Translations under genes and position numbers: made by a program
NCBI GenBank assembly: GCA_964467385.1
Contig: CAYXQC010000002.1
Coordinates: 1,625 to 65,624 of the forward strand
Length of the DNA: 64,000 nucleotides
Reading direction: 5' to 3'
Source: an uncultured Candidatus Saccharibacteria bacterium
GTDB taxonomy: Bacteria; Patescibacteriota; Minisyncoccia; Phycocordibacterales; CAIZLB01
The notes under the pieces: generated by a model
What the model saw: the letters and a program-made list of their open reading frames with translations, nothing else
The model's database searches: none
Told to the model about the DNA's origin: nothing
In this document: piece by piece, positions 1 to 64,000 of the stretch
Position numbering within the stretch: the stretch's first letter is position 1
Layout: every line of letters begins with the position of its first letter

Positions 1-135
1 CGCGTCGTTGAACTTCTTTACGAAATCACCGATCGGAATACCCGCCTGACCGAGTGCTGGACCAATAGGTGGAGCTGGATTAGCTTTTCCTGCAGGAATC
101 TGCAATTTCAGCTTCTTGATTATTTTTTTAGCCAT
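1..135 (-). CDS. rplK: 50S ribosomal protein L11, N-terminal part (gene continues past window start)
   Basis: Minus-strand translation from ATG at 135..133 gives [45 protein letters not shown], the conserved L11 N-terminus. It sits downstream of nusG in the canonical secE-nusG-rplK order. Confidence 0.85.
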
Positions 136-202
136 TTGATTTTGTTATAAGGACCCTTATTCCAGGCCTTGATATATTAATTTTTAACTTGGTTAGAGTA
201 CC

Positions 203-745
203 TTAAACTCTTTTAACTTGCAAGAAGTCGAGTTCAACCGGAGTTTCTCGACCGAACATTGATACAAGGACCTTAACCTTTCCTCGATCATGATCAACTT
301 CAGAAACCTTACCTTCGAGATCCTTAAATGGACCGTCAGTAATGCTGATGAGATCACCCTCTCCGAGATCAATCGTATGTTTGATGTTGTCAGTACTCAT
401 TCGCTTGAAGAGCGTATCAACTTCAGCCTTTTCGAGAGGCACAGGCACAGTTCCTGAACCAACGAAACCAGTTACTCGAGGAGTGTTTCGTACTACGTAC
501 CATGAATCATCAGTTACAATCATGTCTACAAGAACGTAACCAGGATAGATTTTCTCTTCTTCTTCGACTCGCTTACCTGCTTTGATTTTGATCTTCTTTT
601 CTGTTGGCACGATTACATTAAAAATTTTATCTTCCATACCAAGAGATTCAATTCGCTGCTTCAAGTTTCGAAGCACCGCGTTTTCGTATCCAGCATATGT
701 GTGAATTGCGTACCAATTTCTCTGACCTTCTACTTGTTTTGCCAT
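203..745 (-). CDS. nusG: transcription termination/antitermination factor NusG
   Basis: 180 aa with an NGN domain (WYAIHTYAGYENAV) and a C-terminal KOW motif (GDLISITDGPFKDLEGKV). Synteny with secE and rplK. Confidence 0.9.
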   Translation of the reverse strand: MAKQVEGQRNWYAIHTYAGYENAVLRNLKQRIESLGMEDKIFNVIVPTEKKIKIKAGKRVEEEEKIYPGYVLVDMIVTDDSWYVVRNTPRVTGFVGSGTVPVPLEKAEVDTLFKRMSTDNIKHTIDLGEGDLISITDGPFKDLEGKVSEVDHDRGKVKVLVSMFGRETPVELDFLQVKRV

Positions 746-781
746 TGCGTTTTATTTTAAATTAATAATTTCTAATGTTCC

Positions 782-970
782 TTAGTTTAATGACGGAATA
801 ATCATCTTGAGACCTGCACCAAAGACTGAATCGAGAAGGCCGAGATAAATTGCTACAAAAACTGAAATACCAACAACAAGGAGTGAGTACATAAGTGCTT
901 GCTTTCGAGTAGCCCATGTTACGTGGTTCATTTCTGCTCTTGTTTCTTGAATGTATTGTTTTAAAGCCAT
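782..970 (-). CDS. secE: preprotein translocase subunit SecE
   Basis: 62 aa with a single C-terminal TM helix, directly upstream of nusG. Confidence 0.8.
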   Translation of the reverse strand: MALKQYIQETRAEMNHVTWATRKQALMYSLLVVGISVFVAIYLGLLDSVFGAGLKMIIPSLN

Positions 971-1005
971 ATATTTGGTGTTAGCTTATTAAGATTTTTG
1001 TATTT

Positions 1006-1030
1006 AAAAACACCCTTTCGGGTGCTTTTA
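1006..1030. terminator. hairpin CACCC-loop-GGGTG flanked by A/T runs (bidirectional terminator-like)
   Basis: Sequence aaaaacaccctttcgggtgctttta, lying between the 1112..1999 ORF and secE. Confidence 0.45.
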
Positions 1031-1111
1031 TATATGCCACTATTGTAGCCTTCAGGCTGGTTTTGTCAACCCTTGTAAACCTTGGTGTCCAAGGTGACGA
1101 AACCCTCCAAA

Positions 1112-1999
1112 CTAACGAATCTCGTAGGTAATAGTAACTTCTGAAGTCACTTTATTCGTACCAGTTGGCATTTCAGGTGCAATCGCAGCTTTTTCGGCCA
1201 TTGCCGGTCGAGCAGAAATATAGTCCATAGCATATGGATACCCACCCATACCATTTTCGTTGAACGAAGTAATCTTCACGAGTTTTACACCAAGTGCCTT
1301 CGCTAGTCGCTCAGCCTCTCGTCGAGCCTTGATAATAGCCTCATCTCGTACAACTTTCTTGTACTCTTCAATATTGTCGATTGTACTTCCTTGAAGTGAG
1401 GCTGTCACACCAATTTGTCCGAGACCTGCCACTATTTCGCTGGCAAGTTTTGGATTTTTATCGATATCTCGAATCTTCACTGTAACCGACTGATTCGTCG
1501 TGTAACCGGTGATCACTGAACCTGATGTACATGGAGGATAGATCGCTGGTTCAATCGCAGGTCGAACAGAAGAAACTCCAGACGCAGAAGTTATACCTGG
1601 GCAATTTTTGTAAGACTGTTCATATCGTGGATATGTATTATATGAATCAGTCTTAATATCCGCCTCTTTGATTCCCTTCTCTTTTACAAAAGCAATCGCT
1701 TTGTTGTTCATTTCGGCAGATTTATCCTGAGCATCTTCAGCGGTTTTTCCTGTACCTTCAGAAGAAAACGTTAGTACAGTAAGATCCGGCTTCACATCCA
1801 TTTCAGATTTTCCTGAAACAGAGATAACATTCTGAATACCGTTCTTATTAGCATCAGTAGTTGCAAAGATCTTCACTTCAGTCATCGTTTTTACAATAAG
1901 AAGTAGTGTAAGAACTGTTAGACAAATTGCACCAGCTCCTTTAAGAAAGGCGTTTTGCTGTTCAGGGGTATAATTAAAATGAAATTTTTCTGGATTCAT
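1112..1999 (-). CDS. SIMPL/DUF541 (YggE-like) domain protein with N-terminal TM
   Basis: 295 aa with an N-terminal hydrophobic helix. The overall composition and length resemble SIMPL-family periplasmic proteins; the assignment is by similarity recall only. Confidence 0.5.
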   Translation of the reverse strand: MNPEKFHFNYTPEQQNAFLKGAGAICLTVLTLLLIVKTMTEVKIFATTDANKNGIQNVISVSGKSEMDVKPDLTVLTFSSEGTGKTAEDAQDKSAEMNNKAIAFVKEKGIKEADIKTDSYNTYPRYEQSYKNCPGITSASGVSSVRPAIEPAIYPPCTSGSVITGYTTNQSVTVKIRDIDKNPKLASEIVAGLGQIGVTASLQGSTIDNIEEYKKVVRDEAIIKARREAERLAKALGVKLVKITSFNENGMGGYPYAMDYISARPAMAEKAAIAPEMPTGTNKVTSEVTITYEIR

Positions 2000-2195
2000 A
2001 TGTTAATGGTTAATTTATTATTTTATCGAAGCGCTAAATATACCGTTAGTAATATAGACATAGTATAACACGCCCATTTTAGGGCGTACTTAGTTGTAAG
2101 CCGCTGATTATTCCAAACTATTACTGAGCGTAGGAACTAAGAGTAAATTCAGACGGTTTTATTTAGCTATTCTTTAGTCGTTATTGAAATTTTTT

Positions 2196-3065
2196 CTAGT
2201 TTTTCTTCAACGAATTTTCATAGGCCTCATAAACGTTTTGGAAAAGTGAACACACAGTGAGCGGCCCTACTCCACCAGGAACTGGAGAAATCGCTGCAAC
2301 AATTTCTGATACCGGACCAAAATCAACATCGCCATATAGTTTTTGCACTGCTTCATCTTTTAGAAAAGTAATACCGACATCGACAACTACCTGTCCTGCG
2401 CGAACCATGCTCGGTGTAATAAGATATTTCGAACCAGTTGCTGTGATAATAATATCCGCTTCTAGCGTTTGTTCGTTCAATTTTTCAGTATTCGAATGAC
2501 AGACCGTCACAGTTGCTCCACTGTTTATAAGTGCCATAGCTGTAGGTTTACCCACAAGCGTAGAACGACCAATAATAACGACTTTTTTACTCTTAACCTC
2601 GATTCCATAGTACGAAAGCATAGTGAGTACGCCTCTTGTGGTCGCTGGTAAAAAGTAAGGTGGCGTGTTGATCCACAAGCCTCGGATGCTTGTTGAGGTT
2701 AGACCGTCGACATCTTTTTTTGCCGAAACAGCTTCGATAAGTACTTCGCGGTCAATATGTTTCGGTAGAGGAAGTTGAATAATAATCCCATGAACCGTAT
2801 CATCGGTATTGAGATTTGAAATTTCCTCGAGAACTTCTTCAGTACCAATAGTGTCAGGTAGATGAATATGTCGCACTTCTGCACCAACCGAGTGGCCGAA
2901 TTTTTTCTTATGATTAATATAACTTTCTGTTTCGCGATTATTTCCTATTTGAATAATAGCTAGGCACGGCTTCAGAAAACCCTCCTCTGCACGAATAGCA
3001 ATCTTTGTTTTAAGATCGTGCATAATTTCCGTATTTATTTTTTTACCATCAAGAATAAGAGCCAT
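2196..3065 (-). CDS. folD: bifunctional methylenetetrahydrofolate dehydrogenase/cyclohydrolase FolD
   Basis: 289 aa starting MALILDGKK, with a GIIIQLPLP motif and a Rossmann GRSTLVGKP motif. Confidence 0.9.
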   Translation of the reverse strand: MALILDGKKINTEIMHDLKTKIAIRAEEGFLKPCLAIIQIGNNRETESYINHKKKFGHSVGAEVRHIHLPDTIGTEEVLEEISNLNTDDTVHGIIIQLPLPKHIDREVLIEAVSAKKDVDGLTSTSIRGLWINTPPYFLPATTRGVLTMLSYYGIEVKSKKVVIIGRSTLVGKPTAMALINSGATVTVCHSNTEKLNEQTLEADIIITATGSKYLITPSMVRAGQVVVDVGITFLKDEAVQKLYGDVDFGPVSEIVAAISPVPGGVGPLTVCSLFQNVYEAYENSLKKN

Positions 3066-3105
3066 ATATGTATTGCTCCTGTTATATCACATATTTTACA
3101 AATAG

Positions 3106-3885
3106 CTAAAAGTAATAGAGTGCACCAAAAAAGATAAGTGCCAGTATCATTCGGTAGATACCGAAAGCAGTAAACGAGTGTTTCTGTACATAGGCCAAGA
3201 ATGACTTAATGGCAATAATTGCCACGATAAATGCAATAATAAACCCAATACCAAGCAGTTGCCAATTTTCACCACTGAAAATATCGTGATGCTTATACAG
3301 GTCAAGCAAAGTTGCAGATAACATCACAGGAACAGCAAGGAGAAATGAAAATTCAACAATATTCTTCCGTGACAGACCAACTATCTCCCCTCCTATTATA
3401 GTGGCTGCAGATCTTGAAATACCAGGAATAATAGCAATCGCTTGGAATAGTCCAATGGCGATGGCCTGCTTGTACGTTATTTGCTCGACTGTCGTATCCT
3501 GCACCATTTCTATCTTTCGATACTTACGTTCAAAAAGAATAATAATAATTCCGCCGAAAAAGAGTGAGCTAATTACAATCAATACATTGCCAAGCAAATA
3601 ATTTTTTACAAAAGAATACAAAGCCAAACCGATCACAGCAGTTGGAACGAATGAAGTAATCACTTTTGACATCAGCTTCATATCTTTAAAAATCAAGTCT
3701 CGATACAAAAGAACAACAGCTAGGATAGCCCCGAGCTGAATAATAATTTCAAAACTTTTCGTAAATGAATCCTCGGCAATACCAAGAATCTGACTAGTAA
3801 GAATCATATGCCCTGTTGAAGATACAGGTAAAAACTCAGTTAGACCTTCGATTATTCCTAAAATTAGTGCATCAAATACGTTCAT
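3106..3885 (-). CDS. uppP: undecaprenyl-diphosphatase UppP/BacA
   Basis: 259 aa multi-TM protein carrying the EGLTEFLPVSSTGH signature. Confidence 0.9.
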   Translation of the reverse strand: MNVFDALILGIIEGLTEFLPVSSTGHMILTSQILGIAEDSFTKSFEIIIQLGAILAVVLLYRDLIFKDMKLMSKVITSFVPTAVIGLALYSFVKNYLLGNVLIVISSLFFGGIIIILFERKYRKIEMVQDTTVEQITYKQAIAIGLFQAIAIIPGISRSAATIIGGEIVGLSRKNIVEFSFLLAVPVMLSATLLDLYKHHDIFSGENWQLLGIGFIIAFIVAIIAIKSFLAYVQKHSFTAFGIYRMILALIFFGALYYF

Positions 3886-4429
3886 GGTGTTTCATATACA
3901 GTAGCACGGAAATACCTGATATTATAAGGCCAATAAGAAAGCCTGCAATCACATCGGTTAGATAATGTACACCTAGGTAGACACGACTTATCCCTATCAT
4001 GAGGGTAATAACCATTAGTAAAACACCAAAACTCATACGTCCAAGTTTGGAATTGAAACGATCTTTATATGAGAAAAAAATAAGTGAAAAGAAAACAGTA
4101 GCAATCAATGTGTGACCACTAGCGAAACCATATCCGTACTCTTTTATAAGTCCATAATCAGGTCGCGGTAATTGAATAATTAATTTTGTAAGAATGGTAA
4201 CCAAGCCCGCAGTACCAAGTGTTAAAATAAACTGAGTAGCATGATCGTACTTTTTATGAAGCCACATGAACATAAGGAGGACTAAGCAGCACAGAGCAAT
4301 ACTATTCGGACTACCGATATCAGTAATTGCATACATGATTTCAGTTAACCGATCATTGCGAATTAATCCAATCACATAAGCAGCGAAAGAGTTGATGCTA
4401 TTTAGGTGATTGAGATAAAGAAAGTTCAT
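3872..4429 (-). CDS. PAP2-family phosphatase (second putative undecaprenyl/lipid phosphate phosphatase)
   Basis: PAP2 motifs PRP..., SGH and SRVYLGVHYLTDV in a multi-TM protein. Confidence 0.75.
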   Translation of the reverse strand: MNFLYLNHLNSINSFAAYVIGLIRNDRLTEIMYAITDIGSPNSIALCCLVLLMFMWLHKKYDHATQFILTLGTAGLVTILTKLIIQLPRPDYGLIKEYGYGFASGHTLIATVFFSLIFFSYKDRFNSKLGRMSFGVLLMVITLMIGISRVYLGVHYLTDVIAGFLIGLIISGISVLLYMKHHERI

Positions 4430-4430
4430 T

Positions 4431-5045
4431 CTACTTTTTCACAAATACAAGTGATTTACCATTCCCTACTCTGTACATTAAGGTCATGCGAGCTTCATCA
4501 AGATATTGAATTTCGTATGTATAGATTTCACCTTTATGACCATACTCGTACTGCATTTTTTCAAAAAGATATAGAGTCTTAAGAATATCATTACTCTCCA
4601 AAGTTGATGTACCTTGAAATGGATAGCTTTCGGAACGTGGATAGACTTTCCATGTCCCAAAACCTTCTTTTTTATCATCATAGTATTCTGCAAATTCTCC
4701 ATTTACATCAATATACAGTTTATACCGTCCATCTTGCGCACTGTACCATTCTCCAGAAATAAAACTCTTAATACGACTGATTGTGTTTTTTTGTTCTTTA
4801 GTGAACACCTCTCCGTTATTTGATAAATCGAAAGAAGTACCATTTCCCGTTTCTTCTGAAAATTTTGCAATCTGGTTGGCTTTTTGCTCGACAAGCCCAG
4901 AAGCTTTTTCTTCGTATATATTAAAAAAATGTACCACAATATATGGACCACCCATAAGAACCAAAACAAAAAATATGAATTTAACGATTGGACCTATCGT
5001 ACTTTCGTTTTCACCAGATCGTCCCTGTGATTTTGTAGCAACCAT
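4431..5045 (-). CDS. hypothetical membrane-anchored protein
   Basis: 204 aa with an N-terminal TM helix and no recognisable domain. Confidence 0.45.
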   Translation of the reverse strand: MVATKSQGRSGENESTIGPIVKFIFFVLVLMGGPYIVVHFFNIYEEKASGLVEQKANQIAKFSEETGNGTSFDLSNNGEVFTKEQKNTISRIKSFISGEWYSAQDGRYKLYIDVNGEFAEYYDDKKEGFGTWKVYPRSESYPFQGTSTLESNDILKTLYLFEKMQYEYGHKGEIYTYEIQYLDEARMTLMYRVGNGKSLVFVKK

Positions 5046-5088
5046 AATATACCTACAAGTATATCACTCCAAAGAGTAGGGTCTGAGT

Positions 5089-5748
5089 TTAGACCTTATG
5101 TTTGTTTTTAATATGTTGTACAAAAAACCAAATACCAGAAAGCATGATTGTACCAGCAAGAGTTAAGCCAATGGTCGAAACCACGAGAGAGGATTTTGAA
5201 TCGCCTATATATGAACCAATAAATACAAGCATGCCTGCAGCAATCGATGATGCGGGCCATAAAATAGAGATGAACTTCCAATACGGAAGTTTACTCAAAC
5301 CAGTTCCATAGGAAATAAGTTCCGGTAAAGCAAAGCAGGTCATGCACATATGTAGAAATCCTCTAGTAGTACTCACATGTTCAACAATCATAGAGAGCAA
5401 ACCTTTTTCATTTTGAGAAATCATACGTTCGATGAACGGCCGCCCAAATGTTCGACTCATTAGAAAAGCACAGGAATATCCAATAAAGTCACCAATAATC
5501 ACATATAGAAAACCTTTTTGAAATCCAAAGAAGACACCAGCGAGAGGATAAATAGGTGCACCAGAAAGCGGGGCGACAATAATCGTTGTAACTTTTGCCA
5601 GGATGATTACAAAAGGTGCCCAAACACCAGCACGCGCAACCATTTCTTTGAGTGAACTTAGGTCGAAAAAAGATACAGCGAGGATTATCAAAATAATAGT
5701 AATAATGCCACCGGAAAGCTGAATATTGTCTGTGAATTTTCTGAGCAT
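5089..5748 (-). CDS. DedA/TVP38 family membrane protein
   Basis: Multi-TM protein with the layout typical of the SNARE-associated/DedA fold. Confidence 0.7.
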   Translation of the reverse strand: MLRKFTDNIQLSGGIITIILIILAVSFFDLSSLKEMVARAGVWAPFVIILAKVTTIIVAPLSGAPIYPLAGVFFGFQKGFLYVIIGDFIGYSCAFLMSRTFGRPFIERMISQNEKGLLSMIVEHVSTTRGFLHMCMTCFALPELISYGTGLSKLPYWKFISILWPASSIAAGMLVFIGSYIGDSKSSLVVSTIGLTLAGTIMLSGIWFFVQHIKNKHKV

Positions 5749-5842
5749 GTTTTTGTGGTTTATAGGTATGATTACATTATACTAGACGTTTGAAATATTT
5801 GGAGGTATGAAAATAGAGGTTTTAAAATGCTAGAATAAGCCA

Positions 5843-6415
5843 ATGAAAGATTTTATCGCCATAATAGCCACGCTCCTCGCATTTATCGGAAACACTTCAT
5901 ATCTCAAAGATGTATTCAAAGGACGAATTCAACCACATCCATACACGTGGTTCATCTGGTCTATCGTTTCCATGACAACTTTTTTTGGAGGACTTGCAAA
6001 AGGTGCAGGCATTGGAGCACTTCCAACAGGTGTCGCCGAAGGGTTCACGATTGTTATTTTTCTGTTCTCACTCAAACATCTTTTTAGGGGGAAAGTTGGG
6101 CACATTCGAACAATAGACAACTATTTTCTTTTAATCTGCCTATTCGGACTTATCCCTTGGGTAATTACAAAAGATCCAACCATATCAGTCATTATCGTTG
6201 TATTGATAGATATAGTTGCCTTTATCCCGACACTTCGTAAAACATGGCAACATCCCAAAACCGAAAAACCAACTCTTTATGAAATGAATGTCGCACGACA
6301 CATACTGACGCTTTTTTCATTAAACACATATAATATCGCTACCACATTCCATTCGGTTGCGATGATATGCACCAATACGATCATGACGATTTTTATACAA
6401 CGTAAAAAGAAATAG
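5843..6415 (+). CDS. hypothetical integral membrane protein
   Basis: 190 aa with several TM helices. Confidence 0.45.
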   Translation: MKDFIAIIATLLAFIGNTSYLKDVFKGRIQPHPYTWFIWSIVSMTTFFGGLAKGAGIGALPTGVAEGFTIVIFLFSLKHLFRGKVGHIRTIDNYFLLICLFGLIPWVITKDPTISVIIVVLIDIVAFIPTLRKTWQHPKTEKPTLYEMNVARHILTLFSLNTYNIATTFHSVAMICTNTIMTIFIQRKKK

Positions 6416-6427
6416 TATAATAAGGGT

Positions 6428-6940
6428 ATGGCATACAATATTCATCCGTTATTTGTTCATTTTCCTATAGCATTCCTGCTTTTGTATTCTCTCTTGAAAA
6501 CACTTCCCTTTGAACGTCTGGTGCCGAGGTTTGCGTGGCGAGAAGTGCAACTCGTTGTACTAGTTTTTGGTGTACTTGGTGCAATAGTGGCAAGCGCTAC
6601 AGGAGAAATTTCTGAACACCTTATTCAACCAGATCGACAGATTGTTGAAATGCATTCATTATTTGCTGCTACCTCAACTTGGATATACGGACTACTTCTC
6701 CTTGGTGAACTGCTTACGCGCATGAATCCATGGATTACACGAAAGTTTCCTAGCATGGGTTTACCAAGACTCTTCCGTTTTCTTGAAAGTACCCTTACCA
6801 ATCGAGTGCTCTCTGTGGTTTTTGCTATAGTTGGTCTACTTACCATTTCGCTGATCGGTCTTCTGGGTGGCGTCATGGTATATGGGGCATCTGCAGATCC
6901 ACTTGTGCCAAGTATTTTAAAATTACTAGGGATTAAGTAG
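6428..6940 (+). CDS. DUF2231-like membrane protein
   Basis: N-terminal HPLFVHFPIAF motif and four TM segments. Confidence 0.5.
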   Translation: MAYNIHPLFVHFPIAFLLLYSLLKTLPFERLVPRFAWREVQLVVLVFGVLGAIVASATGEISEHLIQPDRQIVEMHSLFAATSTWIYGLLLLGELLTRMNPWITRKFPSMGLPRLFRFLESTLTNRVLSVVFAIVGLLTISLIGLLGGVMVYGASADPLVPSILKLLGIK

Positions 6941-7185
6941 AGGATTCTAAATGATTCCTTCCAGGGTGGTAAGTATAGGAATTTTGTTGTACCTGCTGAA
7001 AATACTCAAACCTAGATCAACACTTCCAATCGAATTCAGAATATATTTCCTGCCAGATAGCTATCGATCGCAGCTTTTATCTTCGGTACCATATTTTGAG
7101 GAAATGTTTCGAGTAAGGATAATTTTTCCATCTTTGATTAATAAGATATTTACAGTAGCTAGAAGTTGAAATCTTTCTATTTTTA

Positions 7186-7298
7186 GATTATATCAGTTCA
7201 ATTCTCTTTAGTCCTCACATAACAAAACCACCCTTTATTTACAAGGTGGTTTTGTATAAGTCGTTTTTCAGGGGTCACTGTCCGTCTTTTGTTATACC
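7186..7298. repeat. copy A of a ~110-bp structured intergenic repeat (conserved flanks + variable hairpin + extended -10-like TGATATAAT on minus strand)
   Basis: Aligns with 8226..8341 in three blocks: ttatatcagttc.att, a hairpin followed by ttttgtataag, and ggggtca.t.tcc. Confidence 0.75.
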
Positions 7299-7300
7299 CT

Positions 7301-8218
7301 CTAGATCCGAATCTCTTTAGCTGAAGCATATATTTGCCTAGTAGAATCTGCTCCGTTCTTGCTTTCTAGAAAAATCCTGCCGTGAGGAGCGTGGAGCGCG
7401 GCAAGCTCAATGGACTTCTTATATTTGTGAGCAAAGCTGTCAGTCTCGCCTGAAGGCATGTATACGTGAACTACCCTGATATGCTTCCCGAGTCTTGCAA
7501 ACCACTCTCCCAGAATGAAATCGGCCGCTTTCTCATCTTCTACGCCATGAAGTGCGTGGTTAATGTCAAAAGTCATGCCGACATGCTCAAGAACCTCTTC
7601 GGTGCCGATACCCAGTTCAGACGAGACCACTTCAGACACTGTAGAAATCAGCAGTTCCAATTCCTCAGGTGACTGACCCCACGCACCGTCGGACCCCTTC
7701 GTAGGCATATTCTCAATGGCAATCGAAAAGTCTGTCCCGTCATCGATTGATGCCTTGAGGCTTTGGGTAAAAAGCCGCGCGTAGTTTTCAACGACAGTTC
7801 TTCTGACTTCTTCAGGGGCATGTTCAAATACGCCGCTCGAAACATTCGGGGGATGAATTGTGTGAGATTCGCCGCCTAGGGAGCGCGTAAGCTCAAGTTC
7901 CTTTTTAATCCGCTCTCCGTTTGATATCTCAAGAGTCGAATGATCGATCTTCGGGGTTTCACCGTGCATTGAAATTGAGCTTTCGGCATTCTGCTCGCGG
8001 AAGCTTTTTAAACGATCAAGGGAGGACATTACCTCTTCGTCCGTTCTGTTCCTCAGATCAAATTGAACTGCGGGTAAATGCATCTCGTGAGCGAGACCAA
8101 CCTGCTGATCAAGCGGTGCGTTCTCAGCATCCTTCTGCCTCGTACACAGCACAAGACCTAGGCCATCCCTAAGCCTCTCTTTCCGCTCTGAGATATTGGC
8201 AAAACTCTCGTATTTCAT
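7301..8218 (-). CDS. xylose-isomerase-like TIM-barrel (sugar phosphate isomerase/epimerase family) protein; GC-rich, likely horizontally acquired
   Basis: 305 aa with IENMP and FDINHA motifs. GC is clearly higher than in the flanks. The ORF is bracketed by direct repeats A and B. Confidence 0.4.
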   Translation of the reverse strand: MKYESFANISERKERLRDGLGLVLCTRQKDAENAPLDQQVGLAHEMHLPAVQFDLRNRTDEEVMSSLDRLKSFREQNAESSISMHGETPKIDHSTLEISNGERIKKELELTRSLGGESHTIHPPNVSSGVFEHAPEEVRRTVVENYARLFTQSLKASIDDGTDFSIAIENMPTKGSDGAWGQSPEELELLISTVSEVVSSELGIGTEEVLEHVGMTFDINHALHGVEDEKAADFILGEWFARLGKHIRVVHVYMPSGETDSFAHKYKKSIELAALHAPHGRIFLESKNGADSTRQIYASAKEIRI

Positions 8219-8225
8219 ACTGTTG

Positions 8226-8341
8226 AATTATATCAGTTCGATTCCCGTTAGTCCCCTTTCAGCAAAAAGAGCCTTCGTTTCCGGGGCTCTTTTTGTATAA
8301 GCAACTTATCTTGGGGTCAGTATCCAAATTTAATTATACCT
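8226..8341. repeat. copy B of the ~110-bp structured repeat; minus-strand TGATATAAT 9 nt before the ATG of 7301..8218 (leaderless-type promoter)
   Basis: The stem differs from copy A (agagcc/ggctct here, accacc/ggtggt in A) but base pairing is kept, i.e. compensatory change. Confidence 0.75.
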
Positions 8342-8355
8342 ATAGATAAAGGCTA

Positions 8356-9507
8356 CTAATCTCTCCAATCAGTTTTACCCAAAGTCACATAATAGAAAGA
8401 TTTACGCACAATTATAGACAGCACGATCACAACCACAAAAAGCCAGAAACCTGAATCAGCATCCTCAGCCATAAAAATGAATGAGAGCAATAGACCAAGC
8501 GATAAGGTAAGCACATAGATAACCTTAGCCAACCTAAACCACGGCTTAGATTCGAGTGGATTTTGTTTTGTTATTACAGTTTTCGGTACTTCATTATTTG
8601 TAGTGCCGAAATCCATATATGTATCAGGGCTACCATAAAGATCTTCGGCAATTTTTGATCTCTTCTCACCGATGTCCTTTTCAGCGTTATTCGCCTCAGT
8701 GATCTGTCGAACAACCCTCTTCCCTTTGATTCCTAATTCGACACCTGAAACATTCTTTGAAATATCTCCATTATTTTCTATTACAAATGTAGGTAAAATC
8801 TCATCTAAATCGATATCTTCTGATACTGCATTTATTGCTTTTTGTCGGTATGGCAACAACTCTTTCGATAGATTCAACCATTTTGAAAATTGAACTTTCA
8901 AATGTTCAGCTGCTTCATTACCATCTTGGCTTTCCGAATAAATACCAAAATCTGTCTTGTTAAACAAATTTTCAAACGTCTGTATCAAAGCAGACATTAT
9001 CTCTTGTTTTGTTACAATATCAGATTCCATTTTGCTTCGATAAGCTTTTGTTATTTCAATAACATTTTTTGCTTTCGACACCCTGTCTGCGCTAGAAACA
9101 TCATTTTTTTCTACAATTTGATCAGTTAGATTTCTTGTTGCTGTAAAATAATAATTTTCTCCAGTCTTATTAAAGTGGTGTACTAAGTATGCACTCTGCC
9201 AGACAAAGTTTTTTTCTATCTCCTTCCCTAACTCAAACAGTTTATTTAGATTAGTCTGAAATTGATTAACTTTCTCCACCCTATTCCTTTTTTGATCAAA
9301 CTCTCTTTTTGAATCTTCCCCTAGAACTTTTTCAATTTGTTCATCAAAAGTAAAATATAATATTTTTCTAGCTTGTTCTTCGACTGTAAGTTCGTTGTCA
9401 GGTTTTTCGAAGTCGACTTCTTTTTTAATACTATCTTGTATGCGAACAATGTCAGCTATGCTGATATTATCTTTTGATTCATTGAGAGAGTCTTTATTTG
9501 AGGACAT
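8356..9507 (-). CDS. hypothetical protein, Lys/Glu-rich cytoplasmic domain with two C-terminal TM helices
   Basis: 383 aa ORF with no recognisable domain. Confidence 0.45.
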   Translation of the reverse strand: MSSNKDSLNESKDNISIADIVRIQDSIKKEVDFEKPDNELTVEEQARKILYFTFDEQIEKVLGEDSKREFDQKRNRVEKVNQFQTNLNKLFELGKEIEKNFVWQSAYLVHHFNKTGENYYFTATRNLTDQIVEKNDVSSADRVSKAKNVIEITKAYRSKMESDIVTKQEIMSALIQTFENLFNKTDFGIYSESQDGNEAAEHLKVQFSKWLNLSKELLPYRQKAINAVSEDIDLDEILPTFVIENNGDISKNVSGVELGIKGKRVVRQITEANNAEKDIGEKRSKIAEDLYGSPDTYMDFGTTNNEVPKTVITKQNPLESKPWFRLAKVIYVLTLSLGLLLSFIFMAEDADSGFWLFVVVIVLSIIVRKSFYYVTLGKTDWRD

Positions 9508-9692
9508 ATAATATTCATATCTGATAAGTAGTAATTAAATCAATTATCTAACACACAGACAAGTTTGTCTATTTATTACAGTCTTCGAAAAATGATAAAA
9601 ATCTCTAGAAATAGAGGTGGTGTTGATTTTATAAATGACCCATTACATGGTGCACGACTCACTAGTAAAGCTTACTCCTCGCACATATCAAT

Positions 9693-9775
9693 TGGCTGCT
9701 ATAAAAAAATTGACACGGGAGTGTCGTCTTTTTTATCAACTGATCAGGGTCACTGTCCATCTTTTGTCAGGCCAC
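9693..9775. repeat. diverged copy C of the repeat family (hairpin GACAC-GGGA-GTGTC + box GGGTCACTGTCCATCTTTTGT)
   Basis: Carries the box acaaaagatggacagtgaccc (minus sense) shared with copy A; lies just 3' of ORF 9796..10512. Confidence 0.6.
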
Positions 9776-9795
9776 GCTAACCTCCCAGAGAAACC

Positions 9796-10512
9796 CTAGC
9801 TTCTAAATGTTTTTCTATTTAACGCACGACTGTCATCATCCGGCAAAAAACGAAAATGCTCGCTGAAATATGGGTTTTTAGGATATCCGTCATGATTACT
9901 TAGCCTACCAATTAATGGTCTCATTATCCTTGCGGCATACATTACGTAATACTTGGAAGCGTGCTCAACTAGCTGGGTATGGACCGCTAAGTCACTAAGA
10001 CTATTTATCGCTGACAAATCTTCACGATTGTGAAGCACGTGTCCTAATTCATCAATATTGGGTGCAAGCCAAACTCTATGAGGAGGATGGGTTTCGAGAA
10101 TATCTTTTATAATAGTGCTGTAAAATTTTACAACAGGCTCATTTGCAAGCCGACGTTTATCTCCACGAGATAAGAAATCTACAATACTGTATCTATCACC
10201 TTCAGCAAAATCATTTAGAAAAGATATCAACTTAGCTTCGATACTATCGTCATTGAAATTAATTCCCAAGACATTAATCAAATCTTTTAGTTTATGTCCG
10301 TGTGTTTTAAGGTTAACCCCAGACTGCTCAACATTGAGTATTAATTTCATTAGTCTTTCTAATCCCATACTTAGAGCATAAAAGGACTGATAATAGTAGG
10401 CATGACTGGATGATATTTTACGGCTATTTTCAAGACCATTAGTAAGCAGTTCGGCAACAATTGACGCTTCTCTATTGAGTATCTTAAAACGCTCTGTTTT
10501 TAGCGGATCCAT
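9796..10512 (-). CDS. hypothetical protein
   Basis: 238 aa and mostly helical by composition; no confident domain. Confidence 0.45.
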   Translation of the reverse strand: MDPLKTERFKILNREASIVAELLTNGLENSRKISSSHAYYYQSFYALSMGLERLMKLILNVEQSGVNLKTHGHKLKDLINVLGINFNDDSIEAKLISFLNDFAEGDRYSIVDFLSRGDKRRLANEPVVKFYSTIIKDILETHPPHRVWLAPNIDELGHVLHNREDLSAINSLSDLAVHTQLVEHASKYYVMYAARIMRPLIGRLSNHDGYPKNPYFSEHFRFLPDDDSRALNRKTFRS

Positions 10513-10599
10513 ATTACTGAGAATTATATGCTCAACTTTTCTAAATAGCCAATAAAAACTAGCCCGACTGACAACTTATTTAAGTTTTTTTGACCACTA

Positions 10600-11283
10600 C
10601 TATTGGACTCTTATGACGGCCTTTACCTGTCCACATATTCTAAAACCAGTATCTTCATTATCAATTTCCTCATCTTCAAATTCAGCGTTCATTGATCTCA
10701 ATAAATACTTTGAAGAATCACCCAACTCAAATTTGACAATCTTTTTTATTTTAGGCATGCCTTCGTGGACAATAACTGCAACCTGGCCACTTTCAACATT
10801 TACCTGTTTCCGTGCTAAAACTAAATCACCCTCCTTAATCATTGGCTCCATTGAGGCACCTTTAGGTTTTATTAAAAAGTAATCTTTTGGATTTGTGATT
10901 CCGAATGTTTTAGAAGACAAAGGAACACGCTCCATTATTCGATCATCACCCAAAAAGCCATCTGGACCACATTGTGCAGTCGTTCGGTACAAATCAACAT
11001 ATACAACCTCGGATGCAGGGTTATCCAATACTTCAAAAATTCTTTTATCTGGCTGATATCTACGAAGAAAACCTTTATTCTCCAATTGTTCGAGATGGTG
11101 GGCTACCACTTGAGCCCTGTCTTCAATACCCATCTCAGTTCCTATCACTCTTAAGGAAAGCCCTTCTATATTTCCATTATGAGCCTTAATAACCTCTAGC
11201 AGTTTTCTCTGGTGAGGATGTAATTTCATATTGATTCTATTATGCCCTAGACAAGGCAGTATTGCAAATAATATTGTGGACAA
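10600..11283 (-). CDS. LexA/CI-like repressor, S24 peptidase family
   Basis: C-terminal GASMEPMIKEGDLV (Ser nucleophile) and PKIKKI (Lys), with an N-terminal winged-helix HTH. The real start is probably the internal MKLHPHQRKLLEV. Confidence 0.8.
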   Translation of the reverse strand: MSTILFAILPCLGHNRINMKLHPHQRKLLEVIKAHNGNIEGLSLRVIGTEMGIEDRAQVVAHHLEQLENKGFLRRYQPDKRIFEVLDNPASEVVYVDLYRTTAQCGPDGFLGDDRIMERVPLSSKTFGITNPKDYFLIKPKGASMEPMIKEGDLVLARKQVNVESGQVAVIVHEGMPKIKKIVKFELGDSSKYLLRSMNAEFEDEEIDNEDTGFRICGQVKAVIRVQ

Positions 11284-11370
11284 ATGCTATATCGTCCAGA
11301 AATACTTGACAAAGAATTTTAGAGGTATATTCTTGCAGTAACACGTTCCTGCGCTAAAAGCAAAAGCCTC

Positions 11371-11778
11371 GTGACAATATTAACAAATAAATACAAAACA
11401 ATGGGAGGAAAATCATCAGCATCAGGAAAAAGAATAAGAAAGGATAACGACAGTATTGAGTTGGTACCACTATCTCGAATGAATTCGTCAGGTGGAGGGT
11501 CTGGAACAAATAAATCAGACGAAAAACTTCAGCCTGTGTGCACACTGTCTTTTGAAACAGAACTGCCTCAGGAAAAGTCTTTACTTGCAGGTACCCCTCT
11601 CCTTCTCAAGGAAGAGGATGGTATATGGAAAATTACACACCAAGGAAAAGTTATTGCAAACCTCAAGAGAGCACGGTCTGCAATGTTGAAACACTGTCTT
11701 GAAGAAGGTTATCATTACAAAGGAAAGGTAAAAGTAAAAGAAGACACCAAATATGGAGAATTTCGAAGATCATCCTAG
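11371..11778 (+). CDS. hypothetical protein
   Basis: 135 aa, divergent from the repressor gene; overlaps the next ORF by 26 nt, suggesting an operon. Confidence 0.35.
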   Translation: MTILTNKYKTMGGKSSASGKRIRKDNDSIELVPLSRMNSSGGGSGTNKSDEKLQPVCTLSFETELPQEKSLLAGTPLLLKEEDGIWKITHQGKVIANLKRARSAMLKHCLEEGYHYKGKVKVKEDTKYGEFRRSS

Positions 11779-12838
11779 AACGCTGTCTTTTGCAAGCCTT
11801 GAGTGTAATGTCAACAATAAAGACTGGGAGCCATTTGTGTCTCCTACTGAAACCTCACAAATACAAGAAGTTTGCTCTGAGGAATCCGTCAATCACATCA
11901 GTTGTAAAAATCCAGATGTCGCTCTCTACATTGAAGACGTACAGGGTTTAGAACTTGATGTTAATTTTGATCAAACTCTTCTTCCAAAGCTACCCAAAAT
12001 GATTCATACTTTGGAAAAAAGCTTCATCTGGTCAGACCCATCAAATATCGAGGGTGACGCCATCAGTATCTCTTTGGGAGATATATTCACCAACCCTCCA
12101 AGAAAAGTTAGTGGTATATTGCGTGCTCCAAAAAGATTGAATTTAAATAAAAAAATACTTCAATCTCCAATGTTCCTGCAGAAAACTGTAATTTTAAACA
12201 TGTCTGCCCAAGACGTTTTAATAGAAAGCTTGTGGATGCAACAAAATAATATATCTATATATTCATCTCTGTACCAATTAGGTTTTAGGTTCGCAACAAC
12301 TCCAAACTTTTCAGTTTTTGCTGGCGAATGTCCGTTAGGACATAGGATAAACCAAAAGAAGAGTCTTGTTTTTGGAAAAGGATTACAAAAAGCTGGTATT
12401 ACAGCAATACCTCACGTATACATAATAAATGACAGTCACCTTGAAGCATACATCACATACTTAAAAAGATTTCCGACAATCAAAACAATTATAATGAACT
12501 GTACACTGCAACGAAAAAGCCCGCTCGAGATTCAACATGTACATAAGATTATTTCGAGATTGATTTTAGAAAGAAAAGATCTTCATATAATTCTGCAAGG
12601 TATAAACATTAAGGATGCAAGGTATTTTTGCGAGTTTGAAGAAAATTTACACTATATGGTTTCAACCGCACACTACAATGCTGTCGTACGAAATGAGAAC
12701 AAATACGGTAATGGAAAATTAGAAACGATCAGAGGTTCTTCTAAAAATAGAGGTGACTTGATAAAAGCAAATACTCATGCGTATGCGGAATTCATTGAAA
12801 ATGTCTGTGTCCCTATTTACCGAAACAATATAGGTTGA
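11753..12838 (+). CDS. hypothetical protein (island cargo)
   Basis: 361 aa, no recognised domain. Confidence 0.45.
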   Translation: MENFEDHPRTLSFASLECNVNNKDWEPFVSPTETSQIQEVCSEESVNHISCKNPDVALYIEDVQGLELDVNFDQTLLPKLPKMIHTLEKSFIWSDPSNIEGDAISISLGDIFTNPPRKVSGILRAPKRLNLNKKILQSPMFLQKTVILNMSAQDVLIESLWMQQNNISIYSSLYQLGFRFATTPNFSVFAGECPLGHRINQKKSLVFGKGLQKAGITAIPHVYIINDSHLEAYITYLKRFPTIKTIIMNCTLQRKSPLEIQHVHKIISRLILERKDLHIILQGINIKDARYFCEFEENLHYMVSTAHYNAVVRNENKYGNGKLETIRGSSKNRGDLIKANTHAYAEFIENVCVPIYRNNIG

Positions 12839-12848
12839 GCGGAAAACT

Positions 12849-13352
12849 CTACTTCAAAAAGTCCCACCTTCCTTTGTAATCTTCCGCTATCGGCATATCA
12901 AGCTTGTATTCACAGCCTTTTTTACCGAGCATGAAAGACCTCAACTTAGAATCATTACGAGTATCCTTTCCGCTCAACCAGTATTTGTGAGACTCCTGAA
13001 TGAACTTGGCTACAACCGCACTAGGCACGATATAGAAGTCAAAAGAGTGAGTGCTTTGCAGGATACTTACAAAGCAGTAGAAGAGGGTTGGATCATTAAT
13101 TGCTTCGTGTTTATCTCCCATTCTCCAATGAGCCTCTACATGACCAAAATCTGCAGATATATATGAATGGTTGTCGTAATGAGTCTTAACCTCAAGTTTG
13201 TACATGTTCTTCGTTTCAGGGTGCGAAAGGAGTATGTCTACACTTTTTGTATTTCCTAAGGTCATGTTTGCGTCGTACCCTCGAAGTGCGAGCTGGGACA
13301 GTACAGCAAACTCACCTGCAAGCCCTATTTGATTTTTAGATATGAATGACAT
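12849..13352 (-). CDS. PD-(D/E)xK nuclease-fold protein (Hjc/NERD-like)
   Basis: Motif string GLAGEFAVLSQLALRGY...VDILL...KLEVKT, which reads as a D...E-x-K arrangement. Confidence 0.45.
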   Translation of the reverse strand: MSFISKNQIGLAGEFAVLSQLALRGYDANMTLGNTKSVDILLSHPETKNMYKLEVKTHYDNHSYISADFGHVEAHWRMGDKHEAINDPTLFYCFVSILQSTHSFDFYIVPSAVVAKFIQESHKYWLSGKDTRNDSKLRSFMLGKKGCEYKLDMPIAEDYKGRWDFLK

Positions 13353-13386
13353 GGAGATATTTTATCATGCTCTAACACTTTTGAAT

Positions 13387-13965
13387 TTACCGCGTGCTTC
13401 CGTTCCAATACCTCGCATTTACTTCACCTTGGTTACAAATAACAACCGAATTATTAACTGTGTGAGTAATCGGGCTAAAAGCCGTACCATCATCGGTTGT
13501 AACCTTGGACCATGAGATTATTACTACCTGTCCAGCTTTAACATCAAATGGATTCCTTGTTCTAAATGGTGGTTTATTAAAATTCCATCCATTTCCACCA
13601 TTAACTCCCACCATGCAGTTACTCCAATCTGTGCTCTCAAGGTTTGTTATGTGAATTCCACTACCCCCAGTCTGAACGCGAACTTTTAAGTCGGAAGTAC
13701 TTGAATTTGAAGAAGGGACAGAAGAATGACTTGATGAGCCGGATTTTGAGCCTGAAGCTGAGAAGAGTCCTAAAAGCAGGAATGATCCAAATATTACAGC
13801 AAATGCTGTAAGGACAAGTCTTTTACTATCGTTCTTTGGTCGACTTCCATGTAAAGAGAAGCTCCTCATCGGTATTTTGATAGTTGATTGACAATAAGGA
13901 CACTTAGTCGCAAGCGCAGATATTTCCTTTATGCAAAATGGACACTTTTTCGTCTCTTCGTTCAT
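13387..13965 (-). CDS. zinc-ribbon (CPFC...CPYC) membrane protein with Ser-rich linker and extracytoplasmic domain
   Basis: N-terminal CxxC x2, one TM helix, then an SGSKSGSSSHSS linker. Confidence 0.5.
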   Translation of the reverse strand: MNEETKKCPFCIKEISALATKCPYCQSTIKIPMRSFSLHGSRPKNDSKRLVLTAFAVIFGSFLLLGLFSASGSKSGSSSHSSVPSSNSSTSDLKVRVQTGGSGIHITNLESTDWSNCMVGVNGGNGWNFNKPPFRTRNPFDVKAGQVVIISWSKVTTDDGTAFSPITHTVNNSVVICNQGEVNARYWNGSTR

Positions 13966-14240
13966 GGTTTTAAAATTTAGCGTTTAAAACCTAGAGTGTA
14001 GGAAACAGAAATCCTACCCCTAGGTGACCACGAGGGTCTGCGCCAGTTTCCCGATGCAACGCTGAATAACGTCCTAAGAGTAGGGTTTCTGTTATTCAGC
14101 GATTTTATGACCATACCTAGAGCCGAAGCAGTAGGGTTAGGTCGCCTATTTAGTTGTAGCTATACTTTACTGTATTTTAAGATAATAGTGAAGGATCTTA
14201 ATATACAGAGAAATTTAATATTGGTAATATTTAATTACCA

Positions 14241-15257
14241 ATGAATCAAAACACATATAAAAGTTTGGAAGATTTTATTAATGGTTTCAAAAGAGAATTT
14301 GGAAGCATCTATAATGATGAAATAAAACATATCAGAGCAATCAATATAAAGCCAAAAAGAAATGGCCTTTACTACCAAAGCCAGTTTCTGGATCTAACCA
14401 ATATACTTGAAAAAGAAAAGTCAAAGACGAGTAAATCAATGATTTTTATGAACATTGATGATGTTATTGCTGAAGAAATTCCAACACTAAATATTGAACC
14501 ATTAAAGAGCGCAGGGAGAAAAATGAGAATTGAAGCTAGTAATTTTTCGATTCTACTCTTAACAGATAAGTTTCAAGAGTTTACTAAACTTTCAAGAAAA
14601 CTACTGAATCTACCTGACGGGGGTTGCAAAGATATAGACGAGCGAGAAACTTATTTTAAGAAATGGGCGTCACACCTATTTCAAGTCAAAATTTTGAAAA
14701 CAGAACATGATATGGCAAGTACATACAAATTATTCAATCTTCCATTAAGATTATTTCTTTCTAGAAATTCTGACTTTGATCACAAAACTTTCGAACAACA
14801 ATTTATGTTGGAAAGAATGGCTTATGACTATATAACACTGGATAAACCTTTTTATTCAGCTGAACTTTTTAATGATAGAAACCAAGATTCTTGTGAACTG
14901 AGACTACCGTCATTAAAACCAGAAAAAATGTTTAATGCAGGAGTTGGGATTGGATTAGTTGCATACCACGAGACAACTAAAGCGGATCTGAAACTTCAAA
15001 TAGACAAAGTCTGGCCAACAATTGAAAATTACCTTAAAAGAACACCTGATAGACCAAAAGAGCAGAAAGAACCTGATCTTGATTCCATGAAAGATAGATG
15101 GACAGCTTACCAACTGCACAAATTACACAGAATGAACTATCAGAAAATTGCCACGATACTAGGAAAAAGCGTCTCTCATTGCCGTAAAATGGCTTCAGAC
15201 TTGAGCAAAGAAGTTAAAAAACTTACAAACAAAAACGCTACTACAAGCAAAAAATAA
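14241..15257 (+). CDS. hypothetical protein with C-terminal HTH (sigma-70 region-4/resolvase-like)
   Basis: 338 aa; the C-terminal stretch YQKIATILGKSVSHCRKMASDL looks like an HTH. Confidence 0.45.
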   Translation: MNQNTYKSLEDFINGFKREFGSIYNDEIKHIRAINIKPKRNGLYYQSQFLDLTNILEKEKSKTSKSMIFMNIDDVIAEEIPTLNIEPLKSAGRKMRIEASNFSILLLTDKFQEFTKLSRKLLNLPDGGCKDIDERETYFKKWASHLFQVKILKTEHDMASTYKLFNLPLRLFLSRNSDFDHKTFEQQFMLERMAYDYITLDKPFYSAELFNDRNQDSCELRLPSLKPEKMFNAGVGIGLVAYHETTKADLKLQIDKVWPTIENYLKRTPDRPKEQKEPDLDSMKDRWTAYQLHKLHRMNYQKIATILGKSVSHCRKMASDLSKEVKKLTNKNATTSKK

Positions 15258-15405
15258 ACTCTCACCAAAAATACTCCATCTTTTGTCATGATGCCCTCAT
15301 GGTATTTCCATACCATGATTATGTCTTCTAAATCCCCAATCGAAACAATAAATATAGCAACGGAAAAAGCAGTCGAACTGCTTGCGGATATTTTTATTGC
15401 GCTGA

Positions 15406-15726
15406 TTGACCACAAGCACAGGCAAAATCTTAATACTAAAAATAAAACGAATAATGAAAACGAAAATCCAACAAACGAATAATGAATTTATTCCAAAAGA
15501 AGATACGACCTACTATTGCACTAGCGATATTGGTCTTACTGCATATTTGATCTACAAGGACCACAAACTTTCCTGTATTCAATACAGCGATGAAAAGCTC
15601 ATTTTTATACTTGAAAGCAATATGTGCACCTATGACGACATCGAGATTTACAAAGGAGAAAAAGAACAGCAAGAAATAATTGACTATATTAAAAACATAA
15701 ACGCTATACATGCACATGCAGAATAA
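15406..15726 (+). CDS. small hypothetical protein
   Basis: 106 aa ORF directly upstream of, and overlapping, the AAA ATPase gene. Confidence 0.3.
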   Translation: MTTSTGKILILKIKRIMKTKIQQTNNEFIPKEDTTYYCTSDIGLTAYLIYKDHKLSCIQYSDEKLIFILESNMCTYDDIEIYKGEKEQQEIIDYIKNINAIHAHAE

Positions 15727-16822
15727 CCCTGATGACAACACTGTAAAACCTATGGAAAAGTTAGTAGGTGAACTTACAGATAATCTAGTTGATACAGACT
15801 CAAGAAACACGGCAATAATCGACTATAAACTTACGTCCTTGAAAGAACTTATGGAAACCGAGTTTGACGCAATTCAATGGGTAGTAGACAGACTTATCCC
15901 CGCTTCAGGTTTAATTGCTTTGTCGGGGGCACCTGCCTCATACAAGACGTGGTTAGTTCTAGATATGGCACAGAAAATTGCTTCTGGTACCCCTTTGTTT
16001 AATAGATTCCAAACAAAGCAGACAGGTGTTCTTTTGGTAGACGAAGAAAATGGTGACCGACTACTTCAAATAAGATTCAAAAAGATTGGAGATAGATTTG
16101 ATTTGCCTATTTATACACTTTCATTTAAATACTTCAAACTAACAAATGACAATGTGAAGAAAATAATACGAGTCGCCAAGAAAAAAGAAATCGGACTGAT
16201 TATATTTGATTCTCTGGTTCGAATTCACGAAGAGGATGAGAACAGTGCAATAGCAATGGCTAGCGTCTTCAGCCTACTACGAAAAATTACAAATGAAGGA
16301 ATAACCGTCATATTCACCCACCACCATAGAAAGAAAGGAAATAATCAGTCTGGTGGATCACAGGAAATGAGAGGATCTTCAGATATCTTAGCTTCTCTAG
16401 ATTGTCACCTGTCAGTAGATAGCGAAAAGGGAGAAAACTCTGTTAAGGTTACTCAGAACAAATCTCGTTATGCGGAAGAAATTGGCAGTTTCACCTTAAA
16501 TGTTATCAAAGACGGAGAGAATTTAAGTTTTGAAATTGATGGAGATATTGAAGAACAGCAAAGTAACAAATCAATCGTTGAAGAAGCTATTGTACACGCA
16601 CTTGCTCTCAATACCGAGCTTTGCAAGACAGACATCCTGAGACTACTGAAACAGGACGGTATAAAAGTCGGAAACTCAACACTTCTAAACACAATAAAAA
16701 GAATGGTAAAGAAAGGTGTCATACAAGAGAAACAAGGAGAGAAGAATACAACTTTATGTTCATTGGTAAAGCCCGAAGAATCACAGCCAAAACAGTCAGT
16801 TAAAAATACCAACACTATATAG
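15710..16822 (+). CDS. RepA-like AAA_25/RecA-fold ATPase with C-terminal winged helix (mobile-element replication/primase-helicase loader type)
   Basis: Degenerate Walker A SGAPASYKT, Walker B LLVDEE, and a C-terminal wHTH-like region. Confidence 0.65.
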   Translation: MHMQNNPDDNTVKPMEKLVGELTDNLVDTDSRNTAIIDYKLTSLKELMETEFDAIQWVVDRLIPASGLIALSGAPASYKTWLVLDMAQKIASGTPLFNRFQTKQTGVLLVDEENGDRLLQIRFKKIGDRFDLPIYTLSFKYFKLTNDNVKKIIRVAKKKEIGLIIFDSLVRIHEEDENSAIAMASVFSLLRKITNEGITVIFTHHHRKKGNNQSGGSQEMRGSSDILASLDCHLSVDSEKGENSVKVTQNKSRYAEEIGSFTLNVIKDGENLSFEIDGDIEEQQSNKSIVEEAIVHALALNTELCKTDILRLLKQDGIKVGNSTLLNTIKRMVKKGVIQEKQGEKNTTLCSLVKPEESQPKQSVKNTNTI

Positions 16823-16946
16823 GGGAGAATTTTAACTCACTCATATACAAAGGGGGTGCATAACCTCTGTTGGTTTAAGTGTGCCTTGAAAGGACGCTTA
16901 AAGAGAAAGGTTACTTAATTATAAGTCAGTAAAAAACATTAAATAT

Positions 16947-18551
16947 ATGAAAAATAAAAATATTGGATTGGCATACTGCCGAGTTTCTACAGAGGATCAG
17001 ACAGATGGTATCTCACTCGACTATCAAGAACAGGAGTGTAAAAAAGCCGCCTACGCAGACGGGTACACAGATGTAATAGTTATTAGAGACGAAGGAAAAA
17101 GTGGTAAAGATCTATTTAGAAAAGGAATACAAGAAGTGATTGAACTAGCAAAGAAAAGAGAGTTCTCAACTATGTATGTTACCAACTCGGACCGCCTTGC
17201 TCGTAGCGTAGAGGCTCACGCTTTTGTTAGAACCATACTTAAAAATAATGATGTAAAACTCAAATACTTAAACGGTCAATCTTCAGGAGAAGATGCCAGT
17301 TCTATATTGACCGATAACATGTTTGCAACTATTAACCAGTTTTACAGTGATACAACCCGAGAGAAAACGATTCAAGCAGTAGACACAAAAGCACGAGCAG
17401 GCTACTTCCCTGCCAATGTACCCGCAGGATATATGAACGTAGAAAACCCAGACAAGAACTGTGAGAAAGTTGCGAAGAGAATTATTGTTCCACACCCAAA
17501 GACTGCCCATCTTGTAACGGAAGCTTTTAAGTTATATGCAACAGGTCAGTACAATGTATTTCAGTTAAATGATATGTTACACGACAAAGGCTTAGTGAGT
17601 AGTTCGGGTAAAAAATTAGTCCCTGCCATGTTCTATAAGATGCTCAAGAACAGACTGTATCTTGGAGAAATTCATTGGAGAGACATACACGTAAAAGGAA
17701 AGCATCAACCACTTATTGATGAAGCAACTTTTGATCAGGTACAGAAAATTGCAAACAACAATACAAACGGACGTTGCCGAAGACGTAAGTATAAGTGGCT
17801 TCTGAACGGGTATATCTTCTGCCCTATTCACAATAGAAAATTTACTGCAGAGTGGCACTTAGGAAAGCGTATTGCTTACTACCACTGTACTAATCCAGGA
17901 GGATGCGGAAAATATATTGAGAAGTCCAACTTAGAAGGACAAGTTGCAGACAAGTTTAGACTACTAGAATTTAGTGACGACTTTGTAGAATCAATCGTTG
18001 CAAAGGTTAAACAGGTTTATCAAGACAGGAAAGATAATTATCAATCTGAATACAGAGGTCTATTAAACAAAAGAAATGCATGTGAGATTAAGATTAGATC
18101 TGCTGAAGATAGATTAGTTGACGGATCACTTAGTAGCGAAGCCTGTAAAAGAATCACGGACGACATGAGAACATCTATTTCTAAAGTAGATTCACAGATA
18201 AACAAACTGCAAACTGTGCAGGATATAAACATAGACGTATTAGGCGAAATTCTGGCGTTTACGAAGAATTTATACAAAACATATATTCAGGCACCGGAAG
18301 ACTATCAAAAGCACATGATTGGATGTTTCTTTGATGGTTTTGAAGTAAAGGATGGAGTTATAATAAAAGAGCGATTGACCCCACTATTTCAGGTTTTATT
18401 GGATGCAAATACCATGTTTATGAAAGGTGTCAAAAACAAAATATCCCCTGAAATAAAGGGATATTCTGAAGTTATAATAACTAATTTAATGGGTGCCCAG
18501 AGAGGATCGAACTCTCGTAACCGGATCCACAGACCGGGGCTTTACCACTAA
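16947..18551 (+). CDS. large serine recombinase (integrase)
   Basis: N-terminal resolvase domain YCRVSTEDQ...SLDYQ, a recombinase domain, and a zinc ribbon (CPIHNRKF...HCTNPGGCGKY). The last ~60 nt are antisense to tRNA-His. Confidence 0.85.
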   Translation: MKNKNIGLAYCRVSTEDQTDGISLDYQEQECKKAAYADGYTDVIVIRDEGKSGKDLFRKGIQEVIELAKKREFSTMYVTNSDRLARSVEAHAFVRTILKNNDVKLKYLNGQSSGEDASSILTDNMFATINQFYSDTTREKTIQAVDTKARAGYFPANVPAGYMNVENPDKNCEKVAKRIIVPHPKTAHLVTEAFKLYATGQYNVFQLNDMLHDKGLVSSSGKKLVPAMFYKMLKNRLYLGEIHWRDIHVKGKHQPLIDEATFDQVQKIANNNTNGRCRRRKYKWLLNGYIFCPIHNRKFTAEWHLGKRIAYYHCTNPGGCGKYIEKSNLEGQVADKFRLLEFSDDFVESIVAKVKQVYQDRKDNYQSEYRGLLNKRNACEIKIRSAEDRLVDGSLSSEACKRITDDMRTSISKVDSQINKLQTVQDINIDVLGEILAFTKNLYKTYIQAPEDYQKHMIGCFFDGFEVKDGVIIKERLTPLFQVLLDANTMFMKGVKNKISPEIKGYSEVIITNLMGAQRGSNSRNRIHRPGLYH

Positions 18552-18563
18552 GCTATGGGCACC
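18490..18563 (-). tRNA. tRNA-His (anticodon GTG) with encoded G-1
   Basis: Cloverleaf read by hand: G-1 + GTGCCCA, D-arm GCTT/AAGC, anticodon loop CTGTGGA, T-arm GAGAG-TTCGATC-CTCTC, acceptor TGGGCAC + C73. Position 31:39 is a T:T. Confidence 0.8.
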
Positions 18564-18637
18564 ATATGTATGCGCCGAGGCGCAATTTACGCCAAGAAAA
18601 TACTGAGCGTGCACACAGTTATATCAGATAAATGCAC

Positions 18638-19504
18638 TTATTTCAACCAAGACTTATCAGCAAGTGAACCAGCAATTTCTACAAAGGGGATCTTTACATT
18701 CATTTCACCAAAAACATATGGAGCGACCTGATATGGACTAAATGCCCAGCGAATGAAACCATCCTCAACATAAAATACACTAAAATTTTCAGCCGTTGGC
18801 GCAGTACCTGTCGGCTCAAATATATCATCAACTGTCTGTTTTTCCGATCCCGAATCACCGGTCTGTTTAACTGAGTCCAGATATGACTGCAAATTTTTTT
18901 TCACTTTTACGGTGGCAACCTCAGAAATTTTCTTAAGCGGAGCTGGATCATTTTTACTTAAAATAGAATCAAGAGAGATCAATTCCCCACTCTGTGTTAT
19001 GAAGTTCATAACCACTTTGTATGAGAGAGGGTGTGCAGCGCCAGAGTAATATGAACCGACCGAAATCTCTATGTAAAATGTTTTATCAGTTACTGCAACA
19101 GGCTGTCCGGCTTCAATACTCAATTGATGTTTCTGATCTTCAGAAATTAATTTCACACCTGAAACATCAGCAATAAATGCCTCTTGAATTTCAAAAATCT
19201 TTTCGCGAACTTGTTCATTGACTGCTTTGTTGAGTGTTGATGATAAGCCAGTTACATCATGTCCACTAATTTGAATGGTGTACGTACTTTTCTCAATTGT
19301 GTTTGTGTACTCAGTTGAATTTATAGGCTCAGCAGATTTTAACAGAGAAACATTTTCCCCTTGCCTTATAAAAGTATCCTCTGGAGACTTTTTGAAAAAT
19401 GAGATGCAGAGATCAATACAGATAAAAACAATAACTATTAGTAGTAGAATTTTGAGGGTCTTTTTCATAGATATATTGTAGCACCGTCGATACAAGTCGC
19501 CCAT
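18638..19504 (-). CDS. secreted/membrane-anchored DUF4163/DUF3298 (RsiV-like) domain protein
   Basis: Signal/TM MKKTLKILLLIVIVF, then a YYSGAAHP motif. Confidence 0.45.
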   Translation of the reverse strand: MGDLYRRCYNISMKKTLKILLLIVIVFICIDLCISFFKKSPEDTFIRQGENVSLLKSAEPINSTEYTNTIEKSTYTIQISGHDVTGLSSTLNKAVNEQVREKIFEIQEAFIADVSGVKLISEDQKHQLSIEAGQPVAVTDKTFYIEISVGSYYSGAAHPLSYKVVMNFITQSGELISLDSILSKNDPAPLKKISEVATVKVKKNLQSYLDSVKQTGDSGSEKQTVDDIFEPTGTAPTAENFSVFYVEDGFIRWAFSPYQVAPYVFGEMNVKIPFVEIAGSLADKSWLK

Positions 19505-19508
19505 CTAC

Positions 19509-19540
19509 GAAAAAAGACTGCAGCAGTGCAGTCTTTTTTG
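19509..19540 (-). terminator. rho-independent terminator after tRNA-Leu
   Basis: Sequence aaaaaagactgcagcagtgcagtctttttt. Same element, in the same relative orientation, as 52575..52606. Confidence 0.7.
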
Positions 19541-19619
19541 TCGTGTGCGCAGGAGAGGACTTGAACCTCCATGCCCTTGCGGGCGCTACCACCTCAAGGT
19601 AGTACGTCTACCAGTTTCG
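19535..19619 (-). tRNA. tRNA-Leu (anticodon GAG), type II with long variable arm
   Basis: Acceptor GCGCAGG/CCTGCGC, anticodon stem CTACC/GGTAG with loop TTGAGGT, and variable arm CGCCCGCAAGGGCAT. Confidence 0.85.
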
Positions 19620-19737
19620 CCACCTGCGCATGTAGACGACATACTACCTAATATTTCGTTTATTTTCAACTTCTTAACGCAAACACCACCCCGCAAGGAG
19701 TGGTGTTTTTACTTATCTTTTTGAACCGAGGAGAAAT

Positions 19738-20214
19738 TTAGGCAGTAGCCTCAGTTACTTCAGTAGCAGCTTCTACCGGGGCTTCGGCGTCTGCTATTGC
19801 AGATCGTGAGCTATCTACTCGCATCATTTCCATTTTCATTCGCTTGCTAATTTCTTTAGCAGCTTTTGCTCGAATGTAGTATAACTTAGCTCGTCGAACT
19901 TTGGCTCGTCTTACTACTTCGATCTTATCAATAATAGGTGAAAATAGAGGGAAAATTCGTTCTACACCGTAACCCATAGAGTTCTTTCGAACTGTGAAGG
20001 TGGCACCTTTTTCAGTACCATGGTTTCGAGAAAGGACCATACCTTCAAATACCTGGAGCCGAGTCTTGCCTTTTTCCTGAATTTTCTGATGAACACGAAC
20101 CGTGTCACCAACCTGCATATCAAAATCCTTAAGATTCTTGTTTACATTCTTAACAATCTTGACCTCTTTTACTGTTTTTGTTGTTGTTTTAGCTGCTGCC
20201 ATATGGAAAGACAA
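19738..20214 (-). CDS. rplS: 50S ribosomal protein L19 (with C-terminal low-complexity extension)
   Basis: Conserved L19 core: [13 protein letters not shown]...TFTVRK...[11 protein letters not shown]. Confidence 0.85.
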
Positions 20215-20255
20215 TATAGCAGACCTTGTATTAATAGTAAAGACCCAGTAGGCAA

Positions 20256-20633
20256 TTATTCACTGGCCAAAAGATTCATAATCTCGTCTTTTTGAGCCTT
20301 TGAAACATTCGAGCTTGGCTTAATAAGCTTGAGAATACTAATCCTGGTCTCATCTGACACTTCAGGTCGTTTTCCTTCTAAATCAGCGATAACCTGGTCT
20401 TTTTGTACAACTGGCTGGACAACTTGTTGATTTGCAAGCTGAGCGGGTGGAGTTATGAGCTTGAGAGATATCTGAAACGTAAAATAGATAGAGATAACGA
20501 TTACAATCACCAAAACCCCACCCACTGATACTTTTTTTGCCAATTCATAGAGACTATCTTTATTGGCACCATTGCTATAGTTGCCATTGTCCGGATATGA
20601 ATTTAAGGGTTGATTAGGTTGATTTGGATTCAT
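20256..20633 (-). CDS. hypothetical membrane protein
   Basis: 125 aa with an N/Q/P-rich N-terminus and one TM helix. Confidence 0.4.
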
Positions 20634-20690
20634 GTCATTTTATTCGGCTGAATATTTGTACAAGAAAGTTAAGATCGAGTATTAATTAGA

Positions 20691-21713
20691 TTATCGTTCT
20701 TGGAAACTTGGATTCCTTGTACACTTAAGGTACTTGTGTGCAGTGTCTACCTGCTCATTGTTATCCAAGAATACACCATCTGTACAAGTAAGTTCTGCTT
20801 GTATTGATTCACAAGTTTCCGTCCTACCTGTTGTAAGTGATTTGGTATAGAAAACACCTTTTTGTTTGTTTTCAAATGTTTTACCTCCTCGTGTACACTG
20901 ATTCTTTTCTCTACATCCTAATTCCGTGAGTGTTCCCTTTGAGAGGACACCGTTTGTACAAGTCCGTGTCTCTGAAGCACAAGAACCATCAGCGTCTGGC
21001 TTGCTGTAGAACGTAAAGTTTGAACCGTCAGGAATCACAGTATTGTAAGGGCCAGTACACGAAGCCTGCTTGTAGTTTGTTTGAACACCTGCAAAATCAA
21101 CCCAACCCACCACTGTTGAGCCCCATGCGCATCCATTTTTACAAGGTGTACCAAAAGTCGGAGATGCTGCTCCGGCAGGATTAATTTTCACTCCATTAAG
21201 ATCAATCCACCCGTCCCATCCTCCTCTGTTATCAAGAGGTGTTACGCCATTTTTTGCAACTGGAGGAAATCCGGCAACTGCTCGTACCCATCCTGTCGCT
21301 ATACCATTTACAAGCTTCGCGTTTGTACCACGAGAAGTATCAGGGAAATCCGAAAGGCCACCGAATTGTACCCAGCCAATGTTCTCTGACCATGCGTATC
21401 CGTTCATGTCTCCATTTGAAGCCACAATTACAGGCTTATTTCCGTCCGTAAAAGAAATCCAACCAATATTCTCTGACCACGCATATCCAACAAGACGAAT
21501 GGTAGGGGTTGAAGTAGCCGCACCAGAAGATTGTGCATCTACACTTTGAGGAAATATACCGAGACTAAACTGTGCTGCAAGAATTATGAAAATAAAACAT
21601 ACAGCTAAGGCCGATAATCGTGTAAGAGAAATTTTTGAATGCATGGATTTTAATTTTGCTAATTTCAAAGCGTTAGTCATACACATAAGTATATCAGAAA
21701 TGTGTACATACAA
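20691..21713 (-). CDS. secreted repeat protein (tandem GYAWSENIGW[IV]xF motif, Cys-rich C-terminus)
   Basis: Signal/TM, then two near-identical ~40-aa repeats, then about 14 cysteines. Confidence 0.5.
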   Translation of the reverse strand: MYVHISDILMCMTNALKLAKLKSMHSKISLTRLSALAVCFIFIILAAQFSLGIFPQSVDAQSSGAATSTPTIRLVGYAWSENIGWISFTDGNKPVIVASNGDMNGYAWSENIGWVQFGGLSDFPDTSRGTNAKLVNGIATGWVRAVAGFPPVAKNGVTPLDNRGGWDGWIDLNGVKINPAGAASPTFGTPCKNGCAWGSTVVGWVDFAGVQTNYKQASCTGPYNTVIPDGSNFTFYSKPDADGSCASETRTCTNGVLSKGTLTELGCREKNQCTRGGKTFENKQKGVFYTKSLTTGRTETCESIQAELTCTDGVFLDNNEQVDTAHKYLKCTRNPSFQER

Positions 21714-21828
21714 TTATTTATACACAAAAAACTGTGACTAACTTTTACACCCCTATATTTTAGTGTTCAATTTAACCATCAGAGCCGTAATTATACAGCT
21801 AAAATCTCAAAAAAATCTAACCAACTAT

Positions 21829-22578
21829 TTAATCTGTAATCTTTGCAGCCGCTTGAAAGTCTTCAGGAAGTAATGCTTCTACTTCTATGACCTCACCGTT
21901 GATTCCCTTAAATGAGATCTTAGAAGCATGGAGCGCGTGTCGTTTGAACCCAAGTGCCTGTGGATGATTTGGTGCATACAAGACGTCTGCTACCACTGGG
22001 TGATTTATAGCCTTCATGTGCACACGAATCTGATGAGTACGTCCTGTTTTAGGCTTAATCTCAAGAAATGTGAATTGTTGAGGAATTTTCAAGGTTTTAT
22101 TCATACTCGAATTGAGCGAAAATCTTTTCAAAACTCTATATTCAGTAATCGCCTCACGAAGTTCACCTCGCGCAAATCGCTCAGCTGACCATTTTCTGAA
22201 ATCACTTTTACTTCTCCCAATAGGTCGCAAGATAATTCCCTTATCCTCTTTCACTGTCCCCCATACATGCGCATAGTATGTTTTTTGGATTTTATGTTCT
22301 TGAAATAATTTCTTTAAAAATTCAAAACTTGTTTGATTTTTAGCAACAACAAGTACACCTGATGTATCTTTATCGAGCCTGTGTACAATACCAGGTCTAT
22401 CCAGAACTGTACCATCTTGAAATTTGGCAGGCTCACCTACACCAGTTAAATTTGGGTGATGTTCATGAATCCAGTCACTTACCGTATACTCTTTTGATCG
22501 ACCATCACCATGAACCATTATTCCTGCTGGTTTATTGAGTACAAGAAGATCTTCATTTTCGAAGAGTATAGAGATCAT
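21829..22578 (-). CDS. RluA-family pseudouridine synthase
   Basis: Catalytic-Asp motif HRLDKDTSGVLVVAKN. Confidence 0.85.
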   Translation of the reverse strand: MISILFENEDLLVLNKPAGIMVHGDGRSKEYTVSDWIHEHHPNLTGVGEPAKFQDGTVLDRPGIVHRLDKDTSGVLVVAKNQTSFEFLKKLFQEHKIQKTYYAHVWGTVKEDKGIILRPIGRSKSDFRKWSAERFARGELREAITEYRVLKRFSLNSSMNKTLKIPQQFTFLEIKPKTGRTHQIRVHMKAINHPVVADVLYAPNHPQALGFKRHALHASKISFKGINGEVIEVEALLPEDFQAAAKITD

Positions 22579-22661
22579 ATACCACTCAATCTACCACGTG
22601 AATGTAGGATGGTAAAATTTGATACAAAATCTATTTTAGGTTATAGTAGCAACCACACATT

Positions 22662-22737
22662 GGGAGATTAGCTCAGTTGGTAGAGCAACTCATTTACACT
22701 GAGAAGGTCACAGGTTCGAGTCCTGTATCTCCCACCA
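22662..22737 (+). tRNA. tRNA-Val (anticodon TAC), CCA encoded
   Basis: GGGAGAT-TA-GCTC-AGTTGGTA-GAGC, anticodon loop TTTACAC, T-arm ACAGG-TTCGAGT-CCTGT, then ATCTCCC-A-CCA. Confidence 0.9.
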
Positions 22738-22740
22738 AAT

Positions 22741-22775
22741 AAAATAGTCCAACTTCTGTTGGGCTATTTTATTTC
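22741..22775 (+). terminator. terminator hairpin after tRNA-Val
   Basis: aatagtccaac-ttctg-ttgggctatt followed by a T-run. Confidence 0.6.
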
Positions 22776-22887
22776 TCATGGATATAAGGACGAGAAAGCC
22801 GGAGCGAAGCTGCTATATGAGCGGAGCGAATTGCAGCAAGCGAGGCGGGGTCGACAGGAAAATTGTGTAGCAATTTTAACTGGTGAC

Positions 22888-22908
22888 CGAGTCCTGTATC
22901 TCCCACCA
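22888..22908 (+). repeat. 21-nt exact direct repeat of tRNA-Val 3' end (cgagtcctgtatctcccacca), att-like scar
   Basis: Identical to 22717..22737. A GC-rich non-coding fragment lies between the two copies. Confidence 0.8.
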
Positions 22909-22910
22909 TA

Positions 22911-22947
22911 AAAGAAAAGTCCCTTTAGACAGGGACTTTTCTTTTAT
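22911..22947 (+). terminator. terminator hairpin after the duplicated tRNA end
   Basis: aaaagtccctttagacagggactttt followed by a T-run. Confidence 0.6.
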
Positions 22948-22997
22948 CTCAAGACTGACATGATACTAAGTGGTTAAGCTGGTGGAACAAGACTCCA

Positions 22998-23621
22998 CTA
23001 ATTTCCACTCTGCACCTGACTAATACTCTTACCCCTACAAGTCTCCATCACTGTAGTATATTTTGGACCAGCAGTTCCTGGGTGTATCAATTCCGCAAAT
23101 GAACCATTTGAAAAATTATATGCGATTCCTAGATTACTTCCATTTCCATCATTACCTGCAAAATAGTACACGTGATCTCTTCCGTCTGCATACCCATAAT
23201 CACCACGAGAAGCAAGATCAAGATATACTTCAAAATTTCCATTTTTACACTTTACCCAATTAGGCCAACCTGCAAGTTTTTGTTCCCCAGTAGAACTTCC
23301 CCCTCCAATAACCGTATTTACTCCCCCTGTACCTCCTGAGAACGTACTCCATGTTGCCTTACCTTCAGCATCAGAAATAAGTACTTTACCAGCACCTTCA
23401 GAGCCATCAATGAGTTGGAATTTTCCAAACACTGCCAATCCTCCAAGACCAAGTTTACCTAATTTGTTTTGATTACTGATAGACACGTTGAGTGGTGCAG
23501 GAGTGTTGTTTGAAGGAGGATTTGAAGGAGCAGCAGTCCACGCCAGTGCTACAGGCACACCCGCAAAGAGTACGAGGGATGTGATGATTGTTTTGATGTT
23601 GTTTGAGTTAATAAATTTCAT
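22998..23621 (-). CDS. secreted protein, paralog 1 (conserved N-terminal W.AAPSNPPSNN...GGLAVFG module)
   Basis: Signal peptide plus N-terminal module shared with 23633..24355; Gly/Asn-rich. Confidence 0.5.
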   Translation of the reverse strand: MKFINSNNIKTIITSLVLFAGVPVALAWTAAPSNPPSNNTPAPLNVSISNQNKLGKLGLGGLAVFGKFQLIDGSEGAGKVLISDAEGKATWSTFSGGTGGVNTVIGGGSSTGEQKLAGWPNWVKCKNGNFEVYLDLASRGDYGYADGRDHVYYFAGNDGNGSNLGIAYNFSNGSFAELIHPGTAGPKYTTVMETCRGKSISQVQSGN

Positions 23622-23632
23622 ATTGGTTTTTA

Positions 23633-24355
23633 TTAGAATTTAGTAAATGCAGGATCATTGATAGACTTACCAATATCAAAGCATGGTGCATATTCTTTAG
23701 GAATTTGACCACCGCTCATATAGTCGCCGTTTCCGTGGACGATAAGTGATTTCTTTGTTGATGCATCAAAGAAGATAGAAATAAGTCCGCCAATCTGACC
23801 ATAAATATATCCAGGCTGAGAAGAGTATCTTTCTTGCCCCTTCGGGAAATACCCAACAAGTGGGAGCATGTATTTTCGTCCTGTTGTAGCATTACACATG
23901 ATTACATTTGGCCAACCACTAATATACTGACCACCACTTGATACACTTGACGCATTACTTGTAACTGTATTTACTCCAGGACCACCAAGTGTAGTTACAC
24001 AATTTGTGCCAAACTGATCACAGTACTCAGCTGCACCGACCGCACCGTTTACACCAAGGAGAAAGTTCGTCTTACCAGCAGGAGCTGTATACGTAGTATC
24101 TTTGGAGAAAGTTCCGATACCAGTAAAAACACTTGAACCAAAGACTGCAAGACCTCCAACCCCAAGTACACCGTCTTTTGCCTGACTTACATTACTGACA
24201 TTTACTGGTGGTTGTACATTGTTTGATGGTGGATTAGCTGGCGCAGGTTTCCATGTTGAAGCTGCATTTGTGTAAACAATATTGATTCCGAATGCTACTA
24301 ACAAAATTGCAGCGATCGATGTGATTTGTTTTATTCTTGGTGTGGTGTAATTCAT
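23633..24355 (-). CDS. secreted protein, paralog 2
   Basis: N-terminal module shared with 22998..23621: WKPAPANPPSNNVQPPVNVS...GVGGLAVFG. Confidence 0.5.
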   Translation of the reverse strand: MNYTTPRIKQITSIAAILLVAFGINIVYTNAASTWKPAPANPPSNNVQPPVNVSNVSQAKDGVLGVGGLAVFGSSVFTGIGTFSKDTTYTAPAGKTNFLLGVNGAVGAAEYCDQFGTNCVTTLGGPGVNTVTSNASSVSSGGQYISGWPNVIMCNATTGRKYMLPLVGYFPKGQERYSSQPGYIYGQIGGLISIFFDASTKKSLIVHGNGDYMSGGQIPKEYAPCFDIGKSINDPAFTKF

Positions 24356-24479
24356 GTGTATGGATATGTATATATCACCATTTTATCATGATTATTTTTT
24401 GCGTGTAGAATTTTATACACTTTTAGTCGTTACCTTTCATCTTTACATATCCTCTATCGTTTATTTTCAAATTTTCATA

Positions 24480-25793
24480 CTACCGTCTATCATCACGTAC
24501 TTTTGAGAGCACATAGAGGCCTATCAAAATAAAAACGGTGATGACGAGTATAGCGATTCGGTAGCGAAGACTACCTAAAGAAATCAATCCGGTCACTACC
24601 CCACCCCATACAAGTGGGCCGAGAAGTGACGATGCTCGCTCAACCAATCCAAAATATGCAAAAGTTAAATTTCGATCTCGTTCAGGTGCAAGATAAGACA
24701 TCACAGACCGAGACACTGTCCAATTGGCACCAAACCAAAATCCCATAAACACAGTAGCCATGAAGAATACATAAAAAATATTTAAAAAACCTATAGTAGG
24801 TAATAAAAATACCCACCCCGCCAGAATCCAAAACAATGTCCTCCGATGACCAAACCTATCAGCGATATATCCAGAAACAAGCCCTCCTATTGCTGATGAG
24901 ATAACGATTCCGGCCAAAATTCCCGTCTTCACAGTGTCTGATACACCCCAAACCTGTTCCAGAAAAATTGGAAAATTATTTGCAGCAGTTACAATTGCAT
25001 CATTGAAAAGAAAATATGCGAGCATAAATAAACCAACACCTTGAACTTTTAGAAGTTCTTTAGTTTTTATATATGTATTTTTGAAAATTTCTTGAGCATT
25101 AAAATTGTTTGAATTGTGTAATATACCTAGACCATTCGAGTTATTCAACTTAACCATTTCATCTGCATCACTTTTTTCCTCTTTTAAGAACAGGAGCACA
25201 GGTAGTGCACATAGCATGAAGATAAGGGTTGCAGGAAGAAACGTTTCGACTCGTGCAGAAATTGCCATTTCCTCTGAAAACAATCCGATGATCTTCCATA
25301 CACCTCTAGCAAATGGCAGAGCCAGAACCAGACCAACAAACTGACCTAGATAATTTGCCGCGATTCCATATCCGGAAACTCTACCAATATTTTCCTTTGT
25401 GGATACACTATAGATAAGTGGTGTATAGAAAGTGAATGATAAAAGGTATGTAAAAAATCCAACCGTGTACGTTACCAACGAATACTCTACATTCCCCATT
25501 GCAGCAAAATAAACAGTAAGAAGATAAAATAAAATTGTAAACCCTGTACTATATCTAAGCCCACTCAATCGCGAATATCCTTTATCCAGAAAAACTCCAG
25601 TAAACGGTACTGTACAGAGAAGCAACAAGGCTGTTATGGTAAAAATAAGATTAAAAGAAAGATCAGACAATCCCTTTTCTACAACAATCCATTGCGTAAA
25701 ATAGAGAAAAAACACAATAGAAACAATAGAGTTCGCAAAATCATAGAGAACCCACAAGATCATGTTTCGTCGCATCACTTTGTCGTTATTCAT
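24480..25793 (-). CDS. MFS transporter, UMF1/Atg22-like family
   Basis: N-terminal WVLYDFANS hallmark and about 12 TM helices. Confidence 0.7.
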   Translation of the reverse strand: MNNDKVMRRNMILWVLYDFANSIVSIVFFLYFTQWIVVEKGLSDLSFNLIFTITALLLLCTVPFTGVFLDKGYSRLSGLRYSTGFTILFYLLTVYFAAMGNVEYSLVTYTVGFFTYLLSFTFYTPLIYSVSTKENIGRVSGYGIAANYLGQFVGLVLALPFARGVWKIIGLFSEEMAISARVETFLPATLIFMLCALPVLLFLKEEKSDADEMVKLNNSNGLGILHNSNNFNAQEIFKNTYIKTKELLKVQGVGLFMLAYFLFNDAIVTAANNFPIFLEQVWGVSDTVKTGILAGIVISSAIGGLVSGYIADRFGHRRTLFWILAGWVFLLPTIGFLNIFYVFFMATVFMGFWFGANWTVSRSVMSYLAPERDRNLTFAYFGLVERASSLLGPLVWGGVVTGLISLGSLRYRIAILVITVFILIGLYVLSKVRDDRR

Positions 25794-25810
25794 GCAAACC
25801 TATTATAACG

Positions 25811-27022
25811 CTACTTATTAAGCTCCGATCTTGTCTTTGGACCTACCGTCCCTGTTTGCAAGATCTTGTATTTCTTTTGAAACGCTTTTACACCCGCTTG
25901 AGTCTGGGATCCAAAAGTCCCAGTTACTGGACCTGAGTACACTCCAGCTACGGTTAATCTCTTTTGTAGCTCAGTGACAGCCATACCTTTTGATCCAATT
26001 TTTAAATCTGTTGTAAATGTGTATTTTTTTACACCCACACTAGTAGTATTTGAAGTTGTGGCAACACGAATAACAGTAGGCGTGGTAGCCTGTACACTAT
26101 TTGATATACCACTTGATACCGTAATAGAAAAAGTTGTTTCCGAAACATTCGATCCTTCAGTTGTCATAACCGTTACTATGTGGTGGCCAACATCTACCCT
26201 CTCTGGTTTCCATACAAAGTTATTGTCTTCTATTTTTGCTGAATCAATCGTATTTCCTCGAAACGAGTCGCGAATACTGTATGTTGGTGATGATATTCCG
26301 TATATTTTAAAAGGAATTCTGATTATGGTTTCTGCTTCAACTGACCCTGGAACTGATTCAAACTTAATACCATTTACCGTGATTGTCTGATAGACAGTAT
26401 CTCTTCTACCTTGTGAATTAGTTACAGTTATTTGAATATTATGTACACCAACATCGTTCTTTGTTGGTTTCCAATTGAAATTACCATACGCATCTATATT
26501 TGCATTTGAAATACTTGTACCACTGAAAGAATCATACACATAGTAGTTTGGTGAGGTATACCCAAGGGCAGCCACACCAAAAGAGACACTTTCATCCGGG
26601 AATGCACTTGTGCGAGAAATGTTTTTAATAGACACCGACGAGGCTTGTACAATGGTAAAGTTTTGAGTGAGCGTTGTCTTTGTATTGTTTTGGTCAATTA
26701 CGGTAAATATAAGAGTATGAGTTCCAATATCTTGTTCTTGTGGCGTCCAATTAAAATATCCAGCTTGTGTAATATTTGAATTTGAAACAGTACTCTGTGG
26801 GGAGTCATCAAATATGGTGTATTTGAGGCCATATGCTTCAGTATCAAACTTAAAGGAAACAGTTGTACCTACCGGAATCGTAGTACTTGGAGAAATGATA
26901 CCAATTTTTACAGTAGCAGCATTAACACAAAAAGGATTAAGCAGGAATAGACCAAAGATAAAGAGTAAGGCGAACTTCATTCTAAATTTAAGAAATTTTG
27001 AAGTTTTTTTCATACACAACAT
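25811..27022 (-). CDS. secreted Ig-like repeat protein with C-terminal peptidoglycan-binding (PGBD_1) domain
   Basis: Four repeats of about 75 aa (DSF.G..I..A.I...F.WKP...D.G.H), then KGMAVTELQKRL...GPVTGTFGSQTQAGVKAFQKKY. Confidence 0.6.
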   Translation of the reverse strand: MLCMKKTSKFLKFRMKFALLFIFGLFLLNPFCVNAATVKIGIISPSTTIPVGTTVSFKFDTEAYGLKYTIFDDSPQSTVSNSNITQAGYFNWTPQEQDIGTHTLIFTVIDQNNTKTTLTQNFTIVQASSVSIKNISRTSAFPDESVSFGVAALGYTSPNYYVYDSFSGTSISNANIDAYGNFNWKPTKNDVGVHNIQITVTNSQGRRDTVYQTITVNGIKFESVPGSVEAETIIRIPFKIYGISSPTYSIRDSFRGNTIDSAKIEDNNFVWKPERVDVGHHIVTVMTTEGSNVSETTFSITVSSGISNSVQATTPTVIRVATTSNTTSVGVKKYTFTTDLKIGSKGMAVTELQKRLTVAGVYSGPVTGTFGSQTQAGVKAFQKKYKILQTGTVGPKTRSELNK

Positions 27023-27073
27023 TATATACTATGCAATTTTTATTTTTCTGTTTGTGCTATTATTTAGATAACT

Positions 27074-27409
27074 ATGGAACCAATAAACGAAATACCACGG
27101 TCGCAAGATTTTTCTAAAATTATTAACAGGGTAATTGTAGGTATACTACTTTTAGTCGTTATTGCTATGACAGCGACATATGCGTTTTTTGGTGCAAAAG
27201 ATTATTTTAAGAAGCCTGAACCAATCGCAGAGATACCTACGTCAAAAGACTGGAGTGCTGAAGAAAGAGAAGTCGTAATCGGAGACCTCGAATCATTGCC
27301 TGACCCTGTTACCGACGATGAGGCACTAAAGAAACTAAAAGTTCTTCCTGAGGCTTCGGGCAGCACAAAGACACCACAGGAGAGAGAGGATATCTTACGG
27401 AATTTATAA
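27074..27409 (+). CDS. small membrane protein
   Basis: 111 aa with a single TM helix. Confidence 0.35.
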   Translation: MEPINEIPRSQDFSKIINRVIVGILLLVVIAMTATYAFFGAKDYFKKPEPIAEIPTSKDWSAEEREVVIGDLESLPDPVTDDEALKKLKVLPEASGSTKTPQEREDILRNL

Positions 27410-27430
27410 TCACTTTCAGTTTTTTTTATC

Positions 27431-27505
27431 TGGTGCCCCCGGTTGGAATCGAACCAACATTGACGGCTTAGAAGTCCGCAGTTCTATCCATTGAACTACA
27501 GGGGC
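27431..27505 (-). tRNA. tRNA-Arg (anticodon TCT), CCA encoded
   Basis: GCCCCTG-TA-GTTC-AATGGATA-GAAC, anticodon loop CTTCTAA, T-arm GTTGG-TTCGATT-CCAAC. Position 31:39 is A:G. Confidence 0.75.
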
Positions 27506-27588
27506 ATATTCTTGCACATATACTATATTACTTGCGCGAAGCCGATTGTATCACGGCTTTAGACCATCTTCCACTCATGACAAAAATA

Positions 27589-27933
27589 CTACTTTGTAGC
27601 AGTGGATGAAGCGAGGTTGGGCTGAGATCGTACTGTTCCGTTTAGGTAACCAGCATTCTTCTTTGAGCGAATATCAAAGTTATTTAGAATCTTGTTAATC
27701 TGCTGATCTTTACTCTGGTTTGCACCTTCAACACTTTGTGGAGAAGAACTATCACCTGTAGAAACTATACTTTTTTCAGCATCAAAGAAAAACAGAACAC
27801 TAAGAAGTACACCAACAATCATACAAGTTACCAGTCCAAAAAAAACCCTTTCCCAGTCGACTTCAGGATTTGTTGTGAAGATTGAAATTTTCTTTGAGAA
27901 TTTTTTTAATTTTTCTTTAAATGTTTCGTTCAT
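27589..27933 (-). CDS. small membrane protein in pilMNO operon (possible PilP-like)
   Basis: 114 aa with one TM helix, immediately downstream of the pilO-like gene. Confidence 0.35.
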   Translation of the reverse strand: MNETFKEKLKKFSKKISIFTTNPEVDWERVFFGLVTCMIVGVLLSVLFFFDAEKSIVSTGDSSSPQSVEGANQSKDQQINKILNNFDIRSKKNAGYLNGTVRSQPNLASSTATK

Positions 27934-27938
27934 GTGTA

Positions 27939-28460
27939 TTACTTAAATTTTACAATTGAAAAAACAACTCCCAATCTCCACACTCCCCCATTTTCCACGA
28001 TCTCCGCACGCTCAATATTCACAGCAAATGGAAGCGATTCAAGATATCCAACAAACCGAAGCACGTTCGACCATGAGCCAGAGACAGTCATATCAAGTTT
28101 AAGTAAATCCTTATTTTGTGTTGCAAGTGAATCGACATCAATAGTGTCTATCGAGTTTGTGACATACTGAAGTGACAATCTGCTCGCAGAGTTTTCAATA
28201 ATAGATACAACATCAATAGCACCATCTTTTGTAACAAAAAACTTGCTGAGTTTTTTCTTGTCTTCAGATGTAGTATCAGCTGATTTTGTAAGGTCTTGCT
28301 CGTGAGCCAGTCGAAGCTCTTTTGTTCGAAGTTCATCTTTTAGGGTATTAGTTCTATCAATCAAACCAAAAATCTGATCATACGCATAAGCATATCCACC
28401 TATCGTAACCAGTGCGATAATAATAGAGAGTGTAAGTGATGTTGAGGTCTTAAGATTCAT
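27939..28460 (-). CDS. pilO: type IV pilus assembly protein PilO-like
   Basis: 173 aa with an N-terminal TM and a coiled coil, in the third position of the pilM/N/O order. Confidence 0.55.
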   Translation of the reverse strand: MNLKTSTSLTLSIIIALVTIGGYAYAYDQIFGLIDRTNTLKDELRTKELRLAHEQDLTKSADTTSEDKKKLSKFFVTKDGAIDVVSIIENSASRLSLQYVTNSIDTIDVDSLATQNKDLLKLDMTVSGSWSNVLRFVGYLESLPFAVNIERAEIVENGGVWRLGVVFSIVKFK

Positions 28461-29031
28461 GTGATTTTGTTGTAGTGCTTACAATCAATTTCATTGAAAA
28501 AGTAATATCTTTATCTTTGGCAAAATTAGACAAAGGGACCGTCACACTGCTGAAAAAAGTGTCGATCTTCATTTTTTCCTGAAAAGAGACAAGGTCTTTT
28601 CTAGTTTTTGCCACACCTGAAAGGTCGATAATCAAGGGAGATACAGGAATTTCAGCAGAAACAGTCTGGCTTGGTGTAAAAACTAAACCCCGGAGAGCAA
28701 TACCGTCTGGCTTCGCTGCCACAATACCTTCGATTATCGGCAAAATTGGTTTTTGGTTAGCAAAGAGATTGAGTGCGGATATTGAATCAGAAATATCACG
28801 AAGATCTGCAACTGAAGTATCTGTATTTTTGGCACCCAATTCACTTTCAACAACAGCCAGTCGACTATGGATTTCGCTATATTTTCCGTAAGAAATAATA
28901 AAAGTTGGCAACAAAAGAACTGCACTTATGAAAATAATAGCTGCGAGACCTAAGAGTGAAACGACAAGAATCCGTTTTCGGTATTCCTTAACAATTTTTT
29001 GTCGATGTTCTTCAGTTAAAAGATGGAGCAT
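28450..29031 (-). CDS. pilN: type IV pilus assembly protein PilN-like
   Basis: 193 aa with a single N-terminal TM, directly after pilM. Confidence 0.6.
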   Translation of the reverse strand: MLHLLTEEHRQKIVKEYRKRILVVSLLGLAAIIFISAVLLLPTFIISYGKYSEIHSRLAVVESELGAKNTDTSVADLRDISDSISALNLFANQKPILPIIEGIVAAKPDGIALRGLVFTPSQTVSAEIPVSPLIIDLSGVAKTRKDLVSFQEKMKIDTFFSSVTVPLSNFAKDKDITFSMKLIVSTTTKSHES

Positions 29032-29068
29032 GTGTGTGAATTATATCATGCCTGTCGATTAACTATTT

Positions 29069-30163
29069 CTAATGTCGAGTTCTCGGGAGAGCGAGACCTA
29101 TAGCGGTCGCGTAATTTAATGAATCAAGCTGCTCAATTGGTGGAATCTCATCATCAAAAGACAACACATTAACCCAGACGTTCCCTACTTCAACGGGTAC
29201 TTTCAAAGAGAGGGCCATGTATTCTCTAAAACCAATGATCGACGAATCTCTACCTGCAAGTAAAACTTTAAACGCCTGCGCAGCAGCTTCACCTTTATTG
29301 TTTTTATCAACATGAGACAGCCAGTACATATATAAACGCTGAATCTCATCACGGAGAGCAGAAGCTACGTTTATAAGTGACATAAAGAATGTATTGTTCT
29401 CTTCCGTACGAACAAAACCTTTGTCTTGAATCATTTTTTCAGCATCATTTTTTGAGATAGAGTATTCTTTCGCAATTGCATTAGCAAAGTCATCACCACC
29501 TATATTTACTGTTGAAGTAAATTGTACAGCCTGATCATTTACAATTGATAGAACTGTTTTGTCTTTACCAATATTTACCACCAGATATGTCGAAGGGTCT
29601 CCTAAATCTATGATAGTTCGTGAGACTGCCTGATTTTCAATCAAAAATGAGACGGGGGTCATGCTACACTTTTCGAACAATTTGATTCGATCTTCGATTA
29701 CATTTCTTGGCACAACCGAAACCGAGGCAAAGTCTATCCCCTTTCGTACCTCACGTTTAATAATATGAAAATCAAAAACCGCATCAGCAAGTGCAATCGG
29801 TACATTTTCTTCAAGATGGAATTCGATATGATTCCGAGCTGCTTCAGGATCACCCGAAGGAATCTCTGTAGTAAACAAATAGGCTTTCTCTTCAGGTATA
29901 GAAACTTCCACGAAGTTAAATCTGTTTTCCGCTTGTACTGTTCGTAAGATACGTATAATTTCCTGATTGTCAGCCAAATGATCATCGACTGTGATAGGTG
30001 TTTTAAGTTCAACTGTTCCAAAACGTCCAAGCCTTAAGCCTTTGGCAGATTTTGTAAGTTCAACAAAACGAATTGCGTTAGTTGAAATATCAAATCCAAC
30101 ATGCGGCATGCCGATGTATCGAGGTGTTGGGAAATATCGGAGAACTGACTGAAGCAAATTCAT
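29069..30163 (-). CDS. pilM: type IV pilus assembly protein PilM (actin-like ATPase fold)
   Basis: 364 aa; an FtsA/PilM-like sequence heading the pilM/N/O order. Confidence 0.75.
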   Translation of the reverse strand: MNLLQSVLRYFPTPRYIGMPHVGFDISTNAIRFVELTKSAKGLRLGRFGTVELKTPITVDDHLADNQEIIRILRTVQAENRFNFVEVSIPEEKAYLFTTEIPSGDPEAARNHIEFHLEENVPIALADAVFDFHIIKREVRKGIDFASVSVVPRNVIEDRIKLFEKCSMTPVSFLIENQAVSRTIIDLGDPSTYLVVNIGKDKTVLSIVNDQAVQFTSTVNIGGDDFANAIAKEYSISKNDAEKMIQDKGFVRTEENNTFFMSLINVASALRDEIQRLYMYWLSHVDKNNKGEAAAQAFKVLLAGRDSSIIGFREYMALSLKVPVEVGNVWVNVLSFDDEIPPIEQLDSLNYATAIGLALPRTRH

Positions 30164-30210
30164 TGCTCACATTTTATCACAGGTTTATACAATGTCGCGA
30201 CGAAAAAAAA

Positions 30211-30663
30211 TTATCCAAGAATCGCACCTGGCTGAATATCAACAGATGGAGAAAAGAGTGCAAGCTTTTTTGAAGATGCATCTAAAGTTGAGCTTTCATT
30301 TGTTGAGAGGACATCTGCAGCAAGAATCATGGCCTGACTTTCCATACCGAGAATTGGCCGAGGTAAGAGATTTGTAACAAACACAAAGGAATTGTTAATC
30401 ATTTCCTCAGGAGAATAGGACTTTGCAATACCCGAGAGCACTTGTCGTGGAGCAGATTCACCAAAATCAACAGACAGCTTTAGGAGTTTTGGCGACTGTT
30501 CAACTTTTTCAGCTGATAGTATCTTCCCTACTCTCATTTCAACTTTGGTAAAATCATCAATTGAAATTTTAGGCTCTACCGATGGTGTCGCTGTTAGCGT
30601 CGTATTTTCATTATTAATATCTGTGTTATTTGTGCTATTTGTTTGATTTTGTTCAGTGTTCAT
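30211..30663 (-). CDS. tRNA-binding (CsaA/EMAP-like OB-fold) domain protein
   Basis: Motif string MRVGKILSAEKV...KLLKLSVDFG...VLSGI...Y.PEE. Confidence 0.65.
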   Translation of the reverse strand: MNTEQNQTNSTNNTDINNENTTLTATPSVEPKISIDDFTKVEMRVGKILSAEKVEQSPKLLKLSVDFGESAPRQVLSGIAKSYSPEEMINNSFVFVTNLLPRPILGMESQAMILAADVLSTNESSTLDASSKKLALFSPSVDIQPGAILG

Positions 30664-30697
30664 ATTTTTGAGTTTTTTATAAAATTTTGATGATAAT

Positions 30698-31159
30698 TTA
30701 ATGATTCATACGGTCTAAATAGCTTTGGAGGATAATAGCGGCGGCAGATGCATCTATCTTTTCATGTTCACCCTGAAATCGTGACGCCTGCATTGTACTC
30801 ATAACTTCCGGCTCAAAAGTAGTTTCAATACCAAATTCATCTTCGAGAAACTGTTTGAACTCGAACACATCTTTCATAATTTCATTATCTTCATTTTTAT
30901 AATTCTTAGAATACCCAACAACCACGAGCTCAATAAAATTTTCATCGCAGATTTTTCGAACCTCATAACAAGCGGTTTCTTTTGCTTTTTCTGATTCCCC
31001 ATTCTGAATAGTAGTGAGTGGAAAAGCAAACTTCTTGTTTTCATCAGAGATGGACACACCAATCCTTTTGGTGCCATAGTCTATACCCAGGTATTTATAT
31101 ACTCTATTTTCATTGTTTTCTTGCATATTGATGTGATTGTATTGCCTAGTGATCTGCAC
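30698..31159 (-). CDS. ruvX: Holliday-junction resolvase-like putative pre-16S rRNA nuclease RuvX/YqgF
   Basis: YKYLGIDYGTKRIGVSISD motif. The true start is probably the internal Met (MQENNEN...). Confidence 0.8.
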   Translation of the reverse strand: MQITRQYNHINMQENNENRVYKYLGIDYGTKRIGVSISDENKKFAFPLTTIQNGESEKAKETACYEVRKICDENFIELVVVGYSKNYKNEDNEIMKDVFEFKQFLEDEFGIETTFEPEVMSTMQASRFQGEHEKIDASAAAIILQSYLDRMNH

Positions 31160-31207
31160 TATATCATACAGTTGAAAAAATATCGGCTTTACTATATAGT
31201 CTTACGC

Positions 31208-31292
31208 GGAGGAGTCGCATAGTGGTTTAGTGCACCCGTCTTGAAAACGGGAGTGCCGCAAGGTACCGCGAGTTCGAATCTCGCCTCCTCCG
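31208..31292 (+). tRNA. tRNA-Ser (anticodon TGA), type II
   Basis: GGAGGAG acceptor, anticodon stem CCCGT/ACGGG with loop CTTGAAA, long variable arm, T-arm GCGAG-TTCGAAT-CTCGC, discriminator G. Confidence 0.85.
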
Positions 31293-31365
31293 CATTGACA
31301 ACCTGTTAGTAACGTGTTCTCATGTGCCTGACGTTTCAGTGCGACTCACGTGCCTACATGTTGTA

Positions 31366-31398
31366 CAAAATACCAGCAATTTCGCTGGTATTTTGTTT
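31366..31398 (+). terminator. terminator hairpin downstream of tRNA-Ser
   Basis: aaataccagc-aatttc-gctggtatttt. Confidence 0.55.
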
Positions 31399-31438
31399 GT
31401 ATAAACGATAAAAGCTTTTAAAGCCTAAAAATGATAAG

Positions 31439-33214
31439 ATGCCTATTAATATGGATGGAAAACAAATTTATCAATCAAAATACTCCAATAGTTGGGCACT
31501 AGTTATAGGCATCAATAAATATCATCATGCCTCTCCTTTGGGTTATGCTACCAATGATGCCACAGCCGTAGCTGAAACATTAGAAAAGAAATTCGGTTTT
31601 CCAAAAGAAAACATAACACTCTTGTTGGACGATAATGCGACAAAAGATGAGATTATAAAATCTTTTCTTGAATACACAAATAAAACTAGCTCTGATGATC
31701 GCATATTAGTTTTCTATGCAGGCCACGGACACACACTTCTTGGTAAGCGTGGAGAAGTTGGCTTTCTCGTTCCAGTTGATGGCAGACCAACTGAAATGGA
31801 AAGTTTAATGAGATGGGATGAATTTACCCGAAATGCAGATTTGGTTCCTGCAAAACATATTTTCTTTTTGATGGATGCTTGTTATGGAGGTCTGGCATTT
31901 TTAAGAAGTCCGGCCTTCGGTAATATGCGTTTTCTTGGCGATATGCTCCAGCGTTATGCTCGCCAAGTATTGACCGCAGGTAAAGCTGATGAGACTGTTG
32001 CTGACGGAAATGGCGTCCGTCCTGGACATTCAATTTTTACTGCACACCTACTCGATGCCCTTGAAGGTGCTGCTGCAACTCAAGAAGGAATTATCACCGC
32101 TAACGGTGTCATGGCCTACGTATACGATCGAGTTGGACGGGATGAATACTCTCATCAAACTCCGCATTACGGTTTCATCGAAGGTGATGGTGATTTTATT
32201 TTCGACACCTCAGTTTTGGATAAATTGAGAACTTCTGATACCGAATCATCTTCTGAGGCAAAGGAGGGTGAGAAAGGAGAAAAAGATATTCTTATCAATA
32301 CTTCTCCTGAATTGGTGATTAAAGACAAAGCGGAATCAAAAGTTTCTGTGGCTGAAACGATGAAAGATCTCCTGTCTGATCCATCAAAAAAAATAAAGCT
32401 TGATGATTACGTATCTTTTCATGTTAGAAAATTTTTAGACGCAACCGATCTTCGACATTTTCCTGTTCAAGGCTCAGGGGTACAAAAGGAAGAATTTATT
32501 GAGCGTTTGAATAAATATGAGGAGCTTTCAAAAGATCTTCAGCAGATTGTGATTCTGCTTTCAAAATGGGGCAACAAGGATCAATTGCAGTTGCTTGAAA
32601 AAATATTTACAAGATTGGCGGAGACTGATAAGGGTTCTTCAGGCTTGGTTTTGTGGCTCAACTTCAGCTGGTATCCTATACAACTATTGATGTATTGTGT
32701 GGGAATTGCCGCTCTCGGATCAAAAAATTATGAAGCATTGAAGGTATCATTATTGACCCTTGTTAAAGAAGAAAATTTAGAAAAGCAGGTTCCGATAATC
32801 ATTCCGATGGGAAGCAACATGTCGAGGATTCATGATAGTTTCAAGTGGCTTCCCGGGCATGATCGACATTACGTTCCACGAAGCGAATACCTCTTTAAGG
32901 CTTTACAGCCCGTGATAGAAGATTTATTATTTGTTGGCAAAAGTTACGAAGCTTTATTCGATAAATTCGAGATTATCGTGGCACTTACATATGCAGATGT
33001 TATGAATAGCGATTGGGGTCCTGTCGGTAGATTCGGATGGAAACACAGTAGAGGCTATGGAATAAGTCCAGTCGCAGCTCTCATAGAAGAAGCAAAAAAT
33101 GATAAAGATAATTGGGACCTGTTAAAGGCAGGAATGTTCAATAAGTCCTCATCGAGATTTATTGAAATCGCTGAAAAATATCAAGAGAGATTAAATAAAC
33201 TAGGTTGGTGGTAA
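31439..33214 (+). CDS. caspase-like (peptidase C14) protease fused to ~330-aa uncharacterised C-terminal domain
   Basis: N-terminal ALVIGINKY, a catalytic His in VFYAGHGH (nt ~31724) and a catalytic Cys in LMDACYGG (nt ~31880). The C-terminal half has no recognisable domain. Confidence 0.75.
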   Translation: MPINMDGKQIYQSKYSNSWALVIGINKYHHASPLGYATNDATAVAETLEKKFGFPKENITLLLDDNATKDEIIKSFLEYTNKTSSDDRILVFYAGHGHTLLGKRGEVGFLVPVDGRPTEMESLMRWDEFTRNADLVPAKHIFFLMDACYGGLAFLRSPAFGNMRFLGDMLQRYARQVLTAGKADETVADGNGVRPGHSIFTAHLLDALEGAAATQEGIITANGVMAYVYDRVGRDEYSHQTPHYGFIEGDGDFIFDTSVLDKLRTSDTESSSEAKEGEKGEKDILINTSPELVIKDKAESKVSVAETMKDLLSDPSKKIKLDDYVSFHVRKFLDATDLRHFPVQGSGVQKEEFIERLNKYEELSKDLQQIVILLSKWGNKDQLQLLEKIFTRLAETDKGSSGLVLWLNFSWYPIQLLMYCVGIAALGSKNYEALKVSLLTLVKEENLEKQVPIIIPMGSNMSRIHDSFKWLPGHDRHYVPRSEYLFKALQPVIEDLLFVGKSYEALFDKFEIIVALTYADVMNSDWGPVGRFGWKHSRGYGISPVAALIEEAKNDKDNWDLLKAGMFNKSSSRFIEIAEKYQERLNKLGWW

Positions 33215-33216
33215 GT

Positions 33217-34563
33217 TTATTCATTTTCTTTTTCTTCTTTTAGTAAGGTAATCTTCTTGTCGTTCAGCACGAGCCTTGAGCGCAGATGTCCCATGAGCTC
33301 TCGTTTTTCTATCGCCGTTCCTTCACGTAGCACATACTTGGCATACTCCCTCGTCGCCACTTCATTCTCGTCGATCTTGAACTTCGGACTGCCTTTGCTC
33401 GCAAGTCTCTGCAGTCTGTTGAACTTCTTAATTTCTTCCTCTAGCTTCATCCTCATGCCAAGCTCGTTGATGTTCACGATATCGATCACTTTCAGTAGTT
33501 CCTCGATTAGCTCCTCCTCTCTTACGTATTTATTCTTGCAGTTTCGATCTTTCGACTTCGAGCAGGAGTAGTAGATGTATTTGGCGTTGGTGCCGTCTTT
33601 CAGTTCCTTGTATTTCTCCTGCGCCGTGATGCCCGACTCACACATCCCACAGGTGAAAAGCTTGGTGAAAGCGAACTCTCGGTTTTCTCGCACGATCTTG
33701 TCTCGCTTCAATCGCTCCTGCACTTTCTTGAAGAGTTCCTCGGATATGATCGGCTCGTGCTTTCCGTGGTAGAAGAGTCCACTGTTTCTCGGAAACTCAA
33801 AGATACCGTAGTAGAAGGGATTTTGGAGCGTGCGATATACGCCCGCAAGAGTGAGTGACTTGTTTCCTCTGGTGTAGAAATTCAAATCGAACTTGAGCCA
33901 GTTGTATACCTTTCTTCCGCTCCACTCATCGTATGCTACTTTCTCGAATATCTGCTTCATGATCGGCGCACGATCTGGGTCGACCGCCACTTGGCATTTC
34001 TTGTCGAACTGTTTCTGATTGAGATATCCCAAAGGTGCCATTCCAGGCCAGAGTCCCATCTCCACTCTTGTTCTAAGTCCTCGCTTGACGTTGATGCCTC
34101 GGTTGTCATTCTCCAACTTTGCTTGGCTACACAAAATCATCAGCATGAACTTGTCATTTGGGGAGTTTGTGAATTGCTGACCGTACGTTCGTATGTCCTT
34201 CAGCACGTTCGCATCCATGAGGTCGATCACTTTTCCGAGGTCTCCTGCATTTCTAGATATTCGGTCTGGTGCCCATGTCAGAATCCCATTGAACTTCTTC
34301 TGCTTGATCTCCTCGACGATCTCGTTGAAGACTGGTCGTTGCCCAGTTTCCTTTGCCGAGTGTGATTCTCGCTTCATCGTCACGATCTCCAACCCCTCTC
34401 GTTCGGCAAGTTTCAGCATCTCACTGATCTGGCTGTCGATCGAGAGGACTTGTCGTTCCTCCGATTCCGTTGATTTTCTCGCGTAAAGGCAGTACTTCAC
34501 TGGCACTACCTTTGCCGGAGCCTTTTGGGGCAGCTCCGAAGGCCCTTGTGGTGCTTGATACAT
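33217..34563 (-). CDS. large serine recombinase (integrase), GC-rich
   Basis: Resolvase domain YARKSTESEERQ..SIDSQ, a recombinase domain, and a zinc ribbon (CGMCES...YYSCSK). Its stop is 2 nt from the caspase gene stop. Confidence 0.85.
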   Translation of the reverse strand: MYQAPQGPSELPQKAPAKVVPVKYCLYARKSTESEERQVLSIDSQISEMLKLAEREGLEIVTMKRESHSAKETGQRPVFNEIVEEIKQKKFNGILTWAPDRISRNAGDLGKVIDLMDANVLKDIRTYGQQFTNSPNDKFMLMILCSQAKLENDNRGINVKRGLRTRVEMGLWPGMAPLGYLNQKQFDKKCQVAVDPDRAPIMKQIFEKVAYDEWSGRKVYNWLKFDLNFYTRGNKSLTLAGVYRTLQNPFYYGIFEFPRNSGLFYHGKHEPIISEELFKKVQERLKRDKIVRENREFAFTKLFTCGMCESGITAQEKYKELKDGTNAKYIYYSCSKSKDRNCKNKYVREEELIEELLKVIDIVNINELGMRMKLEEEIKKFNRLQRLASKGSPKFKIDENEVATREYAKYVLREGTAIEKRELMGHLRSRLVLNDKKITLLKEEKENE

Positions 34564-34640
34564 TGGTTTCCTTGTTATTTATCTATTAATCCCTACAAAC
34601 ACAAGGAATGACGCAAGTCGCCGAGGAAGTCTAGGGCGTC

Positions 34641-34976
34641 TCATGTCCTATCTGTTGGCAACTCAAAAGGGTCGAAGGTTGCTATTTCTTTCCTCATTTT
34701 CTCGAAGTCTCTGAAAACCCTGTTGTATATCCTGATCACTTTTCCCTTACGCTTCTTGGTGTCACCACTTTCAAGAAAATCGACGAGATCGTCGTCGATG
34801 AAGGAGGCGAGGGAAATATATGAAGCGACCAGTAATCTGATCCGCTCCTTGATTGCCATCTTTAAATGTAGCTTGGATTCAGGCAGTTTCGACATACGGT
34901 TAAAAGGCGTAGAGCCTGTCGGCTCATGATATTTGAAATGCTTTGAGGCATCTATGATTGCTTCGATGTCGTCCAC
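34641..34976 (-). CDS. small hypothetical protein upstream of recombinase (possible regulator/RDF)
   Basis: 111 aa ORF with elevated GC, co-oriented with the recombinase gene. Confidence 0.35.
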   Translation of the reverse strand: MDDIEAIIDASKHFKYHEPTGSTPFNRMSKLPESKLHLKMAIKERIRLLVASYISLASFIDDDLVDFLESGDTKKRKGKVIRIYNRVFRDFEKMRKEIATFDPFELPTDRT

Positions 34977-35102
34977 CCTTTAATTGATGACGCTGATACC
35001 CGAGGGAGTCTAGCTATTGGTAAGTCGGACTACACAAAAAATCGAATGTAAGCTAGGGTTCAAACAGCTTCGAATAAAGCCATTTTATGTTAAAATCATT
35101 TT

Positions 35103-36083
35103 ATGAATGAAAAAGCTCCAGAAATACTACCGACCATGGAATTACCTAGCATTTTGCCGGAAGAGCAAGCGGAGGAGTATTTAGTTCGAATCACTGATCT
35201 TATCTATAAAGAAAAGTATGGCGGAGAAGCGACGTTTATTTTTGAAAAAGGAATGAATATTCATGCCGACCCTCTTTATCAAGAACATTTGAAATTGGCT
35301 TTGCAAATGGTGGCAACAGCGTCTTTACAGCCAAAAGAAAAGTTTTCTGATGAAAAAAATCAACAGACGTTAGAATCGATTAAAAAAATACTTACTTCCG
35401 CAGCAAATGTATCAATGATAAAAGAGGAAGGAAGAATTTCTTTTGGGCATACCAATACAGAACGGCCATTTTCCGGAAAAACTACAAAAACTGACAATAT
35501 CCCTTATTCTCATTCATTATTCGGTGTGGGAGTTGACTCGCATGAAGCGATAGAATATCTCAAAGGCCTTGTGAAAAATAAAGTAGTGTATCTTTTGGGC
35601 GGGGGCAATTCTGTCCAAGATATTCTCCATTCGGAGGATCTTGCCCCTAAACAGGTGGTGAACATTGATCCCTTTATTGAAGTAGAGCCGATGAGTAAAG
35701 GAAAAAATAATAATTACATTTCAATTGGCACTAATGCTGAGGATCCAGTATCTGTACGCAATGAGCTTAAAAAACATCAAATTGAACAGGCTGATGAAAT
35801 TTGGGCTTCTTATTCTGTACCATATTACCTAAGTACCCCTGAAGAAATTGCTGGCTTGTTTGATACGATAAAGCAATCGCTCGCAGAAAATGGTATTGCA
35901 CGGATCACTCCTATCGCCATGCAGGGCAACGACAAAGAATTATTTGAAAAATCAAAAGAGGAATTCATGAATCAAATACAATCGCTTTTATCGTCTCCTG
36001 AATATAATGTCTATGTAACTTCTAGCACCGCAGGATCAACTTTATTTATTGAAAAGCTGCCTCAAAAAACACATGAAGAATAA
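35103..36083 (+). CDS. hypothetical protein
   Basis: 326 aa ORF whose 3' end overlaps the ATPase gene start. Confidence 0.4.
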   Translation: MNEKAPEILPTMELPSILPEEQAEEYLVRITDLIYKEKYGGEATFIFEKGMNIHADPLYQEHLKLALQMVATASLQPKEKFSDEKNQQTLESIKKILTSAANVSMIKEEGRISFGHTNTERPFSGKTTKTDNIPYSHSLFGVGVDSHEAIEYLKGLVKNKVVYLLGGGNSVQDILHSEDLAPKQVVNIDPFIEVEPMSKGKNNNYISIGTNAEDPVSVRNELKKHQIEQADEIWASYSVPYYLSTPEEIAGLFDTIKQSLAENGIARITPIAMQGNDKELFEKSKEEFMNQIQSLLSSPEYNVYVTSSTAGSTLFIEKLPQKTHEE

Positions 36084-38541
36084 ATATGCGCATTTAAGCA
36101 TCCAAGAAATCCTTACCCATTTAAAAACTCAATTCTCGGGTCTTTCGAGTGAAGATGTTTCTACTAGACTTAAGGAAAAAGGATATAACGAATTGTCTTC
36201 CAAGCGGACGAGTGTCGTGAGGAAATTCATTGAGCAATATTCAAATTTTTTGATGGCACTTCTCATCTGCGGATCCCTCGTCTCCTTCGTCCTCGGAGAA
36301 GCGACTGATGGCACGGTCATCCTACTTATCTTGTTAGTAAACGGAATATTGGGTACCTATCAGGAATATCGAGCTGAGCGATTAGCTGAAGTGCTTCAAT
36401 CACATATACCCCAGAGAGTACGAGTAAGAAGGAACGGGGCTGAGGAAACAATAGACAGAAAGAATCTGGTATACGGAGACGTTATTCTTCTTACAAGCGG
36501 ACAGCTAGTACCAGCGGATGCGTGCGTTATCGATACTAAAGGAGTAATTGTTGATGAGTCTATCCTGACAGGGGAATCAATTGGGGTTTCGAAAGAGCTT
36601 AAAGGAATTGTATACAGCAGTACTCTTGTATGTGACGGAGCATGTGAAGCCGTAGTGACTGCTACTGCTTCCGAGACCGAGTTTGGGCAGATCGTTTCTT
36701 TCACTCATCATTCAAAAAAGAGAAGTTCTTTCTTGAAGCAGATCAATGAGCTTTCCAATTTCCTTTTTAAGATTACGATATTTATCACCGCACTTTTGTT
36801 CATTGCGCTTGAGATCTTTCGTCCCGAATTAGGCATCAATCATATCTTTCTTTTTACGGTTGCTATGGCTATTGCCATCGTGCCTGAGATGCTTCCACTT
36901 ATCTCAACACTTGCTCTTACACGTGCATCCCTAGCTTTGGTTAAAAAAGGAGTGCTCATCAAAAGATTGTCTTCGCTTGAGGATATGGGAGGGGTGGAAA
37001 TCATATGCACCGACAAGACAGGAACACTCACCAAGAACCTACTTTCGGTAACTGATATCGTTTCTGCTGACTCTGAAAGATGTTTGGCAGCGGCCCTTGT
37101 CGCTTCGGAGGAAATTCAAAACACTGAGACATTCTTTTCTGGATCATTTGATGTGGCGCTGTGGAATTATGCTACCGAAAGCCTGCAGCAAAAAGCGAGA
37201 GAAATGAAAAAGATATTCAGCAGTTCATTTGATTTTAACTATAAATGGCGTTTTACTGTCTCTTCTAATGACAATCATAATATTCGCTTGTTCATCAAAG
37301 GTGCTCCAGAGAGCGTCCTTAGTCAATGTCTCGTTTCAGAAGATGATAAAAAGAAGCACTTGGAGGATATAAAAAGATTAGGTGAACGAGGTCTTAGAAC
37401 CTTGGTGATAGCGGAGAAAAAAATTGAAGTGAAGGAAGAATATACTAGTGCGGAGGTATCAGGCTTAGAATATCTCGGCTATGTTGTTTTCGAGGATCCA
37501 GTAAAAGAAAGTGCCTCTATCACTCTTGCACGATCGGAAGAGTTGGGCCTTAAGATTAAAATTATTACTGGGGATGCTTCGGAAGTTGCCCTTCATGTTG
37601 CTGAAAAAGTAGGCATGAAAGTATTATCTGAGGAAATAATGCTTGGTTCTGATGTCGAAGAGATTGAGGAATCCAGAAGATACGATGCCTTGAAGCATAT
37701 AAAGATATTCGCGCGGGTAAGTCCCAAGGAAAAATTTGAGATCATCAGGGTTCTTTCGCTACATCATGCCGTCCTTTTCCTGGGGGAAGGGGTGAATGAT
37801 GCGCCAGCGCTTAAAAGCGCGGATGTAGGAATGGTCGTTCAGGAGGCTTCGGATATCGCAAAAGAAAGTGCTGATATTATTCTTACCAAACCTGATCTTT
37901 CTGTAGTTATCGAAGCAATCTATCTTGGAAGACAAATCATGAATAATATTAGCAAGTACATCCTCATTACCCTGACGGGAAATTTCGGTAGTCTTTATTC
38001 TCTTTCTCTCATATCGATCGTTTCAAAAACATTACCTCTTTTACCAACTCAAGTTTTGCTTGAAAACATTCTGACTGATGTCCCTATGATAAGCACCGTT
38101 AACTCTCCCATTTCAAAAAGTGAAGAAAGCAAGCCTGTGCGTCAGCATATAAAGGATATCTGTATTGCATCATCAATCTTCGGATTTGCTATTCTTCTTA
38201 TCCAATTTGTCTTCTATAATCTATTTTCACATTTGCCTGAGGATCTTTTCAGAACTATTTGGCTCATAGAGATCATCCTATTTGAATTCATGCTTATTGT
38301 CTCACTTCGGACTACTTTCTGGTTTTGGAAAGCACCTCCCCTCAGACCTGGGACGAGTGTCTTCTTTTTATTTGTTGTAGCGTTCACGGTCTTAATGCCT
38401 TTCATTCCTTACATAAACAACGCATTTCATCTACAGCCATTCGGGTTTGAATACGTATTTCCAATCGTGGCAACCATCATCTCTGGATTTATCATTATTG
38501 AAATAATGAAAAGAATGGTATTCGCAAAATCACTTCGTTGA
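36049..38541 (+). CDS. cation-transporting P-type ATPase (P2-like); true start probably ATG 36073
   Basis: Cation_ATPase_N at the N-terminus, then ICTDKTGTLT, TGDASEVA and GEGVNDAPAL, plus TM helices. Confidence 0.85.
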   Translation: MKSCLKKHMKNKYAHLSIQEILTHLKTQFSGLSSEDVSTRLKEKGYNELSSKRTSVVRKFIEQYSNFLMALLICGSLVSFVLGEATDGTVILLILLVNGILGTYQEYRAERLAEVLQSHIPQRVRVRRNGAEETIDRKNLVYGDVILLTSGQLVPADACVIDTKGVIVDESILTGESIGVSKELKGIVYSSTLVCDGACEAVVTATASETEFGQIVSFTHHSKKRSSFLKQINELSNFLFKITIFITALLFIALEIFRPELGINHIFLFTVAMAIAIVPEMLPLISTLALTRASLALVKKGVLIKRLSSLEDMGGVEIICTDKTGTLTKNLLSVTDIVSADSERCLAAALVASEEIQNTETFFSGSFDVALWNYATESLQQKAREMKKIFSSSFDFNYKWRFTVSSNDNHNIRLFIKGAPESVLSQCLVSEDDKKKHLEDIKRLGERGLRTLVIAEKKIEVKEEYTSAEVSGLEYLGYVVFEDPVKESASITLARSEELGLKIKIITGDASEVALHVAEKVGMKVLSEEIMLGSDVEEIEESRRYDALKHIKIFARVSPKEKFEIIRVLSLHHAVLFLGEGVNDAPALKSADVGMVVQEASDIAKESADIILTKPDLSVVIEAIYLGRQIMNNISKYILITLTGNFGSLYSLSLISIVSKTLPLLPTQVLLENILTDVPMISTVNSPISKSEESKPVRQHIKDICIASSIFGFAILLIQFVFYNLFSHLPEDLFRTIWLIEIILFEFMLIVSLRTTFWFWKAPPLRPGTSVFFLFVVAFTVLMPFIPYINNAFHLQPFGFEYVFPIVATIISGFIIIEIMKRMVFAKSLR

Positions 38542-38616
38542 CTTTCGTCCCGCCAAAGTGTTTTATGTTCATAATAATTAAATTATAAGCTTAATTTTGC
38601 TACAATACTCTATATT

Positions 38617-39894
38617 ATGGAAAAACAGCCTCTTAGCGGATCAGAGCAAAAAATTCAAGAATATGTCGCCAGAATTAAGGGTGGTGAGTCGAAAGATTCA
38701 ATCCTGCAAGGTTTACCGCCTTCCTTTGTTGCTGGTATTGAAGCAGGTATTAATGAATCAGAAAGTACTACGGAATCGAAAACGGAGAAGGTTGACATGA
38801 GTGAACAAAAAGACGAACCTTCTGTTCCGCCACAGTATGAAGGTTTGGATGCTGATACCCTTGATTTCATTTGGACTATTCCTGAATACATAGATACCGA
38901 AAAAACCAAGCGGGAAAAAGACAGAAAACAAAAAATTATAGATACTCTCAGAAAAAAAGAATTGGGCGGAACAGAAATACAGGAAAAAAAACTTGTCGAT
39001 GAAGTAAAAGTGGAACAGATCCGAAAAGACCTTGGTATTGGTTCTGATGAAGCATTAGTGTCAAAACAGCAAGAGCTTGCCGCGATTCAAAATAATGAAG
39101 GAGAGGAAAATCATCTTATCTCTGGTTTAGTAAAACTTGTCTCTCAAGGAAGAAAGCAAGCTGTCATAGATTTGTATAAAAATCTTTTTGATAATATCGA
39201 TGATCCAGATTCTCGCAAAAAACTAGCCTCTGGATTATTTCAAGATGTCTACAATAGATACAGAATTGCAGAATACCCAACTGACCCAGTCGAAGAGCAG
39301 ACATGGGAGGATGCACTCAAAAGCACAAAAGTGGGTATAAATAACAAGAAAAGTGAATGGATGTATCGTGGGGTTTTTCCGAAAAATGGTGAGGAGACTA
39401 CCACTCGCGGATCGTTCAATGTTAATGTCACACCTGAATTAATTGATAGTCTCGATGATATGATCGCGAGCGGAAAGATAAAAGCAAATTATAAATTTGG
39501 ACAACCTGGAACAACCGCATCGCCAACAGAACGGCACGACTCGATCAGTATTTATTTCCTAGAACAGCCGAGCGACGAAGCACTTCAAGAATTAGCGACA
39601 ACAATAAAGCCATATGTCCGTGGCGACAATCTGCTTGGTAAGAAAATAGAAGATGGATTTTTCATGTCAGAGGTTGGTTCTGTAGAAACTGAACACATAG
39701 AATCTTTTATCGAGGAACTAAAATCAAAAGATCCCGCTTTTGCCGAAGCGGTGAAAGGATACACCTCACCGCAACCAGGAAGAGGTAATTCACTTAAGAT
39801 GTCAGAAGCTCAATTCTATGCTGTTAAAGATGTCGCTCGGGCTTTTGGATACGGCATTTCTTACGACAAAGATAAAGGATTTCAGATTTCTTAA
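38617..39894 (+). CDS. hypothetical protein
   Basis: 425 aa ORF with no recognised domain. Confidence 0.45.
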   Translation: MEKQPLSGSEQKIQEYVARIKGGESKDSILQGLPPSFVAGIEAGINESESTTESKTEKVDMSEQKDEPSVPPQYEGLDADTLDFIWTIPEYIDTEKTKREKDRKQKIIDTLRKKELGGTEIQEKKLVDEVKVEQIRKDLGIGSDEALVSKQQELAAIQNNEGEENHLISGLVKLVSQGRKQAVIDLYKNLFDNIDDPDSRKKLASGLFQDVYNRYRIAEYPTDPVEEQTWEDALKSTKVGINNKKSEWMYRGVFPKNGEETTTRGSFNVNVTPELIDSLDDMIASGKIKANYKFGQPGTTASPTERHDSISIYFLEQPSDEALQELATTIKPYVRGDNLLGKKIEDGFFMSEVGSVETEHIESFIEELKSKDPAFAEAVKGYTSPQPGRGNSLKMSEAQFYAVKDVARAFGYGISYDKDKGFQIS

Positions 39895-39907
39895 TGAATA
39901 ATTTTCT

Positions 39908-40438
39908 TTGCCTACAACGACAGAAGATCAAAATTACGTATATCACGGCTCGCCAGTAAGATCGTTTGAAGTCGTCACTCCGAAACGAAACAAGCGAGTT
40001 CAGATATCCAACAAGACAGGCGAACACGAAGTCATTTTCGATGACATTTCTTTCCATGCCACTCCGTACAAATGGATCGGCATCGCATATACCTATCATT
40101 CAAAACCATACGAAATCGATGGCAAGCAAGCCCATTACAATATGGGAGTGAGTCTCTATGTTCACGAGAAAAAGCTCACCATTTATGGTTTTGAATCCTT
40201 GGAAAAAAGTCTGGAAAAACTCTATGGCGACGGAGGATATCTATACGTATTCGACAAGAAAGATTTTTTCCATACGAAAGGGTTAGGAAATCTTGAGGTC
40301 ATCACTAAAGAAGCCATCAAGCCCGTTTCAATTGAAAGGATTACTGATCCAGTCAAAAAGCTCAAAGAATTAGGAGTAGAGTTTGAATTTATTGATTTAT
40401 CCAAACCTGAGAATGAAAGGGACAGAAATTATTATTAA
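39908..40438 (+). CDS. hypothetical protein
   Basis: 176 aa ORF. Confidence 0.4.
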   Translation: MPTTTEDQNYVYHGSPVRSFEVVTPKRNKRVQISNKTGEHEVIFDDISFHATPYKWIGIAYTYHSKPYEIDGKQAHYNMGVSLYVHEKKLTIYGFESLEKSLEKLYGDGGYLYVFDKKDFFHTKGLGNLEVITKEAIKPVSIERITDPVKKLKELGVEFEFIDLSKPENERDRNYY

Positions 40439-40443
40439 CTCTT

Positions 40444-42579
40444 TCAATAAATCCCGATATCTCGGTACTGTGAAGGCTCGTCGTAATAAGGATCTAAGAA
40501 GTCATCCTCAAATTGTCTCCTGTCAGACATCTTCTTCACTTCTTTCACCATTGTCATCGCAAGCGCACTCGGAATGGAAGAATCAGTGCCGTAATCTGCA
40601 AGAGTTTCTCTGTCGATGATCTTCATCTTGTTTCCACTCTCTGCCCATACGATCGATAGAAGGTCATCGAATATCGGCCTGCCGAATAGCTTGCCACCTC
40701 TTCGGAGCCAATCAGCTAATTTCGCATAGCTTCGTGTGTAATTGTCCGTGTAAAGATTTGAGTCAAACTGCGGTGATTCGTTCATATCAATTCCATACCT
40801 CTGACGATCCACATATTTACCTATGAGAAAATGACCTGGGGCAAACTGTCGCAACAGCTTGCATAATTCCTGTCCTCTGTCGCCTTTGTCCACGAAGATA
40901 TTTGTATCCGATATTGGTACGTCATAGACGTGCGCTAACTCGATGATCTTCATTGCCACTTTCGCCGTATCTTCAGTTGGTTCGTGATACACAACCTCGG
41001 CTGCATTGTCTGATCGAAGCACTATTGTCGAGTGAGTCATGTTTCTTCCCGCTAGAACTACGCCGAATCTTTTGTCACCGACATGAGAAATCTTCTCGTG
41101 GTAGCTGTCGTTCAGTAACCGCTCCTCGAAGAGGGAGTGATGGCCTTTGATCACCTTCGAGTCCTGCTCAACGATACTGAGTACGAGGATGCAGAACGCA
41201 TCACAGAGGTCATCGTGACTTTCTGTGCCGAATCCTGTGAGCTGTGACATCAATTTCTCCGCACCGACTTCAGGAAACACCACCGTACCTGCTTGTATGT
41301 GTCCTGATGCCAAGGCGAGCCTCGCTCGTTTGTCCGTTCCGTGCAGTTTCCATTCCTTTGCGGGGAATCCGTCTGATACTAGCTGATCGACCAATGATTT
41401 CTGGTATGCCACAGTCTCTATCCACATTCCAGTCGGAATGCCGTTACCGAGCCCATTTGATACCGACTTAATCCTCTCGATGCTTTTTGGAAAGTCCATC
41501 CTCTCATTCACTGGATTGGCCATGATATATATCTTCAAGGATTTTCTTCTGCCATGTACTCTCCCCGATACCATTGCTGTATAGTCCGCCGTATCTTTTT
41601 CAGAGATAGCAGGATCTACTCCACTTGCTGCATATCTGAATGTCTCCACGGGAGGAAGAACTTTGTATGTCTGTATCCATTCAGGTCTGACAACCTGATC
41701 ATCATCGGCGATAATCTGCAACATATACTCGCGTTGCCATGCTTGAGAACTCGGCACCGACTTACGGAAAGTATCAATTTCCGTTTGAGTGGAAAACTTT
41801 TCAGGCCATAATGATTTACCGTCTGTGTCGAGGAACGGATATGCACGAGTGGTACCCGGCATCTCATTCTTAAATATTGCTGTCTTTAACTTCATGATAA
41901 GTGACTCGTTGTGGAGCTTGGTACCGATGACTATGAGACGGGTATCTATGTCTCCCAACGGCATAATATCTCCTGTCAGCCAGTCAAACATTTTCTTCCT
42001 GCTTTCTGCCGTTTTTACGATATCCAAATCTTCCAAGTCGTCGCAGATGATGAGGTCGGGGCGGTGGGGTCCGTGCTTGATTCCTCTAATCGAGTTATCT
42101 ATCGAAGCAACCGTGATTCGTGCGCCATAATTTGGAAGGACGATTGAGACAGCACGCCATTCGTCATTTGGTTCCTCGAACGGTCCGAGGTCAGCCTTAA
42201 GGAGTTTGTTTGACTCAAGCTCTATCTTGATATTTGCAAGATATTGTTTTGCCTGACTTTCTGTCTTGGCGATGATGAGGACGAATTTCTTTTGTTGTAC
42301 CCCGAGAATCGACCAGATGGAATACGAGGTACCCATGATGGTGGTCTTGCTTGATCCTCGGAATGCTTCGACTACGACATTCTTCTGCGTCGTATCCTCC
42401 GTCAACTCGAATAATTCCTTCTGGAAAGGCGCGCTCTTGTATTTCATGTAATGGGTGAAATATATCTGAAAGAACCAGTAGTGACATTCTCGGGTCAGAT
42501 TGCTGCGGGTAACTTGGTCTTTGATGATTCTGTTCAGTTCTTCGGGTTCTATGTCTTGATTATGATTGTGTATAGTCAT
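40444..42579 (-). CDS. phage terminase large subunit-like protein with ~230-aa C-terminal extension
   Basis: Walker A AFRGSSKTT and Walker B LIICDDLED, then an RNase-H-like nuclease region (ESHDDLCDAF), then extra C-terminal sequence. Confidence 0.6.
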   Translation of the reverse strand: MTIHNHNQDIEPEELNRIIKDQVTRSNLTRECHYWFFQIYFTHYMKYKSAPFQKELFELTEDTTQKNVVVEAFRGSSKTTIMGTSYSIWSILGVQQKKFVLIIAKTESQAKQYLANIKIELESNKLLKADLGPFEEPNDEWRAVSIVLPNYGARITVASIDNSIRGIKHGPHRPDLIICDDLEDLDIVKTAESRKKMFDWLTGDIMPLGDIDTRLIVIGTKLHNESLIMKLKTAIFKNEMPGTTRAYPFLDTDGKSLWPEKFSTQTEIDTFRKSVPSSQAWQREYMLQIIADDDQVVRPEWIQTYKVLPPVETFRYAASGVDPAISEKDTADYTAMVSGRVHGRRKSLKIYIMANPVNERMDFPKSIERIKSVSNGLGNGIPTGMWIETVAYQKSLVDQLVSDGFPAKEWKLHGTDKRARLALASGHIQAGTVVFPEVGAEKLMSQLTGFGTESHDDLCDAFCILVLSIVEQDSKVIKGHHSLFEERLLNDSYHEKISHVGDKRFGVVLAGRNMTHSTIVLRSDNAAEVVYHEPTEDTAKVAMKIIELAHVYDVPISDTNIFVDKGDRGQELCKLLRQFAPGHFLIGKYVDRQRYGIDMNESPQFDSNLYTDNYTRSYAKLADWLRRGGKLFGRPIFDDLLSIVWAESGNKMKIIDRETLADYGTDSSIPSALAMTMVKEVKKMSDRRQFEDDFLDPYYDEPSQYRDIGIY

Positions 42580-43003
42580 TTTCGTTTTCTGTTATTGGTT
42601 CTTGTAATACTGTTGTTTCCTGTATGCCGAGCACCTTTCGTATGAGTGCCTCCTGCTCGAGAGTCATAGGATCTTCCTTCTCGATCGTCGCCCTCACATC
42701 AAGCCTGTTGCTGTAGTCAGGGTGGTGCTGGCGGAGCCAGAGCTGAATTGCAGGGAAATTCTTTTCCTTAATCAAAGTAATGAGCTGGCTTTCGCTCAAG
42801 TCATTGATGAGTTCCACGCCATCTTTCATCGCTTCATCGGAATTCTTCTTGAATTCGGCATCGTCCTGCCTCCACCTGTAGTAGGTACTCTTGCCGACAT
42901 TACATCTGTCGCAGACAAGCTGAATAATCGGCGTTTTCTTCAACTGCTCGATAATCAATTTCTTGTCAGTATCTATTCTTTTTTGTGTGTTTTCATTGGT
43001 CAT
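42560..43003 (-). CDS. phage terminase small subunit-like HTH protein
   Basis: CDRCNVGKSTYYRWRQDD HTH; its 3' end overlaps the TerL start. Confidence 0.5.
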   Translation of the reverse strand: MTNENTQKRIDTDKKLIIEQLKKTPIIQLVCDRCNVGKSTYYRWRQDDAEFKKNSDEAMKDGVELINDLSESQLITLIKEKNFPAIQLWLRQHHPDYSNRLDVRATIEKEDPMTLEQEALIRKVLGIQETTVLQEPITENENDYTQS

Positions 43004-43279
43004 ATTTTTGAGTTTTCCACAGTTAGCTTGTAATACTAGGTTTCTCTTTCTTTCTCTTAGTTTTGTGTGTTAACTTACTTAACCAGTTTCGGTAAAGTAG
43101 GTTTACTGCTTTCGGTTAACTTGCTTTACCACCCCTCTCAGTTATCCACAGCCCGCGCATCACTTTTTCCTAAGACTTTGTTTCTCTTTGTTTCCTAGAT
43201 TTTGTGTGTCTACCTAGTAGACCACTATTGGTCTAGGAAATAGACTACTTCTGGTCTACTAAGTAGACTGGTCTATCTG
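43004..43279. repeat. repeat-rich non-coding region: two ~30-bp direct repeats (gtttctcttt..ttttgtgtgt) and an array of TAGACC..GGTCTA palindromes
   Basis: Direct copies at ~43027..43058 and ~43178..43210. Palindromes include tagaccactattggtcta, tagactacttctggtcta and tagactggtcta. Confidence 0.6.
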
Positions 43280-44041
43280 CTAGACTAGTTTTTCCACAGC
43301 CTTGCCAGTCAGTTTCTCCCATCGACTTATTGCCGTCTGTACATACTCAGGATCAAGCTCGATTGCGATGCAGATACGCTTGGTCTGCTCACAGGCTAGG
43401 AGACATGTTCCCGAGCCGAGGAAGGCATCGTAGACCGTGTCGCCAATGCGGGTGCTGTTGAGGATGAGATGACGAAGGAGCGGCACAGGTTTGGTCGTCG
43501 GATGGAAAGGGCTTTTGCTCGGCTTCGGATGGACGATGACGCTCTTGTCCTTCGATTTCAGGAATTCGTGAGTTCCATGCCAACCATATGCGATTAACTC
43601 GTGCATCGGGGCATAGTCCATTCTTCCGACGACAGCTTGTGTCTTTACCCAGACAATGAGTTGAGCGAATTTGCATCCGATACTTTTCATTCCATCACGA
43701 AGAGCGAATATCATCTTGTCCGAGTTGAAGATGTACAGGGCATTTTTCTTTTCAAGATGTGGTGTGACCACACCAAGCCAGTCTTCAGTGAACTTTTTGT
43801 ATTCCTCGTCGCTTTGCAAGTGATCATTCTCGATTTTCTTGTCCTTAAGCAATGCTTTGAAATTCTGTTTGCTCTCAGCGACCGCCACGCCATATGGAGG
43901 ATCGGAAATGATCGCCTTGATTTTTCTCTTGCCGATTACTTTCGCCACGAATTCCTTGTCCCTCGAATCGCCACAGGCAATCGTATGTTCGCCAAGCTGA
44001 AAAACATCGCCGACCTTAATTGAGTTTGGTGACTTTTTCAT
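43280..44041 (-). CDS. DNA methyltransferase (N6-adenine/N4-cytosine, DPPY motif)
   Basis: ISDPPYGV (motif IV) plus a C-terminal FLGSGTCLLA (motif I). Confidence 0.8.
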   Translation of the reverse strand: MKKSPNSIKVGDVFQLGEHTIACGDSRDKEFVAKVIGKRKIKAIISDPPYGVAVAESKQNFKALLKDKKIENDHLQSDEEYKKFTEDWLGVVTPHLEKKNALYIFNSDKMIFALRDGMKSIGCKFAQLIVWVKTQAVVGRMDYAPMHELIAYGWHGTHEFLKSKDKSVIVHPKPSKSPFHPTTKPVPLLRHLILNSTRIGDTVYDAFLGSGTCLLACEQTKRICIAIELDPEYVQTAISRWEKLTGKAVEKLV

Positions 44042-45434
44042 TTGGAGAGAGTTGCTTAAAGCGGTTGATAATGAGCTGGCAGAATATTGGCTCTATCTCG
44101 CAGAGATATGCGGTGCGTTTCAGCTGTTCACAGGCAGACAAGATACTTCCTGATCCTGCGGTCAGATCAAGAACAATGTCATTAGGCTTTGAGCATCTTC
44201 GCAATGCTTTCTCGTGCAAAGTCGGTGGCTTCTGCGTTGGGTGAGCATATTCTTGTGATGGCAATCTTTTGACCAACCAGATATTGAGCATGTCCATGAT
44301 GTCCTCGGTGAGACGATTGCCCGTGGTCATCTCTTTGTTCAGAATCTCATGCAGGTTTTTTACCTTGTCAGAAAGGTATGGTTTACCTCTTGTTCCGTAC
44401 ACGCAGTACTCGGTCACTTTGTTGAAAGCGATATTAGGAGTGGGATTCGCTGTGGACTTTACCCATAGGCATAATCTCTTTGAATCGATATCGAGTTCTT
44501 TGTAGAGTTCTTGGAGAAGATACACATACCGTTCGTCGCACCAGAAGAAAACATGTATATCAAGCTTTGAAACTGACAGCGCATTTTGCATCAGCGTTTT
44601 TAAGAATGTCCGGTACTCGTTTTCGCTTTTGCTATCATCGGTCGTACCACCATACCTTGCTTTGTTGCCGACGCCTTTGCTGTAATCGAGAGAAATATTG
44701 TAGGGCGGATCCGTATCTACCATATCCGCAAGCTTTCCGTTCATTATTTTTTTCACCACCTCGGGATCAAGCGAACTTCCGCATATCAATCGATGTCTTC
44801 CTAGAGAAAAGTAGTCTCCAGTCTTGATATCGGTTTCCTTAATCTTCTCCAATTCCTTTTCCTCGTCGAAGTTGTCATCGGTCACTTCAAGATTGTCGTC
44901 GAAGATATTGGTGAGGTCTGCGGAGTCGAATCCTGCCGTGAGCAGGGTGTCGATATCAAAATCACTCGCCAATATCTCCCAATCCCACGATCCGCCCGAG
45001 CGGTTACTTGTGAGAAGGTATTGTTTGAACTCACTTGGCGTGAGTTTGCGATTCGGGGTTCTGACTTCGATTTCTTCTTCGCCTCGGCCAAGAAGCTGTA
45101 AAGCTTTGATACGTTGATGGCCTGCCGCGATTTTTCCATCAAGATTTATTGCAGGCAACTCAGCAAGATTGAATTTCTTGAGGCTTTCTTTTAAATCTTC
45201 CATTTGTTTGTCTGTGATCTTACGGGGGTTCTTCTCGTATGGAAGCAGATCATTGACTCGGCGCTTTTCGGTGCGCCATACTAGTGGTTGTAGTTTTGAC
45301 ATTGTTATTATTGCTAAATTGATAATGGTCGCAGTATGTACTGCGTGTTGTGCACAAGTATGGGAATTACTTTTGCACAGGCTAATCGTAATGGCAGAAA
45401 AAAGTAAAACAGGGTGGATTACTTTTTCTCCCAT
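44016..45434 (-). CDS. ParB-like nuclease domain-DNA methyltransferase fusion
   Basis: ParB N-domain, then DTDPPYNISL, then LDLTAGSGSIL. The true start is probably the internal MSKLQPLVW. Confidence 0.8.
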   Translation of the reverse strand: MGEKVIHPVLLFSAITISLCKSNSHTCAQHAVHTATIINLAIITMSKLQPLVWRTEKRRVNDLLPYEKNPRKITDKQMEDLKESLKKFNLAELPAINLDGKIAAGHQRIKALQLLGRGEEEIEVRTPNRKLTPSEFKQYLLTSNRSGGSWDWEILASDFDIDTLLTAGFDSADLTNIFDDNLEVTDDNFDEEKELEKIKETDIKTGDYFSLGRHRLICGSSLDPEVVKKIMNGKLADMVDTDPPYNISLDYSKGVGNKARYGGTTDDSKSENEYRTFLKTLMQNALSVSKLDIHVFFWCDERYVYLLQELYKELDIDSKRLCLWVKSTANPTPNIAFNKVTEYCVYGTRGKPYLSDKVKNLHEILNKEMTTGNRLTEDIMDMLNIWLVKRLPSQEYAHPTQKPPTLHEKALRRCSKPNDIVLDLTAGSGSILSACEQLKRTAYLCEIEPIFCQLIINRFKQLSPNEKVTKLN

Positions 45435-45900
45435 GACTTAAGGGTAATTCCCGAAAAGTGATTTTCCTGTTGCATTACTTTTGCCTTGCACAATGGTACT
45501 CGCTTAAAATCGCAAAAAGGTGTGCATTACTTTTGCTACTCAGAATCGTATGCTGGCCAACGCATCCAATTAGTGGGTATTGAAAATGCTACTGGATATA
45601 AAATGTGAAAAACACTGTGCAATCAAATCGTAGCGGACCCGAATAGTTCTGTCTGGAGGAATTACCTGGCCGAGAATAGATATTGAAATTAGTCCAGAAA
45701 TACGGGATCAGGTATGAAAAAGTAAATGAGACACCGTATTTTGAAGTGTCCCATTTACTATTTTCCATTTCTACCCTTATTTTACTTGGTCTTTTTGCTC
45801 CTCACTTTTCAAAATACCCCTATTTGGGATACCCCGTATATGTGTCTCAAATGTCCCATTTGCAAGAAGTCAGACCGTGACTCACAAGCCTCAAACGGCC
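45350..45900. repeat. iteron-like repeat cluster (4x GNATTACTTTTGC; 2x CCGTAT..TGTCCCATTT) in non-coding DNA
   Basis: Copies at ~45372, ~45416, ~45473 and ~45527; tgtcccattt at ~45738 and ~45850. Confidence 0.55.
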
Positions 45901-46441
45901 GAGTCGGAATATGCTAAAATACCCTTACAAGGCCTCAAGGTGTGGGTACCGTACCCACGACGCCCGCACGGTTGTACACACAAACACAAGTAAAGACCCG
46001 CCGAAAGGTGTGTTTTTGTTTTGGGTTTTTAATTGCAAAGATATAAAATACTTAATTGACTTTTAGTTGTAGTCCATATCTCCCTATGCTACAGTCTTGA
46101 TATCTCAGTCAACCCGCCACACTGCTATCCAATGAAAAAGTTCAAAAAATTGATAACAAGACTCATTCTCGGGCGCTCGATCATTCGTCGGATACGAACA
46201 AATCGAAAACTGCGACATCAATACAAACATGCTGTTGCCAATAAAACAATGCGCATCAGTATCAAACGCCAAGGAGTGACCATCTCCGCTCGCGTCCATC
46301 ACTTCTCGGATCTCCTGAGTATTCAACACATCCTCAAGGTGGCCCGAGAGAATTATCGAGCAATCAAAAGGCTTCGCGCTACGCGCAAATGGATACTCGC
46401 TTAGGGCTCATGCCAACGAACAGCTTCAGTGTCCTACTCAC

Positions 46442-46474
46442 AAACCGCAGGTCCACCCCGCCTGCGGTTTTTTT
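46442..46474 (+). terminator. rho-independent terminator
   Basis: aaaccgcagg-tccacccc-gcctgcggttttttt. Confidence 0.65.
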
Positions 46475-46573
46475 ATTTACCCCTGCTCAAATTCTCCAAA
46501 GGGAGTACTATTAGTATGTATGAAACAGGCCACAATCTGTTTTTGCTTAAAAAATAACCCGATCCTTCTTGGA

Positions 46574-46999
46574 ATGAAGAAGGTTAATTTTGGTACTAGC
46601 AAGTGGAATGGGTACGGAGGCAAAGTTGGAGACGAGGTGCCAGGATAAACCCCGAGAGCTGCGGCCGTTCGAGAACTCAAAGAAGAATGCGGCCTTACAG
46701 CTACTGAAAAAGATATGACGCATGTAGCAATTGTGCGTTTCTATTTTGAGGACAAACCGATCTTTGAATGCTTCGTCTACACGTGCAACAACTGGCAAGG
46801 TGAACCAGTTGAAACAGATGAGATGAGACCAGAATGGTTTCCACTCGAACAAATTCCATACGAACACATGTGGGATGCAGATAAAAGGTGGCTGCCGATG
46901 ATTTTGAAAGGAGAAACTTTTGAGGCGACAGTTGTATTTAATGCTGACGGATCTGCGTTGAAAAAATTTGAATCAAAGCCTGTGATTTTTGAGAGATAA
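46574..46999 (+). pseudogene. MTH1/NUDT1-like NUDIX hydrolase pseudogene (N-terminally truncated, in-frame TAA at 46636..46638 inside the Nudix box)
   Basis: Reads MKKVNFGTSKWNGYGGKVGDEVPG*TPRAAAVRELKEECGL ... ETDEMRPEWFPLEQIPYEHMWDADKRWLPMIL. Confidence 0.6.
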
Positions 47000-47106
47000 T
47001 GACAAAACCGGACACCCTTCACAAATATTTATACCCATTGTACCATTCTTTTAACCTTGGATAGCCCAGGGTAGTTCAAATCCAACAGAACCAATCTATT
47101 GAGCCC

Positions 47107-47349
47107 ATGAAAACATTGCTTCTTCTTGTTGTGGCAATTCTCGCCACTACCCCATCCTGCTCGTACCAGTACGTTCCACCAACCCAAACGGCGGTGGATA
47201 CCTACGAGGCAAAGATCAAGTCTGGCCATCAAGCACTCGCCCCGCACGGTCACCTGTATCAGACAAATCAATCTACTGATCTGGTCAGCTACAGCAGCCC
47301 CGACCATCGCACCGAAAACATTGGAGCGCTCGTTACCATCCGGCGATAA
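47107..47349 (+). CDS. small secreted/lipoprotein-like protein (GC-rich)
   Basis: Signal peptide MKTLLLLVVAILATTPSC, with a terminator at 47379..47412. Confidence 0.4.
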   Translation: MKTLLLLVVAILATTPSCSYQYVPPTQTAVDTYEAKIKSGHQALAPHGHLYQTNQSTDLVSYSSPDHRTENIGALVTIRR

Positions 47350-47378
47350 CAAGTCGTCATCGAATCAAAAACACCCAC

Positions 47379-47412
47379 GGCCAGAGGTTCATCCCTCTGG
47401 CTTGTTTTTTAT
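47379..47412 (+). terminator. rho-independent terminator
   Basis: ggccagagg-ttcatcc-ctctggc followed by a T-run. Confidence 0.65.
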
Positions 47413-47511
47413 TTATTTTTAAAAAATCGCAACTTTTTCAAACTCTTTTGCCAAGCATTCACAGAGTGTTTTCGTACCATTTAGTCAAATGTATGCTAAA
47501 ATATTTTCAAC

Positions 47512-47982
47512 ATGGGTAAGGATCCTTTTATCTGGGAAGCGCACGAATATTATTTTCAGGAAAAATCTGCTGATTGGTATTGGATCGTAGGTATCATCGG
47601 TGGATCAATTGGTGTGATCGCTATTATTTTCGGTAATATTTTATTTGCACTTCTTATATTCTTGAGCACGATTGTACTATCTATCTTTGCCTCAAAAGAA
47701 CCTTTGCTTGTCCGATTTGAAATTAACAAAAGTGGCGTAATTATTCACAAGACCCTCTACCCTTTCGGTACGCTTGAATCTTTTTGGGTCGAAGACAATA
47801 GACATATCGGTCACCCATCTCAACTTTTTATCAAATCTCGAAAATTCATCGTACCCCTTATCGCTATTCCACTTGAAGGCATCAACCCTGAAGACATTAG
47901 AGATTTTCTTCTCGATCACTTACTTGAAGATGAACACGTAGAACCGGTTGGTCAAAAACTCCTAGAGTACTTTGGTTTTTAA
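47512..47982 (+). CDS. hypothetical membrane protein
   Basis: 156 aa with two TM helices. Confidence 0.45.
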   Translation: MGKDPFIWEAHEYYFQEKSADWYWIVGIIGGSIGVIAIIFGNILFALLIFLSTIVLSIFASKEPLLVRFEINKSGVIIHKTLYPFGTLESFWVEDNRHIGHPSQLFIKSRKFIVPLIAIPLEGINPEDIRDFLLDHLLEDEHVEPVGQKLLEYFGF

Positions 47983-48008
47983 ACTTTTTGTGCTAGTTAT
48001 ATGTGAAA

Positions 48009-48080
48009 GCTCTCGTCGTTCAATGGATAGGACGTAACTTTGCGGAAGTTATGATACAGGTTCGATTCCTGTCGAGAGCA
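48009..48080 (+). tRNA. tRNA-Arg (anticodon read as GCG; unusual, verify)
   Basis: GCTCTCG-TC-GTTC-AATGGATA-GGAC, anticodon stem TAACT/AGTTA with loop TTGCGGA, T-arm ACAGG-TTCGATT-CCTGT, then CGAGAGC-A. Confidence 0.7.
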
Positions 48081-48126
48081 CAAGTATCGCGAAATTCAAA
48101 CTGCTTTGGATTTCGCGATACTTGTG
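48079..48126 (+). terminator. 17-bp perfect inverted repeat (cacaagtatcgcgaaat / atttcgcgatacttgtg) directly after tRNA-Arg
   Basis: Perfect 17-bp stem with a 14-nt loop. Confidence 0.55.
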
Positions 48127-48270
48127 CTGGCCAGAACAATGTTTTGTCAGTAGACAAAACACGCGAGGTGAGGTCGACAGTTCTGAGCTGCGCGAAAAAA
48201 CTGGTGACCACTAGATTAACCATTTATAAATTCTTTATAGTTCCCCTTCCCTGCAATTTTCCCGAAAAAG

Positions 48271-48507
48271 GTGTATCATATTTCTATGTCATTTTTATCA
48301 GATACAAAAGGCTTCGTCACCTTTGTTTACGCATTTTTTATGCTCATATACTGGACTGGAGCATTTGTGATTCTCTATCACCTCATTCGTTTCGGCGTAG
48401 GTAGTCAACCCAAGAAGATCGCAATGGTATTCTTGGCCGGATCGCTTATCTTATCAATCATCGCAAGCCTGTTTTTTGGACAAATTATCCTAAACACAGC
48501 AGCGTAA
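48271..48507 (+). CDS. small membrane protein
   Basis: 78 aa with two TM helices. Confidence 0.3.
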   Translation: MYHISMSFLSDTKGFVTFVYAFFMLIYWTGAFVILYHLIRFGVGSQPKKIAMVFLAGSLILSIIASLFFGQIILNTAA

Positions 48508-48520
48508 ACCCACAAAAACC

Positions 48521-49234
48521 ATGTTTGATTTTTTAAAGAAAACATCTTACACATTTGAAGGAAAGAAGGAGCGAGAGGACGTTATTCTTTTCCTTCATCA
48601 GCACTGGTTTGTTTTGGTAAACAAAGTCACGGTAGCCATGATCCTTGGGCTCCTTCCTTTTCTTTTGTTAGTCATATTCGGACAATTCATTCTTGCCCAC
48701 AACCTCATCCCGATGTTCACTTTCATATGGGCAGGTGAACTTATGGCCCTTTGGTTTTATCTTTTCTATACACTTACTATGTATACCCTTGATTACTGGA
48801 TTGTAACCAACGAGCGTGTAGTTGATAATACACAAAGAGGTTTTTTCAATAGACAAATCTCGGAACTAAGCATACATATGATTCAAGATGTTTCAGTAAA
48901 ACTGGTTGGATTTATGCCTACTTTTCTGAATTATGGTTCAGTTGAAATTCAAACAGCAGCGATTGACAAACATTTTCTTTTGGAGCGAGTACCAAATCCT
49001 CAGTCAGTCAAAGACAAAGTAATGGAGATTATCGAGAAGACAGAAGACGAACTTGGCCCACGAATGCACGGTATGACTCAGCGCCACCATTTTCATCCAG
49101 ACAAATATGTTATTAGCAGGATTAGCAGTGAAACAAAAGATGCTTTTTCTAAAGACGCAGATATAGGAACTAATCCGACAGCTACAAACAATCAAAACCC
49201 TGAAACGTTTCCTCCAGAAAATTTACCGGTTTAA
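48521..49234 (+). CDS. membrane protein with bacterial PH (bPH_2/YdbT-like) domain
   Basis: Two TM helices followed by DYWIVTNERVV. Confidence 0.5.
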   Translation: MFDFLKKTSYTFEGKKEREDVILFLHQHWFVLVNKVTVAMILGLLPFLLLVIFGQFILAHNLIPMFTFIWAGELMALWFYLFYTLTMYTLDYWIVTNERVVDNTQRGFFNRQISELSIHMIQDVSVKLVGFMPTFLNYGSVEIQTAAIDKHFLLERVPNPQSVKDKVMEIIEKTEDELGPRMHGMTQRHHFHPDKYVISRISSETKDAFSKDADIGTNPTATNNQNPETFPPENLPV

Positions 49235-49249
49235 AGTTTAAATTTACAA

Positions 49250-49292
49250 AAATAAAAACCCGACTGCGAATATGCATATCGGGTTTTTATTT
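49250..49292. terminator. bidirectional terminator between bPH gene and rpsT
   Basis: aaaaacccgactgcgaatatgcatatcgggttttt. Confidence 0.65.
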
Positions 49293-49316
49293 TACTTTTG
49301 TTTACTAAATGTCAGC

Positions 49317-49580
49317 TTACGCGTTTCTCTTGATAAGAGCGACGATCCGAGACTTCTTTCGATCTGCTGCACCCTTCTTGATTGTTCCAGCTTTCGCTGC
49401 TTTATCGAGCGCAGAGTACGCAAGTGAAACAGCCTTTGTAGCTTCTTTTACTTTCTTTTCAGAAACTAACTTCTTGATTTCTCTAAGAACAGCATCCACC
49501 TTCTTCTGTCGTCGAATGTTATACACTCGCTTTCGCTGTGAACCTCGTAGAGCTTTTTTTGCTGATTTGATAATTGGCAT
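49317..49580 (-). CDS. rpsT: 30S ribosomal protein S20
   Basis: MPIIKSAKKALRGSQRKRVYNIRRQK... Confidence 0.85.
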   Translation of the reverse strand: MPIIKSAKKALRGSQRKRVYNIRRQKKVDAVLREIKKLVSEKKVKEATKAVSLAYSALDKAAKAGTIKKGAADRKKSRIVALIKRNA

Positions 49581-49690
49581 ATGTATACAAGAATGTACCA
49601 AAGAATCGTGCTTTTAGCAAATTTTTGCAAAAAGGGGGATTTTGCCCGAAACTCTAAGATAATTTCGGTAGAATTTGATAGAATATCGGC

Positions 49691-50284
49691 ATGATTTCCT
49701 ACCTAAAAGGCACCGTTCTCCAGAAGGGTATAAAATACTCGACCATCATGACTACCGGGGGTGTAGGTTATAAAGTCTACACCACCCTTGAAACTCTTGG
49801 GCATGCCACCGAAGGCCAAGAAGTAGAACTTTGGATTCATACAGTAGTGCGAGAGGACACTCTCGACCTATATGGCTTTGAAAATAGGCGTTCTTTAGAG
49901 TTTTTTGAGCTTCTCATCACCATATCTGGCATTGGACCGAAATCAGCACTTGGAATCCTTAACGCCACTACAATAGACACCATCATTGAAGCTGTCCTGA
50001 CAGGCGAAACAGGTTATCTCACAAAGATCTCAGGTATTGGAAAAAAAGTAGCAGAAAAGATCGTACTCGAACTCAAAGGCAAAGTAAGCAAAGATTCAGC
50101 CGACGACTTTGGCGGCCTCGGCCGAAACAAAGGAACAGATGACGTTGAAGCCGTTGAAGCTCTCAAAGCACTTGGTTACACTCTCAAAGAATCAAAAGAA
50201 GCAATCGAAACAATCTCAAAAGAGACGAACGGCAAAGATGTAACAACTAAAATCAAGGCAGCGCTTAAGGTGCTCGCACGATAG
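49691..50284 (+). CDS. ruvA: Holliday junction DNA helicase RuvA
   Basis: MISYLKGTV.. N-terminus, then the HhH pair LLITISGIGPKSALGIL and ISGIGKKVAEKIVLEL. Confidence 0.9.
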   Translation: MISYLKGTVLQKGIKYSTIMTTGGVGYKVYTTLETLGHATEGQEVELWIHTVVREDTLDLYGFENRRSLEFFELLITISGIGPKSALGILNATTIDTIIEAVLTGETGYLTKISGIGKKVAEKIVLELKGKVSKDSADDFGGLGRNKGTDDVEAVEALKALGYTLKESKEAIETISKETNGKDVTTKIKAALKVLAR

Positions 50285-50365
50285 TCTAGGAATCGATCGC
50301 AGAGCTGAGTTCTGAAAATCGCGCAACTTGCATACCAAACAAGAAAGACTATACTCCTCTTTAAG

Positions 50366-51325
50366 ATGCCCGAACTTCCAGAGGTACAGACTACAGTGGA
50401 CGGAATAAACAAAGTCGCCAAAGGTCGAACTATTGTTGATGTGTGGACAAATTACAATAGCGCACACTATGCAAATAGAGACGAGATTAAAAACCCTTTA
50501 TTTTTTTCGAAATTCAAGAGAAAGATTATTGGGGCGAAAATTGTACAAGCCGAAAGACGAGCAAAAAATATTTTATTATTCACAGAAAAAAGCAAAAGTG
50601 CAAAAGGCCAATCCGTGATTCTCATTCACATGAAAATGACTGGTCACATCATGTACGGTTCATATATTTTTAATAAAAAGAATATGAAGGATCCGTGGAG
50701 TGCAAACGAAGATGGACCACTCAGAGACCCGTTCAACAGGCATATTCGTCTGGTTTTTACATTTGATAATGGGAAATATTTAGTACTTTCTGATATGCGA
50801 AAGTTCGCTAAAGTGACACTCATCGAAAGTCCACAGCATGTCCACGCAAGTCCTCACCTTGCCAATATCGGACCAGAACCTCTTGATAACTCTTTCACCT
50901 TCTTTTTATTCAAAGAAAGACTATTTTCACGGGTAAAATTAGGTAATAAAAGCAGCCCTAAAATTAAAGCTCTTTTGCTGGATCAGACTGTTTTGGCTGG
51001 TGTTGGAAATATTTATTCTGATGAAAGTCTCTGGCGAGCAGGAATACACCCTGAGCAACCAGTACACACTGTACCTTCAGAAAAACTCAAGAAATTATAT
51101 ACAAGCATTAAAGAAGTTCTAAAATCTGGAATTAATTTCGGTGGTGATTCAATGTCTGATTATAGAAATATTTACGGTGAACGTGGAGGATTTCAAGAAA
51201 AACATAATGCCTACAGAAAAACCGGAAAGCTTTGTAGCAAGAAAGGATGTGCAGGAAAAATTTCTCGTAAGGTTGTTGTAGGAAGAGGCTCACATTTCTG
51301 CAACGTACATCAAAAACTCATTTGA
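50366..51325 (+). CDS. mutM: formamidopyrimidine-DNA glycosylase (Fpg/Nei family)
   Basis: N-terminal MPELPEVQT and a C-terminal zinc finger. Confidence 0.85.
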   Translation: MPELPEVQTTVDGINKVAKGRTIVDVWTNYNSAHYANRDEIKNPLFFSKFKRKIIGAKIVQAERRAKNILLFTEKSKSAKGQSVILIHMKMTGHIMYGSYIFNKKNMKDPWSANEDGPLRDPFNRHIRLVFTFDNGKYLVLSDMRKFAKVTLIESPQHVHASPHLANIGPEPLDNSFTFFLFKERLFSRVKLGNKSSPKIKALLLDQTVLAGVGNIYSDESLWRAGIHPEQPVHTVPSEKLKKLYTSIKEVLKSGINFGGDSMSDYRNIYGERGGFQEKHNAYRKTGKLCSKKGCAGKISRKVVVGRGSHFCNVHQKLI

Positions 51326-51365
51326 CTTTTAATACCAAAAAAATCTTAGGTGAATATCTATCAAA

Positions 51366-52004
51366 TTACAAGAGTTCGTACAGCACAATTCCTGTTGCAA
51401 CCGAGACATTGAGTGACTCTTTCTCCCCTCTCATAGAAATATCAATATGATAATTAGCAACATTCAGAAGTTTTTCTGGTACACCCTCGACTTCATTTCC
51501 CGCTATCAAACAAATTTTTATATTTCGCGAACCTCTCATATCGCCTTTCCCATTTTTTTGCAATAAATCCATCTTGATTATTTTTAGAATTTTTTTATAA
51601 GAAATTGATTTTTTAGTTTGTTCTAATGCAATAATTACATATCCATCTTTTTTCAATTTTTTTATCTCCTTAGTTGCGTCCACTTCGTACATCCATGGGA
51701 CACTTTTCTCAGCACCGAGGGCAGTCTTCGCAATTTCCGGCTGAAGTCTTTGAAACTTGTCTACAGGACATGGACTGTGACCAGCAAGAATAATACGCGA
51801 AACACCAGCTCCATCAGCAGTCCGAAAAATCGCGCCCACATTATGAGAACTTCGAATATCTGGAAGTACGAGCACAACTTCATTTTTTACTCTCCGCTTT
51901 TTTACCTTCACTTGTGTGTTTATTTTTGAGTCCATTTTGTTTGACTGTACCTTCATTTTGCTGTTTATATCACAAAGACAAATTTCAAGATACTGTGGTA
52001 CCAT
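51366..52004 (-). CDS. SpoU/TrmH-family RNA 2'-O-methyltransferase
   Basis: LIAGNEVEGVPE...SLNVSVATGIVLYEL. Confidence 0.8.
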   Translation of the reverse strand: MVPQYLEICLCDINSKMKVQSNKMDSKINTQVKVKKRRVKNEVVLVLPDIRSSHNVGAIFRTADGAGVSRIILAGHSPCPVDKFQRLQPEIAKTALGAEKSVPWMYEVDATKEIKKLKKDGYVIIALEQTKKSISYKKILKIIKMDLLQKNGKGDMRGSRNIKICLIAGNEVEGVPEKLLNVANYHIDISMRGEKESLNVSVATGIVLYELL

Positions 52005-52013
52005 GTTCTTTAT

Positions 52014-52418
52014 ATGATAAATCCATTTCCTGAACTTCTAACATTTAGCCTTCTTGGCCCAACTATTTTGCGAATAACACTTGCTATCTATGTCATCAAG
52101 ATGGGTTCAAAAAAAATTAAAAACACCGATCACAGACTTGCCTCTTTTTTTGAATCACTAAGTTTCAAACCAAGCCATTTATATATTAAAGTTCTTGCTA
52201 TTGTTGAAATTCTTATGGGTATCGCACTCCTTGTAGGACTACTTACTCAGATCGCAGCACTTGTGATTGCTATTATTACTTTCATTTCCATCATCGTCAC
52301 TGTTCGACACCCTGAAGTGGGTCTTCAAAAATCTTCCGATTATACCCTCCTCTTTATTATCGCCATTTCACTTGTTTTGACAGGAGCAGGACTTGTAGCA
52401 ATCGATCTACCCCTCTGA
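52014..52418 (+). CDS. DoxX-like small membrane protein
   Basis: 134 aa with four TM helices. Confidence 0.45.
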   Translation: MINPFPELLTFSLLGPTILRITLAIYVIKMGSKKIKNTDHRLASFFESLSFKPSHLYIKVLAIVEILMGIALLVGLLTQIAALVIAIITFISIIVTVRHPEVGLQKSSDYTLLFIIAISLVLTGAGLVAIDLPL

Positions 52419-52495
52419 TTCATCTGGTATTTACTGGTTAATTTAAATATCAATGAGTTGCTGTTTTGTATTTTTCTGATATATTTCTACGGTAT

Positions 52496-52568
52496 GCGCC
52501 CGTAGCTCAGTTGGTAGAGCAGCTCCCTTTTAAGGAGACGGTCGTAGGTTCGATTCCTACCGGGCGCA
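52496..52568 (+). tRNA. tRNA-Lys (anticodon TTT)
   Basis: GCGCCCG-TA-GCTC-AGTTGGTA-GAGC, anticodon loop CTTTTAA, T-arm GTAGG-TTCGATT-CCTAC, then CGGGCGC-A. Confidence 0.9.
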
Positions 52569-52574
52569 CTAGAT

Positions 52575-52606
52575 AAAAAAAGACTGCACTGCTGCAGTCT
52601 TTTTTT
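52575..52606 (+). terminator. terminator after tRNA-Lys (same hairpin element as after tRNA-Leu)
   Basis: aaaaaaagactgcactgctgcagtcttttttt. Confidence 0.7.
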
Positions 52607-52841
52607 GTACATGGGCGAGACGGAGCTATGTCGAGTCAGTAGACGAGACAAGTGAGTCGGGGTCGCGGAAATTCCTGAGCGACGGCGAAGGAATTATCTG
52701 TGACCACAAACACTACAACCCACCTATTAAATTGTTACCCTGGACATAAAAGGAATCAATCATTCTCCTTTAAAAACTCCCGCCGATGAATTTCTTCAAA
52801 GACGGGAGATGAAGTCACCAACATGGCAGAGGGCCAATAGA

Positions 52842-53339
52842 TTAATTCAACCAAGCTGGAGTTGAGGGACGCTCAGCAGACTTGTTGACAACGTATCCAC
52901 CTGGCGAACATATCCCAGCTAACCATGCATAGAGGGCATAAATAAACTGGATGTTTCTGGTGTGGCCATTTTGAATTAAATCAATGGTTTTACCAACGAA
53001 TGGATTTCCAGTTTCCTCAGGTGAAAAACGTAAGGAGATTAGATCTGCCCTCACAGCAATATCGAAACAAACCTTATCATCTGGTCTCCCCAGATCAATC
53101 CATACAGGAACATCGTCAACAGGGAGAAAAGTGGACGAGACACTTTGCAAATACAATCTGAAATGTTCTGTCGACTTGGGAATGAAATAGATCACCGAGC
53201 AACGCTCCAGGACCTTGGTACACTGAACTACATCACTCCACGAAGCTGTCATGAAATCAGATTTCTCAAACTGGGATTTGTAAAAACCAGCAAACTGATT
53301 TCCAAGAGGGGTATCCACCCCGATAATTCCAACTTTCAT
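52842..53339 (-). CDS. hypothetical protein (GC-rich, possibly truncated Rossmann-like)
   Basis: N-terminal MKVGIIGVDTPLG; about 45% GC; lies next to the scar fragment downstream of tRNA-Lys. Confidence 0.35.
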   Translation of the reverse strand: MKVGIIGVDTPLGNQFAGFYKSQFEKSDFMTASWSDVVQCTKVLERCSVIYFIPKSTEHFRLYLQSVSSTFLPVDDVPVWIDLGRPDDKVCFDIAVRADLISLRFSPEETGNPFVGKTIDLIQNGHTRNIQFIYALYAWLAGICSPGGYVVNKSAERPSTPAWLN

Positions 53340-53409
53340 TGAACAAATTCCCTTCTACGTTAAAGGTTAACTAACGTGCGTAGAGTATCACACCGTTTAG
53401 TTTTGTAAA

Positions 53410-54159
53410 TTATCCTAAACAAACCTTCTCCAATTCACACATAAAATCAATCTCACCTCGGTGCGCCTTGTGATACATACCTACCAACTCATCTATAAAA
53501 TTTTCTACCTCTTTCTTTTCCCAATTCTTTTTAAATCCAGAACATTTTGAAAAAACATAAGGATTAAGATCAGCTTCTTTGGCACTCTTGAATTCAAATG
53601 TTAAATAGAGGGATTTAAACTGCCACCACAAAACTCCATGAATCTCCTCTGCCGCAACCTCATCGTGTGCCAACTCCTGAAAAACTGTCCAAGCTTTTAC
53701 CTTATTCTTACTCACCAAGGCATCAGCAAGTGTAAAAGTTTTTGGCGTTTCTCTTTTAGTACTCGAGCTTGCACTGGCACCACTTCCCTCACTAGCAGCA
53801 TCACGCACATTATGCTCCTCAATTTTTTCAGCATGTTTTTCAAGTTTCTTCAGTTTTTCTTTAGAAATTTTTGACTCTATCATCACGCACACATGTTCTG
53901 ATGCGCCCATATCTTTCAATCGATCCTCGATATAATCTTCTGCTTCAGGATGAGCAAACAAAGAATCAAGGACAATAATATTTTTTGGTGCGAACAAGTT
54001 CATTCCTGAAAGAGTTTCATCGAGAAATCCAGAATTCCAGTTAGATTCGTTGAGACGGGTCAAAATAGCATCCGGCCGTTTTGACTGCAAAACCGTAAGC
54101 ATGTTCTGCATCTTTTTTCGAGCTTTTGCCGTATCAGTTCCGTAGATTACATACAACAT
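53410..54159 (-). CDS. DNA polymerase III delta subunit-like (HolA-like)
   Basis: N-terminal YVIYGTD...LF..KNIIVLD pattern, directly upstream of polA. Confidence 0.45.
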   Translation of the reverse strand: MLYVIYGTDTAKARKKMQNMLTVLQSKRPDAILTRLNESNWNSGFLDETLSGMNLFAPKNIIVLDSLFAHPEAEDYIEDRLKDMGASEHVCVMIESKISKEKLKKLEKHAEKIEEHNVRDAASEGSGASASSSTKRETPKTFTLADALVSKNKVKAWTVFQELAHDEVAAEEIHGVLWWQFKSLYLTFEFKSAKEADLNPYVFSKCSGFKKNWEKKEVENFIDELVGMYHKAHRGEIDFMCELEKVCLG

Positions 54160-54173
54160 AGGTCTATCATAGC

Positions 54174-56759
54174 TTATACCTCCATTGCTTCAAGGGCATT
54201 CCAGTTTTTACCAACATTACAAGAAGTTACAATTGGCACCCCTAGAGATTGCTCAGTTGTAAGAACACTTTCCATAGTCTGTTTGATCATTTTTGCAGCT
54301 TTTTTCACTTCAGGAGTGCGGATCTCGAACACCAATTCATCATGCACTTGCATCAAAAGTCGCACCGAGTCGAGTTGCCCCAAAGCTTTAAGCTTGGCAT
54401 GGATAATATTCATACTGAGTTTCACCATGTCCGCTGTGGCAGTTCCTTGGATCGGTGCATTGATGGCCATTCGTTCAGCCGCCGCTCGAATAAAAGGCAG
54501 CTTCGAGTTAATTCCCTCAAAATACCTTCGTCTACCAAAAAGTGTTTCTGTATAGCCGTTTTTTGATGCTTCAAACTTTACACGGTTTAAATATTCAGCA
54601 ATTTTTGGGAAATTTTTGAAATATTGCTCATAAAAAGCCCGCGCTTCAGATTGTGTACTGCCAAGATTTGCTTTCAAAGCATTCACTCCCATTCCATATA
54701 AAATGCCGAAGTTGATCACCTTAGCCTGTCGACGCATTTCTTTGGTAACATCTTTTTCTGCTACACCAAAAACTTCTGCCGCCACACCAGTATGAACATC
54801 AACACCGGTTTTAAAAATCTCCATAAGTTTTTCATCACCTGAAAGAATAGCAGCAATACGGAGTTCAACCTGTGAGTAATCGAAAGACGCGAGCGTGTAC
54901 CCATCTTCGCATACAAATGCTTCACGAATCGCTCTACCCTGTTCTGTTTTGATTGGAATGTTTTGGATACTCGGATTCACAGTCGCCATTCGCCCAGTTG
55001 CAGCACCTATTTGTAAAAAATGTGGATGAATTCTACTCTTACTATCAACAAGTGTTGGTAATGGATCAATATACGTACCAAGAAGCTTTGCGAGTTCACG
55101 ATGCTCGAGAACCAAACCAATGATTGGATGTGTATCTCGCATTTTTTCAAGCTCAGATTCTTTTGTTGATCGCGCACCAGATGCTGTTTTTTTAATATTT
55201 TTTCCACCAAGAGCAAGCTTTGTAAACAAGATTTCGCCCAATTGCTTCGGTGAGGCGACGTTAAATTCTTCGCCCGCAAGTTCCCAAATCTTTTTCTCAA
55301 GAGTAGAAATTTTTTTATGATACTCGCGACTAAGATTTTTTAGGAAATCTACATTTATTTTCACACCGTTTTTCTCCATAGTTTCAACAACTTCTATCAG
55401 AGGTAATTCAATTTGCTCTAAAACAACTTGCATACCCTTATCTTTAGCCATATTTTTGAGTATTTCAAAAGCCTCTACTGCATTTTCTGTCTTCGCAAGA
55501 TCATATACATCCTCTGTTGTTGGATCAGAGATATTTGAATTCAAAACAGAAACAGCCACTTTCATCTTTTTTAAAAGTTCAGGATCAACATCTTTGTAAT
55601 ATTCAATCACTTGTACAGCTTCGCTATTGTCGTTTGAATTTTTATCTGTTGATGTTGAACTTTTTGCAAGATTCTTATTCTCTTTTTTGTCTGAATTTTT
55701 ATCACTTGTATTACCAGTATCACCCGAACCAGACCCTCCGCTTAGGCTTTGACCTTGGGTTTTCATTACCGTACCCGTCACAAGCTGGCGTACTCGAGGA
55801 ACAAGTGACCGGAATTCATATTCTTTAAAAAGAGCCTCCACTCTATCAAGCTCAATATTTTTCTTCCATTCTAGAGGTAACGTGAATTTAATTGGCGCAT
55901 CGCGTCGAATTGTAGCGAGCATTTTACTAAAGAGCGCTTCTTCTTTTCCTTTCTCAAGAAGTTCAATCATTCGATCCGAGATGCCAGCTTTTTTCAAAAG
56001 ATTAGAATCTTTTTCGAGTGCTTCGTAAATTCCTTCAATAGTTCCAAAATGTGTAATCAAAGTTGTAGCTGTTTTTTCACCAATACCGGCAATACCAATG
56101 ATGTTGTCGGAAGGATCCCCTCGTAGACCTTTGAAATCAATAAGTTGCGCTGGAGAAAAACCATATCTTTCTTTTACAGAATCCTCATCATACATAATCG
56201 TATCTTTGATTCCTTTTTTCAAAGTAAACACCCGCACGCGAGTTCCGGTTACAAGCTGAAGCGTATCCATATCCCCCGAAGCGACGATAACCTGCAAATC
56301 TTTGTATGAAGAATCCTTCAAAATAGTCTCAACAATTGTACCGAGCATATCATCAGCTTCAAAACCAGGATGGTCATACATTGGGATACCAAAACTTTCA
56401 AAAATTCGTCGAGACGACTTAAGTTGCTCAACCAGAGCATCGTCGGTCTTTTTTCGTCCTGCTTTGTAGCCATCATATGCCTGGTGTCTATATGTAGGCT
56501 GAGGTAAATCGTAACAAGCGACTACATAGTCTGGCTTACACTTTTCCAAAATACCCATAAGCATGGTCGAGAGACCATAGAGAGCACCTGTCGGCACACC
56601 AGCTGAGGACATGAAATCAGGCAAAGCGTGGTAGGCCCGATGAATAATCGCATGTGAATCAAGCAAAACAAGGGTTTTTTGCTCATACGCTTCGGTTTTT
56701 GCGACTTTTGTAGCTGCTGAAAGAACAGCCTTTGTAGAAGCTTTTTTAGGTTCGGCCAT
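54174..56759 (-). CDS. polA: DNA polymerase I (5'-nuclease + polymerase; low-complexity linker insertion)
   Basis: 5'-3' exonuclease domain (LVLLDSHAIIHRAYHA) and family-A polymerase motifs (RRQAKVINFGILYGM, QVHDELVFE). Confidence 0.9.
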   Translation of the reverse strand: MAEPKKASTKAVLSAATKVAKTEAYEQKTLVLLDSHAIIHRAYHALPDFMSSAGVPTGALYGLSTMLMGILEKCKPDYVVACYDLPQPTYRHQAYDGYKAGRKKTDDALVEQLKSSRRIFESFGIPMYDHPGFEADDMLGTIVETILKDSSYKDLQVIVASGDMDTLQLVTGTRVRVFTLKKGIKDTIMYDEDSVKERYGFSPAQLIDFKGLRGDPSDNIIGIAGIGEKTATTLITHFGTIEGIYEALEKDSNLLKKAGISDRMIELLEKGKEEALFSKMLATIRRDAPIKFTLPLEWKKNIELDRVEALFKEYEFRSLVPRVRQLVTGTVMKTQGQSLSGGSGSGDTGNTSDKNSDKKENKNLAKSSTSTDKNSNDNSEAVQVIEYYKDVDPELLKKMKVAVSVLNSNISDPTTEDVYDLAKTENAVEAFEILKNMAKDKGMQVVLEQIELPLIEVVETMEKNGVKINVDFLKNLSREYHKKISTLEKKIWELAGEEFNVASPKQLGEILFTKLALGGKNIKKTASGARSTKESELEKMRDTHPIIGLVLEHRELAKLLGTYIDPLPTLVDSKSRIHPHFLQIGAATGRMATVNPSIQNIPIKTEQGRAIREAFVCEDGYTLASFDYSQVELRIAAILSGDEKLMEIFKTGVDVHTGVAAEVFGVAEKDVTKEMRRQAKVINFGILYGMGVNALKANLGSTQSEARAFYEQYFKNFPKIAEYLNRVKFEASKNGYTETLFGRRRYFEGINSKLPFIRAAAERMAINAPIQGTATADMVKLSMNIIHAKLKALGQLDSVRLLMQVHDELVFEIRTPEVKKAAKMIKQTMESVLTTEQSLGVPIVTSCNVGKNWNALEAMEV

Positions 56760-56789
56760 TGCGACATATATAGTACACCGAAAGTCGAG

Positions 56790-57257
56790 CTAGGACGATA
56801 CTTGGTAACTTATTTTCCGTGTGTTTTGATCAATAGTTTCAAATTCGAGGAAAATAGTGCTCGCGGGTAGTAAATTAGCGATCTTTGATGGCCATTCTAT
56901 AAAAAGCAAATTTCCAGAATCCACCAAAAGCTCAATAAATTTTAAAACCTCCATTTCTTTTTCCTCTTCTATTCTGTACGCATCAATATGTATAAATCGA
57001 GGAAAATCAGAATCTGCAGTTATATATGTTTTTTGAATTGCAAAAGTTGGGCTATTTACCACTTCTTCAATACCCAGTTCTCGAGCAATCGCTTGTGAAA
57101 ACGTAGTCTTCCCTGCTCCAAGATCTCCACTGAGACCAACAACCACAGCTCGATCGGTATTATTTTTTTTAAAGGTATGCAAAAAAACCAAAAACTCTTT
57201 GGCGAAATCTACTAAATCTTCTTTCTTTATGTTTTTTTGAATTTTTATTGAATCCAC
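56790..57257 (-). CDS. tsaE: tRNA t6A biosynthesis ATPase TsaE
   Basis: VVGLSGDLGAGKTTFSQAIA...VNSPTFAIQKTY. Confidence 0.8.
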   Translation of the reverse strand: MDSIKIQKNIKKEDLVDFAKEFLVFLHTFKKNNTDRAVVVGLSGDLGAGKTTFSQAIARELGIEEVVNSPTFAIQKTYITADSDFPRFIHIDAYRIEEEKEMEVLKFIELLVDSGNLLFIEWPSKIANLLPASTIFLEFETIDQNTRKISYQVSS

Positions 57258-57318
57258 AATAAAACCACTATATACAGAGTATCAGTTTAGTGCAATAATT
57301 ATCTATACAAACACATCT

Positions 57319-59181
57319 ATGACAATTCATTTTGATGAAGATAAACAGAATCAGAAACTAAAAGTTTTACGTGCTGAGGAAGAAGAAAAATCTATAGAGC
57401 TAGCCTCTGAACGGCTAGGTCTTGGGTATATCGATCTTTCACGAGTACCAATCAATACAGACGGACTTCGACTCATACCCGAACAAGAAGCTCGGGAAAA
57501 TAAAATGGCGGTTTTTGATATTATTGGTAAAAAGATTTCTATCGCCATCCACTCACCACAAAACAGCGATACCTTAAATTCTATTCGAGCACTACAAAAT
57601 AAAGGCTACATAGTAGCTATCTATATGGCCTCACTTCATAGTCTTGAAAAAGCTTGGGACAGATACAAAGATCTTTCTTTTGCTTTTGAAACTGAAGCAG
57701 GTTCCCTTGATATCTCAAATGATGAAATTGAAACATTGATCGAAAAAGCACGGAAACTTCCTGACATTTCAGTACTTGTAAACGAAGCACTCACAATCAA
57801 GAAAAGCCATAAAATATCACGTCTTATTGCTATCATTATGGCCGGAGGTCTTTCAACCAAAGCGTCGGATATTCACATCGAGTCAGAAGCAGAGTTTGCA
57901 CGTATCCGTTATCGACTCGATGGTGTACTTATCGAAGTGGCGAAGTTTGATCTTGAAACGTACCGACTCCTTCTCTCTCGATTAAAGCTTCTTTCGGGTT
58001 TGAAACTTAACCTAAAAGACGTTGCCCAAGATGGTCGCTTTACTGTGAAAATTTACATGAGTGATATTGAAATTCGTACCTCAACTGTACCAGGTGCTTA
58101 TGGTGAATCCGTGGTAATGCGTATCTTGAATCCAAAAAGTATTTCTACTCCGATCGAGGATCTCGGTTTCCCTCCTCGCCTCTTGAAGATTCTCATGGAT
58201 GAAATCGCTCGACCAAACGGACTCCTTCTCACAACTGGACCAACCGGTTCTGGTAAGACGACAACTTTGTATTCATTCCTCCGAAAATCTCAGAGTCCTG
58301 AAATGAAAATTATCACGATCGAAGATCCGATTGAATATCACCTTGAAGGAATTGTGCAAACACAGGTAGAAGAAAAGAAAGGGTACACATTTGAATCCGG
58401 ACTTCGAGCTGCACTTCGACAAGACCCTGACGTGATTATGGTGGGAGAAATTCGAGATGGTGAAACTGCATCTACCGCTATTCAAGCTGCGCTTACAGGT
58501 CACCTTGTATTCTCTACTCTTCACACCAACAATGCAGCGGGAACATTCACCCGTCTAATTGATCTTGGTGTTGATCCAAAAGTTCTTACTTCTGCCATTC
58601 GTGTAGCTATGGCACAGCGACTTATCCGAACATTATGTAAAGAATGTAAAAAGAAAATTCCAATTCCTGCTGAAAAGCAAGCATATGTTGATGGTCTTTT
58701 TGAATCATTGAAGGGTTATGAAGAAGAGAAAGAATTCACTTCAAAGCCAACTGAGGTATACACTGCAGTAGGTTGTGAAGCTTGTAACAAAACTGGTTAC
58801 AAAGGGCGAATCGGTGTGTATGAAGCAATTTTGGCAGACAAAGCTATTGAAAATATTATCCGAGAAAATCCATCAGAACGAGAAATTCGTGAAGCTGCTC
58901 TCCCTCAAAGGATTCTTTCAATGAAACAAGATGGACTTATTAAAGTGTTGCACGGGATCACCTCATTTGATGAACTTGAACGTGTTGTTGATATGGCAGA
59001 AGAATTTATCAAAGCAAAACCTATTGAAAACACAGCGAGTAACTTTGTTGATCCGTTTATTGCACAACAAGACTCATCAATAAGCGAAAATTTGGGGCGA
59101 CCACTAACGGAAAATCTTGACCTTACCCCTACTTCAGGTCTTAACACAGAAATTAACCCAAATCCTGCACAAAACGTGTAA
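57319..59181 (+). CDS. pilB: type IV pilus assembly ATPase PilB (GspE family)
   Basis: N-terminal T2SSE_N domain, Walker A LLTTGPTGSGKTTT, then GEIRD, plus the tetracysteine motif CKEC...CEAC. Confidence 0.85.
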   Translation: MTIHFDEDKQNQKLKVLRAEEEEKSIELASERLGLGYIDLSRVPINTDGLRLIPEQEARENKMAVFDIIGKKISIAIHSPQNSDTLNSIRALQNKGYIVAIYMASLHSLEKAWDRYKDLSFAFETEAGSLDISNDEIETLIEKARKLPDISVLVNEALTIKKSHKISRLIAIIMAGGLSTKASDIHIESEAEFARIRYRLDGVLIEVAKFDLETYRLLLSRLKLLSGLKLNLKDVAQDGRFTVKIYMSDIEIRTSTVPGAYGESVVMRILNPKSISTPIEDLGFPPRLLKILMDEIARPNGLLLTTGPTGSGKTTTLYSFLRKSQSPEMKIITIEDPIEYHLEGIVQTQVEEKKGYTFESGLRAALRQDPDVIMVGEIRDGETASTAIQAALTGHLVFSTLHTNNAAGTFTRLIDLGVDPKVLTSAIRVAMAQRLIRTLCKECKKKIPIPAEKQAYVDGLFESLKGYEEEKEFTSKPTEVYTAVGCEACNKTGYKGRIGVYEAILADKAIENIIRENPSEREIREAALPQRILSMKQDGLIKVLHGITSFDELERVVDMAEEFIKAKPIENTASNFVDPFIAQQDSSISENLGRPLTENLDLTPTSGLNTEINPNPAQNV

Positions 59182-59626
59182 AACTGCGTTGACTTTGCAT
59201 AAAATAAGCCTATCCTAAAGAGTGTAAGCGAGTATGTTTGTAGTATGAAAATACCGCAAGAAAAAGAGTATTTTGAAATAATGAAGCGCGAAGTGGCGCA
59301 AAATAAGACAAAAGAAAAAACAGCCGATTAAATCTCCAAGCAATGCTTCCCATCCGGAGACAAGAAGCCCGATGTTTTCTTAAGGATAGCCCCAGTAACG
59401 GGACCGTGAAGACTCGAACCAGAGCGTCCTTTAAAAAACACCGATTAAAACTACGAGGTTTCTATTGCTTAGAGATTTAAGGGGCCGTTTACGACACTAT
59501 AATAGCACGTATTAACATGTTGTCAAGTACTTTCCTTTTCCCTCTTTTTGGGTTGGATTTAGGTTTGAGCTTTGTTTTTTAAGATATTTTGATGATATTT
59601 TTATCGAGATTTTATATACTAGTATT

Positions 59627-60679
59627 GTGAATTCTGACGAAACAAAAAACATTACAGCCGATGAAAACAGTGTCGCACAAATCGACACAGAAATTGAAGG
59701 AAAAAACTCTCCTGAAGAAGCTGTTTTGGATAAGACTCTTCGACCAAGTAGGTTTGATGAATACATTGGCCAACAAAATATCAAGGATAACCTGAAAATC
59801 CTCTTATCTGCAGCACATGAGCGAGGGCACCCACCTGAACACCTTCTTTTTTATGGGCCACCCGGTCTTGGAAAAACAACTCTTGCTCATCTTATTTCAA
59901 AAGAAATTGGTGCCCAAATTAAATCAACCTCAGGACCTGCCATTGAGCGTGTTGGAGATCTTGCTTCTATACTTACAAACCTTTCTGCGGGTGACATTCT
60001 TTTTATTGATGAGATCCATCGACTCAACAAAACCGTGGAAGAAGTTCTTTATCCCGCCATGGAATCTGGTCAGATCGACATCATTATTGGTAAAGGACCT
60101 TCTGCACGAAGTGTTCAACTAGACCTTCCACCATTCACCCTTGTATCTGCTACAACCAGAATCGCTATGGTTTCTTCACCACTTCGTTCGCGATTTTCTG
60201 GAGGAGTGTTTCGACTTGAATTCTATACCGAAAACGAGATTAAAAAAATTCTCGAGCGATCCGCGCGACTGCTTGGTGTTGAAGTTGATGACACTGCACT
60301 TAATGAAATAGCCAAGAGGAGCCGAAGTACCCCACGAACCGCAAACTATCTCTTAAAACGGTGTCGAGATTTCTCTCAAGTAAAGAAGACGAAACTTACT
60401 CGCGAAGCTGTGGATGTTGCTCTTGGTATGATTGGTATTGATGAAAAAGGTCTGACACATTCTGATCGGAAAATTCTGGAAACTATTATCAATAAATACA
60501 AAGGTGGGCCAGTTGGACTCAACACCATTGCAGCTTCCCTTTCAGAAGACGAAGCAACTATCGAAGAATTTAATGAGCCATATCTTATTCAACTTGGATT
60601 TATAGAAAGAACTCCACGAGGTCGAACAGTAACAGAACTCGGTTATAAACACATAGGTGAAGATTTCATCGCTAAATAA
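59627..60679 (+). CDS. ruvB: Holliday junction branch-migration ATPase RuvB
   Basis: LRPSRFDEYIGQ...LFYGPPGLGKTTLA. Confidence 0.9.
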   Translation: MNSDETKNITADENSVAQIDTEIEGKNSPEEAVLDKTLRPSRFDEYIGQQNIKDNLKILLSAAHERGHPPEHLLFYGPPGLGKTTLAHLISKEIGAQIKSTSGPAIERVGDLASILTNLSAGDILFIDEIHRLNKTVEEVLYPAMESGQIDIIIGKGPSARSVQLDLPPFTLVSATTRIAMVSSPLRSRFSGGVFRLEFYTENEIKKILERSARLLGVEVDDTALNEIAKRSRSTPRTANYLLKRCRDFSQVKKTKLTREAVDVALGMIGIDEKGLTHSDRKILETIINKYKGGPVGLNTIAASLSEDEATIEEFNEPYLIQLGFIERTPRGRTVTELGYKHIGEDFIAK

Positions 60680-60693
60680 TTTACACAAACTTC

Positions 60694-61185
60694 ATGCGCG
60701 TACTCGCAATTGATCCTGGATACGAACGACTTGGTGTTGCTATTATTGATAAAAATATCGGCCAAAAAGAAACTGTTGTTTTTTCTGAATGTTTCAAAAC
60801 TAATGCGAAGCTAACTTTTGAGGATCGACTCTGTCTTATTGGAGAACATGTTGAGCAAATTATTCTAGAATATAAACCAACTGCACTTTCCATTGAAAAT
60901 CTTTTTATTTCAAATAATCAAAAAACTGCTATGCGAGTCGCAGAGGTACGTGGAGTTATTATTTTTCTATCAAAAAAACATGAACTTTCTGTGAAAGAAT
61001 TCACACCTCTTCAAATTAAACTTTCTGTAACCGGTGATGGAAAAAGTACCAAAGGTCAAGTTATTAAGATGGTCAAAATGTTAGCGCAAAATACAAAACC
61101 AAAGGCAATTGATGACGAGTATGATGCAATCGCAATTGGTCTTGCTTATTTTGCCTACAATCCAGTTGTAAAAATGAAACTCTAG
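60694..61185 (+). CDS. ruvC: crossover junction endodeoxyribonuclease RuvC
   Basis: MRVLAIDPGYERLGVAII... with an RNase-H fold. Confidence 0.85.
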   Translation: MRVLAIDPGYERLGVAIIDKNIGQKETVVFSECFKTNAKLTFEDRLCLIGEHVEQIILEYKPTALSIENLFISNNQKTAMRVAEVRGVIIFLSKKHELSVKEFTPLQIKLSVTGDGKSTKGQVIKMVKMLAQNTKPKAIDDEYDAIAIGLAYFAYNPVVKMKL

Positions 61186-61334
61186 AAACTTACTGCAGAC
61201 TAAAACAACCATTAGCATGCAGCTTTTTTAGTTATCAACACCACTTCTCTTTTTTAAAAGTTGCATATTTTTTTTGATATGTTACATATATGTCCATACA
61301 TTAAATTGTTTAGAAATATATAGATAAACCAAAC

Positions 61335-61640
61335 ATGACTGACCACGACGACGATATTAAAGACAAAGATCAGGATGAGGCTGAAAATGAGCATGGTGAT
61401 GAACACGAACCTGGTGAAAACGAAGAACACACAGAACATGAGCCAGACTTTGCACCAACACCGTCAGCTCCAGCATTTGATGATACAGACGACGCTGATG
61501 CTGACCCTCACTCAAGTTTCGATCATGTAGGTGAATCTGAAGATCCTCACCAAGATATCTACGGAGACGCAGGAAACCCACTCGAGGAAGAAGAGGATGA
61601 AGAGGAAGATGAGTATGATGGTGATTCTGATTCGTACTAA
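61335..61640 (+). CDS. highly acidic low-complexity small protein
   Basis: 101 aa with more than 45% D/E, followed by a terminator at 61763..61790. Confidence 0.4.
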   Translation: MTDHDDDIKDKDQDEAENEHGDEHEPGENEEHTEHEPDFAPTPSAPAFDDTDDADADPHSSFDHVGESEDPHQDIYGDAGNPLEEEEDEEEDEYDGDSDSY

Positions 61641-61762
61641 ACAAAACATCCTCTTCGTTATATAAAAACAGAAAATTTCTACTAAAATTTCCTCTGCTCA
61701 CTACAGCTCGCAAGTTTCAAGTGACTCATTCAATGTTTTTATTTCACAGGAGTAAACCCACA

Positions 61763-61790
61763 AAAAACCGCAACAAGTGCGGATTTTTTG
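61763..61790 (+). terminator. rho-independent terminator
   Basis: aaaaaaccgcaacaagtgcggatttttt. Confidence 0.6.
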
Positions 61791-61858
61791 TTTGTAAATT
61801 TTCCTGGTAATAAAAATCTAACGAGAAAATATGTATACCCTGTGGAGTGTTTTTATTT

Positions 61859-63061
61859 TTACCCTTGCACTTTAATATCAACAAATCTTCGCTTACCAAC
61901 TTTAATAACAATTGGTTTTAAAATTGAATAGTTAAAATCTTCAATCTTCTCCCCTTCTGTTGTATTTATTGCACCTTCTTTTACAAGTCGTTTAAACTCA
62001 CCAGCGGATGCTACAATTTTTTCATTTTGCAAAATCATACCAAGCGGAGTACCTAAACCAACATAAATCTCTTGTATATCATCTGGAACTTCTCCTTTTG
62101 AAAAAGTTTTTTCAAAATTCGTAATAGCTTGATTCGCTTTCTCTTCTCCGTGATAAATTTTTACAATTTCACTTGCAAGCCGGACTTTCAAATCACGAGG
62201 GTTAAATCCGGTGTCTAGATTCGTTTGTGCTGCTTCAAATTTGTTTTTTATTTCAGCAAGTTCATCATCACTAACAAGTGTACAAAGTTCAAAACCATTT
62301 ACAATCATATCATCAGTCCAACTCATTACTTTTCCAAACATATCATACGGTGTATCGATAAGTGAGACCATATTCCCTTCACTCTTACCCATTTTCTTAC
62401 CTGTTGTATCAGCAAGAAGTTTTACTGTGATACACGTTTTTTCACGATTATTTATTTTTTTCTGAAGATCACGACCAACCATCATATTAAACATTTGATC
62501 ATTACCACCAATTTCAACATCAACATCCATAGCAACACTGTCATACCCTTGAAGTAATGGATACATAAATTCATGCATATAAATTGGTTTCCCCTCTTCC
62601 ATCCGTCGAGCAAACATATCACGCTTTAACATCTGATCAACCGTCATCAAAGACATGGTTTCTAGAGTGTTTTGCATATTCATTTTTCTAAGCCATTTTG
62701 AGTTGTGTACAATCTTTGCCCTGTTTCGTCCCCAGAAATTTAAAAACACAGAAGCTTGTTTTTTATACAACTTAAGATTCTGCTTTACCTCTCTCGCGGT
62801 TAGAACTTTTCTTACAGCAAGTTTATCCGTAGGGTCACCTATCATGGCCGTGAAATCACCAATCAAAAGGATTACCTGATGACCAAGTTCTTGAAACTCT
62901 TTCAGTTTTTTTATAGCTATCATGTGACCAATATGAAGGGTTGGACCTGTTGGATCAATCCCCATATATACCTTCAATCTTTTGCCACTTTCAAGTTGCT
63001 TCGTCAAAAAATCCTTTGATGGCAAGACCTCTTGCACCCCTCTGAAGATATTATGTTTCAT
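61859..63061 (-). CDS. tyrS: tyrosine--tRNA ligase
   Basis: HIGH (PTGPTLHIGH) and KMGKS (KMGKSEGN) motifs, plus a C-terminal S4-like domain. Confidence 0.9.
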   Translation of the reverse strand: MKHNIFRGVQEVLPSKDFLTKQLESGKRLKVYMGIDPTGPTLHIGHMIAIKKLKEFQELGHQVILLIGDFTAMIGDPTDKLAVRKVLTAREVKQNLKLYKKQASVFLNFWGRNRAKIVHNSKWLRKMNMQNTLETMSLMTVDQMLKRDMFARRMEEGKPIYMHEFMYPLLQGYDSVAMDVDVEIGGNDQMFNMMVGRDLQKKINNREKTCITVKLLADTTGKKMGKSEGNMVSLIDTPYDMFGKVMSWTDDMIVNGFELCTLVSDDELAEIKNKFEAAQTNLDTGFNPRDLKVRLASEIVKIYHGEEKANQAITNFEKTFSKGEVPDDIQEIYVGLGTPLGMILQNEKIVASAGEFKRLVKEGAINTTEGEKIEDFNYSILKPIVIKVGKRRFVDIKVQG

Positions 63062-63176
63062 AATTTATTTTATTAAGATTTTAAGCCAAATATTACATTC
63101 GCAAAAACGTATAATAAATCTAGCATATTTCCGTCGCCTTTGGTATTCTGTACTCTAGTATTAAGTTAAAAAATCT

Positions 63177-64000
63177 ATGAAAAACACCTTTAAAACCCTT
63201 GTTCGGATGGTTGATAGACTTGTCTCTATAACTGAGTGGAAATTTCAAAAATTGCTCCATAAAAAGGGTTCAAGGAAAACAGTTGGACAGATACTACGCG
63301 ACACTTTCCTAGTCTTACTTATCGTTGCGGTTTTCTCAGCTACCATTTTCCTTGTATGGGCAGCAAATCTTCACACCCCAGACCTTAATTCGTTTGAAGA
63401 TCGACTCCTCGGCCAATCAGCTAAAATCTATGATCGAACAGGAACGGTTCTTCTCTACGACCTAAGCCAGAAAGTACGACGAACTGTGGTTCCTTTTAAT
63501 ACAATTTCTCCATATATCAAACAGGCTACTATAGCAATCGAAGATATTGATTTCTATAATCACGGTGGTATTAAAGCCACCTCTATCATCCGAGCAGTTA
63601 TTGCAAACCTTTTTTCACTTAAATTCAGCCAAGGAGGGTCAACCATCACCCAGCAAGTTGTAAAAAACTCCCTGCTCACTAAACAGAAAGATATTTCACG
63701 TAAACTTAAAGAGTGGGTCTTAGCTATAAAACTAGAGCAAACGACAGACAAAGATACTATCTTAAACCTCTACCTCAACGAAACACCTTACGGTGGCAGT
63801 ATTTATGGTGTAGAAGAAGCCACTCAGGCATATTTTGCTAAAAAATCATCTGACGTAACTCTTGCAGAAGCTGCATATATTGCAGCTCTACCTCAGGCCC
63901 CTTCTCTATATTCTCCATACGGACAGAACAAGAACCTCCTAGAAGACCGAAAAAATCTTGTTCTAAAGAAAATGTATGAAAATGGTTTTATTAGAGAAGA
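63177..64000 (+). CDS. penicillin-binding protein 1A (transglycosylase domain), 3' end beyond window
   Basis: N-terminal TM, then the GT51 motifs EDIDFYNHGGI and GGSTITQQ. There is no stop codon before the window end. Confidence 0.8.
   Translation, partial: MKNTFKTLVRMVDRLVSITEWKFQKLLHKKGSRKTVGQILRDTFLVLLIVAVFSATIFLVWAANLHTPDLNSFEDRLLGQSAKIYDRTGTVLLYDLSQKVRRTVVPFNTISPYIKQATIAIEDIDFYNHGGIKATSIIRAVIANLFSLKFSQGGSTITQQVVKNSLLTKQKDISRKLKEWVLAIKLEQTTDKDTILNLYLNETPYGGSIYGVEEATQAYFAKKSSDVTLAEAAYIAALPQAPSLYSPYGQNKNLLEDRKNLVLKKMYENGFIRE

What the first reader, a model, noticed from the sequence alone, without database searches (positions are those of the whole stretch)
7186..9775. Family of ~110-bp structured 3'-gene elements; a GC-rich foreign gene is bracketed by two direct copies
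Copies A (7186..7298) and B (8226..8341) align over their whole length in three blocks: ttatatcagttc.att, a hairpin followed by ttttgtataag, and ggggtca.t.tcc..ttatacc. The hairpin stems differ between the copies (accacc/ggtggt versus agagcc/ggctct) but pairing is preserved, so there is selection for structure rather than sequence. A third, diverged copy C (9693..9775) keeps the 21-nt box ACAAAAGA(C/T)GGACAGTGACCC plus a hairpin, and a 13-nt piece of the box recurs at 15276. Each copy lies immediately 3' of a consecutive minus-strand gene.

On the minus strand each of A and B ends in an extended -10 (TGATATAAT). In B this sits 9 nt before the ATG of the high-GC TIM-barrel gene 7301..8218, which implies a leaderless transcript; in A the same promoter is orphaned. 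This is the pattern expected when a gene cassette inserts at a recombination/terminator-promoter module and duplicates it. It is reminiscent of, but not identical to, integron attC or MITE-mediated cassette boundaries.
Basis: seen in the sequence. Interest (0 to 1): 0.7.

Follow-up and report, generated by a model that had tools for sequence, protein, structure and literature searches.

The report
Gene-cassette junction repeats at tRNA-His
The repeats are the junctions between gene cassettes stacked downstream of the tRNA-His gene of a Patescibacteria (CPR) bacterium; each joins a probable serine-recombinase attachment site to a terminator and a leaderless promoter, which makes the array resemble an integron built on a different enzyme.

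Summary
A (7187-7298) and B (8227-8340) are homologous ~115-nt elements on the minus strand. C (9747-9771 plus a hairpin) shares only the first box.

They belong to a real family. I found 28 distinct copies in related Patescibacteria contigs, arranged as arrays of one-gene units 0.5-1.2 kb long.

Each element has four parts:
- box 1, GGTATAAY-N7-GGAYAGTGACCCC
- a short trailer ending in TTATAC
- a terminator hairpin
- box 3, GGACTAAAGAGAATYGAAC-TGRTATAAT, which lies 6-11 nt before the next ATG

In two related genomes the first element directly follows tRNA-His, and the tRNA 3' end occupies the place of box 1. In the window a large serine recombinase (16947-18551) abuts tRNA-His (18491-18562). 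The far end of its ~8.7-kb element is copy C. The same recombinase/tRNA-His arrangement occurs in five other genomes, and three of them carry a box-1-like motif at the far end of the island.

Best reading: A, B and C are hybrid attachment-site junctions left by serial integration at tRNA-His. The TIM-barrel gene is one cassette. Promoter A now faces a decayed NUDIX gene.

The recombinase link and cassette mobility are inferred, not shown. I file this as a new variant of tRNA-anchored integration islands, with integron-like architecture.

The parts
7187..7298 (-). Element A: junction between the TIM-barrel cassette and the NUDIX pseudogene. Box 1 / P arm 7271-7298 (GGTATAACAAAAGACGGACAGTGACCCC); trailer 7254-7270 (TGAAAAACGACTTATAC); terminator hairpin 7222-7255; box 3 with extended -10 at 7187-7214 (GGACTAAAGAGAATTGAACTGATATAAT).
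7023..7180 (-). NUDIX pseudogene driven by the A promoter. The start codon is ATG->ATA at 7178-7180. Residues 1-30 and 114-144 of the intact L004 NUDIX survive, in three different frames.
7301..8218 (-). Cassette cargo: 305-aa xylose-isomerase-like TIM-barrel protein (PF01261), 48.8% GC. Only 12 homologs were found, and those whose contigs were examined lie in Patescibacteria element arrays.
8227..8340 (-). Element B: junction between the 383-aa unit and the TIM-barrel cassette. Box 1 / P arm 8313-8340 (GGTATAATTAAATTTGGATACTGACCCC); trailer 8295-8312; terminator hairpin 8263-8295; box 3 with extended -10 at 8227-8254. The -10 ends 8 nt before the ATG at 8218.
8356..9507 (-). 383-aa ORF with no Pfam match, lying between C and B.
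9680..9771 (-). Element C: candidate attR of the recombinase element. P arm 9747-9771 (CCTGACAAAAGATGGACAGTGACCC); then TGATCAGTTGAT plus terminator hairpin 9701-9736; then a degenerate box 3 at about 9680-9700.
9747..18490 (.). Integrated ~8.7-kb element. Genes: 238-aa ORF 9796-10512(-); LexA/CI-like S24 repressor 10600-11283(-); 361-aa ORF 11753-12838(+); LOOT RNA 14026-14143(-); AAA_25 protein 15710-16822(+); large serine recombinase.
16947..18551 (+). Large serine recombinase, 534 aa (Resolvase + Recombinase + Zn-ribbon domains). Its 3' end overlaps tRNA-His.
18440..18490 (-). P' arm of the recombinase element next to the tRNA: ATTAAATTAGTTATTATAAC followed by a terminator hairpin. ATTATAAC is an inverted copy of the outer motif of box 1.
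18491..18562 (-). tRNA-His (GTG), the anchor of the island. Collinearity with the close relative L004 ends exactly at its 3' end.

Best explanation
A, B and C are junction modules between units integrated one after another at the 3' end of the tRNA-His gene of a Patescibacteria genome.

Each module is composite:
1. A ~48-bp site shaped like a large-serine-recombinase attP. It reads GGTATAAY-N15-[AC]CCC-N11-13-TTATAC. The outer GTATAA motif is inverted on the two sides. The ...AGTGACCCC part copies the acceptor end of tRNA-His.
2. A bidirectional intrinsic terminator.
3. A conserved 19-mer plus an extended -10 that starts a leaderless mRNA for the next ORF.

A mobile unit would consist of trailer + terminator + promoter + ORF + GGTATAAY/box 1. 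In circular form the two ends would make one complete site. Recombination with the tRNA-His end then inserts the unit next to the tRNA, pushes older units outward and recreates a tRNA-adjacent site.

Units come in two sizes:
- autonomous 7-11-kb islands or elements that carry the recombinase, an AAA_25 protein, a CI/LexA-like repressor and LOOT RNA
- 0.5-1.2-kb one-gene cassettes, presumably moved in trans

In the window, reading outward from the tRNA, the order is: recombinase element | C | 383-aa unit | B | TIM-barrel cassette | A | NUDIX pseudogene.

Shown: the family, its anatomy, the tRNA-His anchoring, the recombinase adjacency, the motif at the island ends, and cassette permutation.
Inferred: that the recombinase acts on these sites, where the crossover lies, and that one-gene cassettes are mobilised.
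For: **Family**
- nhmmer finds full-length copies in L004, L008, L009-L014 and L015-L021, giving 28 distinct copies.
- They form one-ORF arrays with 600-1200-nt spacing, all in the same orientation as the genes.

**tRNA-His anchor**
- The first element directly follows tRNA-His in L004 and L009/L012, and in L021 and L017. There the tRNA 3' end replaces box 1.
- Box 1 scores best against tRNA-His among 22 tRNA 3' ends.
- Window and L004 share 88-91% nucleotide identity. They are collinear up to exactly the tRNA-His 3' end and again from inside NUDIX, but share nothing in between (11.4 versus 5.4 kb).
- The order tRNA-Leu, tRNA-His, island, PAP2-BacA-FolD-SecE-NusG is shared with L009/L012.

**Recombinase**
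- The 534-aa large serine recombinase overlaps tRNA-His in the window.
- Homologs of 54-61% identity do the same in L022, L024, L027, L028 and L029.
- It resembles the TP901-1 and A118 integrases.

**Far ends of the islands**
- All carry the same motif: window C; L022 TGTATAAAAACATTCGGACAGAGACCCC; L024 GTTATAATAGTGTTCGAATACTGACCCA; L027 TGTATAATTAAAGTTGGATAGCGACCC.
- The tRNA-adjacent arms all carry an inverted (A/T)TTATAAC about 12 nt from ACCC.
- L022 holds a 139-aa one-gene cassette between two such motifs, with two recombinase elements in tandem.

**Junction position**
- The L008-type TIM-barrel cassette is identical from AGTGACCCC onward behind two different upstream cassettes (L015, L018). 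The contigs overlap by exactly k=127.
- The 121-aa cassette keeps its own trailer whether it is first after the tRNA (L009) or second (L021).

**Terminator and promoter**
- The stem is 97.6% paired, with 3 covarying pairs.
- In the 16 copies whose start could be read, the ATG lies 6-11 nt after the -10.
- Leaderless starts are common across the genome.
Against: - No recombination was observed. I found no circular form and no precise empty site.
- Contigs with arrays (L004, L008, L009, L015-L021) show no recombinase, though most are short.
- Large serine recombinases normally do not recombine attL-like sites without a directionality factor. Repeated insertion at the same tRNA therefore requires the P' arm to serve as a B' arm, which is untested.
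- Left/right symmetry of the proposed site is limited to the outer 6-7 nt.
- No clear P arm was found in L026, L028 or L029.
- Box 3, about 65 nt from the proposed crossover, is the best-conserved block and mimics the tRNA-His 3' end in inverted orientation. The model does not explain this.
- In L003 a hairpin+box 3 copy lies between liv genes with no tRNA-His within the 8 kb held.
- The homology break between window and L004 on the NUDIX side lies inside box 3 (GAAC|TG). That would also fit homologous exchange.
Confidence: 0.6

Rival explanations
1. The elements are portable terminator-promoter insulators. Cassettes are exchanged by ordinary homologous recombination between the ~115-nt repeats, for example after DNA uptake. 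Box 1 has some other role, and the nearby serine-recombinase element is only a neighbour using the same tRNA.
For: - The repeats offer ~115 nt of 65-95% identity, which is enough for RecA.
- No recombinase is seen in the array contigs.
- The window/L004 homology break on the NUDIX side lies inside box 3, not at GACCCC.
- The consensus hairpin+box 3 is shared by cassettes with unrelated ORFs (L016 versus L017).
Against: - Box 1 is conserved at the far ends of recombinase islands in genomes that otherwise lack the hairpin/box 3 family (L022, L024, L027).
- The tRNA-His end substitutes for box 1.
- Two independent cassette comparisons place the junction at ...GACCCC.
- Arrays were found adjacent to tRNA-His wherever enough contig was available.
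Confidence: 0.22
2. It is a chromosomal integron: the elements are attC sites recombined as folded single strands by an IntI tyrosine recombinase.
For: It shows arrays of short, same-orientation, one-ORF cassettes separated by 110-120-nt repeats with a variable central hairpin.
Against: - There are no RYYYAAC/GTTRRRY inverse-core/core pair.
- The two ends carry GGTATAA in direct, not inverted, order.
- Single-strand folds of either strand show only the central hairpin.
- No tyrosine recombinase is among the ORFs scanned between 5.1 and 21.7 kb.
- Every cassette has its own promoter.
Confidence: 0.02
3. It is a MITE-like non-autonomous transposon that has spread into intergenic regions.
For: - It is a short, repeated, intergenic element carrying an outward promoter and a hairpin, as Correia/ERIC-type elements do.
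- Contigs break inside it.
Against: - There are no terminal inverted repeats beyond the TATA core and no target-site duplication.
- Only three copies occur in 64 kb, all in one island and all in the gene orientation.
- Copies sit strictly one per gene boundary.
- tRNA-His substitutes for one end.
Confidence: 0.03
4. Box 1 through the hairpin encodes a small RNA or a 3'-UTR signal. GGTATAAY would act as a -10, and the transcript GGAYAGUGACCCC...terminator would mimic the tRNA-His acceptor end. Conservation would then reflect RNA function.
For: - TATAAY is nearly invariant.
- It lies about 8 nt before GGAYAG, the same spacing as in leaderless genes.
- A terminator follows about 45 nt later.
Against: - There is no Rfam match.
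- No conserved structure exists outside the terminator.
- The conserved dinucleotide before TATAAY is GG rather than the TG of an extended -10.
- The trailer is the most variable part.
- This does not explain the tRNA-His anchoring or the recombinase islands.
Confidence: 0.06

Closest known systems
Tycheposon-type tRNA-anchored genomic islands of Prochlorococcus (Hackl et al., bioRxiv 10.1101/2020.12.28.424599)
   Same: - Site-specific integrases act at tRNA 3' ends; in that study a minority are large serine recombinases.
- Elements combine integration and replication modules with cargo.
- Later arrivals push earlier ones deeper into the island.
- Partial tRNA repeats are scattered through the island.
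   Different: - Here the host is a CPR bacterium, the target is tRNA-His, and the enzyme is a large serine recombinase.
- The repeats are not bare partial tRNAs but ~115-nt composite modules (site + terminator + leaderless promoter).
- Many units are single ORFs of 0.5-1.2 kb without any mobility gene.
Integron cassette arrays (IntI, attI, attC)
   Same: - Arrays of one-ORF cassettes lie in one orientation, each ending in a conserved recombination-site-like repeat.
- Insertion appears to favour the anchor-proximal position: the 191-aa cassette sits ahead of the 121-aa cassette in L021 compared with L009.
- Cassette order differs between strains.
   Different: - There is no IntI tyrosine recombinase and no attC architecture or single-strand fold.
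- The anchor is a tRNA gene rather than attI.
- Each cassette brings its own promoter and terminator instead of relying on Pc.
Large-serine-recombinase attP/attB sites of temperate phages (A118, TP901-1, Bxb1, phiC31)
   Same: - The recombinase has the same domain set and matches TP901-1 and A118 integrases.
- The proposed site is ~48 bp, with inverted outer motifs around a short shared core.
- The recombinase gene abuts the junction.
   Different: - The site is inferred, not mapped.
- The P' arm seems to imitate the B' arm, which would allow repeated insertion at the same tRNA.
- Non-autonomous one-gene units carry the site.
Intrinsic terminator followed by an extended -10 promoter for a leaderless mRNA
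   Same: - A GC-rich stem flanked by an A-tract and a T-tract.
- TGnTATAAT lies 6-11 nt before the ATG, as at many other genes of this genome.
   Different: The 19 nt upstream of the -10 (GGACTAAAGAGAATYGAAC) are far more conserved than a promoter requires. They read as the reverse complement of the tRNA-His T-loop/acceptor.

Membership tests
Integron attC / integron | Inverse core RYYYAAC at the 5' end and core GTTRRRY at the 3' end, pairing as R''/R' | tested here: not met
   The ends read GGTATAAY ... TGRTATAAT, a direct repeat. No RYYYAAC/GTTRRRY pair is present.
Integron attC / integron | The whole site folds as an imperfect single-strand hairpin with extrahelical bases | tested here: not met
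   DNA and RNA folds of both strands give only the central 11-13-bp hairpin. Box 1/box 3 pairing is not conserved: A has GAGG and L008_1970 has AAAG opposite CCCC.
Integron attC / integron | An adjacent IntI-type tyrosine recombinase with attI and Pc | tested here: not met
   Pfam scans of 20 ORFs between 5.1 and 21.7 kb found no Phage_integrase domain. The only recombinase is a serine recombinase.
MITE / small non-autonomous transposon | Terminal inverted repeats and a target-site duplication | tested here: not met
   The inverted-repeat search finds only the terminator and the internal GTATAA pair; there is no flanking duplication.
MITE / small non-autonomous transposon | Dispersed copies at unrelated loci in both orientations | tested here: not met
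   Three copies occur in 64 kb, all within 2.6 kb and all on the gene strand. Arrays elsewhere have the same polarity.
Large serine recombinase (integrase) protein family | N-terminal resolvase catalytic domain + recombinase domain + zinc-ribbon domain, ~450-700 aa | tested here: met
   PF00239 scores 7.5e-26, PF07508 1.2e-11 and PF13408 0.0019 in a 534-aa protein. It matches TP901-1 (3bvp) and A118 (4kis, 6dnw) integrases.
Large-serine-recombinase attachment sites (attL/attR flanking an integrated element) | The recombinase gene lies next to one junction, and a short core is shared by both junctions and the target | tested here: met
   The gene overlaps tRNA-His in 6 of 7 loci examined. ACCC is shared by the tRNA end (GGGCACCC|ATTAAA) and by C (AGTGACCC|TGATCA).
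Large-serine-recombinase attachment sites (attL/attR flanking an integrated element) | attP of ~40-55 bp with imperfectly inverted half-sites around a central dinucleotide | tested here: inconclusive
   The outer G(G/T)TATAAT motif is inverted on the two sides, about 31 nt apart, with the centre near TG|AC. The inner half-site positions are not symmetric.
Large-serine-recombinase attachment sites (attL/attR flanking an integrated element) | Recombination catalysed at the site, with a mapped crossover | not testable with these tools
   This needs an in vitro or in vivo assay, or reads across excised circles and empty sites.
tRNA-anchored integration island (tycheposon-like) | A hypervariable island starts at the 3' end of a tRNA gene and is conserved in position between genomes | tested here: met
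   The window/L004 break lies exactly at the tRNA-His 3' end. Synteny with L009/L012 holds on both sides.
tRNA-anchored integration island (tycheposon-like) | Repeated partial copies of the tRNA 3' end inside the island | tested here: met
   Box 1 (GAYAGTGACCCC(A)) resembles the tRNA-His ends TAGTCGCCCCA and TAGTCACCC. tRNA-His is the top hit among 22 tRNA ends, although the margins are modest.
tRNA-anchored integration island (tycheposon-like) | An element carrying both an integrase and a replication module | tested here: met
   The recombinase, an AAA_25 protein and a CI/LexA-like repressor lie in the same order in the window and L022. AAA_25 also lies next to the recombinase in L024.
Intrinsic (Rho-independent) terminator | A GC-rich stem-loop followed by a T-run, with pairing kept across copies | tested here: met
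   Across 17 copies, 97.6% of cells are paired, 3 of 10 pairs change on both sides, and 0 of 500 shuffles reach the observed score. TTTTG follows the stem. Actual transcript ends were not measured.
Extended -10 promoter for a leaderless mRNA | TGnTATAAT with the start codon at about the expected transcription start | tested here: met
   In the 16 copies whose start could be read, the ATG lies 6-11 nt after the -10. The same layout occurs at many other genes of the window. No transcription start site was measured.
Any Rfam RNA family | Match at the gathering threshold | tested here: not met
   No hit overlaps A, B or C, nor the arrays in L004 and L009.

The most novel reading that the evidence does not exclude
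Patescibacteria of this clade have a serine-recombinase counterpart of the integron. One-gene cassettes would each carry an attP-like site, a terminator and a leaderless promoter. A tRNA-His-specific large serine recombinase supplied by a resident 8-kb element would capture and reshuffle them at the tRNA-His 3' end, which plays the role of attI.
Probability: 0.35. Interest if true: 0.85.

Novelty: new variant of a known kind. Interest (0 to 1): 0.68.

Why it matters
- **Gene exchange in CPR bacteria.** These organisms have tiny genomes, and how they exchange genes is poorly understood. A cassette platform at tRNA-His would be a concrete mechanism. The cargo here is mostly nucleoside/nucleotide salvage and modification: NUDIX, 5'-nucleotidase, deoxyribosyltransferase, phosphorylase, kinase, CYTH, GNAT and the TIM-barrel protein.
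- **A non-integron route to cassette arrays.** It would show that integron-like arrays can be built with a serine recombinase and a tRNA anchor, each cassette being a self-contained transcription unit.
- **Candidate tools.** It yields predicted recombinase/attB/attP sets that could be tested as genome-engineering tools.
- **LOOT RNA.** It gives a genomic home to this orphan RNA motif.

Tried and rejected
- **Strict box 3 pattern with the window's TGATATAAT.** It gave one hit in GTDB genomes (L003) and none in JGI metagenomes or IMG/VR. The common variant is TGGTATAAT. A relaxed pattern then found 7 metagenome contigs.
- **Box 1 and box 3 patterns in viral contigs.** No hits in four scans, so no free phage or plasmid form was found.
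- **A real tRNA gene or tRNA-like fold in A or B.** ARAGORN and Rfam found nothing there.
- **attC-like or MITE-like architecture.** Rejected.
- **A precise empty site for the TIM-barrel cassette or for the recombinase element.**
  - The closest relative, L004, has replaced the whole island.
  - Contigs of the same strain (L001, L002, L030) are identical to the window.
  - They break by k=127 overlap at ...CTG|ACCCC. On the tRNA side the break is 14 nt beyond the tRNA end, so they give no evidence for a tRNA-His|TIM variant.
- **A P arm in L026, L028 and L029.** None was clear.
- **The simple terminator scan.** It missed the A and B hairpins because their loops exceed 8 nt.
- **Literature.** Searches found no description of such arrays in Patescibacteria and nothing about the source assembly.


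Full report
**1. The observation**

On the minus strand, which is the gene strand, A (7187-7298) and B (8227-8340) align end to end. Identity is 82 of 127 columns, and an A/B profile scores them at nhmmer E=3e-32 and 5e-37. The blocks are:
- box 1: GGTATAAY-N7-GGAYAsTGACCCC
- a variable trailer ending in CTTATAC
- a hairpin whose stems differ (CCACC/GGTGG in A, AGAGCC/GGCTCT in B) but pair in both
- box 3: GGACTAAnGrGAATyGAAC-TGATATAAT

The 21-nt box occurs exactly at 7272-7292 and 9747-9767, against 0.00 expected. C shares only that box, an unrelated terminator hairpin and a degenerate box 3. No other copy exists in the 64 kb. The piece near 15276 is a 14-nt exact copy of the start of C's box.

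**2. Organism and promoter context**

Protein homologs and the single GTDB hit place the window in Patescibacteria/Paceibacterota, a CPR lineage. Many ORFs across the window lack a Shine-Dalgarno sequence and have TGnTAnAAT 6-10 nt before the ATG. The leaderless start implied at the TIM-barrel gene is therefore the norm for this organism.

**3. A real family arranged as cassette arrays**

An A/B profile finds full-length copies in contigs that carry relatives of the flanking DUF2231 gene (L004) and of the TIM-barrel gene (L008, L009-L014). A relaxed box 3 pattern adds seven metagenome contigs, L015-L021. In total there are 28 distinct copies.

The copies separate consecutive same-strand ORFs at 600-1200-nt spacing. 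L008 has four copies in 5.2 kb; L015, L018 and L021 have three each. In the 16 copies whose start could be read, the ATG lies 6-11 nt after the -10.

Cargo includes NUDIX, UMPH-1 5'-nucleotidase, CYTH, nucleoside deoxyribosyltransferase, a PNP/UDP phosphorylase, a P-loop kinase, GNAT, inositol monophosphatase, a glycosyltransferase and a binding protein.

Across 17 copies the hairpin is 97.6% paired, with compensatory changes at 3 of 10 pairs. A-tracts and T-tracts flank it, so it is a bidirectional intrinsic terminator. No fold spans the whole element and there is no Rfam match.

**4. The anchor is tRNA-His**

In L004 and in L009/L012 the first element follows tRNA-His(GTG) directly. The same holds for tRNA-His genes cut by the contig ends of L021 and L017. 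In all these cases the tRNA 3' end occupies the place of box 1. For example:
- L009 tRNA: ...GATAGTCGCCCCAATTAACGCAATTATACAAAACC
- type-II box 1: GGATAGTGACCCCAAATACTTTTAATATACAAAACC

Among 22 tRNA 3' ends, tRNA-His gives the best match to box 1.

L004 is 88-91% identical to the window in the flanks. It is collinear up to exactly the tRNA-His 3' end (window 18491) and again from inside NUDIX (window 7114). The 11.4 kb between them in the window shares nothing with the 5.4 kb in L004. The order tRNA-Leu, tRNA-His, island, PAP2-BacA-FolD-SIMPL-SecE-NusG is shared with L009/L012. A, B and C therefore lie in a hypervariable island anchored at tRNA-His.

**5. A tRNA-His-specific large serine recombinase**

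Window 16947-18551 encodes a 534-aa large serine recombinase whose 3' end overlaps tRNA-His. It is preceded by an AAA_25 protein, LOOT RNA, a 361-aa ORF and a LexA/CI-like repressor.

Homologs of 54-61% identity abut tRNA-His in L022, L024, L027, L028 and L029. The same gene order recurs in L022.

The far ends of four such islands carry a box-1-type motif:
- window C: CCTGACAAAAGATGGACAGTGACCC
- L022: TGTATAAAAACATTCGGACAGAGACCCC
- L024: GTTATAATAGTGTTCGAATACTGACCCA
- L027: TGTATAATTAAAGTTGGATAGCGACCC

The tRNA-adjacent arms all read ACCC-N~12-(A/T)TTATAAC, which is an inverted copy of box 1's outer motif. Box 1 plus the trailer therefore looks like a ~48-bp attP with its centre near TG|AC|CCC. 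ACCC is the core it shares with the tRNA.

L022 also holds a 139-aa one-gene cassette between two box 1 motifs, and a second recombinase element in tandem.

**6. Where units join**

The L008-type TIM-barrel cassette is identical from AGTGACCCC through its trailer, hairpin, box 3 and start codon. It is preceded by a GNAT cassette in L015 and by a deoxyribosyltransferase cassette in L018. The contigs overlap by exactly 127 nt, which marks an assembly-graph branch.

The 121-aa cassette keeps its own AT.AA.C trailer whether it is first after the tRNA (L009) or second, behind a 191-aa cassette (L021).

Both cases place the junction between box 1 and the trailer. A unit is therefore trailer + terminator + promoter + ORF + box 1.

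In the window this fits well. B's trailer, hairpin and box 3 are all atypical, and the TIM-barrel gene they precede has 48.8% GC, against 39.8% in its homologs.

**7. Reading of the window**

From the tRNA outward the order is:
- recombinase element (18490-9747)
- C
- 383-aa unit
- B
- TIM-barrel cassette
- A
- NUDIX

NUDIX is intact in L004. In the window it has ATG->ATA and an internal deletion with frameshifts. That explains the 'orphaned' promoter.

**8. Mechanism, and its weak points**

The model is serial attP x attB-type integration at tRNA-His, with autonomous elements supplying the recombinase and one-gene cassettes moved in trans. It rests on anatomy and comparison only.

I found no circles and no precise empty sites. 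Array contigs show no recombinase. Repeated insertion requires the P' arm to function as a B' arm.

Box 3 is unexplained. It is the best-conserved block, and its reverse complement matches the tRNA-His T-loop and acceptor (B: GTTCGATTCCCGTTAGTCCCC against L009 tRNA-His GTTCGATTCCCGATAGTCGCCCC). tRNA-His is the top hit for every variant tested. It may be a relic or a B'-type half-site.

Homologous exchange between the repeats remains a serious rival.

**9. Comparison and novelty**

Integron and MITE membership fail on their defining features.

The closest known kind is the tRNA-anchored island built by successive integrations, as described for tycheposons. The differences here are the CPR host, tRNA-His as target, a large serine recombinase, and ~115-nt composite junctions bounding one-gene, self-transcribed cassettes.

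Literature searches found no description of this.

Verdict: new variant of a known kind, interest about 0.68.

Noticed in passing
window 14026-14143(-); L022 7335-7456(-); L024 7641-7752(-); L026 2957-3071(-): The orphan LOOT RNA motif (RF03000) lies inside every serine-recombinase element checked for it, at 63-85 bits. It appears to be a conserved component of this Patescibacteria integrative element family.
   Followed up: partly
window 7195-7214 and 8235-8254 (box 3); all array copies: The conserved 19-21 nt upstream of the cassette -10 is the reverse complement of the tRNA-His T-loop/acceptor. tRNA-His is the best match among 22 tRNA ends for every variant tested. B's version matches a foreign (L009-type) tRNA-His better than the window's own. 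Its meaning is unexplained.
   Followed up: partly
window 7023-7180(-): NUDIX pseudogene: ATG->ATA, an internal deletion and frameshifts. The gene is intact in the 88%-identical relative L004 (1195-1632).
   Followed up: yes
window 15275-15288(-): An exact 14-nt copy (TGACAAAAGATGGA) of the start of C's P arm lies inside the recombinase element, 5.5 kb from C; 0.07 matches expected by chance. It could be an accessory site or chance.
   Followed up: partly
whole window, e.g. 6428, 12849-13352, 24480, 28450-29031, 29069, 47512, 49691: Many genes have TGnTAnAAT 6-10 nt before the ATG and no Shine-Dalgarno sequence. Leaderless expression looks like the default in this CPR genome.
   Followed up: partly
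L017 1135-2363; L021 about 1330-1375: An IS3-family insertion sequence sits in the hairpin of an element in L017. A back-to-back pair of its inverted repeats (GTACCCCAGAAAGTGGACAC...) remains in the tRNA-adjacent element of L021.
   Followed up: no
L003 6142-7295 (GTDB MAG Tobar12.5m-G42): A hairpin+box 3 copy with a degenerate box 1 precedes a methyltransferase and a DUF1653 gene. These sit between a periplasmic binding protein gene and a LivH-type permease gene, with no tRNA in the 8 kb held. It may be a cassette outside a tRNA-His context.
   Followed up: partly
L022 11420-11446(+), L028 11438-11464(+), L029 6593-6619(+): A box-1-like string (GTTATAATAAnAGAGCGATACnCCCC) lies in inverted orientation inside the C-terminal coding region of the recombinase genes, about 110-190 nt from the tRNA-His end.
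   Followed up: no
L001 start (window 8317), L008 start, L030 ends (window 8191 and 18603): Metagenome contigs break by exact 127-nt overlaps at ...G|ACCCC or ...|AGTGACCCC of box 1, and 14 nt past the tRNA-His end. The repeats and strain variants fragment assemblies at exactly these sites.
   Followed up: yes
L022 33-1655 and 10001-11563: Two serine-recombinase elements lie in tandem in one 790-kb Patescibacteria contig, separated by an IS (rve) and a one-gene cassette.
   Followed up: partly

Follow-up and report, generated by a model that had tools for sequence, protein, structure and literature searches.

The locus raises the question of why a large serine recombinase gene runs into a tRNA gene, whether the DNA behind it is a mobile element, and to which of the two the tRNA belongs. 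The window analysed is a 64,000-nt stretch of a Patescibacteria contig; other contigs and loci are given with L numbers. ARAGORN placed tRNA-His(gtg) at 18491-18562 on the minus strand and Rfam at 18492-18562, with G-1 at 18563. The integrase ORF (catalytic motif YCRVSTEDQ) stops with taa at 18549-18551, and therefore 61 nt of it are antisense to tRNA-His, in agreement with the overlap of about 60 nt reported in an earlier note. The antisense stretch had been given there as tRNA nucleotides ~14-76; the ORF covers nucleotides 12-72. Because four independent contigs (L001, L088, L089 and L091) carry identical sequence, the locus is not an assembly artefact, and the frameshift once considered for the recombinase C-terminus is excluded. 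The protein matched a PHROG integrase family (E 3e-67) and the TP901-1 and A118 integrase structures. Our best explanation is that positions 8318-18494 are a site-specific mobile element of 10,177 bp that has integrated into the genome of a Patescibacteria host, and we put the probability of this proposal, including the life cycle outlined below, at about 85%. Protein domains and an empty site bear out the earlier description of an integrative element that encodes a RepA-like ATPase and a LexA/CI-type S24 repressor besides the large serine recombinase.

This empty site, a tRNA-His without the segment such as the earlier note had suggested looking for, lies on contig L090 from a sister sample (SRR10036059), in which window position 8317 is joined directly to 18491. 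L090 is 100% identical to window positions 19581-18491 and then 8317-7797, with a 4-nt overlap, GGGT (L090 positions 1088-1091), that aligns to both 8317-8314 and 18494-18491. The junctions therefore lie at 8314-8317 and 18491-18494 and delimit an element of 10,177 bp (about 8318-18494), and the gene at 8356-9507 therefore also belongs to it; the boundaries formerly drawn at 9796 and 18563 have to be abandoned, the left end being 1.5 kb further left. Flanks of the empty and the occupied allele are 100% identical. Occupied junctions are present in L088, L089, L091 and L094 (sister samples and assemblies), and the contigs of GCA_013558375.1 break at the junction, with L093 beginning exactly at 8317 and L001 covering 8191-18603. 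If the crossover were near nt 14, far inside the tRNA, the element would supply the 3' two-thirds of tRNA-His. This reading could draw on the extent of the ORF overlap and on tyrosine-integrase islands at tRNAs, which supply a tRNA fragment (PMC4383910). Its probability is vanishingly small, since in the empty allele an identical, complete tRNA runs into the left flank at GGGT, and no repeated tRNA-His fragment was found anywhere in window positions 1-30000. L090 thus refutes the idea that the element supplies most of the tRNA: the crossover lies in GGGT (tRNA nt 71-74), everything 5' of it is host sequence, and element and tRNA share four bases at most. The two junctions have only GGGT in common, and such a lack of long att repeats fits a serine integrase, as the earlier note had expected.

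Comparison of the junctions shows that the integrase recombined attP with an attB made up of the 3' end of tRNA-His and the spacer preceding the terminator. attP overlaps the end of the integrase coding sequence (its final codons), the strands were exchanged within the 4-bp GGGT, no tRNA fragment is duplicated, and the tRNA body remains host-encoded. Insertion replaces the encoded C75-A76 of tRNA-His, displaces the host terminator by 10 kb and exchanges the 13 other terminal codons that the integrase of the free circular form would have for 19 codons of tRNA antisense. Junction mapping marks the integrase codons through Gly515 (GGT, 18492-18494) as potentially element DNA; the ORF runs across attR, so its final 19 codons and the stop (18495-18551) are antisense of the host tRNA-His. 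The P and P' arms hold mirrored TATAAT-type motifs. The P-arm motif GTTATAATAA (18472-18481) is conserved in an alignment of the window with L082, L084 and L086 and was seen in more relatives, and the P' arm is kept in L082, which has two copies of it, and in the predicted attL of L084, beside the murB gene of the host. A circular form with an attP junction was not seen, and a scan of JGI metagenomes with a degenerate attP pattern gave irrelevant matches only. We infer the current mobility of the element, because the empty allele could be a never-invaded lineage and not an excision product. A now-immobile genomic island, with the polymorphism reflecting a single past insertion that segregates in the population, would agree with the finding of presence/absence alleles only and of no circular form. 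We regard this as quite unlikely, given that every element ORF is intact, that the flanks do not differ between alleles, and that L082, L086 and L021 have relic and tandem copies there, which shows that the site has been used repeatedly.

Features of the element and its flanks in the window (strand as in the window; empty where none applies)
Feature	Position	Strand	Description and basis
Host intrinsic terminator	8264..8294	-	hairpin + U-run; fold -17.9 kcal/mol, z -3.0; terminator scan; attB reconstruction
attL core GGGT	8314..8317		4-nt identity with attR, crossover dinucleotide inside; L090 mapping, L093 start
P' arm of attachment site	8318..8345		cagtatccaaatttaattatacctatag; also encodes predicted free-form integrase C-terminal tail
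383-aa protein	8356..9507	-	cargo, hydrophobic C-terminus; ORF
238-aa protein	9796..10512	-	cargo, weakly HEPN-like; R-x5-H motif RKISSSH
LexA/CI-type repressor	10600..11229/11283	-	element-encoded; N-terminal winged HTH + S24 self-cleaving protease domain
Probable operator	11277..11298	+	palindrome TGGACA-N10-TGTCCA; hairpin scan; adjoins promoter
Sigma-70-like promoter	11306..11333	+	TTGACA (11306) -16- TATTCT (to 11333); for rightward operon; promoter scan
125-aa protein	11401..11778	+	operon gene 1; gene call in L001; 45% identical in L082
361-aa TIM-barrel protein	11753..12838	+	operon gene 2; distantly DUF4417-like, TGT/DpdA-like fold
167-aa protein	12849..13352	-	possible PD-(D/E)xK nuclease; PDDEXK_5 E 0.015, sub-threshold
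192-aa protein	13387..13965	-	zinc-ribbon protein with membrane segment; ORF, weak zinc-ribbon matches
LOOT RNA (Rfam RF03000)	14026..14143	-	63.5 bits vs gathering score 46.4; full length
338-aa protein	14241..15257	+	all-helical; C-terminal sigma-70 region-4-like HTH; first gene of integrase operon
90-aa protein	15454..15726	+	weakly DUF5659-like (E 0.0016, sub-threshold); gene call; 38% identical in L082
370-aa helicase	15710..16822	+	RepA/DnaB-type (AAA_25, E 2.4e-29); C-terminal winged HTH
Large serine recombinase (integrase)	16947..18551	+	534 aa; Pfam Resolvase, Recombinase, Zn_ribbon_recom
13-bp hairpin + U-run	18437..18468	-	on tRNA strand; fold -16.1 kcal/mol, z -3.5; terminator scan
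P arm of attachment site	18462..18490		within integrase 3' end; integrase-3'/tRNA junction alignment (window, L082, L084, L086)
attR core GGGT	18491..18494		complement of tRNA-His A71-C72-C73-C74
Host tRNA-His(gtg) incl. G-1	18491..18563	-	integration target, outside element; same in empty allele L090

In the empty allele the encoded CCA of tRNA-His is restored and the host terminator hairpin follows ~20 nt downstream of the tRNA; in the occupied allele the element intervenes. Loss of the encoded C75-A76 should be tolerated, since only two of the seven tRNA genes in the window have an encoded CCA. The hairpin that lies 23 nt downstream of the tRNA-His 3' end, within the integrase coding region, is probably a replacement terminator; it is only weakly present in L082 and absent from the other relatives tested.

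The arrangement is not confined to this locus. Of 24 related loci in Patescibacteria, 21 have the stop codon of the integrase within a tRNA gene or past it, and seven tRNA types are represented (His, Asn, Leu, Gly, Ala, Arg and Glu). L082, L084 and L086 share the conserved backbone, which is composed of the LexA/S24 repressor, the TIM-barrel operon, LOOT RNA, the HTH protein, the RepA-like helicase and the integrase. This LOOT-carrying element family is widespread in Patescibacteria and was previously undescribed. Across a deep clade, the 3' end of the integrase gene contains attP and the partner arm provides the stop codon. This could mean that the integrase itself records whether the element is integrated, through a free-form or a tRNA-antisense tail, and that the tail alters its stability or directionality. 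The predicted free-form tails are alike as well (QYPNLIIPI for the window, LCRNFVIPII for the 540-aa L082 recombinase); however, a P' arm conserved for DNA binding would account for this likeness equally well, and at tRNA-His sites alone the integrated-form tails overlap the tRNA by 10 to 64 nt without conserved sequence. A functional swap is therefore very unlikely in our view, and we consider the exchange an incidental by-product of the attP position. Mycobacteriophage BPs and SSV1-type integrases are tyrosine-integrase systems whose attP likewise lies within a coding sequence, so that integration alters a protein C-terminus as in the element. In the integration-dependent immunity of BPs it is the repressor gene that changes, and a degradation tag has been demonstrated, whereas here the integrase is altered and any effect is putative.

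The repressor matched Peptidase_S24 (E 2.9e-18), LexA_DNA_bind (E 1.6e-6) and a PHROG transcriptional repressor, and, at 63 bits, stays under the cut-off of 111 bits for the NCBIfam LexA equivalog. Its copy in L082 is 71% identical, the intergenic region of L082 retains the operator and promoter blocks, and the operon is conserved together with the repressor in this element (operon proteins 45% and 68% identical). In L096 and L097 a protein of ~123 aa is encoded ahead of the TIM-barrel protein, and in L095-L097 the divergent operon again adjoins a repressor, a different one of stress type. Since it is kept with repressors in L082 and L095-L097, the operon, suggested earlier as a place for an accessory function, is not variable cargo but looks like a backbone early operon. 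Searches found only 11 homologues of the TIM-barrel protein, with DUF4417 sub-threshold in 9 of 11 members; its AF2 model (pTM 0.83) matched TIM barrels in the PDB, best a tRNA-guanine transglycosylase (TM 0.48), and its top BFVD matches were phage 'queuine tRNA-ribosyltransferase'. For the life cycle we infer that the self-cleaving LexA/CI-type repressor would repress the divergent early operon via the palindromic operator at its promoter, and that stress would derepress the genes for the 125-aa and the DUF4417-like TIM-barrel protein. Derepression would lead to excision, for which a directionality factor would be required, and to plasmid-like replication via a module of LOOT RNA, HTH protein, small protein and RepA-like helicase.

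Replication by the helicase module, the role of LOOT and SOS control are proposed from homology and gene position. The helicase matched RSF1010 RepA (1g8y, E 3.4e-5) and PHROG primase and helicase families, and has homologues in L082 (58% identity) and L084 (47%). The 338-aa protein has 12 representatives among 1.84 billion proteins and weak sigma matches, and its AF2 model (pTM 0.62) has a PDB match limited to the C-terminal HTH; it heads the integrase operon and so may be an initiator or regulator. LOOT RNA was detected in 11 related loci (12 of 23 with the window), always upstream of the operon ending in the integrase, with compensatory changes in 24 of 28 pairs. The RNA at 14026-14143 had been overlooked in the earlier note.

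The former label 'phage-plasmid-like' is not supported, as Pfam and PHROGs revealed no capsid, portal or terminase in the element and IMG/VR yielded no integrase relatives. Nor was a recombination directionality factor, relaxase or capsid/packaging gene identified in the element. It could nonetheless be a phage satellite or temperate-phage remnant that depends on a helper phage for transfer, with LOOT common to both: LOOT-bearing tailed-phage contigs in IMG/VR (L100-L102) encode an SU10-type major capsid protein, portal, large terminase and amidase, LOOT adjoins other serine integrases in L098 and L099, repressor and early operon are laid out in phage style, and a size of 10 kb with no transfer genes of its own is typical of satellites. 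We hold this to be unlikely, because the phage contigs have nothing in common with the element except LOOT and a distant integrase, the element showed neither a terminase small subunit nor a packaging signal, and the integrase is without IMG/VR relatives.

Several known systems come close to the element. Phage large serine integrases (A118, TP901-1, phiC31, Bxb1) have the same Resolvase, recombinase and zinc-ribbon architecture and likewise short att sites with few identical crossover bases and no long direct repeats. They target protein-coding genes, whereas the element targets a tRNA gene at its very 3' end, is a 10-kb carrier without capsid genes, and has an attP that overlaps the integrase's own stop region, so that the ORF end is exchanged by recombination. 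In SCCmec-type elements of Staphylococcus, Ccr serine recombinases, often two, insert at the 3' end of the protein gene rlmH; these elements have their own helicase for post-excision replication, and several may lie at one site as a tandem or composite array. Like our element, they insert where a conserved housekeeping gene ends (3'), encode a helicase and form such arrays, but the SCCmec att core is longer and the target is rlmH instead of tRNA-His. Islander-class tyrosine-integrase islands likewise land at tRNA 3' ends with the integrase gene adjoining the tRNA; unlike here, where 4 bp are common and nothing is duplicated, they carry a tRNA fragment and the displaced copy forms a direct repeat. 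Prochlorococcus tycheposons are similarly small and tRNA-adjacent and carry cargo, a site-specific integrase and genes for autonomous replication (helicase, primase), but belong to another phylum, mostly use tyrosine recombinases with partial tRNA repeats (a large serine recombinase in 27 of 937), and were reported with neither LOOT RNA nor a LexA-controlled TIM-barrel operon (bioRxiv 10.1101/2020.12.28.424599).

Variable cargo at the left end and in the middle of the element would comprise HEPN-like, membrane, PD-(D/E)xK-like and zinc-ribbon proteins. The 383-aa protein gave no Pfam, PHROG or PADLOC family and no homologue in related loci. The 238-aa protein matched PADLOC CARF_HEPN_mCpol over residues 35-109 (E 5e-4) and had no match in a Pfam search. 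For the PD-(D/E)xK fold proposed earlier for the 167-aa protein, the PDDEXK_5 match, below threshold, is the only one, and a homologue of this protein (48% identical) is present in the L084 element.

The empty form of the tRNA-His site was found on a 1608 nt contig (L090, Logan assembly of SRR10036059), which matches the window at 100% identity from 19581 to 18491 and then, again at 100%, from 8317 to 7797. The two matches overlap by the four nucleotides GGGT, which occur at both ends of the insertion. Three public contigs carry the occupied right junction (L088, L089, L091) and one the occupied left junction (L094), all with 100% identical flanks, and the presence/absence polymorphism is thus precise at the att junctions. 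Because the empty and occupied contigs fix the junctions at GGGT, the element is 10,177 bp long (8318-18494 or, equivalently, 8314-18490); tRNA-His lies outside of it. We regard it as a genuine, recently mobile integrative element, for which the boundaries and the relation to the tRNA described in the earlier note needed correction. The left limit proposed there, 9796, was 1.5 kb short of the L090 junction at 8317 and missed one gene. Four independent contigs carry the identical sequence, which rules out an artefact of assembly or a frameshift. In assembly GCA_013558375.1, one contig (L093) begins exactly at 8317 and the element contig (L001) covers 8191-18603, breaks that are explained by the behaviour of assembly graphs when both alleles are present. 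Logan contig ends inside the tRNA (L083, L085) were dropped as unreliable junction markers because tRNA k-mers are common to different strains. On the right side, tRNA-His, tRNA-Leu(gag), rplS and the conserved gene that follows, presumably trmD, are syntenic in five further loci (L002, L011, L014, L084, L086), and the right flank is therefore host DNA. Several public contigs encode P0121, which is 100% identical to the DUF3298 protein of this flank.

The observed attB reads …cttatcttg-GGGT-gcccagagaggatcgaac… (junction sequence of the empty allele, …AACTTATCTTGGGGTGCCCAGAGAGG…), and the reconstructed attP reads …gaagttataataactaatttaat-GGGT-cagtatccaaatttaattatacc… (junction sequence predicted for the circular form, …AACTAATTTAATGGGTCAGTATCCAAATTT…). 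Identity between the two is confined to the 4 bp GGGT, which fits a serine integrase. Read on the tRNA strand, this core is A71-C72-C73-C74, with position numbers set by hand by taking the end of the Rfam match as the discriminator base. The suggestion that serine integrases usually leave no long att repeats was borne out: a search for direct and inverted repeats in window 1-30000 detected neither a displaced tRNA-His fragment nor long att repeats, and no repeats of at least 14 nt were found, in keeping with a core of only 4 bp. Mirrored TATAAT-type motifs lie in the P and P' arms at a distance of 12-15 nt from the core. The arms are supported by their counterparts in relatives, among them two P'-like arms in L082, and the P-arm motif GTTATAWTAR is kept at the integrase 3' ends of relatives. 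A P' arm closely resembling that of the window adjoins host murB on L084, a contig with a related element, which therefore measures 10.8 kb there. When JGI metagenomes were scanned with a degenerate attP pattern, 11 matches came up, none of them beside an integrase and none a true one. Two features distinguish the element at this level, namely that its serine integrase uses the very 3' end of tRNA genes as its target, via a 4-bp core, and that attP overlaps the integrase's own stop region. The result is a precisely mapped set of attB, attP, attL and attR for a serine integrase landing on the last bases of a tRNA.

Coordinates of features in the window and on the contigs (L-numbers) compared with it.
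Feature	Sequence	Position (strand)	Remark
tRNA-His(gtg)	window	18491-18562 (-)	ARAGORN; 18492-18562 by Rfam model
Integrase ORF	window	16947-18551 (+)	534 aa; stop taa 18549-18551
attL core GGGT	window	8314-8317	
attR core GGGT	window	18491-18494	
P' arm	window	8318-8345	
Displaced host hairpin and U-run	window	8264-8294	
Hairpin and U-run in integrase gene	window	18468-18437	tRNA strand
Gene missed by earlier note	window	8356-9507	
Repressor	window	10600-11283	
Intergenic region	window	11230-11400	
LOOT	window	14026-14143 (-)	
Helicase	window	15710-16822	
DUF3298 protein	window	18638-19504	right flank
tRNA-Leu(gag)	window	19545-19629	
tRNA-Val(tac)	window	22662-22737	
tRNA-Val 3' end	window	22717-22742	
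Repeat of tRNA-Val 3' end	window	22888-22913	
tRNA-Arg(tct)	window	27431-27505	
tRNA-Ser(tga)	window	31208-31293	
tRNA-Arg(gcg)	window	48009-48081	
P'-like arm	L084	759-790	
Second serine recombinase	L082	33-1655	
Core GGGT	L082	1619-1622	first P'-like arm
Core	L082	2166-2169	second P'-like arm
Intact integrase	L086	5573-7153	
Zinc-ribbon and trypsin-like genes	L086	7064-10970	
Integrase remnant	L086	10919-11136	
Group I intron RF00028	L003	11580-11764 (-)	
Group I intron RF00028	L005	11579-11854 (-)	
TIM-barrel homologue	L095	1711-2739	
TIM-barrel homologue	L096	3053-4144	
TIM-barrel homologue	L097	3804-4895	
LOOT	L002	6943-7060	
LOOT	L003	8226-8347	
LOOT	L004	1-120	
LOOT	L005	7345-7462	
LOOT	L008	7207-7322	
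LOOT	L011	7969-8088	
LOOT	L015	8136-8258	
LOOT	L021	6985-7101	
LOOT	L082	7335-7456	
LOOT	L084	7641-7752	
LOOT	L086	2957-3071	
LOOT	L098	5001-5120	next to other serine integrase
LOOT	L099	2016-2132	next to other serine integrase
LOOT	L100	3685-3809	tailed-phage contig
LOOT	L101	7961-8085	tailed-phage contig
LOOT	L102	2928-3050	tailed-phage contig

The integrase is predicted to be a large serine recombinase that combines catalytic, recombinase and zinc-ribbon domains with short att sites. Pfam searches identified the resolvase catalytic domain (PF00239, E 7.5e-26), with the motif YCRVSTEDQ, of which R12 and S14 are invariant in 40 homologues, and the recombinase domain (PF07508, E 1.2e-11). Zn_ribbon_recom remained below threshold (19 vs 25.3 bits), yet C292, H295, C314 and C320 are invariant. 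The protein furthermore matches the N-terminal domain of the TP901-1 integrase (E 3.6e-8) and, over residues 229-395, aligns with the C-terminal domain of the A118 integrase, and PHROGs assigned it as integrase (E 3e-67). Its ORF overlaps tRNA-His in antisense by 61 nt, in agreement with the approximately 60 nt noted before, and the complement of the tRNA encodes its last residues, GAQRGSNSRNRIHRPGLYH. To the earlier note this overlap suggested that most of the tRNA comes from the element; the L090 junction shows the reverse, with the host tRNA supplying the end of the ORF. The circular form would encode 529 aa ending in …NLMG-QYPNLIIPIDKGY, and the integrated form encodes 534 aa ending in …NLMG-AQRGSNSRNRIHRPGLYH.

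Insertion also changes the end of the tRNA gene. In the empty allele it reads …C72-C73-C74-C75-A76, and a hairpin with a U-run comes about 20 nt further on, while the occupied allele reads …C73-C74-A-U, so that the encoded CCA is gone and the old terminator lies 10 kb away. CCA is encoded in only 2/7 tRNA genes of the window; the host must therefore add it enzymatically, and tRNA-His should tolerate its loss. The displaced host terminator may be replaced by a strong 13-bp hairpin and U-run on the tRNA strand, which begins 23 nt past the tRNA 3' end and within the integrase coding region. It is only weakly present on L082, which carries a related element, and absent from the other relatives tested.

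Homologues of the integrase (n=418) bear, where names are given, the names Patescibacteria, Minisyncoccia or Yanofskybacteria, and the C-termini of many, for example LGAYRDSNPN or RGQDSNLEPSP, are translated from a T-arm in antisense. Among integrase loci drawn from one genome per species, a minus-strand tRNA (His, Asn, Lys, Leu, Gly, Ala, Arg or Glu) abuts the integrase 3' end in most Patescibacteria loci, and the integrase stop codon lies in or beyond the tRNA in 21/24 loci. The tRNA-end habit is thus common to a deep integrase clade in Patescibacteria, a group whose mobile elements are barely described. Large serine recombinases occur in a small minority of tycheposons (bioRxiv 10.1101/2020.12.28.424599), and according to a 2014 reference work on tRNA islands, the last bases of a tRNA gene were not known as a target of serine integrases. 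A scan of IMG/VR with the integrase alignment found no relatives, and the relatives found in a scan of GTDB genomes were distant (at most 44% identity) and had no cargo in common with the element. With short att sites in a universally conserved gene, these integrases are candidate genetic tools for organisms that have none. In two loci (L003, L005) a group I intron directly follows the integrase 3' end, in the position of the tRNA in other loci, and the L005 integrase tail, …NWLRG, resembles the start of a tRNA 3' end; both observations suggest that the target tRNA is probably intron-containing and was missed by ARAGORN.

Three loci show repeated use of the site. On L086, which carries a related element, 3.8 kb with zinc-ribbon and trypsin-like genes separate an intact integrase, aberrant in its tail, from a decayed 65-codon integrase C-terminal remnant abutting tRNA-His. 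Taken by themselves, the aberrant tail and the remnant would place the crossover about 35-110 nt upstream of the tRNA, which is ruled out by the L090 junction; L086 more likely represents a relic or a tandem arrangement, showing repeated use of tRNA-His. L082 encodes a second serine recombinase of another clade (540 aa, 21% identical), whose reading frame crosses a GGGT core and enters a P'-like arm, and a second, near-identical P'-like arm follows 547 nt further. This arrangement indicates that different elements are arrayed in tandem at tRNA-His. Duplicated arms were likewise found in L021.

The L082 integrase is a close relative of that in the window (60% identical), and the two elements have in common the repressor (71%), the genes of the divergent operon (45% and 68%), a DUF5659-like small protein (38%) and the helicase (58%). 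L084 has the helicase (47%) and a PD-(D/E)xK-like protein (48%) in common with the window, and two cytosine methylases and an HNH protein where the repressor module would be. As the earlier note had proposed, the repressor is predicted to be of LexA/CI type with an S24 peptidase domain: PF01726 (LexA_DNA_bind) and PF00717 (Peptidase_S24) are both above cut-offs, PHROGs list it as a transcriptional repressor, and a GASMEP serine motif and a downstream lysine are present. It is no orthologue of the host LexA (63 vs 111 bits). The intergenic region beside it contains blocks kept in L082, a palindrome TGGACA-N10-TGTCCA next to TTGACA-16-TATTCT, which are probably operator and promoter. The RepA/AAA_25 assignment also held, since the protein matches PF13481 (E 2.4e-29), PHROG helicase/primase families and RepA of RSF1010 (1g8y, E 3.4e-5), and it would be a replicative helicase of RepA/DnaB type, a RecA-fold ATPase of the RepA family.

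The 361-aa product of the divergent operon, which has only 11 homologues, is predicted to form a TIM barrel (pTM 0.83). Its best structure matches are tRNA-guanine transglycosylase (TM 0.48) and phage 'queuine tRNA-ribosyltransferase' models (TM 0.43-0.47); all scores are below 0.5, and the conserved cysteines are N-terminal, away from the TGT zinc site. DUF4417 (PF14386), a phage-enriched domain of unknown function (bioRxiv 10.1101/2025.10.10.680097), is matched below threshold (14 bits vs a gathering score of 28.9), with weak matches in 9/11 family members (best E 1e-3), and the protein may at most be a distant DUF4417 relative. On three contigs (L095-L097) its homologues are divergent from a repressor of the XRE-HTH and M78 peptidase (ImmR/ImmA) type. 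This rare protein, consistently found under stress-type repressors, seems to be a stress-induced early gene product of several kinds of mobile element. The divergent operon had been put forward as a likely site of defence or another accessory function; from its conservation in L082 and the repressor context in L095-L097 we infer instead a stress-induced early function, as a directionality factor or DNA-modifying enzyme. A 338-aa protein is all-helical with a sigma-70 region-4-like HTH; apart from this C-terminal HTH no informative fold match was found, and homology to its positional analogues in L082, L084 and L086 was undetectable. The true variable cargo is the pair of genes at the left end (383 aa; 238 aa, weakly HEPN-like), which relatives lack. 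A prophage would be expected to encode capsid, portal, terminase, tail or lysis genes, which Pfam and PHROG searches of all 11 proteins did not find, and the relaxase, coupling protein and type IV secretion system of a conjugative or mobilizable element were absent from Pfam and NCBIfam matches, which leave several ORFs unassigned. The way in which the element integrates is well supported; its regulation, replication, control of excision and transfer rest on inference.

A third distinguishing feature is the conserved backbone, which includes an orphan structured RNA. Rfam identified a full-length LOOT RNA (RF03000; 63.5 bits vs gathering 46.4, model positions 1-121) in the divergent region upstream of the 338-aa gene. 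LOOT is a metagenome-based Rfam family (PMC7779021) for which we did not find a functional study in the literature. Another 11 related loci contain it, in each case upstream of the operon ending in the integrase; its helices covary strongly across the 12 element copies, with compensatory changes in 24/28 predicted pairs, and it is a conserved component of these serine-integrase elements. From one element to another, unrelated genes lie 3' of LOOT, and a role as leader of one gene family is therefore ruled out. An IMG/VR pattern scan gave five more copies, two next to other serine integrases and three in tailed-phage contigs encoding an SU10-type capsid protein, P22-like portal, large terminase and amidase. 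LOOT is thus a mobile-element RNA common to phages and these capsid-less elements; it may help to control replication, regulate the integrase operon or connect a satellite with its helper. These five copies also hint at a phage-satellite or common-regulatory link. We consider it unlikely, at roughly one chance in seven, that the elements form a Patescibacteria-wide class of capsid-less serine-integrase elements targeting tRNA 3' ends, satellites whose LOOT, as a functional signal in common with LOOT-bearing tailed phages, lets a helper phage replicate or package them; the orphan LOOT would then be a mobile-element RNA acting in packaging or replication control. In any case, this metagenome-only RNA now has a concrete genomic home in integrative elements and phages, where its function is testable.

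The window contains further tRNA genes, and the tRNA set and order around tRNA-His, with rplS and the presumed trmD, are syntenic with several Saccharibacteria-labelled genomes, which suggests that the organism of the window falls within or close to this group. A repeat of the tRNA-Val(tac) 3' end, with 92% identity, lies 171 nt downstream and resembles an att scar left by another insertion, of tyrosine-integrase type, or by its remnant.

Follow-up and report, generated by a model that had tools for sequence, protein, structure and literature searches.

The duplicated 3' end of a tRNA-Val gene in a Patescibacteria genome bounds a member of a structured non-coding family tied to tRNA and tmRNA genes

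Integrative elements that target tRNA and tmRNA genes (prophages, ICEs and islands, together with integrase-less forms, the CIMEs) are the closest described counterparts of the locus analysed here. Tyrosine integrases act at a T-loop 'sublocation', and the direct repeat spans the gene from its T loop to its 3' end; tRNA-targeting integrases are said to leave an identity block over this stretch. In these elements the tRNA is rebuilt by element DNA, tmRNA genes are used as well, and elements build up in tandem at one tRNA. The units described here share the repeat, the use of tmRNA and the tandem build-up, and would likewise rebuild the tRNA. They differ from integrative elements in that a unit is only ~145-200 bp long, is non-coding, has a covarying three-way junction and an inverted copy of the tRNA end, and uses almost any tRNA. 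Units were not found in viral contigs (with a specific pattern) or in phage or plasmid records, and no cognate integrase is known for them.

Two other kinds of small mobile DNA share different features with the units. Integron cassettes with their attC sites (and CTX phage with its folded attP) are also small, non-autonomous tandem units with an imperfect palindrome that folds as a single strand. The arms of attC are conserved in structure more than in sequence, mobilisation is in trans, and a folded stem could mimic a duplex target. In contrast to integrons, the units have a tRNA gene as partner site and arms that are copies of the local tRNA, neither IntI nor attI is known for them, their centre is branched and conserved instead of being a variable spacer, and no ORF is carried. 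REPINs and MITEs are likewise about 100-200 bp, non-coding, hairpin-forming, intergenic, often near terminators and presumably moved in trans. However, the arms of our units are the end of the neighbouring tRNA and not an element-specific repeat, the units are found only at tRNA and tmRNA 3' ends, and they lack a short target-site duplication.

The units also recall several structured RNAs. tRNA-like RNAs (the tmRNA domain, YrlA and viral TLS) have a coaxial helix resembling the acceptor and T stems, sometimes with a hairpin at tRNA position 7/49, and plant tRNA-snoRNA dicistrons are likewise encoded directly after the tRNA. In the units, however, a three-way junction replaces the T loop, the discriminator and C74 or CCA are paired with the 5' arm, neither ARAGORN nor Rfam recognises the element, and a terminator separates it from the tRNA. 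The type II hammerhead is similar in topology only (an open helix and two hairpins around a junction with CGAAA and GUGA..GA). We rejected this identity: the G8/A9/G12/A13 register is contradicted by covariation at columns 7/108, there is no A15.1-U16.1/H17 context, and no Rfam hammerhead match was found at the locus even at E<=10. A K-turn or box C/D reading of the GAUGAGAA..GUGACCGA variants was also rejected; the tandem G.A pairs are suggestive, but the strand order and bulge length do not fit. TIGR-Tas systems use short dual guides that are single-stranded in loops between box C/D-like motifs, next to a Nop-domain protein, Tas (PMC12045711). We rejected a TIGR-Tas or IS110 bridge-RNA guide because the target-matching segments of the units pair with each other as a helix. 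TIGR-Tas and bridge-RNA guides also occur in CPR.

The 3' end of the tRNA-Val gene is repeated exactly downstream of the gene (Table 1). The repeated 21-mer, CGAGTCCTGTATCTCCCACCA, occurs exactly twice in the window (the whole stretch of DNA that was analysed, 64,000 nucleotides), with 171 nt from start to start, and no further match with up to three mismatches was found in the window. Two matches were seen in none of 100 dinucleotide shuffles, even with three mismatches tolerated. The tRNA has the T loop TTCGAGT and an encoded CCA. The downstream copy does not belong to a second tRNA, as 22662-22737 was the only gene found by ARAGORN and by the Rfam tRNA model. We rejected a tmRNA, a second tRNA and a pseudo-tRNA for the interval, which aligns to a three-way-junction model.

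Each copy of the repeat is followed by a hairpin. The arms of hairpin A (22737-22753 and 22758-22774) are 94% complementary, and those of hairpin B (22908-22924 and 22931-22947) are 100% complementary. As read from the sequence (TATTTTATTT; TTTTCTTTTAT), both have an A-tract in front, a GC-rich top and a T-rich 3' side with a T-tract behind, and they look like intrinsic terminators. The copies of the tRNA end are 150 nt apart, and the sole ORF in this interval is a 50-aa ORF with a TTG start that runs across the structured core. The GC content is 0.51-0.58 within 22780-22860, compared to about 0.25-0.46 in the flanks. The initial annotation had reported the exact repeat, the terminator after each copy, the GC-rich stretch and the position of the downstream copy outside any complete second tRNA, and our analysis bears out all four.

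Table 1. Features of the tRNA-Val locus and of two related copies elsewhere in the window.
Feature	Position	Strand	Evidence or remark
tRNA-Val(UAC), host gene	22662..22737	+	ARAGORN; Rfam tRNA, 72.5 bits
Direct-repeat copy 1 (tRNA-Val C56 to A76)	22717..22737	+	exact 21-mer, 2 copies in the window
Hairpin A, terminator-like, between tRNA-Val and 5' arm	22737..22774	+	inverted repeat I3; A-tract, 17-bp arms, T-tract
5' arm (a'), GGATATAAGGACGAG	22780..22794	+	sequence; MFE fold; model positions 1-9
Three-way-junction core	22795..22887	+	MAFFT alignment A1, RNAalifold, pair counts, covariance model
J1/2, AAA	22795-22797	+	
P2, GCC with GGC	22798-22800 / 22844-22846	+	P2a hairpin inside P2
J2/3, GG	22847-22848	+	
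P3, GGTCG with TGACC	22849-22853 / 22884-22888	+	bears the long distal hairpin
Direct-repeat copy 2 (exact tRNA-Val 3' end), 3' arm of the element	22888..22908	+	3' strand of P1
Hairpin B, terminator-like, after copy 2	22908..22947	+	inverted repeat I2, 17 nt
Third, more decayed member, after tRNA-Arg(GCG) (48009-48081) and a hairpin	48117..48218	+	model R1
Second, decayed member, after tRNA-Lys(UUU) (52496-52569) and a terminator hairpin	52606..52714	+	model R1

The interval that ends with the second copy is a member of a family found in Patescibacteria (Paceibacteria and relatives). We built a covariance model, R1, from an alignment (A2) whose seed was 36 other loci and excluded the window. 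The window element matched R1 over its full length (1-88) at 22785-22897, with a score of 59.5 bits (E~1e-15). The match starts 48 nt past the end of tRNA-Val and the 5' arm starts at 43 nt. This arm is an imperfect reverse complement of the tRNA-Val 3' end, with one substitution and one deletion relative to the perfect complement (GGAGATACAGGAC..). In the MFE fold it pairs with the 3' arm (partner 22889-22904), making a closing helix, P1, of 11 pairs with one mismatch and one bulge. The inner CGAG/GAG part of P1 can, in the modelled fold, form tandem G.A pairs.

The order of parts in the element is a terminator-like hairpin, the 5' arm, the three-way-junction core and the 3' arm, which begins at T-loop position C56. 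The folded element is ~115-130 nt, and units measure ~145-200 bp between successive copies of the tRNA end. The core follows the plan ..GAAAGCCGGAG-hairpin-GAGGCGGGGUCG-hairpin-GUGAC. There are at least three types of core. The window has type 1 (..GAA(A/G)GCCGGAG-hairpin-GAGGCGGGGTCG-hairpin-GTGAC/CGA..), and types 2 and 3 are further units with different cores and the same plan. Hairpins like A (CAATGC-GNAG-CATTG) are present in the Val modules L073 and L066, a related form (CAAATGC-GGAG-CATTTG) is in L051, and a looser form is in the Ala module L231. Judging from these sequences, hairpin A appears to travel with the element in other loci.

We believe, with a probability of roughly 60%, that the locus holds an intact copy of a small, structured element that codes for nothing, one of a family whose members recombine with tRNA and tmRNA genes in the T loop. 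The initial annotation had taken the repeat as the signature of an integrated element from which nearly all cargo was deleted. The first part of that claim is retained, in that a direct repeat that spans the tRNA from T loop to 3' end points to DNA that recombined with the tRNA gene and brought its own terminator. The deleted-cargo part is not, as 22780-22908 is a complete family member with a covarying fold.

A unit of ~150-200 nt would insert in the manner of Campbell, with the exchange inside the T loop of the tRNA gene; for the type 1 core it would fall at the 55/56 junction. The tRNA would be rebuilt from the unit's own copy of the 3' end together with terminator A. The displaced chromosomal 3' end, with terminator B (which would be the original terminator of the tRNA), would then supply the 3' strand of P1. 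Because the unit codes for nothing, it would need a trans-acting factor to move it, and we think that this small element is probably mobilised in trans as an RNA or single-stranded DNA fold. The fold may be recognised by such a factor or by the cell, either as RNA made by read-through or by the element's own transcription, or as folded single-stranded DNA. The terminator-like hairpin upstream, and the lack of any conserved promoter seen for the element, argue against its efficient transcription.

The fold is conserved through compensatory changes on the tRNA-sense strand. We aligned the window with 36 short-core members (alignment A1, MAFFT), and the RNAalifold consensus showed compensatory changes. 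The structure that was counted consisted of the closing helix P1, P2, P2a, and P3 with its distal hairpin. Pairing was observed in 88.2% of the cells compared to 70.7% in shuffles, and double changes in 204 cells compared to 67 (0/500 shuffles in both cases). The covariation score was 0.459, in marked contrast to at most 0.10 when partners were slid by 1-3 columns. Across the family, P1 was paired in 77% of cells, with covariation. The middle pair of P2 covaries too: it is usually C-G, and is A-U in L073 and, as read from the sequence, G-C in L070. Two column pairs place the fold on the tRNA-sense strand: 70/101, an invariant G.U, and 72/99, with 11 G.U pairs. About 25 junction nucleotides are highly conserved across the family. 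Metagenomic members were retrieved by a core pattern, and the covarying positions lay outside that pattern; invariance of the pattern bases themselves is partly by construction because the metagenome sample was selected with them.

The strong sense-strand covariation and the conserved junction nucleotides both favour one alternative, an immobile family of host small-RNA genes, each copy of which came from a local, partial duplication of the tRNA 3' end or stays identical to that end through gene conversion. As in plant tRNA-snoRNA dicistrons, the RNA would be co-transcribed with the tRNA and released by tRNA-processing enzymes, and it would have a tRNA-like or anti-tRNA role. The extra hairpin that some copies have at the acceptor/T-stem boundary of the 5' arm is tRNA-like and fits this alternative, as does the 5' arm in L051, in which 21-23 nt are the reverse complement of the local tRNA end even in units with a decayed downstream copy. 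We nonetheless consider a host small RNA unlikely. It does not fit well with a terminator upstream of the element, nor with several features of the distribution, arrays and arms.

The family is strictly tied to the 3' ends of tRNA and tmRNA genes of almost any identity. We used a related set of 80 Paceibacteria loci (581 kb, with 210 tRNA genes) that was chosen by the neighbouring protein RluA. The last 14 nt were repeated elsewhere in the locus for 20 of the 210 tRNA genes (Val, Leu-gag, Arg-tct and His), and in 18 of these 20 there was a same-strand copy about 125-325 nt downstream. The configuration that the initial annotation had proposed to look for in related strains is thus recurrent. 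All 34 matches to R1 (E<=0.01) in the 581-kb set lie downstream of a same-strand tRNA, a position that we estimate includes only about 8% of all positions by chance. We rejected a MITE or REPIN identity on this linkage and on the change of the arms with the host tRNA. In the 80 sampled loci, about one tRNA gene in eight bears at least one type-1 unit. The orthologous tRNA-Val is followed by a match to R1 in only about a dozen of the 80 loci, and this patchy presence counts against an immobile host gene.

The same linkage was found in metagenomes. A scan with the pattern GAGGCGGGGTCGN{20,50}GTGACCGA gave at least 120 loci; most of the matches listed are true modules and the rest are chance matches in GC-rich coding DNA. 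Among the 104 type-1 copies listed, a same-strand tRNA lies upstream of about 75, at a distance of a few hundred nt or less. Most of the tRNA-linked copies listed are 20-100 nt from the tRNA, and the unlinked remainder is mostly at contig ends. Two apparent orphans (L201 and L271) follow tmRNA, and their 5' arm is complementary to the tmRNA 3' end.

The arms of the units match the local tRNA. We determined arm statistics for 75 listed copies with a tRNA within 130 nt, whose hosts have 18 amino-acid tRNA identities. The direct copy of the tRNA end was at least 15 nt in 51 of these 75 copies and at least 19 nt in 45. An exact reverse-complement arm of at least 8 nt was present in 42 of the 75, compared to 9 when paired with an unrelated tRNA (mismatched controls), and one of at least 12 nt in 14, compared to 0 with an unrelated tRNA.

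Units appear to have moved between tRNA genes, with their arms matched to each new host. Arrays of tRNA-end copies occur (four copies in L063, and three each in L011 and L036) and are either homogeneous, with identical units, or heterogeneous. Three units with different cores lie behind one tRNA-Gly in L219, and a type 1, a type 2 and a third unit lie behind tmRNA in L271. Cores that are 86-95% identical in their variable hairpins are found behind different tRNAs, with both arms matching the local tRNA; the sets are Arg/Glu, Gln/Lys, Arg/Trp, Val/Leu/Trp and Ala/Arg. A single genome (L051) has units behind tRNA-Arg, tRNA-Val (two), tRNA-Leu and tRNA-His. Heterogeneous arrays, and nearly identical cores behind different tRNA species in different genomes, both speak against an immobile host gene. 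So does a rare mirror-image form (L204, L244 and L282) that duplicates the 5' part of the tRNA: it has a copy of the tRNA leader and 5' part up to the T stem, followed by the core, and is upstream of the intact tRNA.

Decayed copies in the window also count against a host gene. The copy behind tRNA-Lys matched R1 with 32.8 bits (E 1.4e-7) and ends with GTGACCACA, and that behind tRNA-Arg matched with 17.2 bits (E 0.008). A copy of the tRNA end is absent from both. These copies may represent the end state that is reached once the arms are lost.

The 5' arm follows a common plan in related loci, as the reverse complement of the T loop, the 3' strand of the T stem and the 3' strand of the acceptor. 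In 60-90% of copies the inner 8-9 pairs of P1 (the T-loop remnant and the T stem) are kept, by pairs of several types, and the acceptor part of P1 is paired only in a subset. Some copies have a hairpin within the arm, placed exactly at the acceptor/T-stem boundary. Where present, the 5' arm spans the discriminator and C74, and also CCA when it is encoded (L220: TGGTGGACGTGA / TCACGTCCACCA). There is therefore no free NCCA end as in tRNA mimics, a further point against a host small RNA. Behind genes that lack an encoded CCA, the arm is complementary to the genomic trailer (CACAAAT) instead of to CCA, which excludes templating on the mature tRNA and led us to reject a primer-binding site of the retroviral type. 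In L051, L073 and L070 the T stem of the tRNA has a G.T wobble and the arm is a perfect complement, contradicting the idea that the 5' arm is a copy of the 5' strand of the tRNA's T stem.

The tRNA 3' end, trailer, hairpin A and 5' arm together often form one long, near-perfect palindrome (L051, L219 and L271). This palindrome, and the neat closure of the unit as a circular permutation, would fit units that are DNA copies, now integrated, of a circular non-coding replicon of ~150-200 nt, made of RNA or of single-stranded DNA. Such a replicon would be a closed molecule with three arms, one of them a long hairpin made of the unit's arms and hairpin A and the other two P2 and P3, and arrays would be its multimers. 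A breakpoint exactly at the P3/P1 junction and the existence of identical tandem units fit as well. C(GNA)G triloops, which are very stable mini-hairpins in DNA, are frequent at the hairpin tips. We think that this is distinctly improbable. We found neither a free circular form nor a ribozyme, a Rep or a reverse transcriptase, and the ribozyme models of Rfam are silent at the locus. Tandem repeats can also arise from unequal crossing-over. The complementarity of the 5' arm to the genomic trailer rather than to added CCA also counts against a replicon, though it rules out only templating on mature tRNA.

The family is apparently uncatalogued, as judged by searches of Rfam 15, phage, plasmid and viral-contig sequences and the literature, and apparently widespread in Patescibacteria. 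Rfam 15 at the gathering score gave only tRNAs in the window and 16 related loci, and at E<=10 it gave only the tRNA and junk sub-threshold matches in 22550-23050. Searches of phage and plasmid sequences by blastn gave nothing, or GC-rich chance matches. An exact 24-mer of the window core had no match in viral contigs, and a specific diagnostic pattern had none in 2.9 M viral contigs, in contrast to at least 120 in metagenomes. A loose pattern gave at least 120 loci in viral contigs; among those listed, two passed an upstream-motif filter and one (L174) is a convincing module. One viral-labelled contig has a stretch of tandem modules at its end. Literature searches by concept and by conserved sequence strings gave nothing relevant, and a description outside the literature searched is possible.

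These searches bear on the reading of the repeats as attL and attR, the scar of an island or prophage that entered tRNA-Val with its own integrase and then lost nearly all of its DNA, the fragment being att arms. In its favour, tRNA-targeting integrases leave such a block of identity running from T loop to 3' end, the region downstream of tRNA-Val is variable among relatives, and recombinase-bearing elements adjoin other tRNAs in the window. On the other hand, units of the same size (about 145-200 bp) are present at many tRNAs, and covarying helices are not expected of att arms that bind protein. None of about 100 copies was seen to be a longer version with an integrase, so that the intact elements with an integrase anticipated by the initial annotation did not materialise, and the null results with the specific pattern in viral contigs and in phage and plasmid searches point the same way. 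No integrase or remnant was found between or beside the repeats. The recombinases in the window are of the large serine type and are at other tRNAs. Together, these findings make a scar very unlikely.

That the units are merely elaborate terminators or insulators, or the repeat a matter of chance, is barely credible: T-tract hairpins do flank the unit and it is always at the 3' end of a tRNA gene, but a three-way junction whose unpaired bases are invariant and whose helices show compensatory changes is more than termination needs, chance does not come near to explaining the repeat, and membership in the family has E~1e-15.

Simple site-specific or homologous integration does not explain the matching of both arms to a new tRNA species. 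One tentative and rather doubtful proposal is that the units are integrated copies of a new non-coding mobile entity of ~150-200 nt, three-armed and possibly a circular RNA or single-stranded DNA, with the T loop of any tRNA or tmRNA gene as its target and with arms re-templated from that target, insertion being guided by nucleic acid or by structural mimicry. If arms are re-templated, one core lineage could colonise many tRNA species, by a mechanism without a known counterpart. If the elements are mobile, they represent a new way to parasitise essential tRNA genes without breaking them, and the puzzle is how both arms are rewritten to match the new tRNA. If they are host RNAs, they make up a large class, so far uncatalogued, of structured RNAs linked to tRNAs in a major bacterial branch. 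The genomes of CPR/Patescibacteria are tiny, yet type-1 units are borne by the sizeable fraction of sampled tRNA genes given above. For annotation, the units resemble att scars or pseudo-tRNA ends, and the covariance model is ready for use in screening.

We scanned the predicted proteins of the window for possible mobilisers. There was no recombinase among ten ORFs scanned between 18.6 and 28.5 kb, and neither a tyrosine recombinase nor a Nop or IS110 domain among 38 window ORFs scanned. The large serine recombinases in the window are at tRNA-His and tRNA-Ser. We rejected them as mobilisers of the element, as no link could be established: the window tRNA-His beside a serine recombinase has no tRNA-end repeat, and homologues were found in only 8 of ~200 loci.

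The proteins encoded around the repeats are RluA, unknown secreted proteins, an MFS transporter and a PG-binding protein. The divergent neighbour of tRNA-Val (21829-22578, minus strand) is the RluA pseudouridine synthase, and its best relatives, at most 65% identical, are in Paceibacteria/Parcubacteria MAGs. A search of the records for the exact RluA product gave no match. A 100%-identical, shorter product (P0001) is carried by two listed contigs, which are 1.0-1.5 kb long and end before the element, and by two longer ones. The gene order tRNA-His, tRNA-Leu(gag), RluA, tRNA-Val, tRNA-Arg(tct) is kept in many of the 80 loci that were fetched with RluA.

Modules with other cores follow the same plan as the type 1 element behind tRNA-Val. 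In both type 2 (comparison loci L003, L020, L021, L023, L034, L036, L069 and L071) and type 3 (L065, L079 and L051 3205-3340), the arms are derived from the tRNA end and the core lies at the position of the T-loop; the junction between core and tRNA copy varies between core types. The type 2 core reads ..GTACTG-GNNCTGTAAGNNC-CGA, with clear covariation in its small hairpin, and type 3 modules terminate in ..GTGAGATAGCGWAGCG.

The type 1 core was also present in a mirror-image variant, found at three loci and located upstream of an intact tRNA. There, the tRNA leader and 5' part are copied as far as the 5' strand of the T-stem, and the copied 5' part leads into an extra hairpin (CTTGARCGG..CGYTCAAG) and the core.

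Two further members of the family in the window are decayed. Both lack the copy of the tRNA end and have GTGACCAC(A/T)A as their 3' terminus, an alternative ending that we also found at L002, L032 and L230. Two motifs recurred at hairpin tips in many modules and at window positions 48082-48131 and 52576-52606: C(GNA)G triloops, as GCGAAGC, GCGGAGC or GCGTAGC, and (A)ACTGCT(T) loops, which belong either to the terminator-like hairpin A or to the one breaking up the 5' arm.

Features in the window, and mirror-image modules at comparison loci
Feature	Position	Strand	Remarks
LexA/S24-like repressor	10600-11283		upstream of 534-aa serine recombinase
LOOT RNA (RF03000)	14026-14143	-	63.5 bits
AAA_25 ATPase	15710-16822		upstream of 534-aa serine recombinase
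Large serine recombinase	16947-18551	+	534 aa
tRNA-His	18491-18562	-	
tRNA-Ser(UGA) and downstream genes	31208-34563		
Caspase-domain protein	31439-33214		3' of tRNA-Ser(UGA)
Second large serine recombinase	33217-34563	-	after caspase-domain protein
N6/N4 DNA methyltransferase genes	43280-45434	-	two, side by side
Decayed family copy	48117-48218	+	behind tRNA-Arg(GCG), after terminator-like hairpin
Decayed family copy	52606-52714	+	behind tRNA-Lys(UUU), after terminator-like hairpin
Mirror-image variant	L204 13877-14140; L244 1-275; L282 652-910		

Type 1 modules were also found in two other settings. The viral-labelled contig L174 (IMGVR_UViG_3300033463_005745, 34.7 kb), the only occurrence from a viral collection among the matches listed, has one complete and one truncated module in tandem at its end, and there is no tRNA in its first 3.3 kb, where they lie. 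At L203 (700-840 and 985-1110, minus-strand orientation), a type 1 module is hosted by an RNA-like sequence with repeated CCGATGAGG motifs, a tRNA-like 3' end (..GGGGTTCGAATCCCTATCCCCGAACCA) and a second, partial copy downstream; ARAGORN made no call on this sequence.

Other tRNA genes in the window adjoin candidate insertions. Positions 10600-18551 are probably an integrated element at tRNA-His. The final ~20 codons of its serine recombinase are tRNA-His antisense, and homologous recombinases adjoin or overlap tRNA-His at L078, L034, L041 and L046. There is no duplicated end of tRNA-His in the window. The LOOT RNA lies within this putative element. The genes downstream of tRNA-Ser(UGA) are possibly another tRNA-linked insertion.

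The region 22998-27022 is variable, because tRNA-Val and tRNA-Arg(tct) are separated by only 3 nt in several relatives (L027, L031, L035). In the window, the gap is about 4.7 kb and contains four genes, encoding an MFS transporter, a PG-binding protein and two unknown proteins. The latter, of 207 and 240 aa, have in common a ..PPSNN.. stretch behind a hydrophobic N-terminus.
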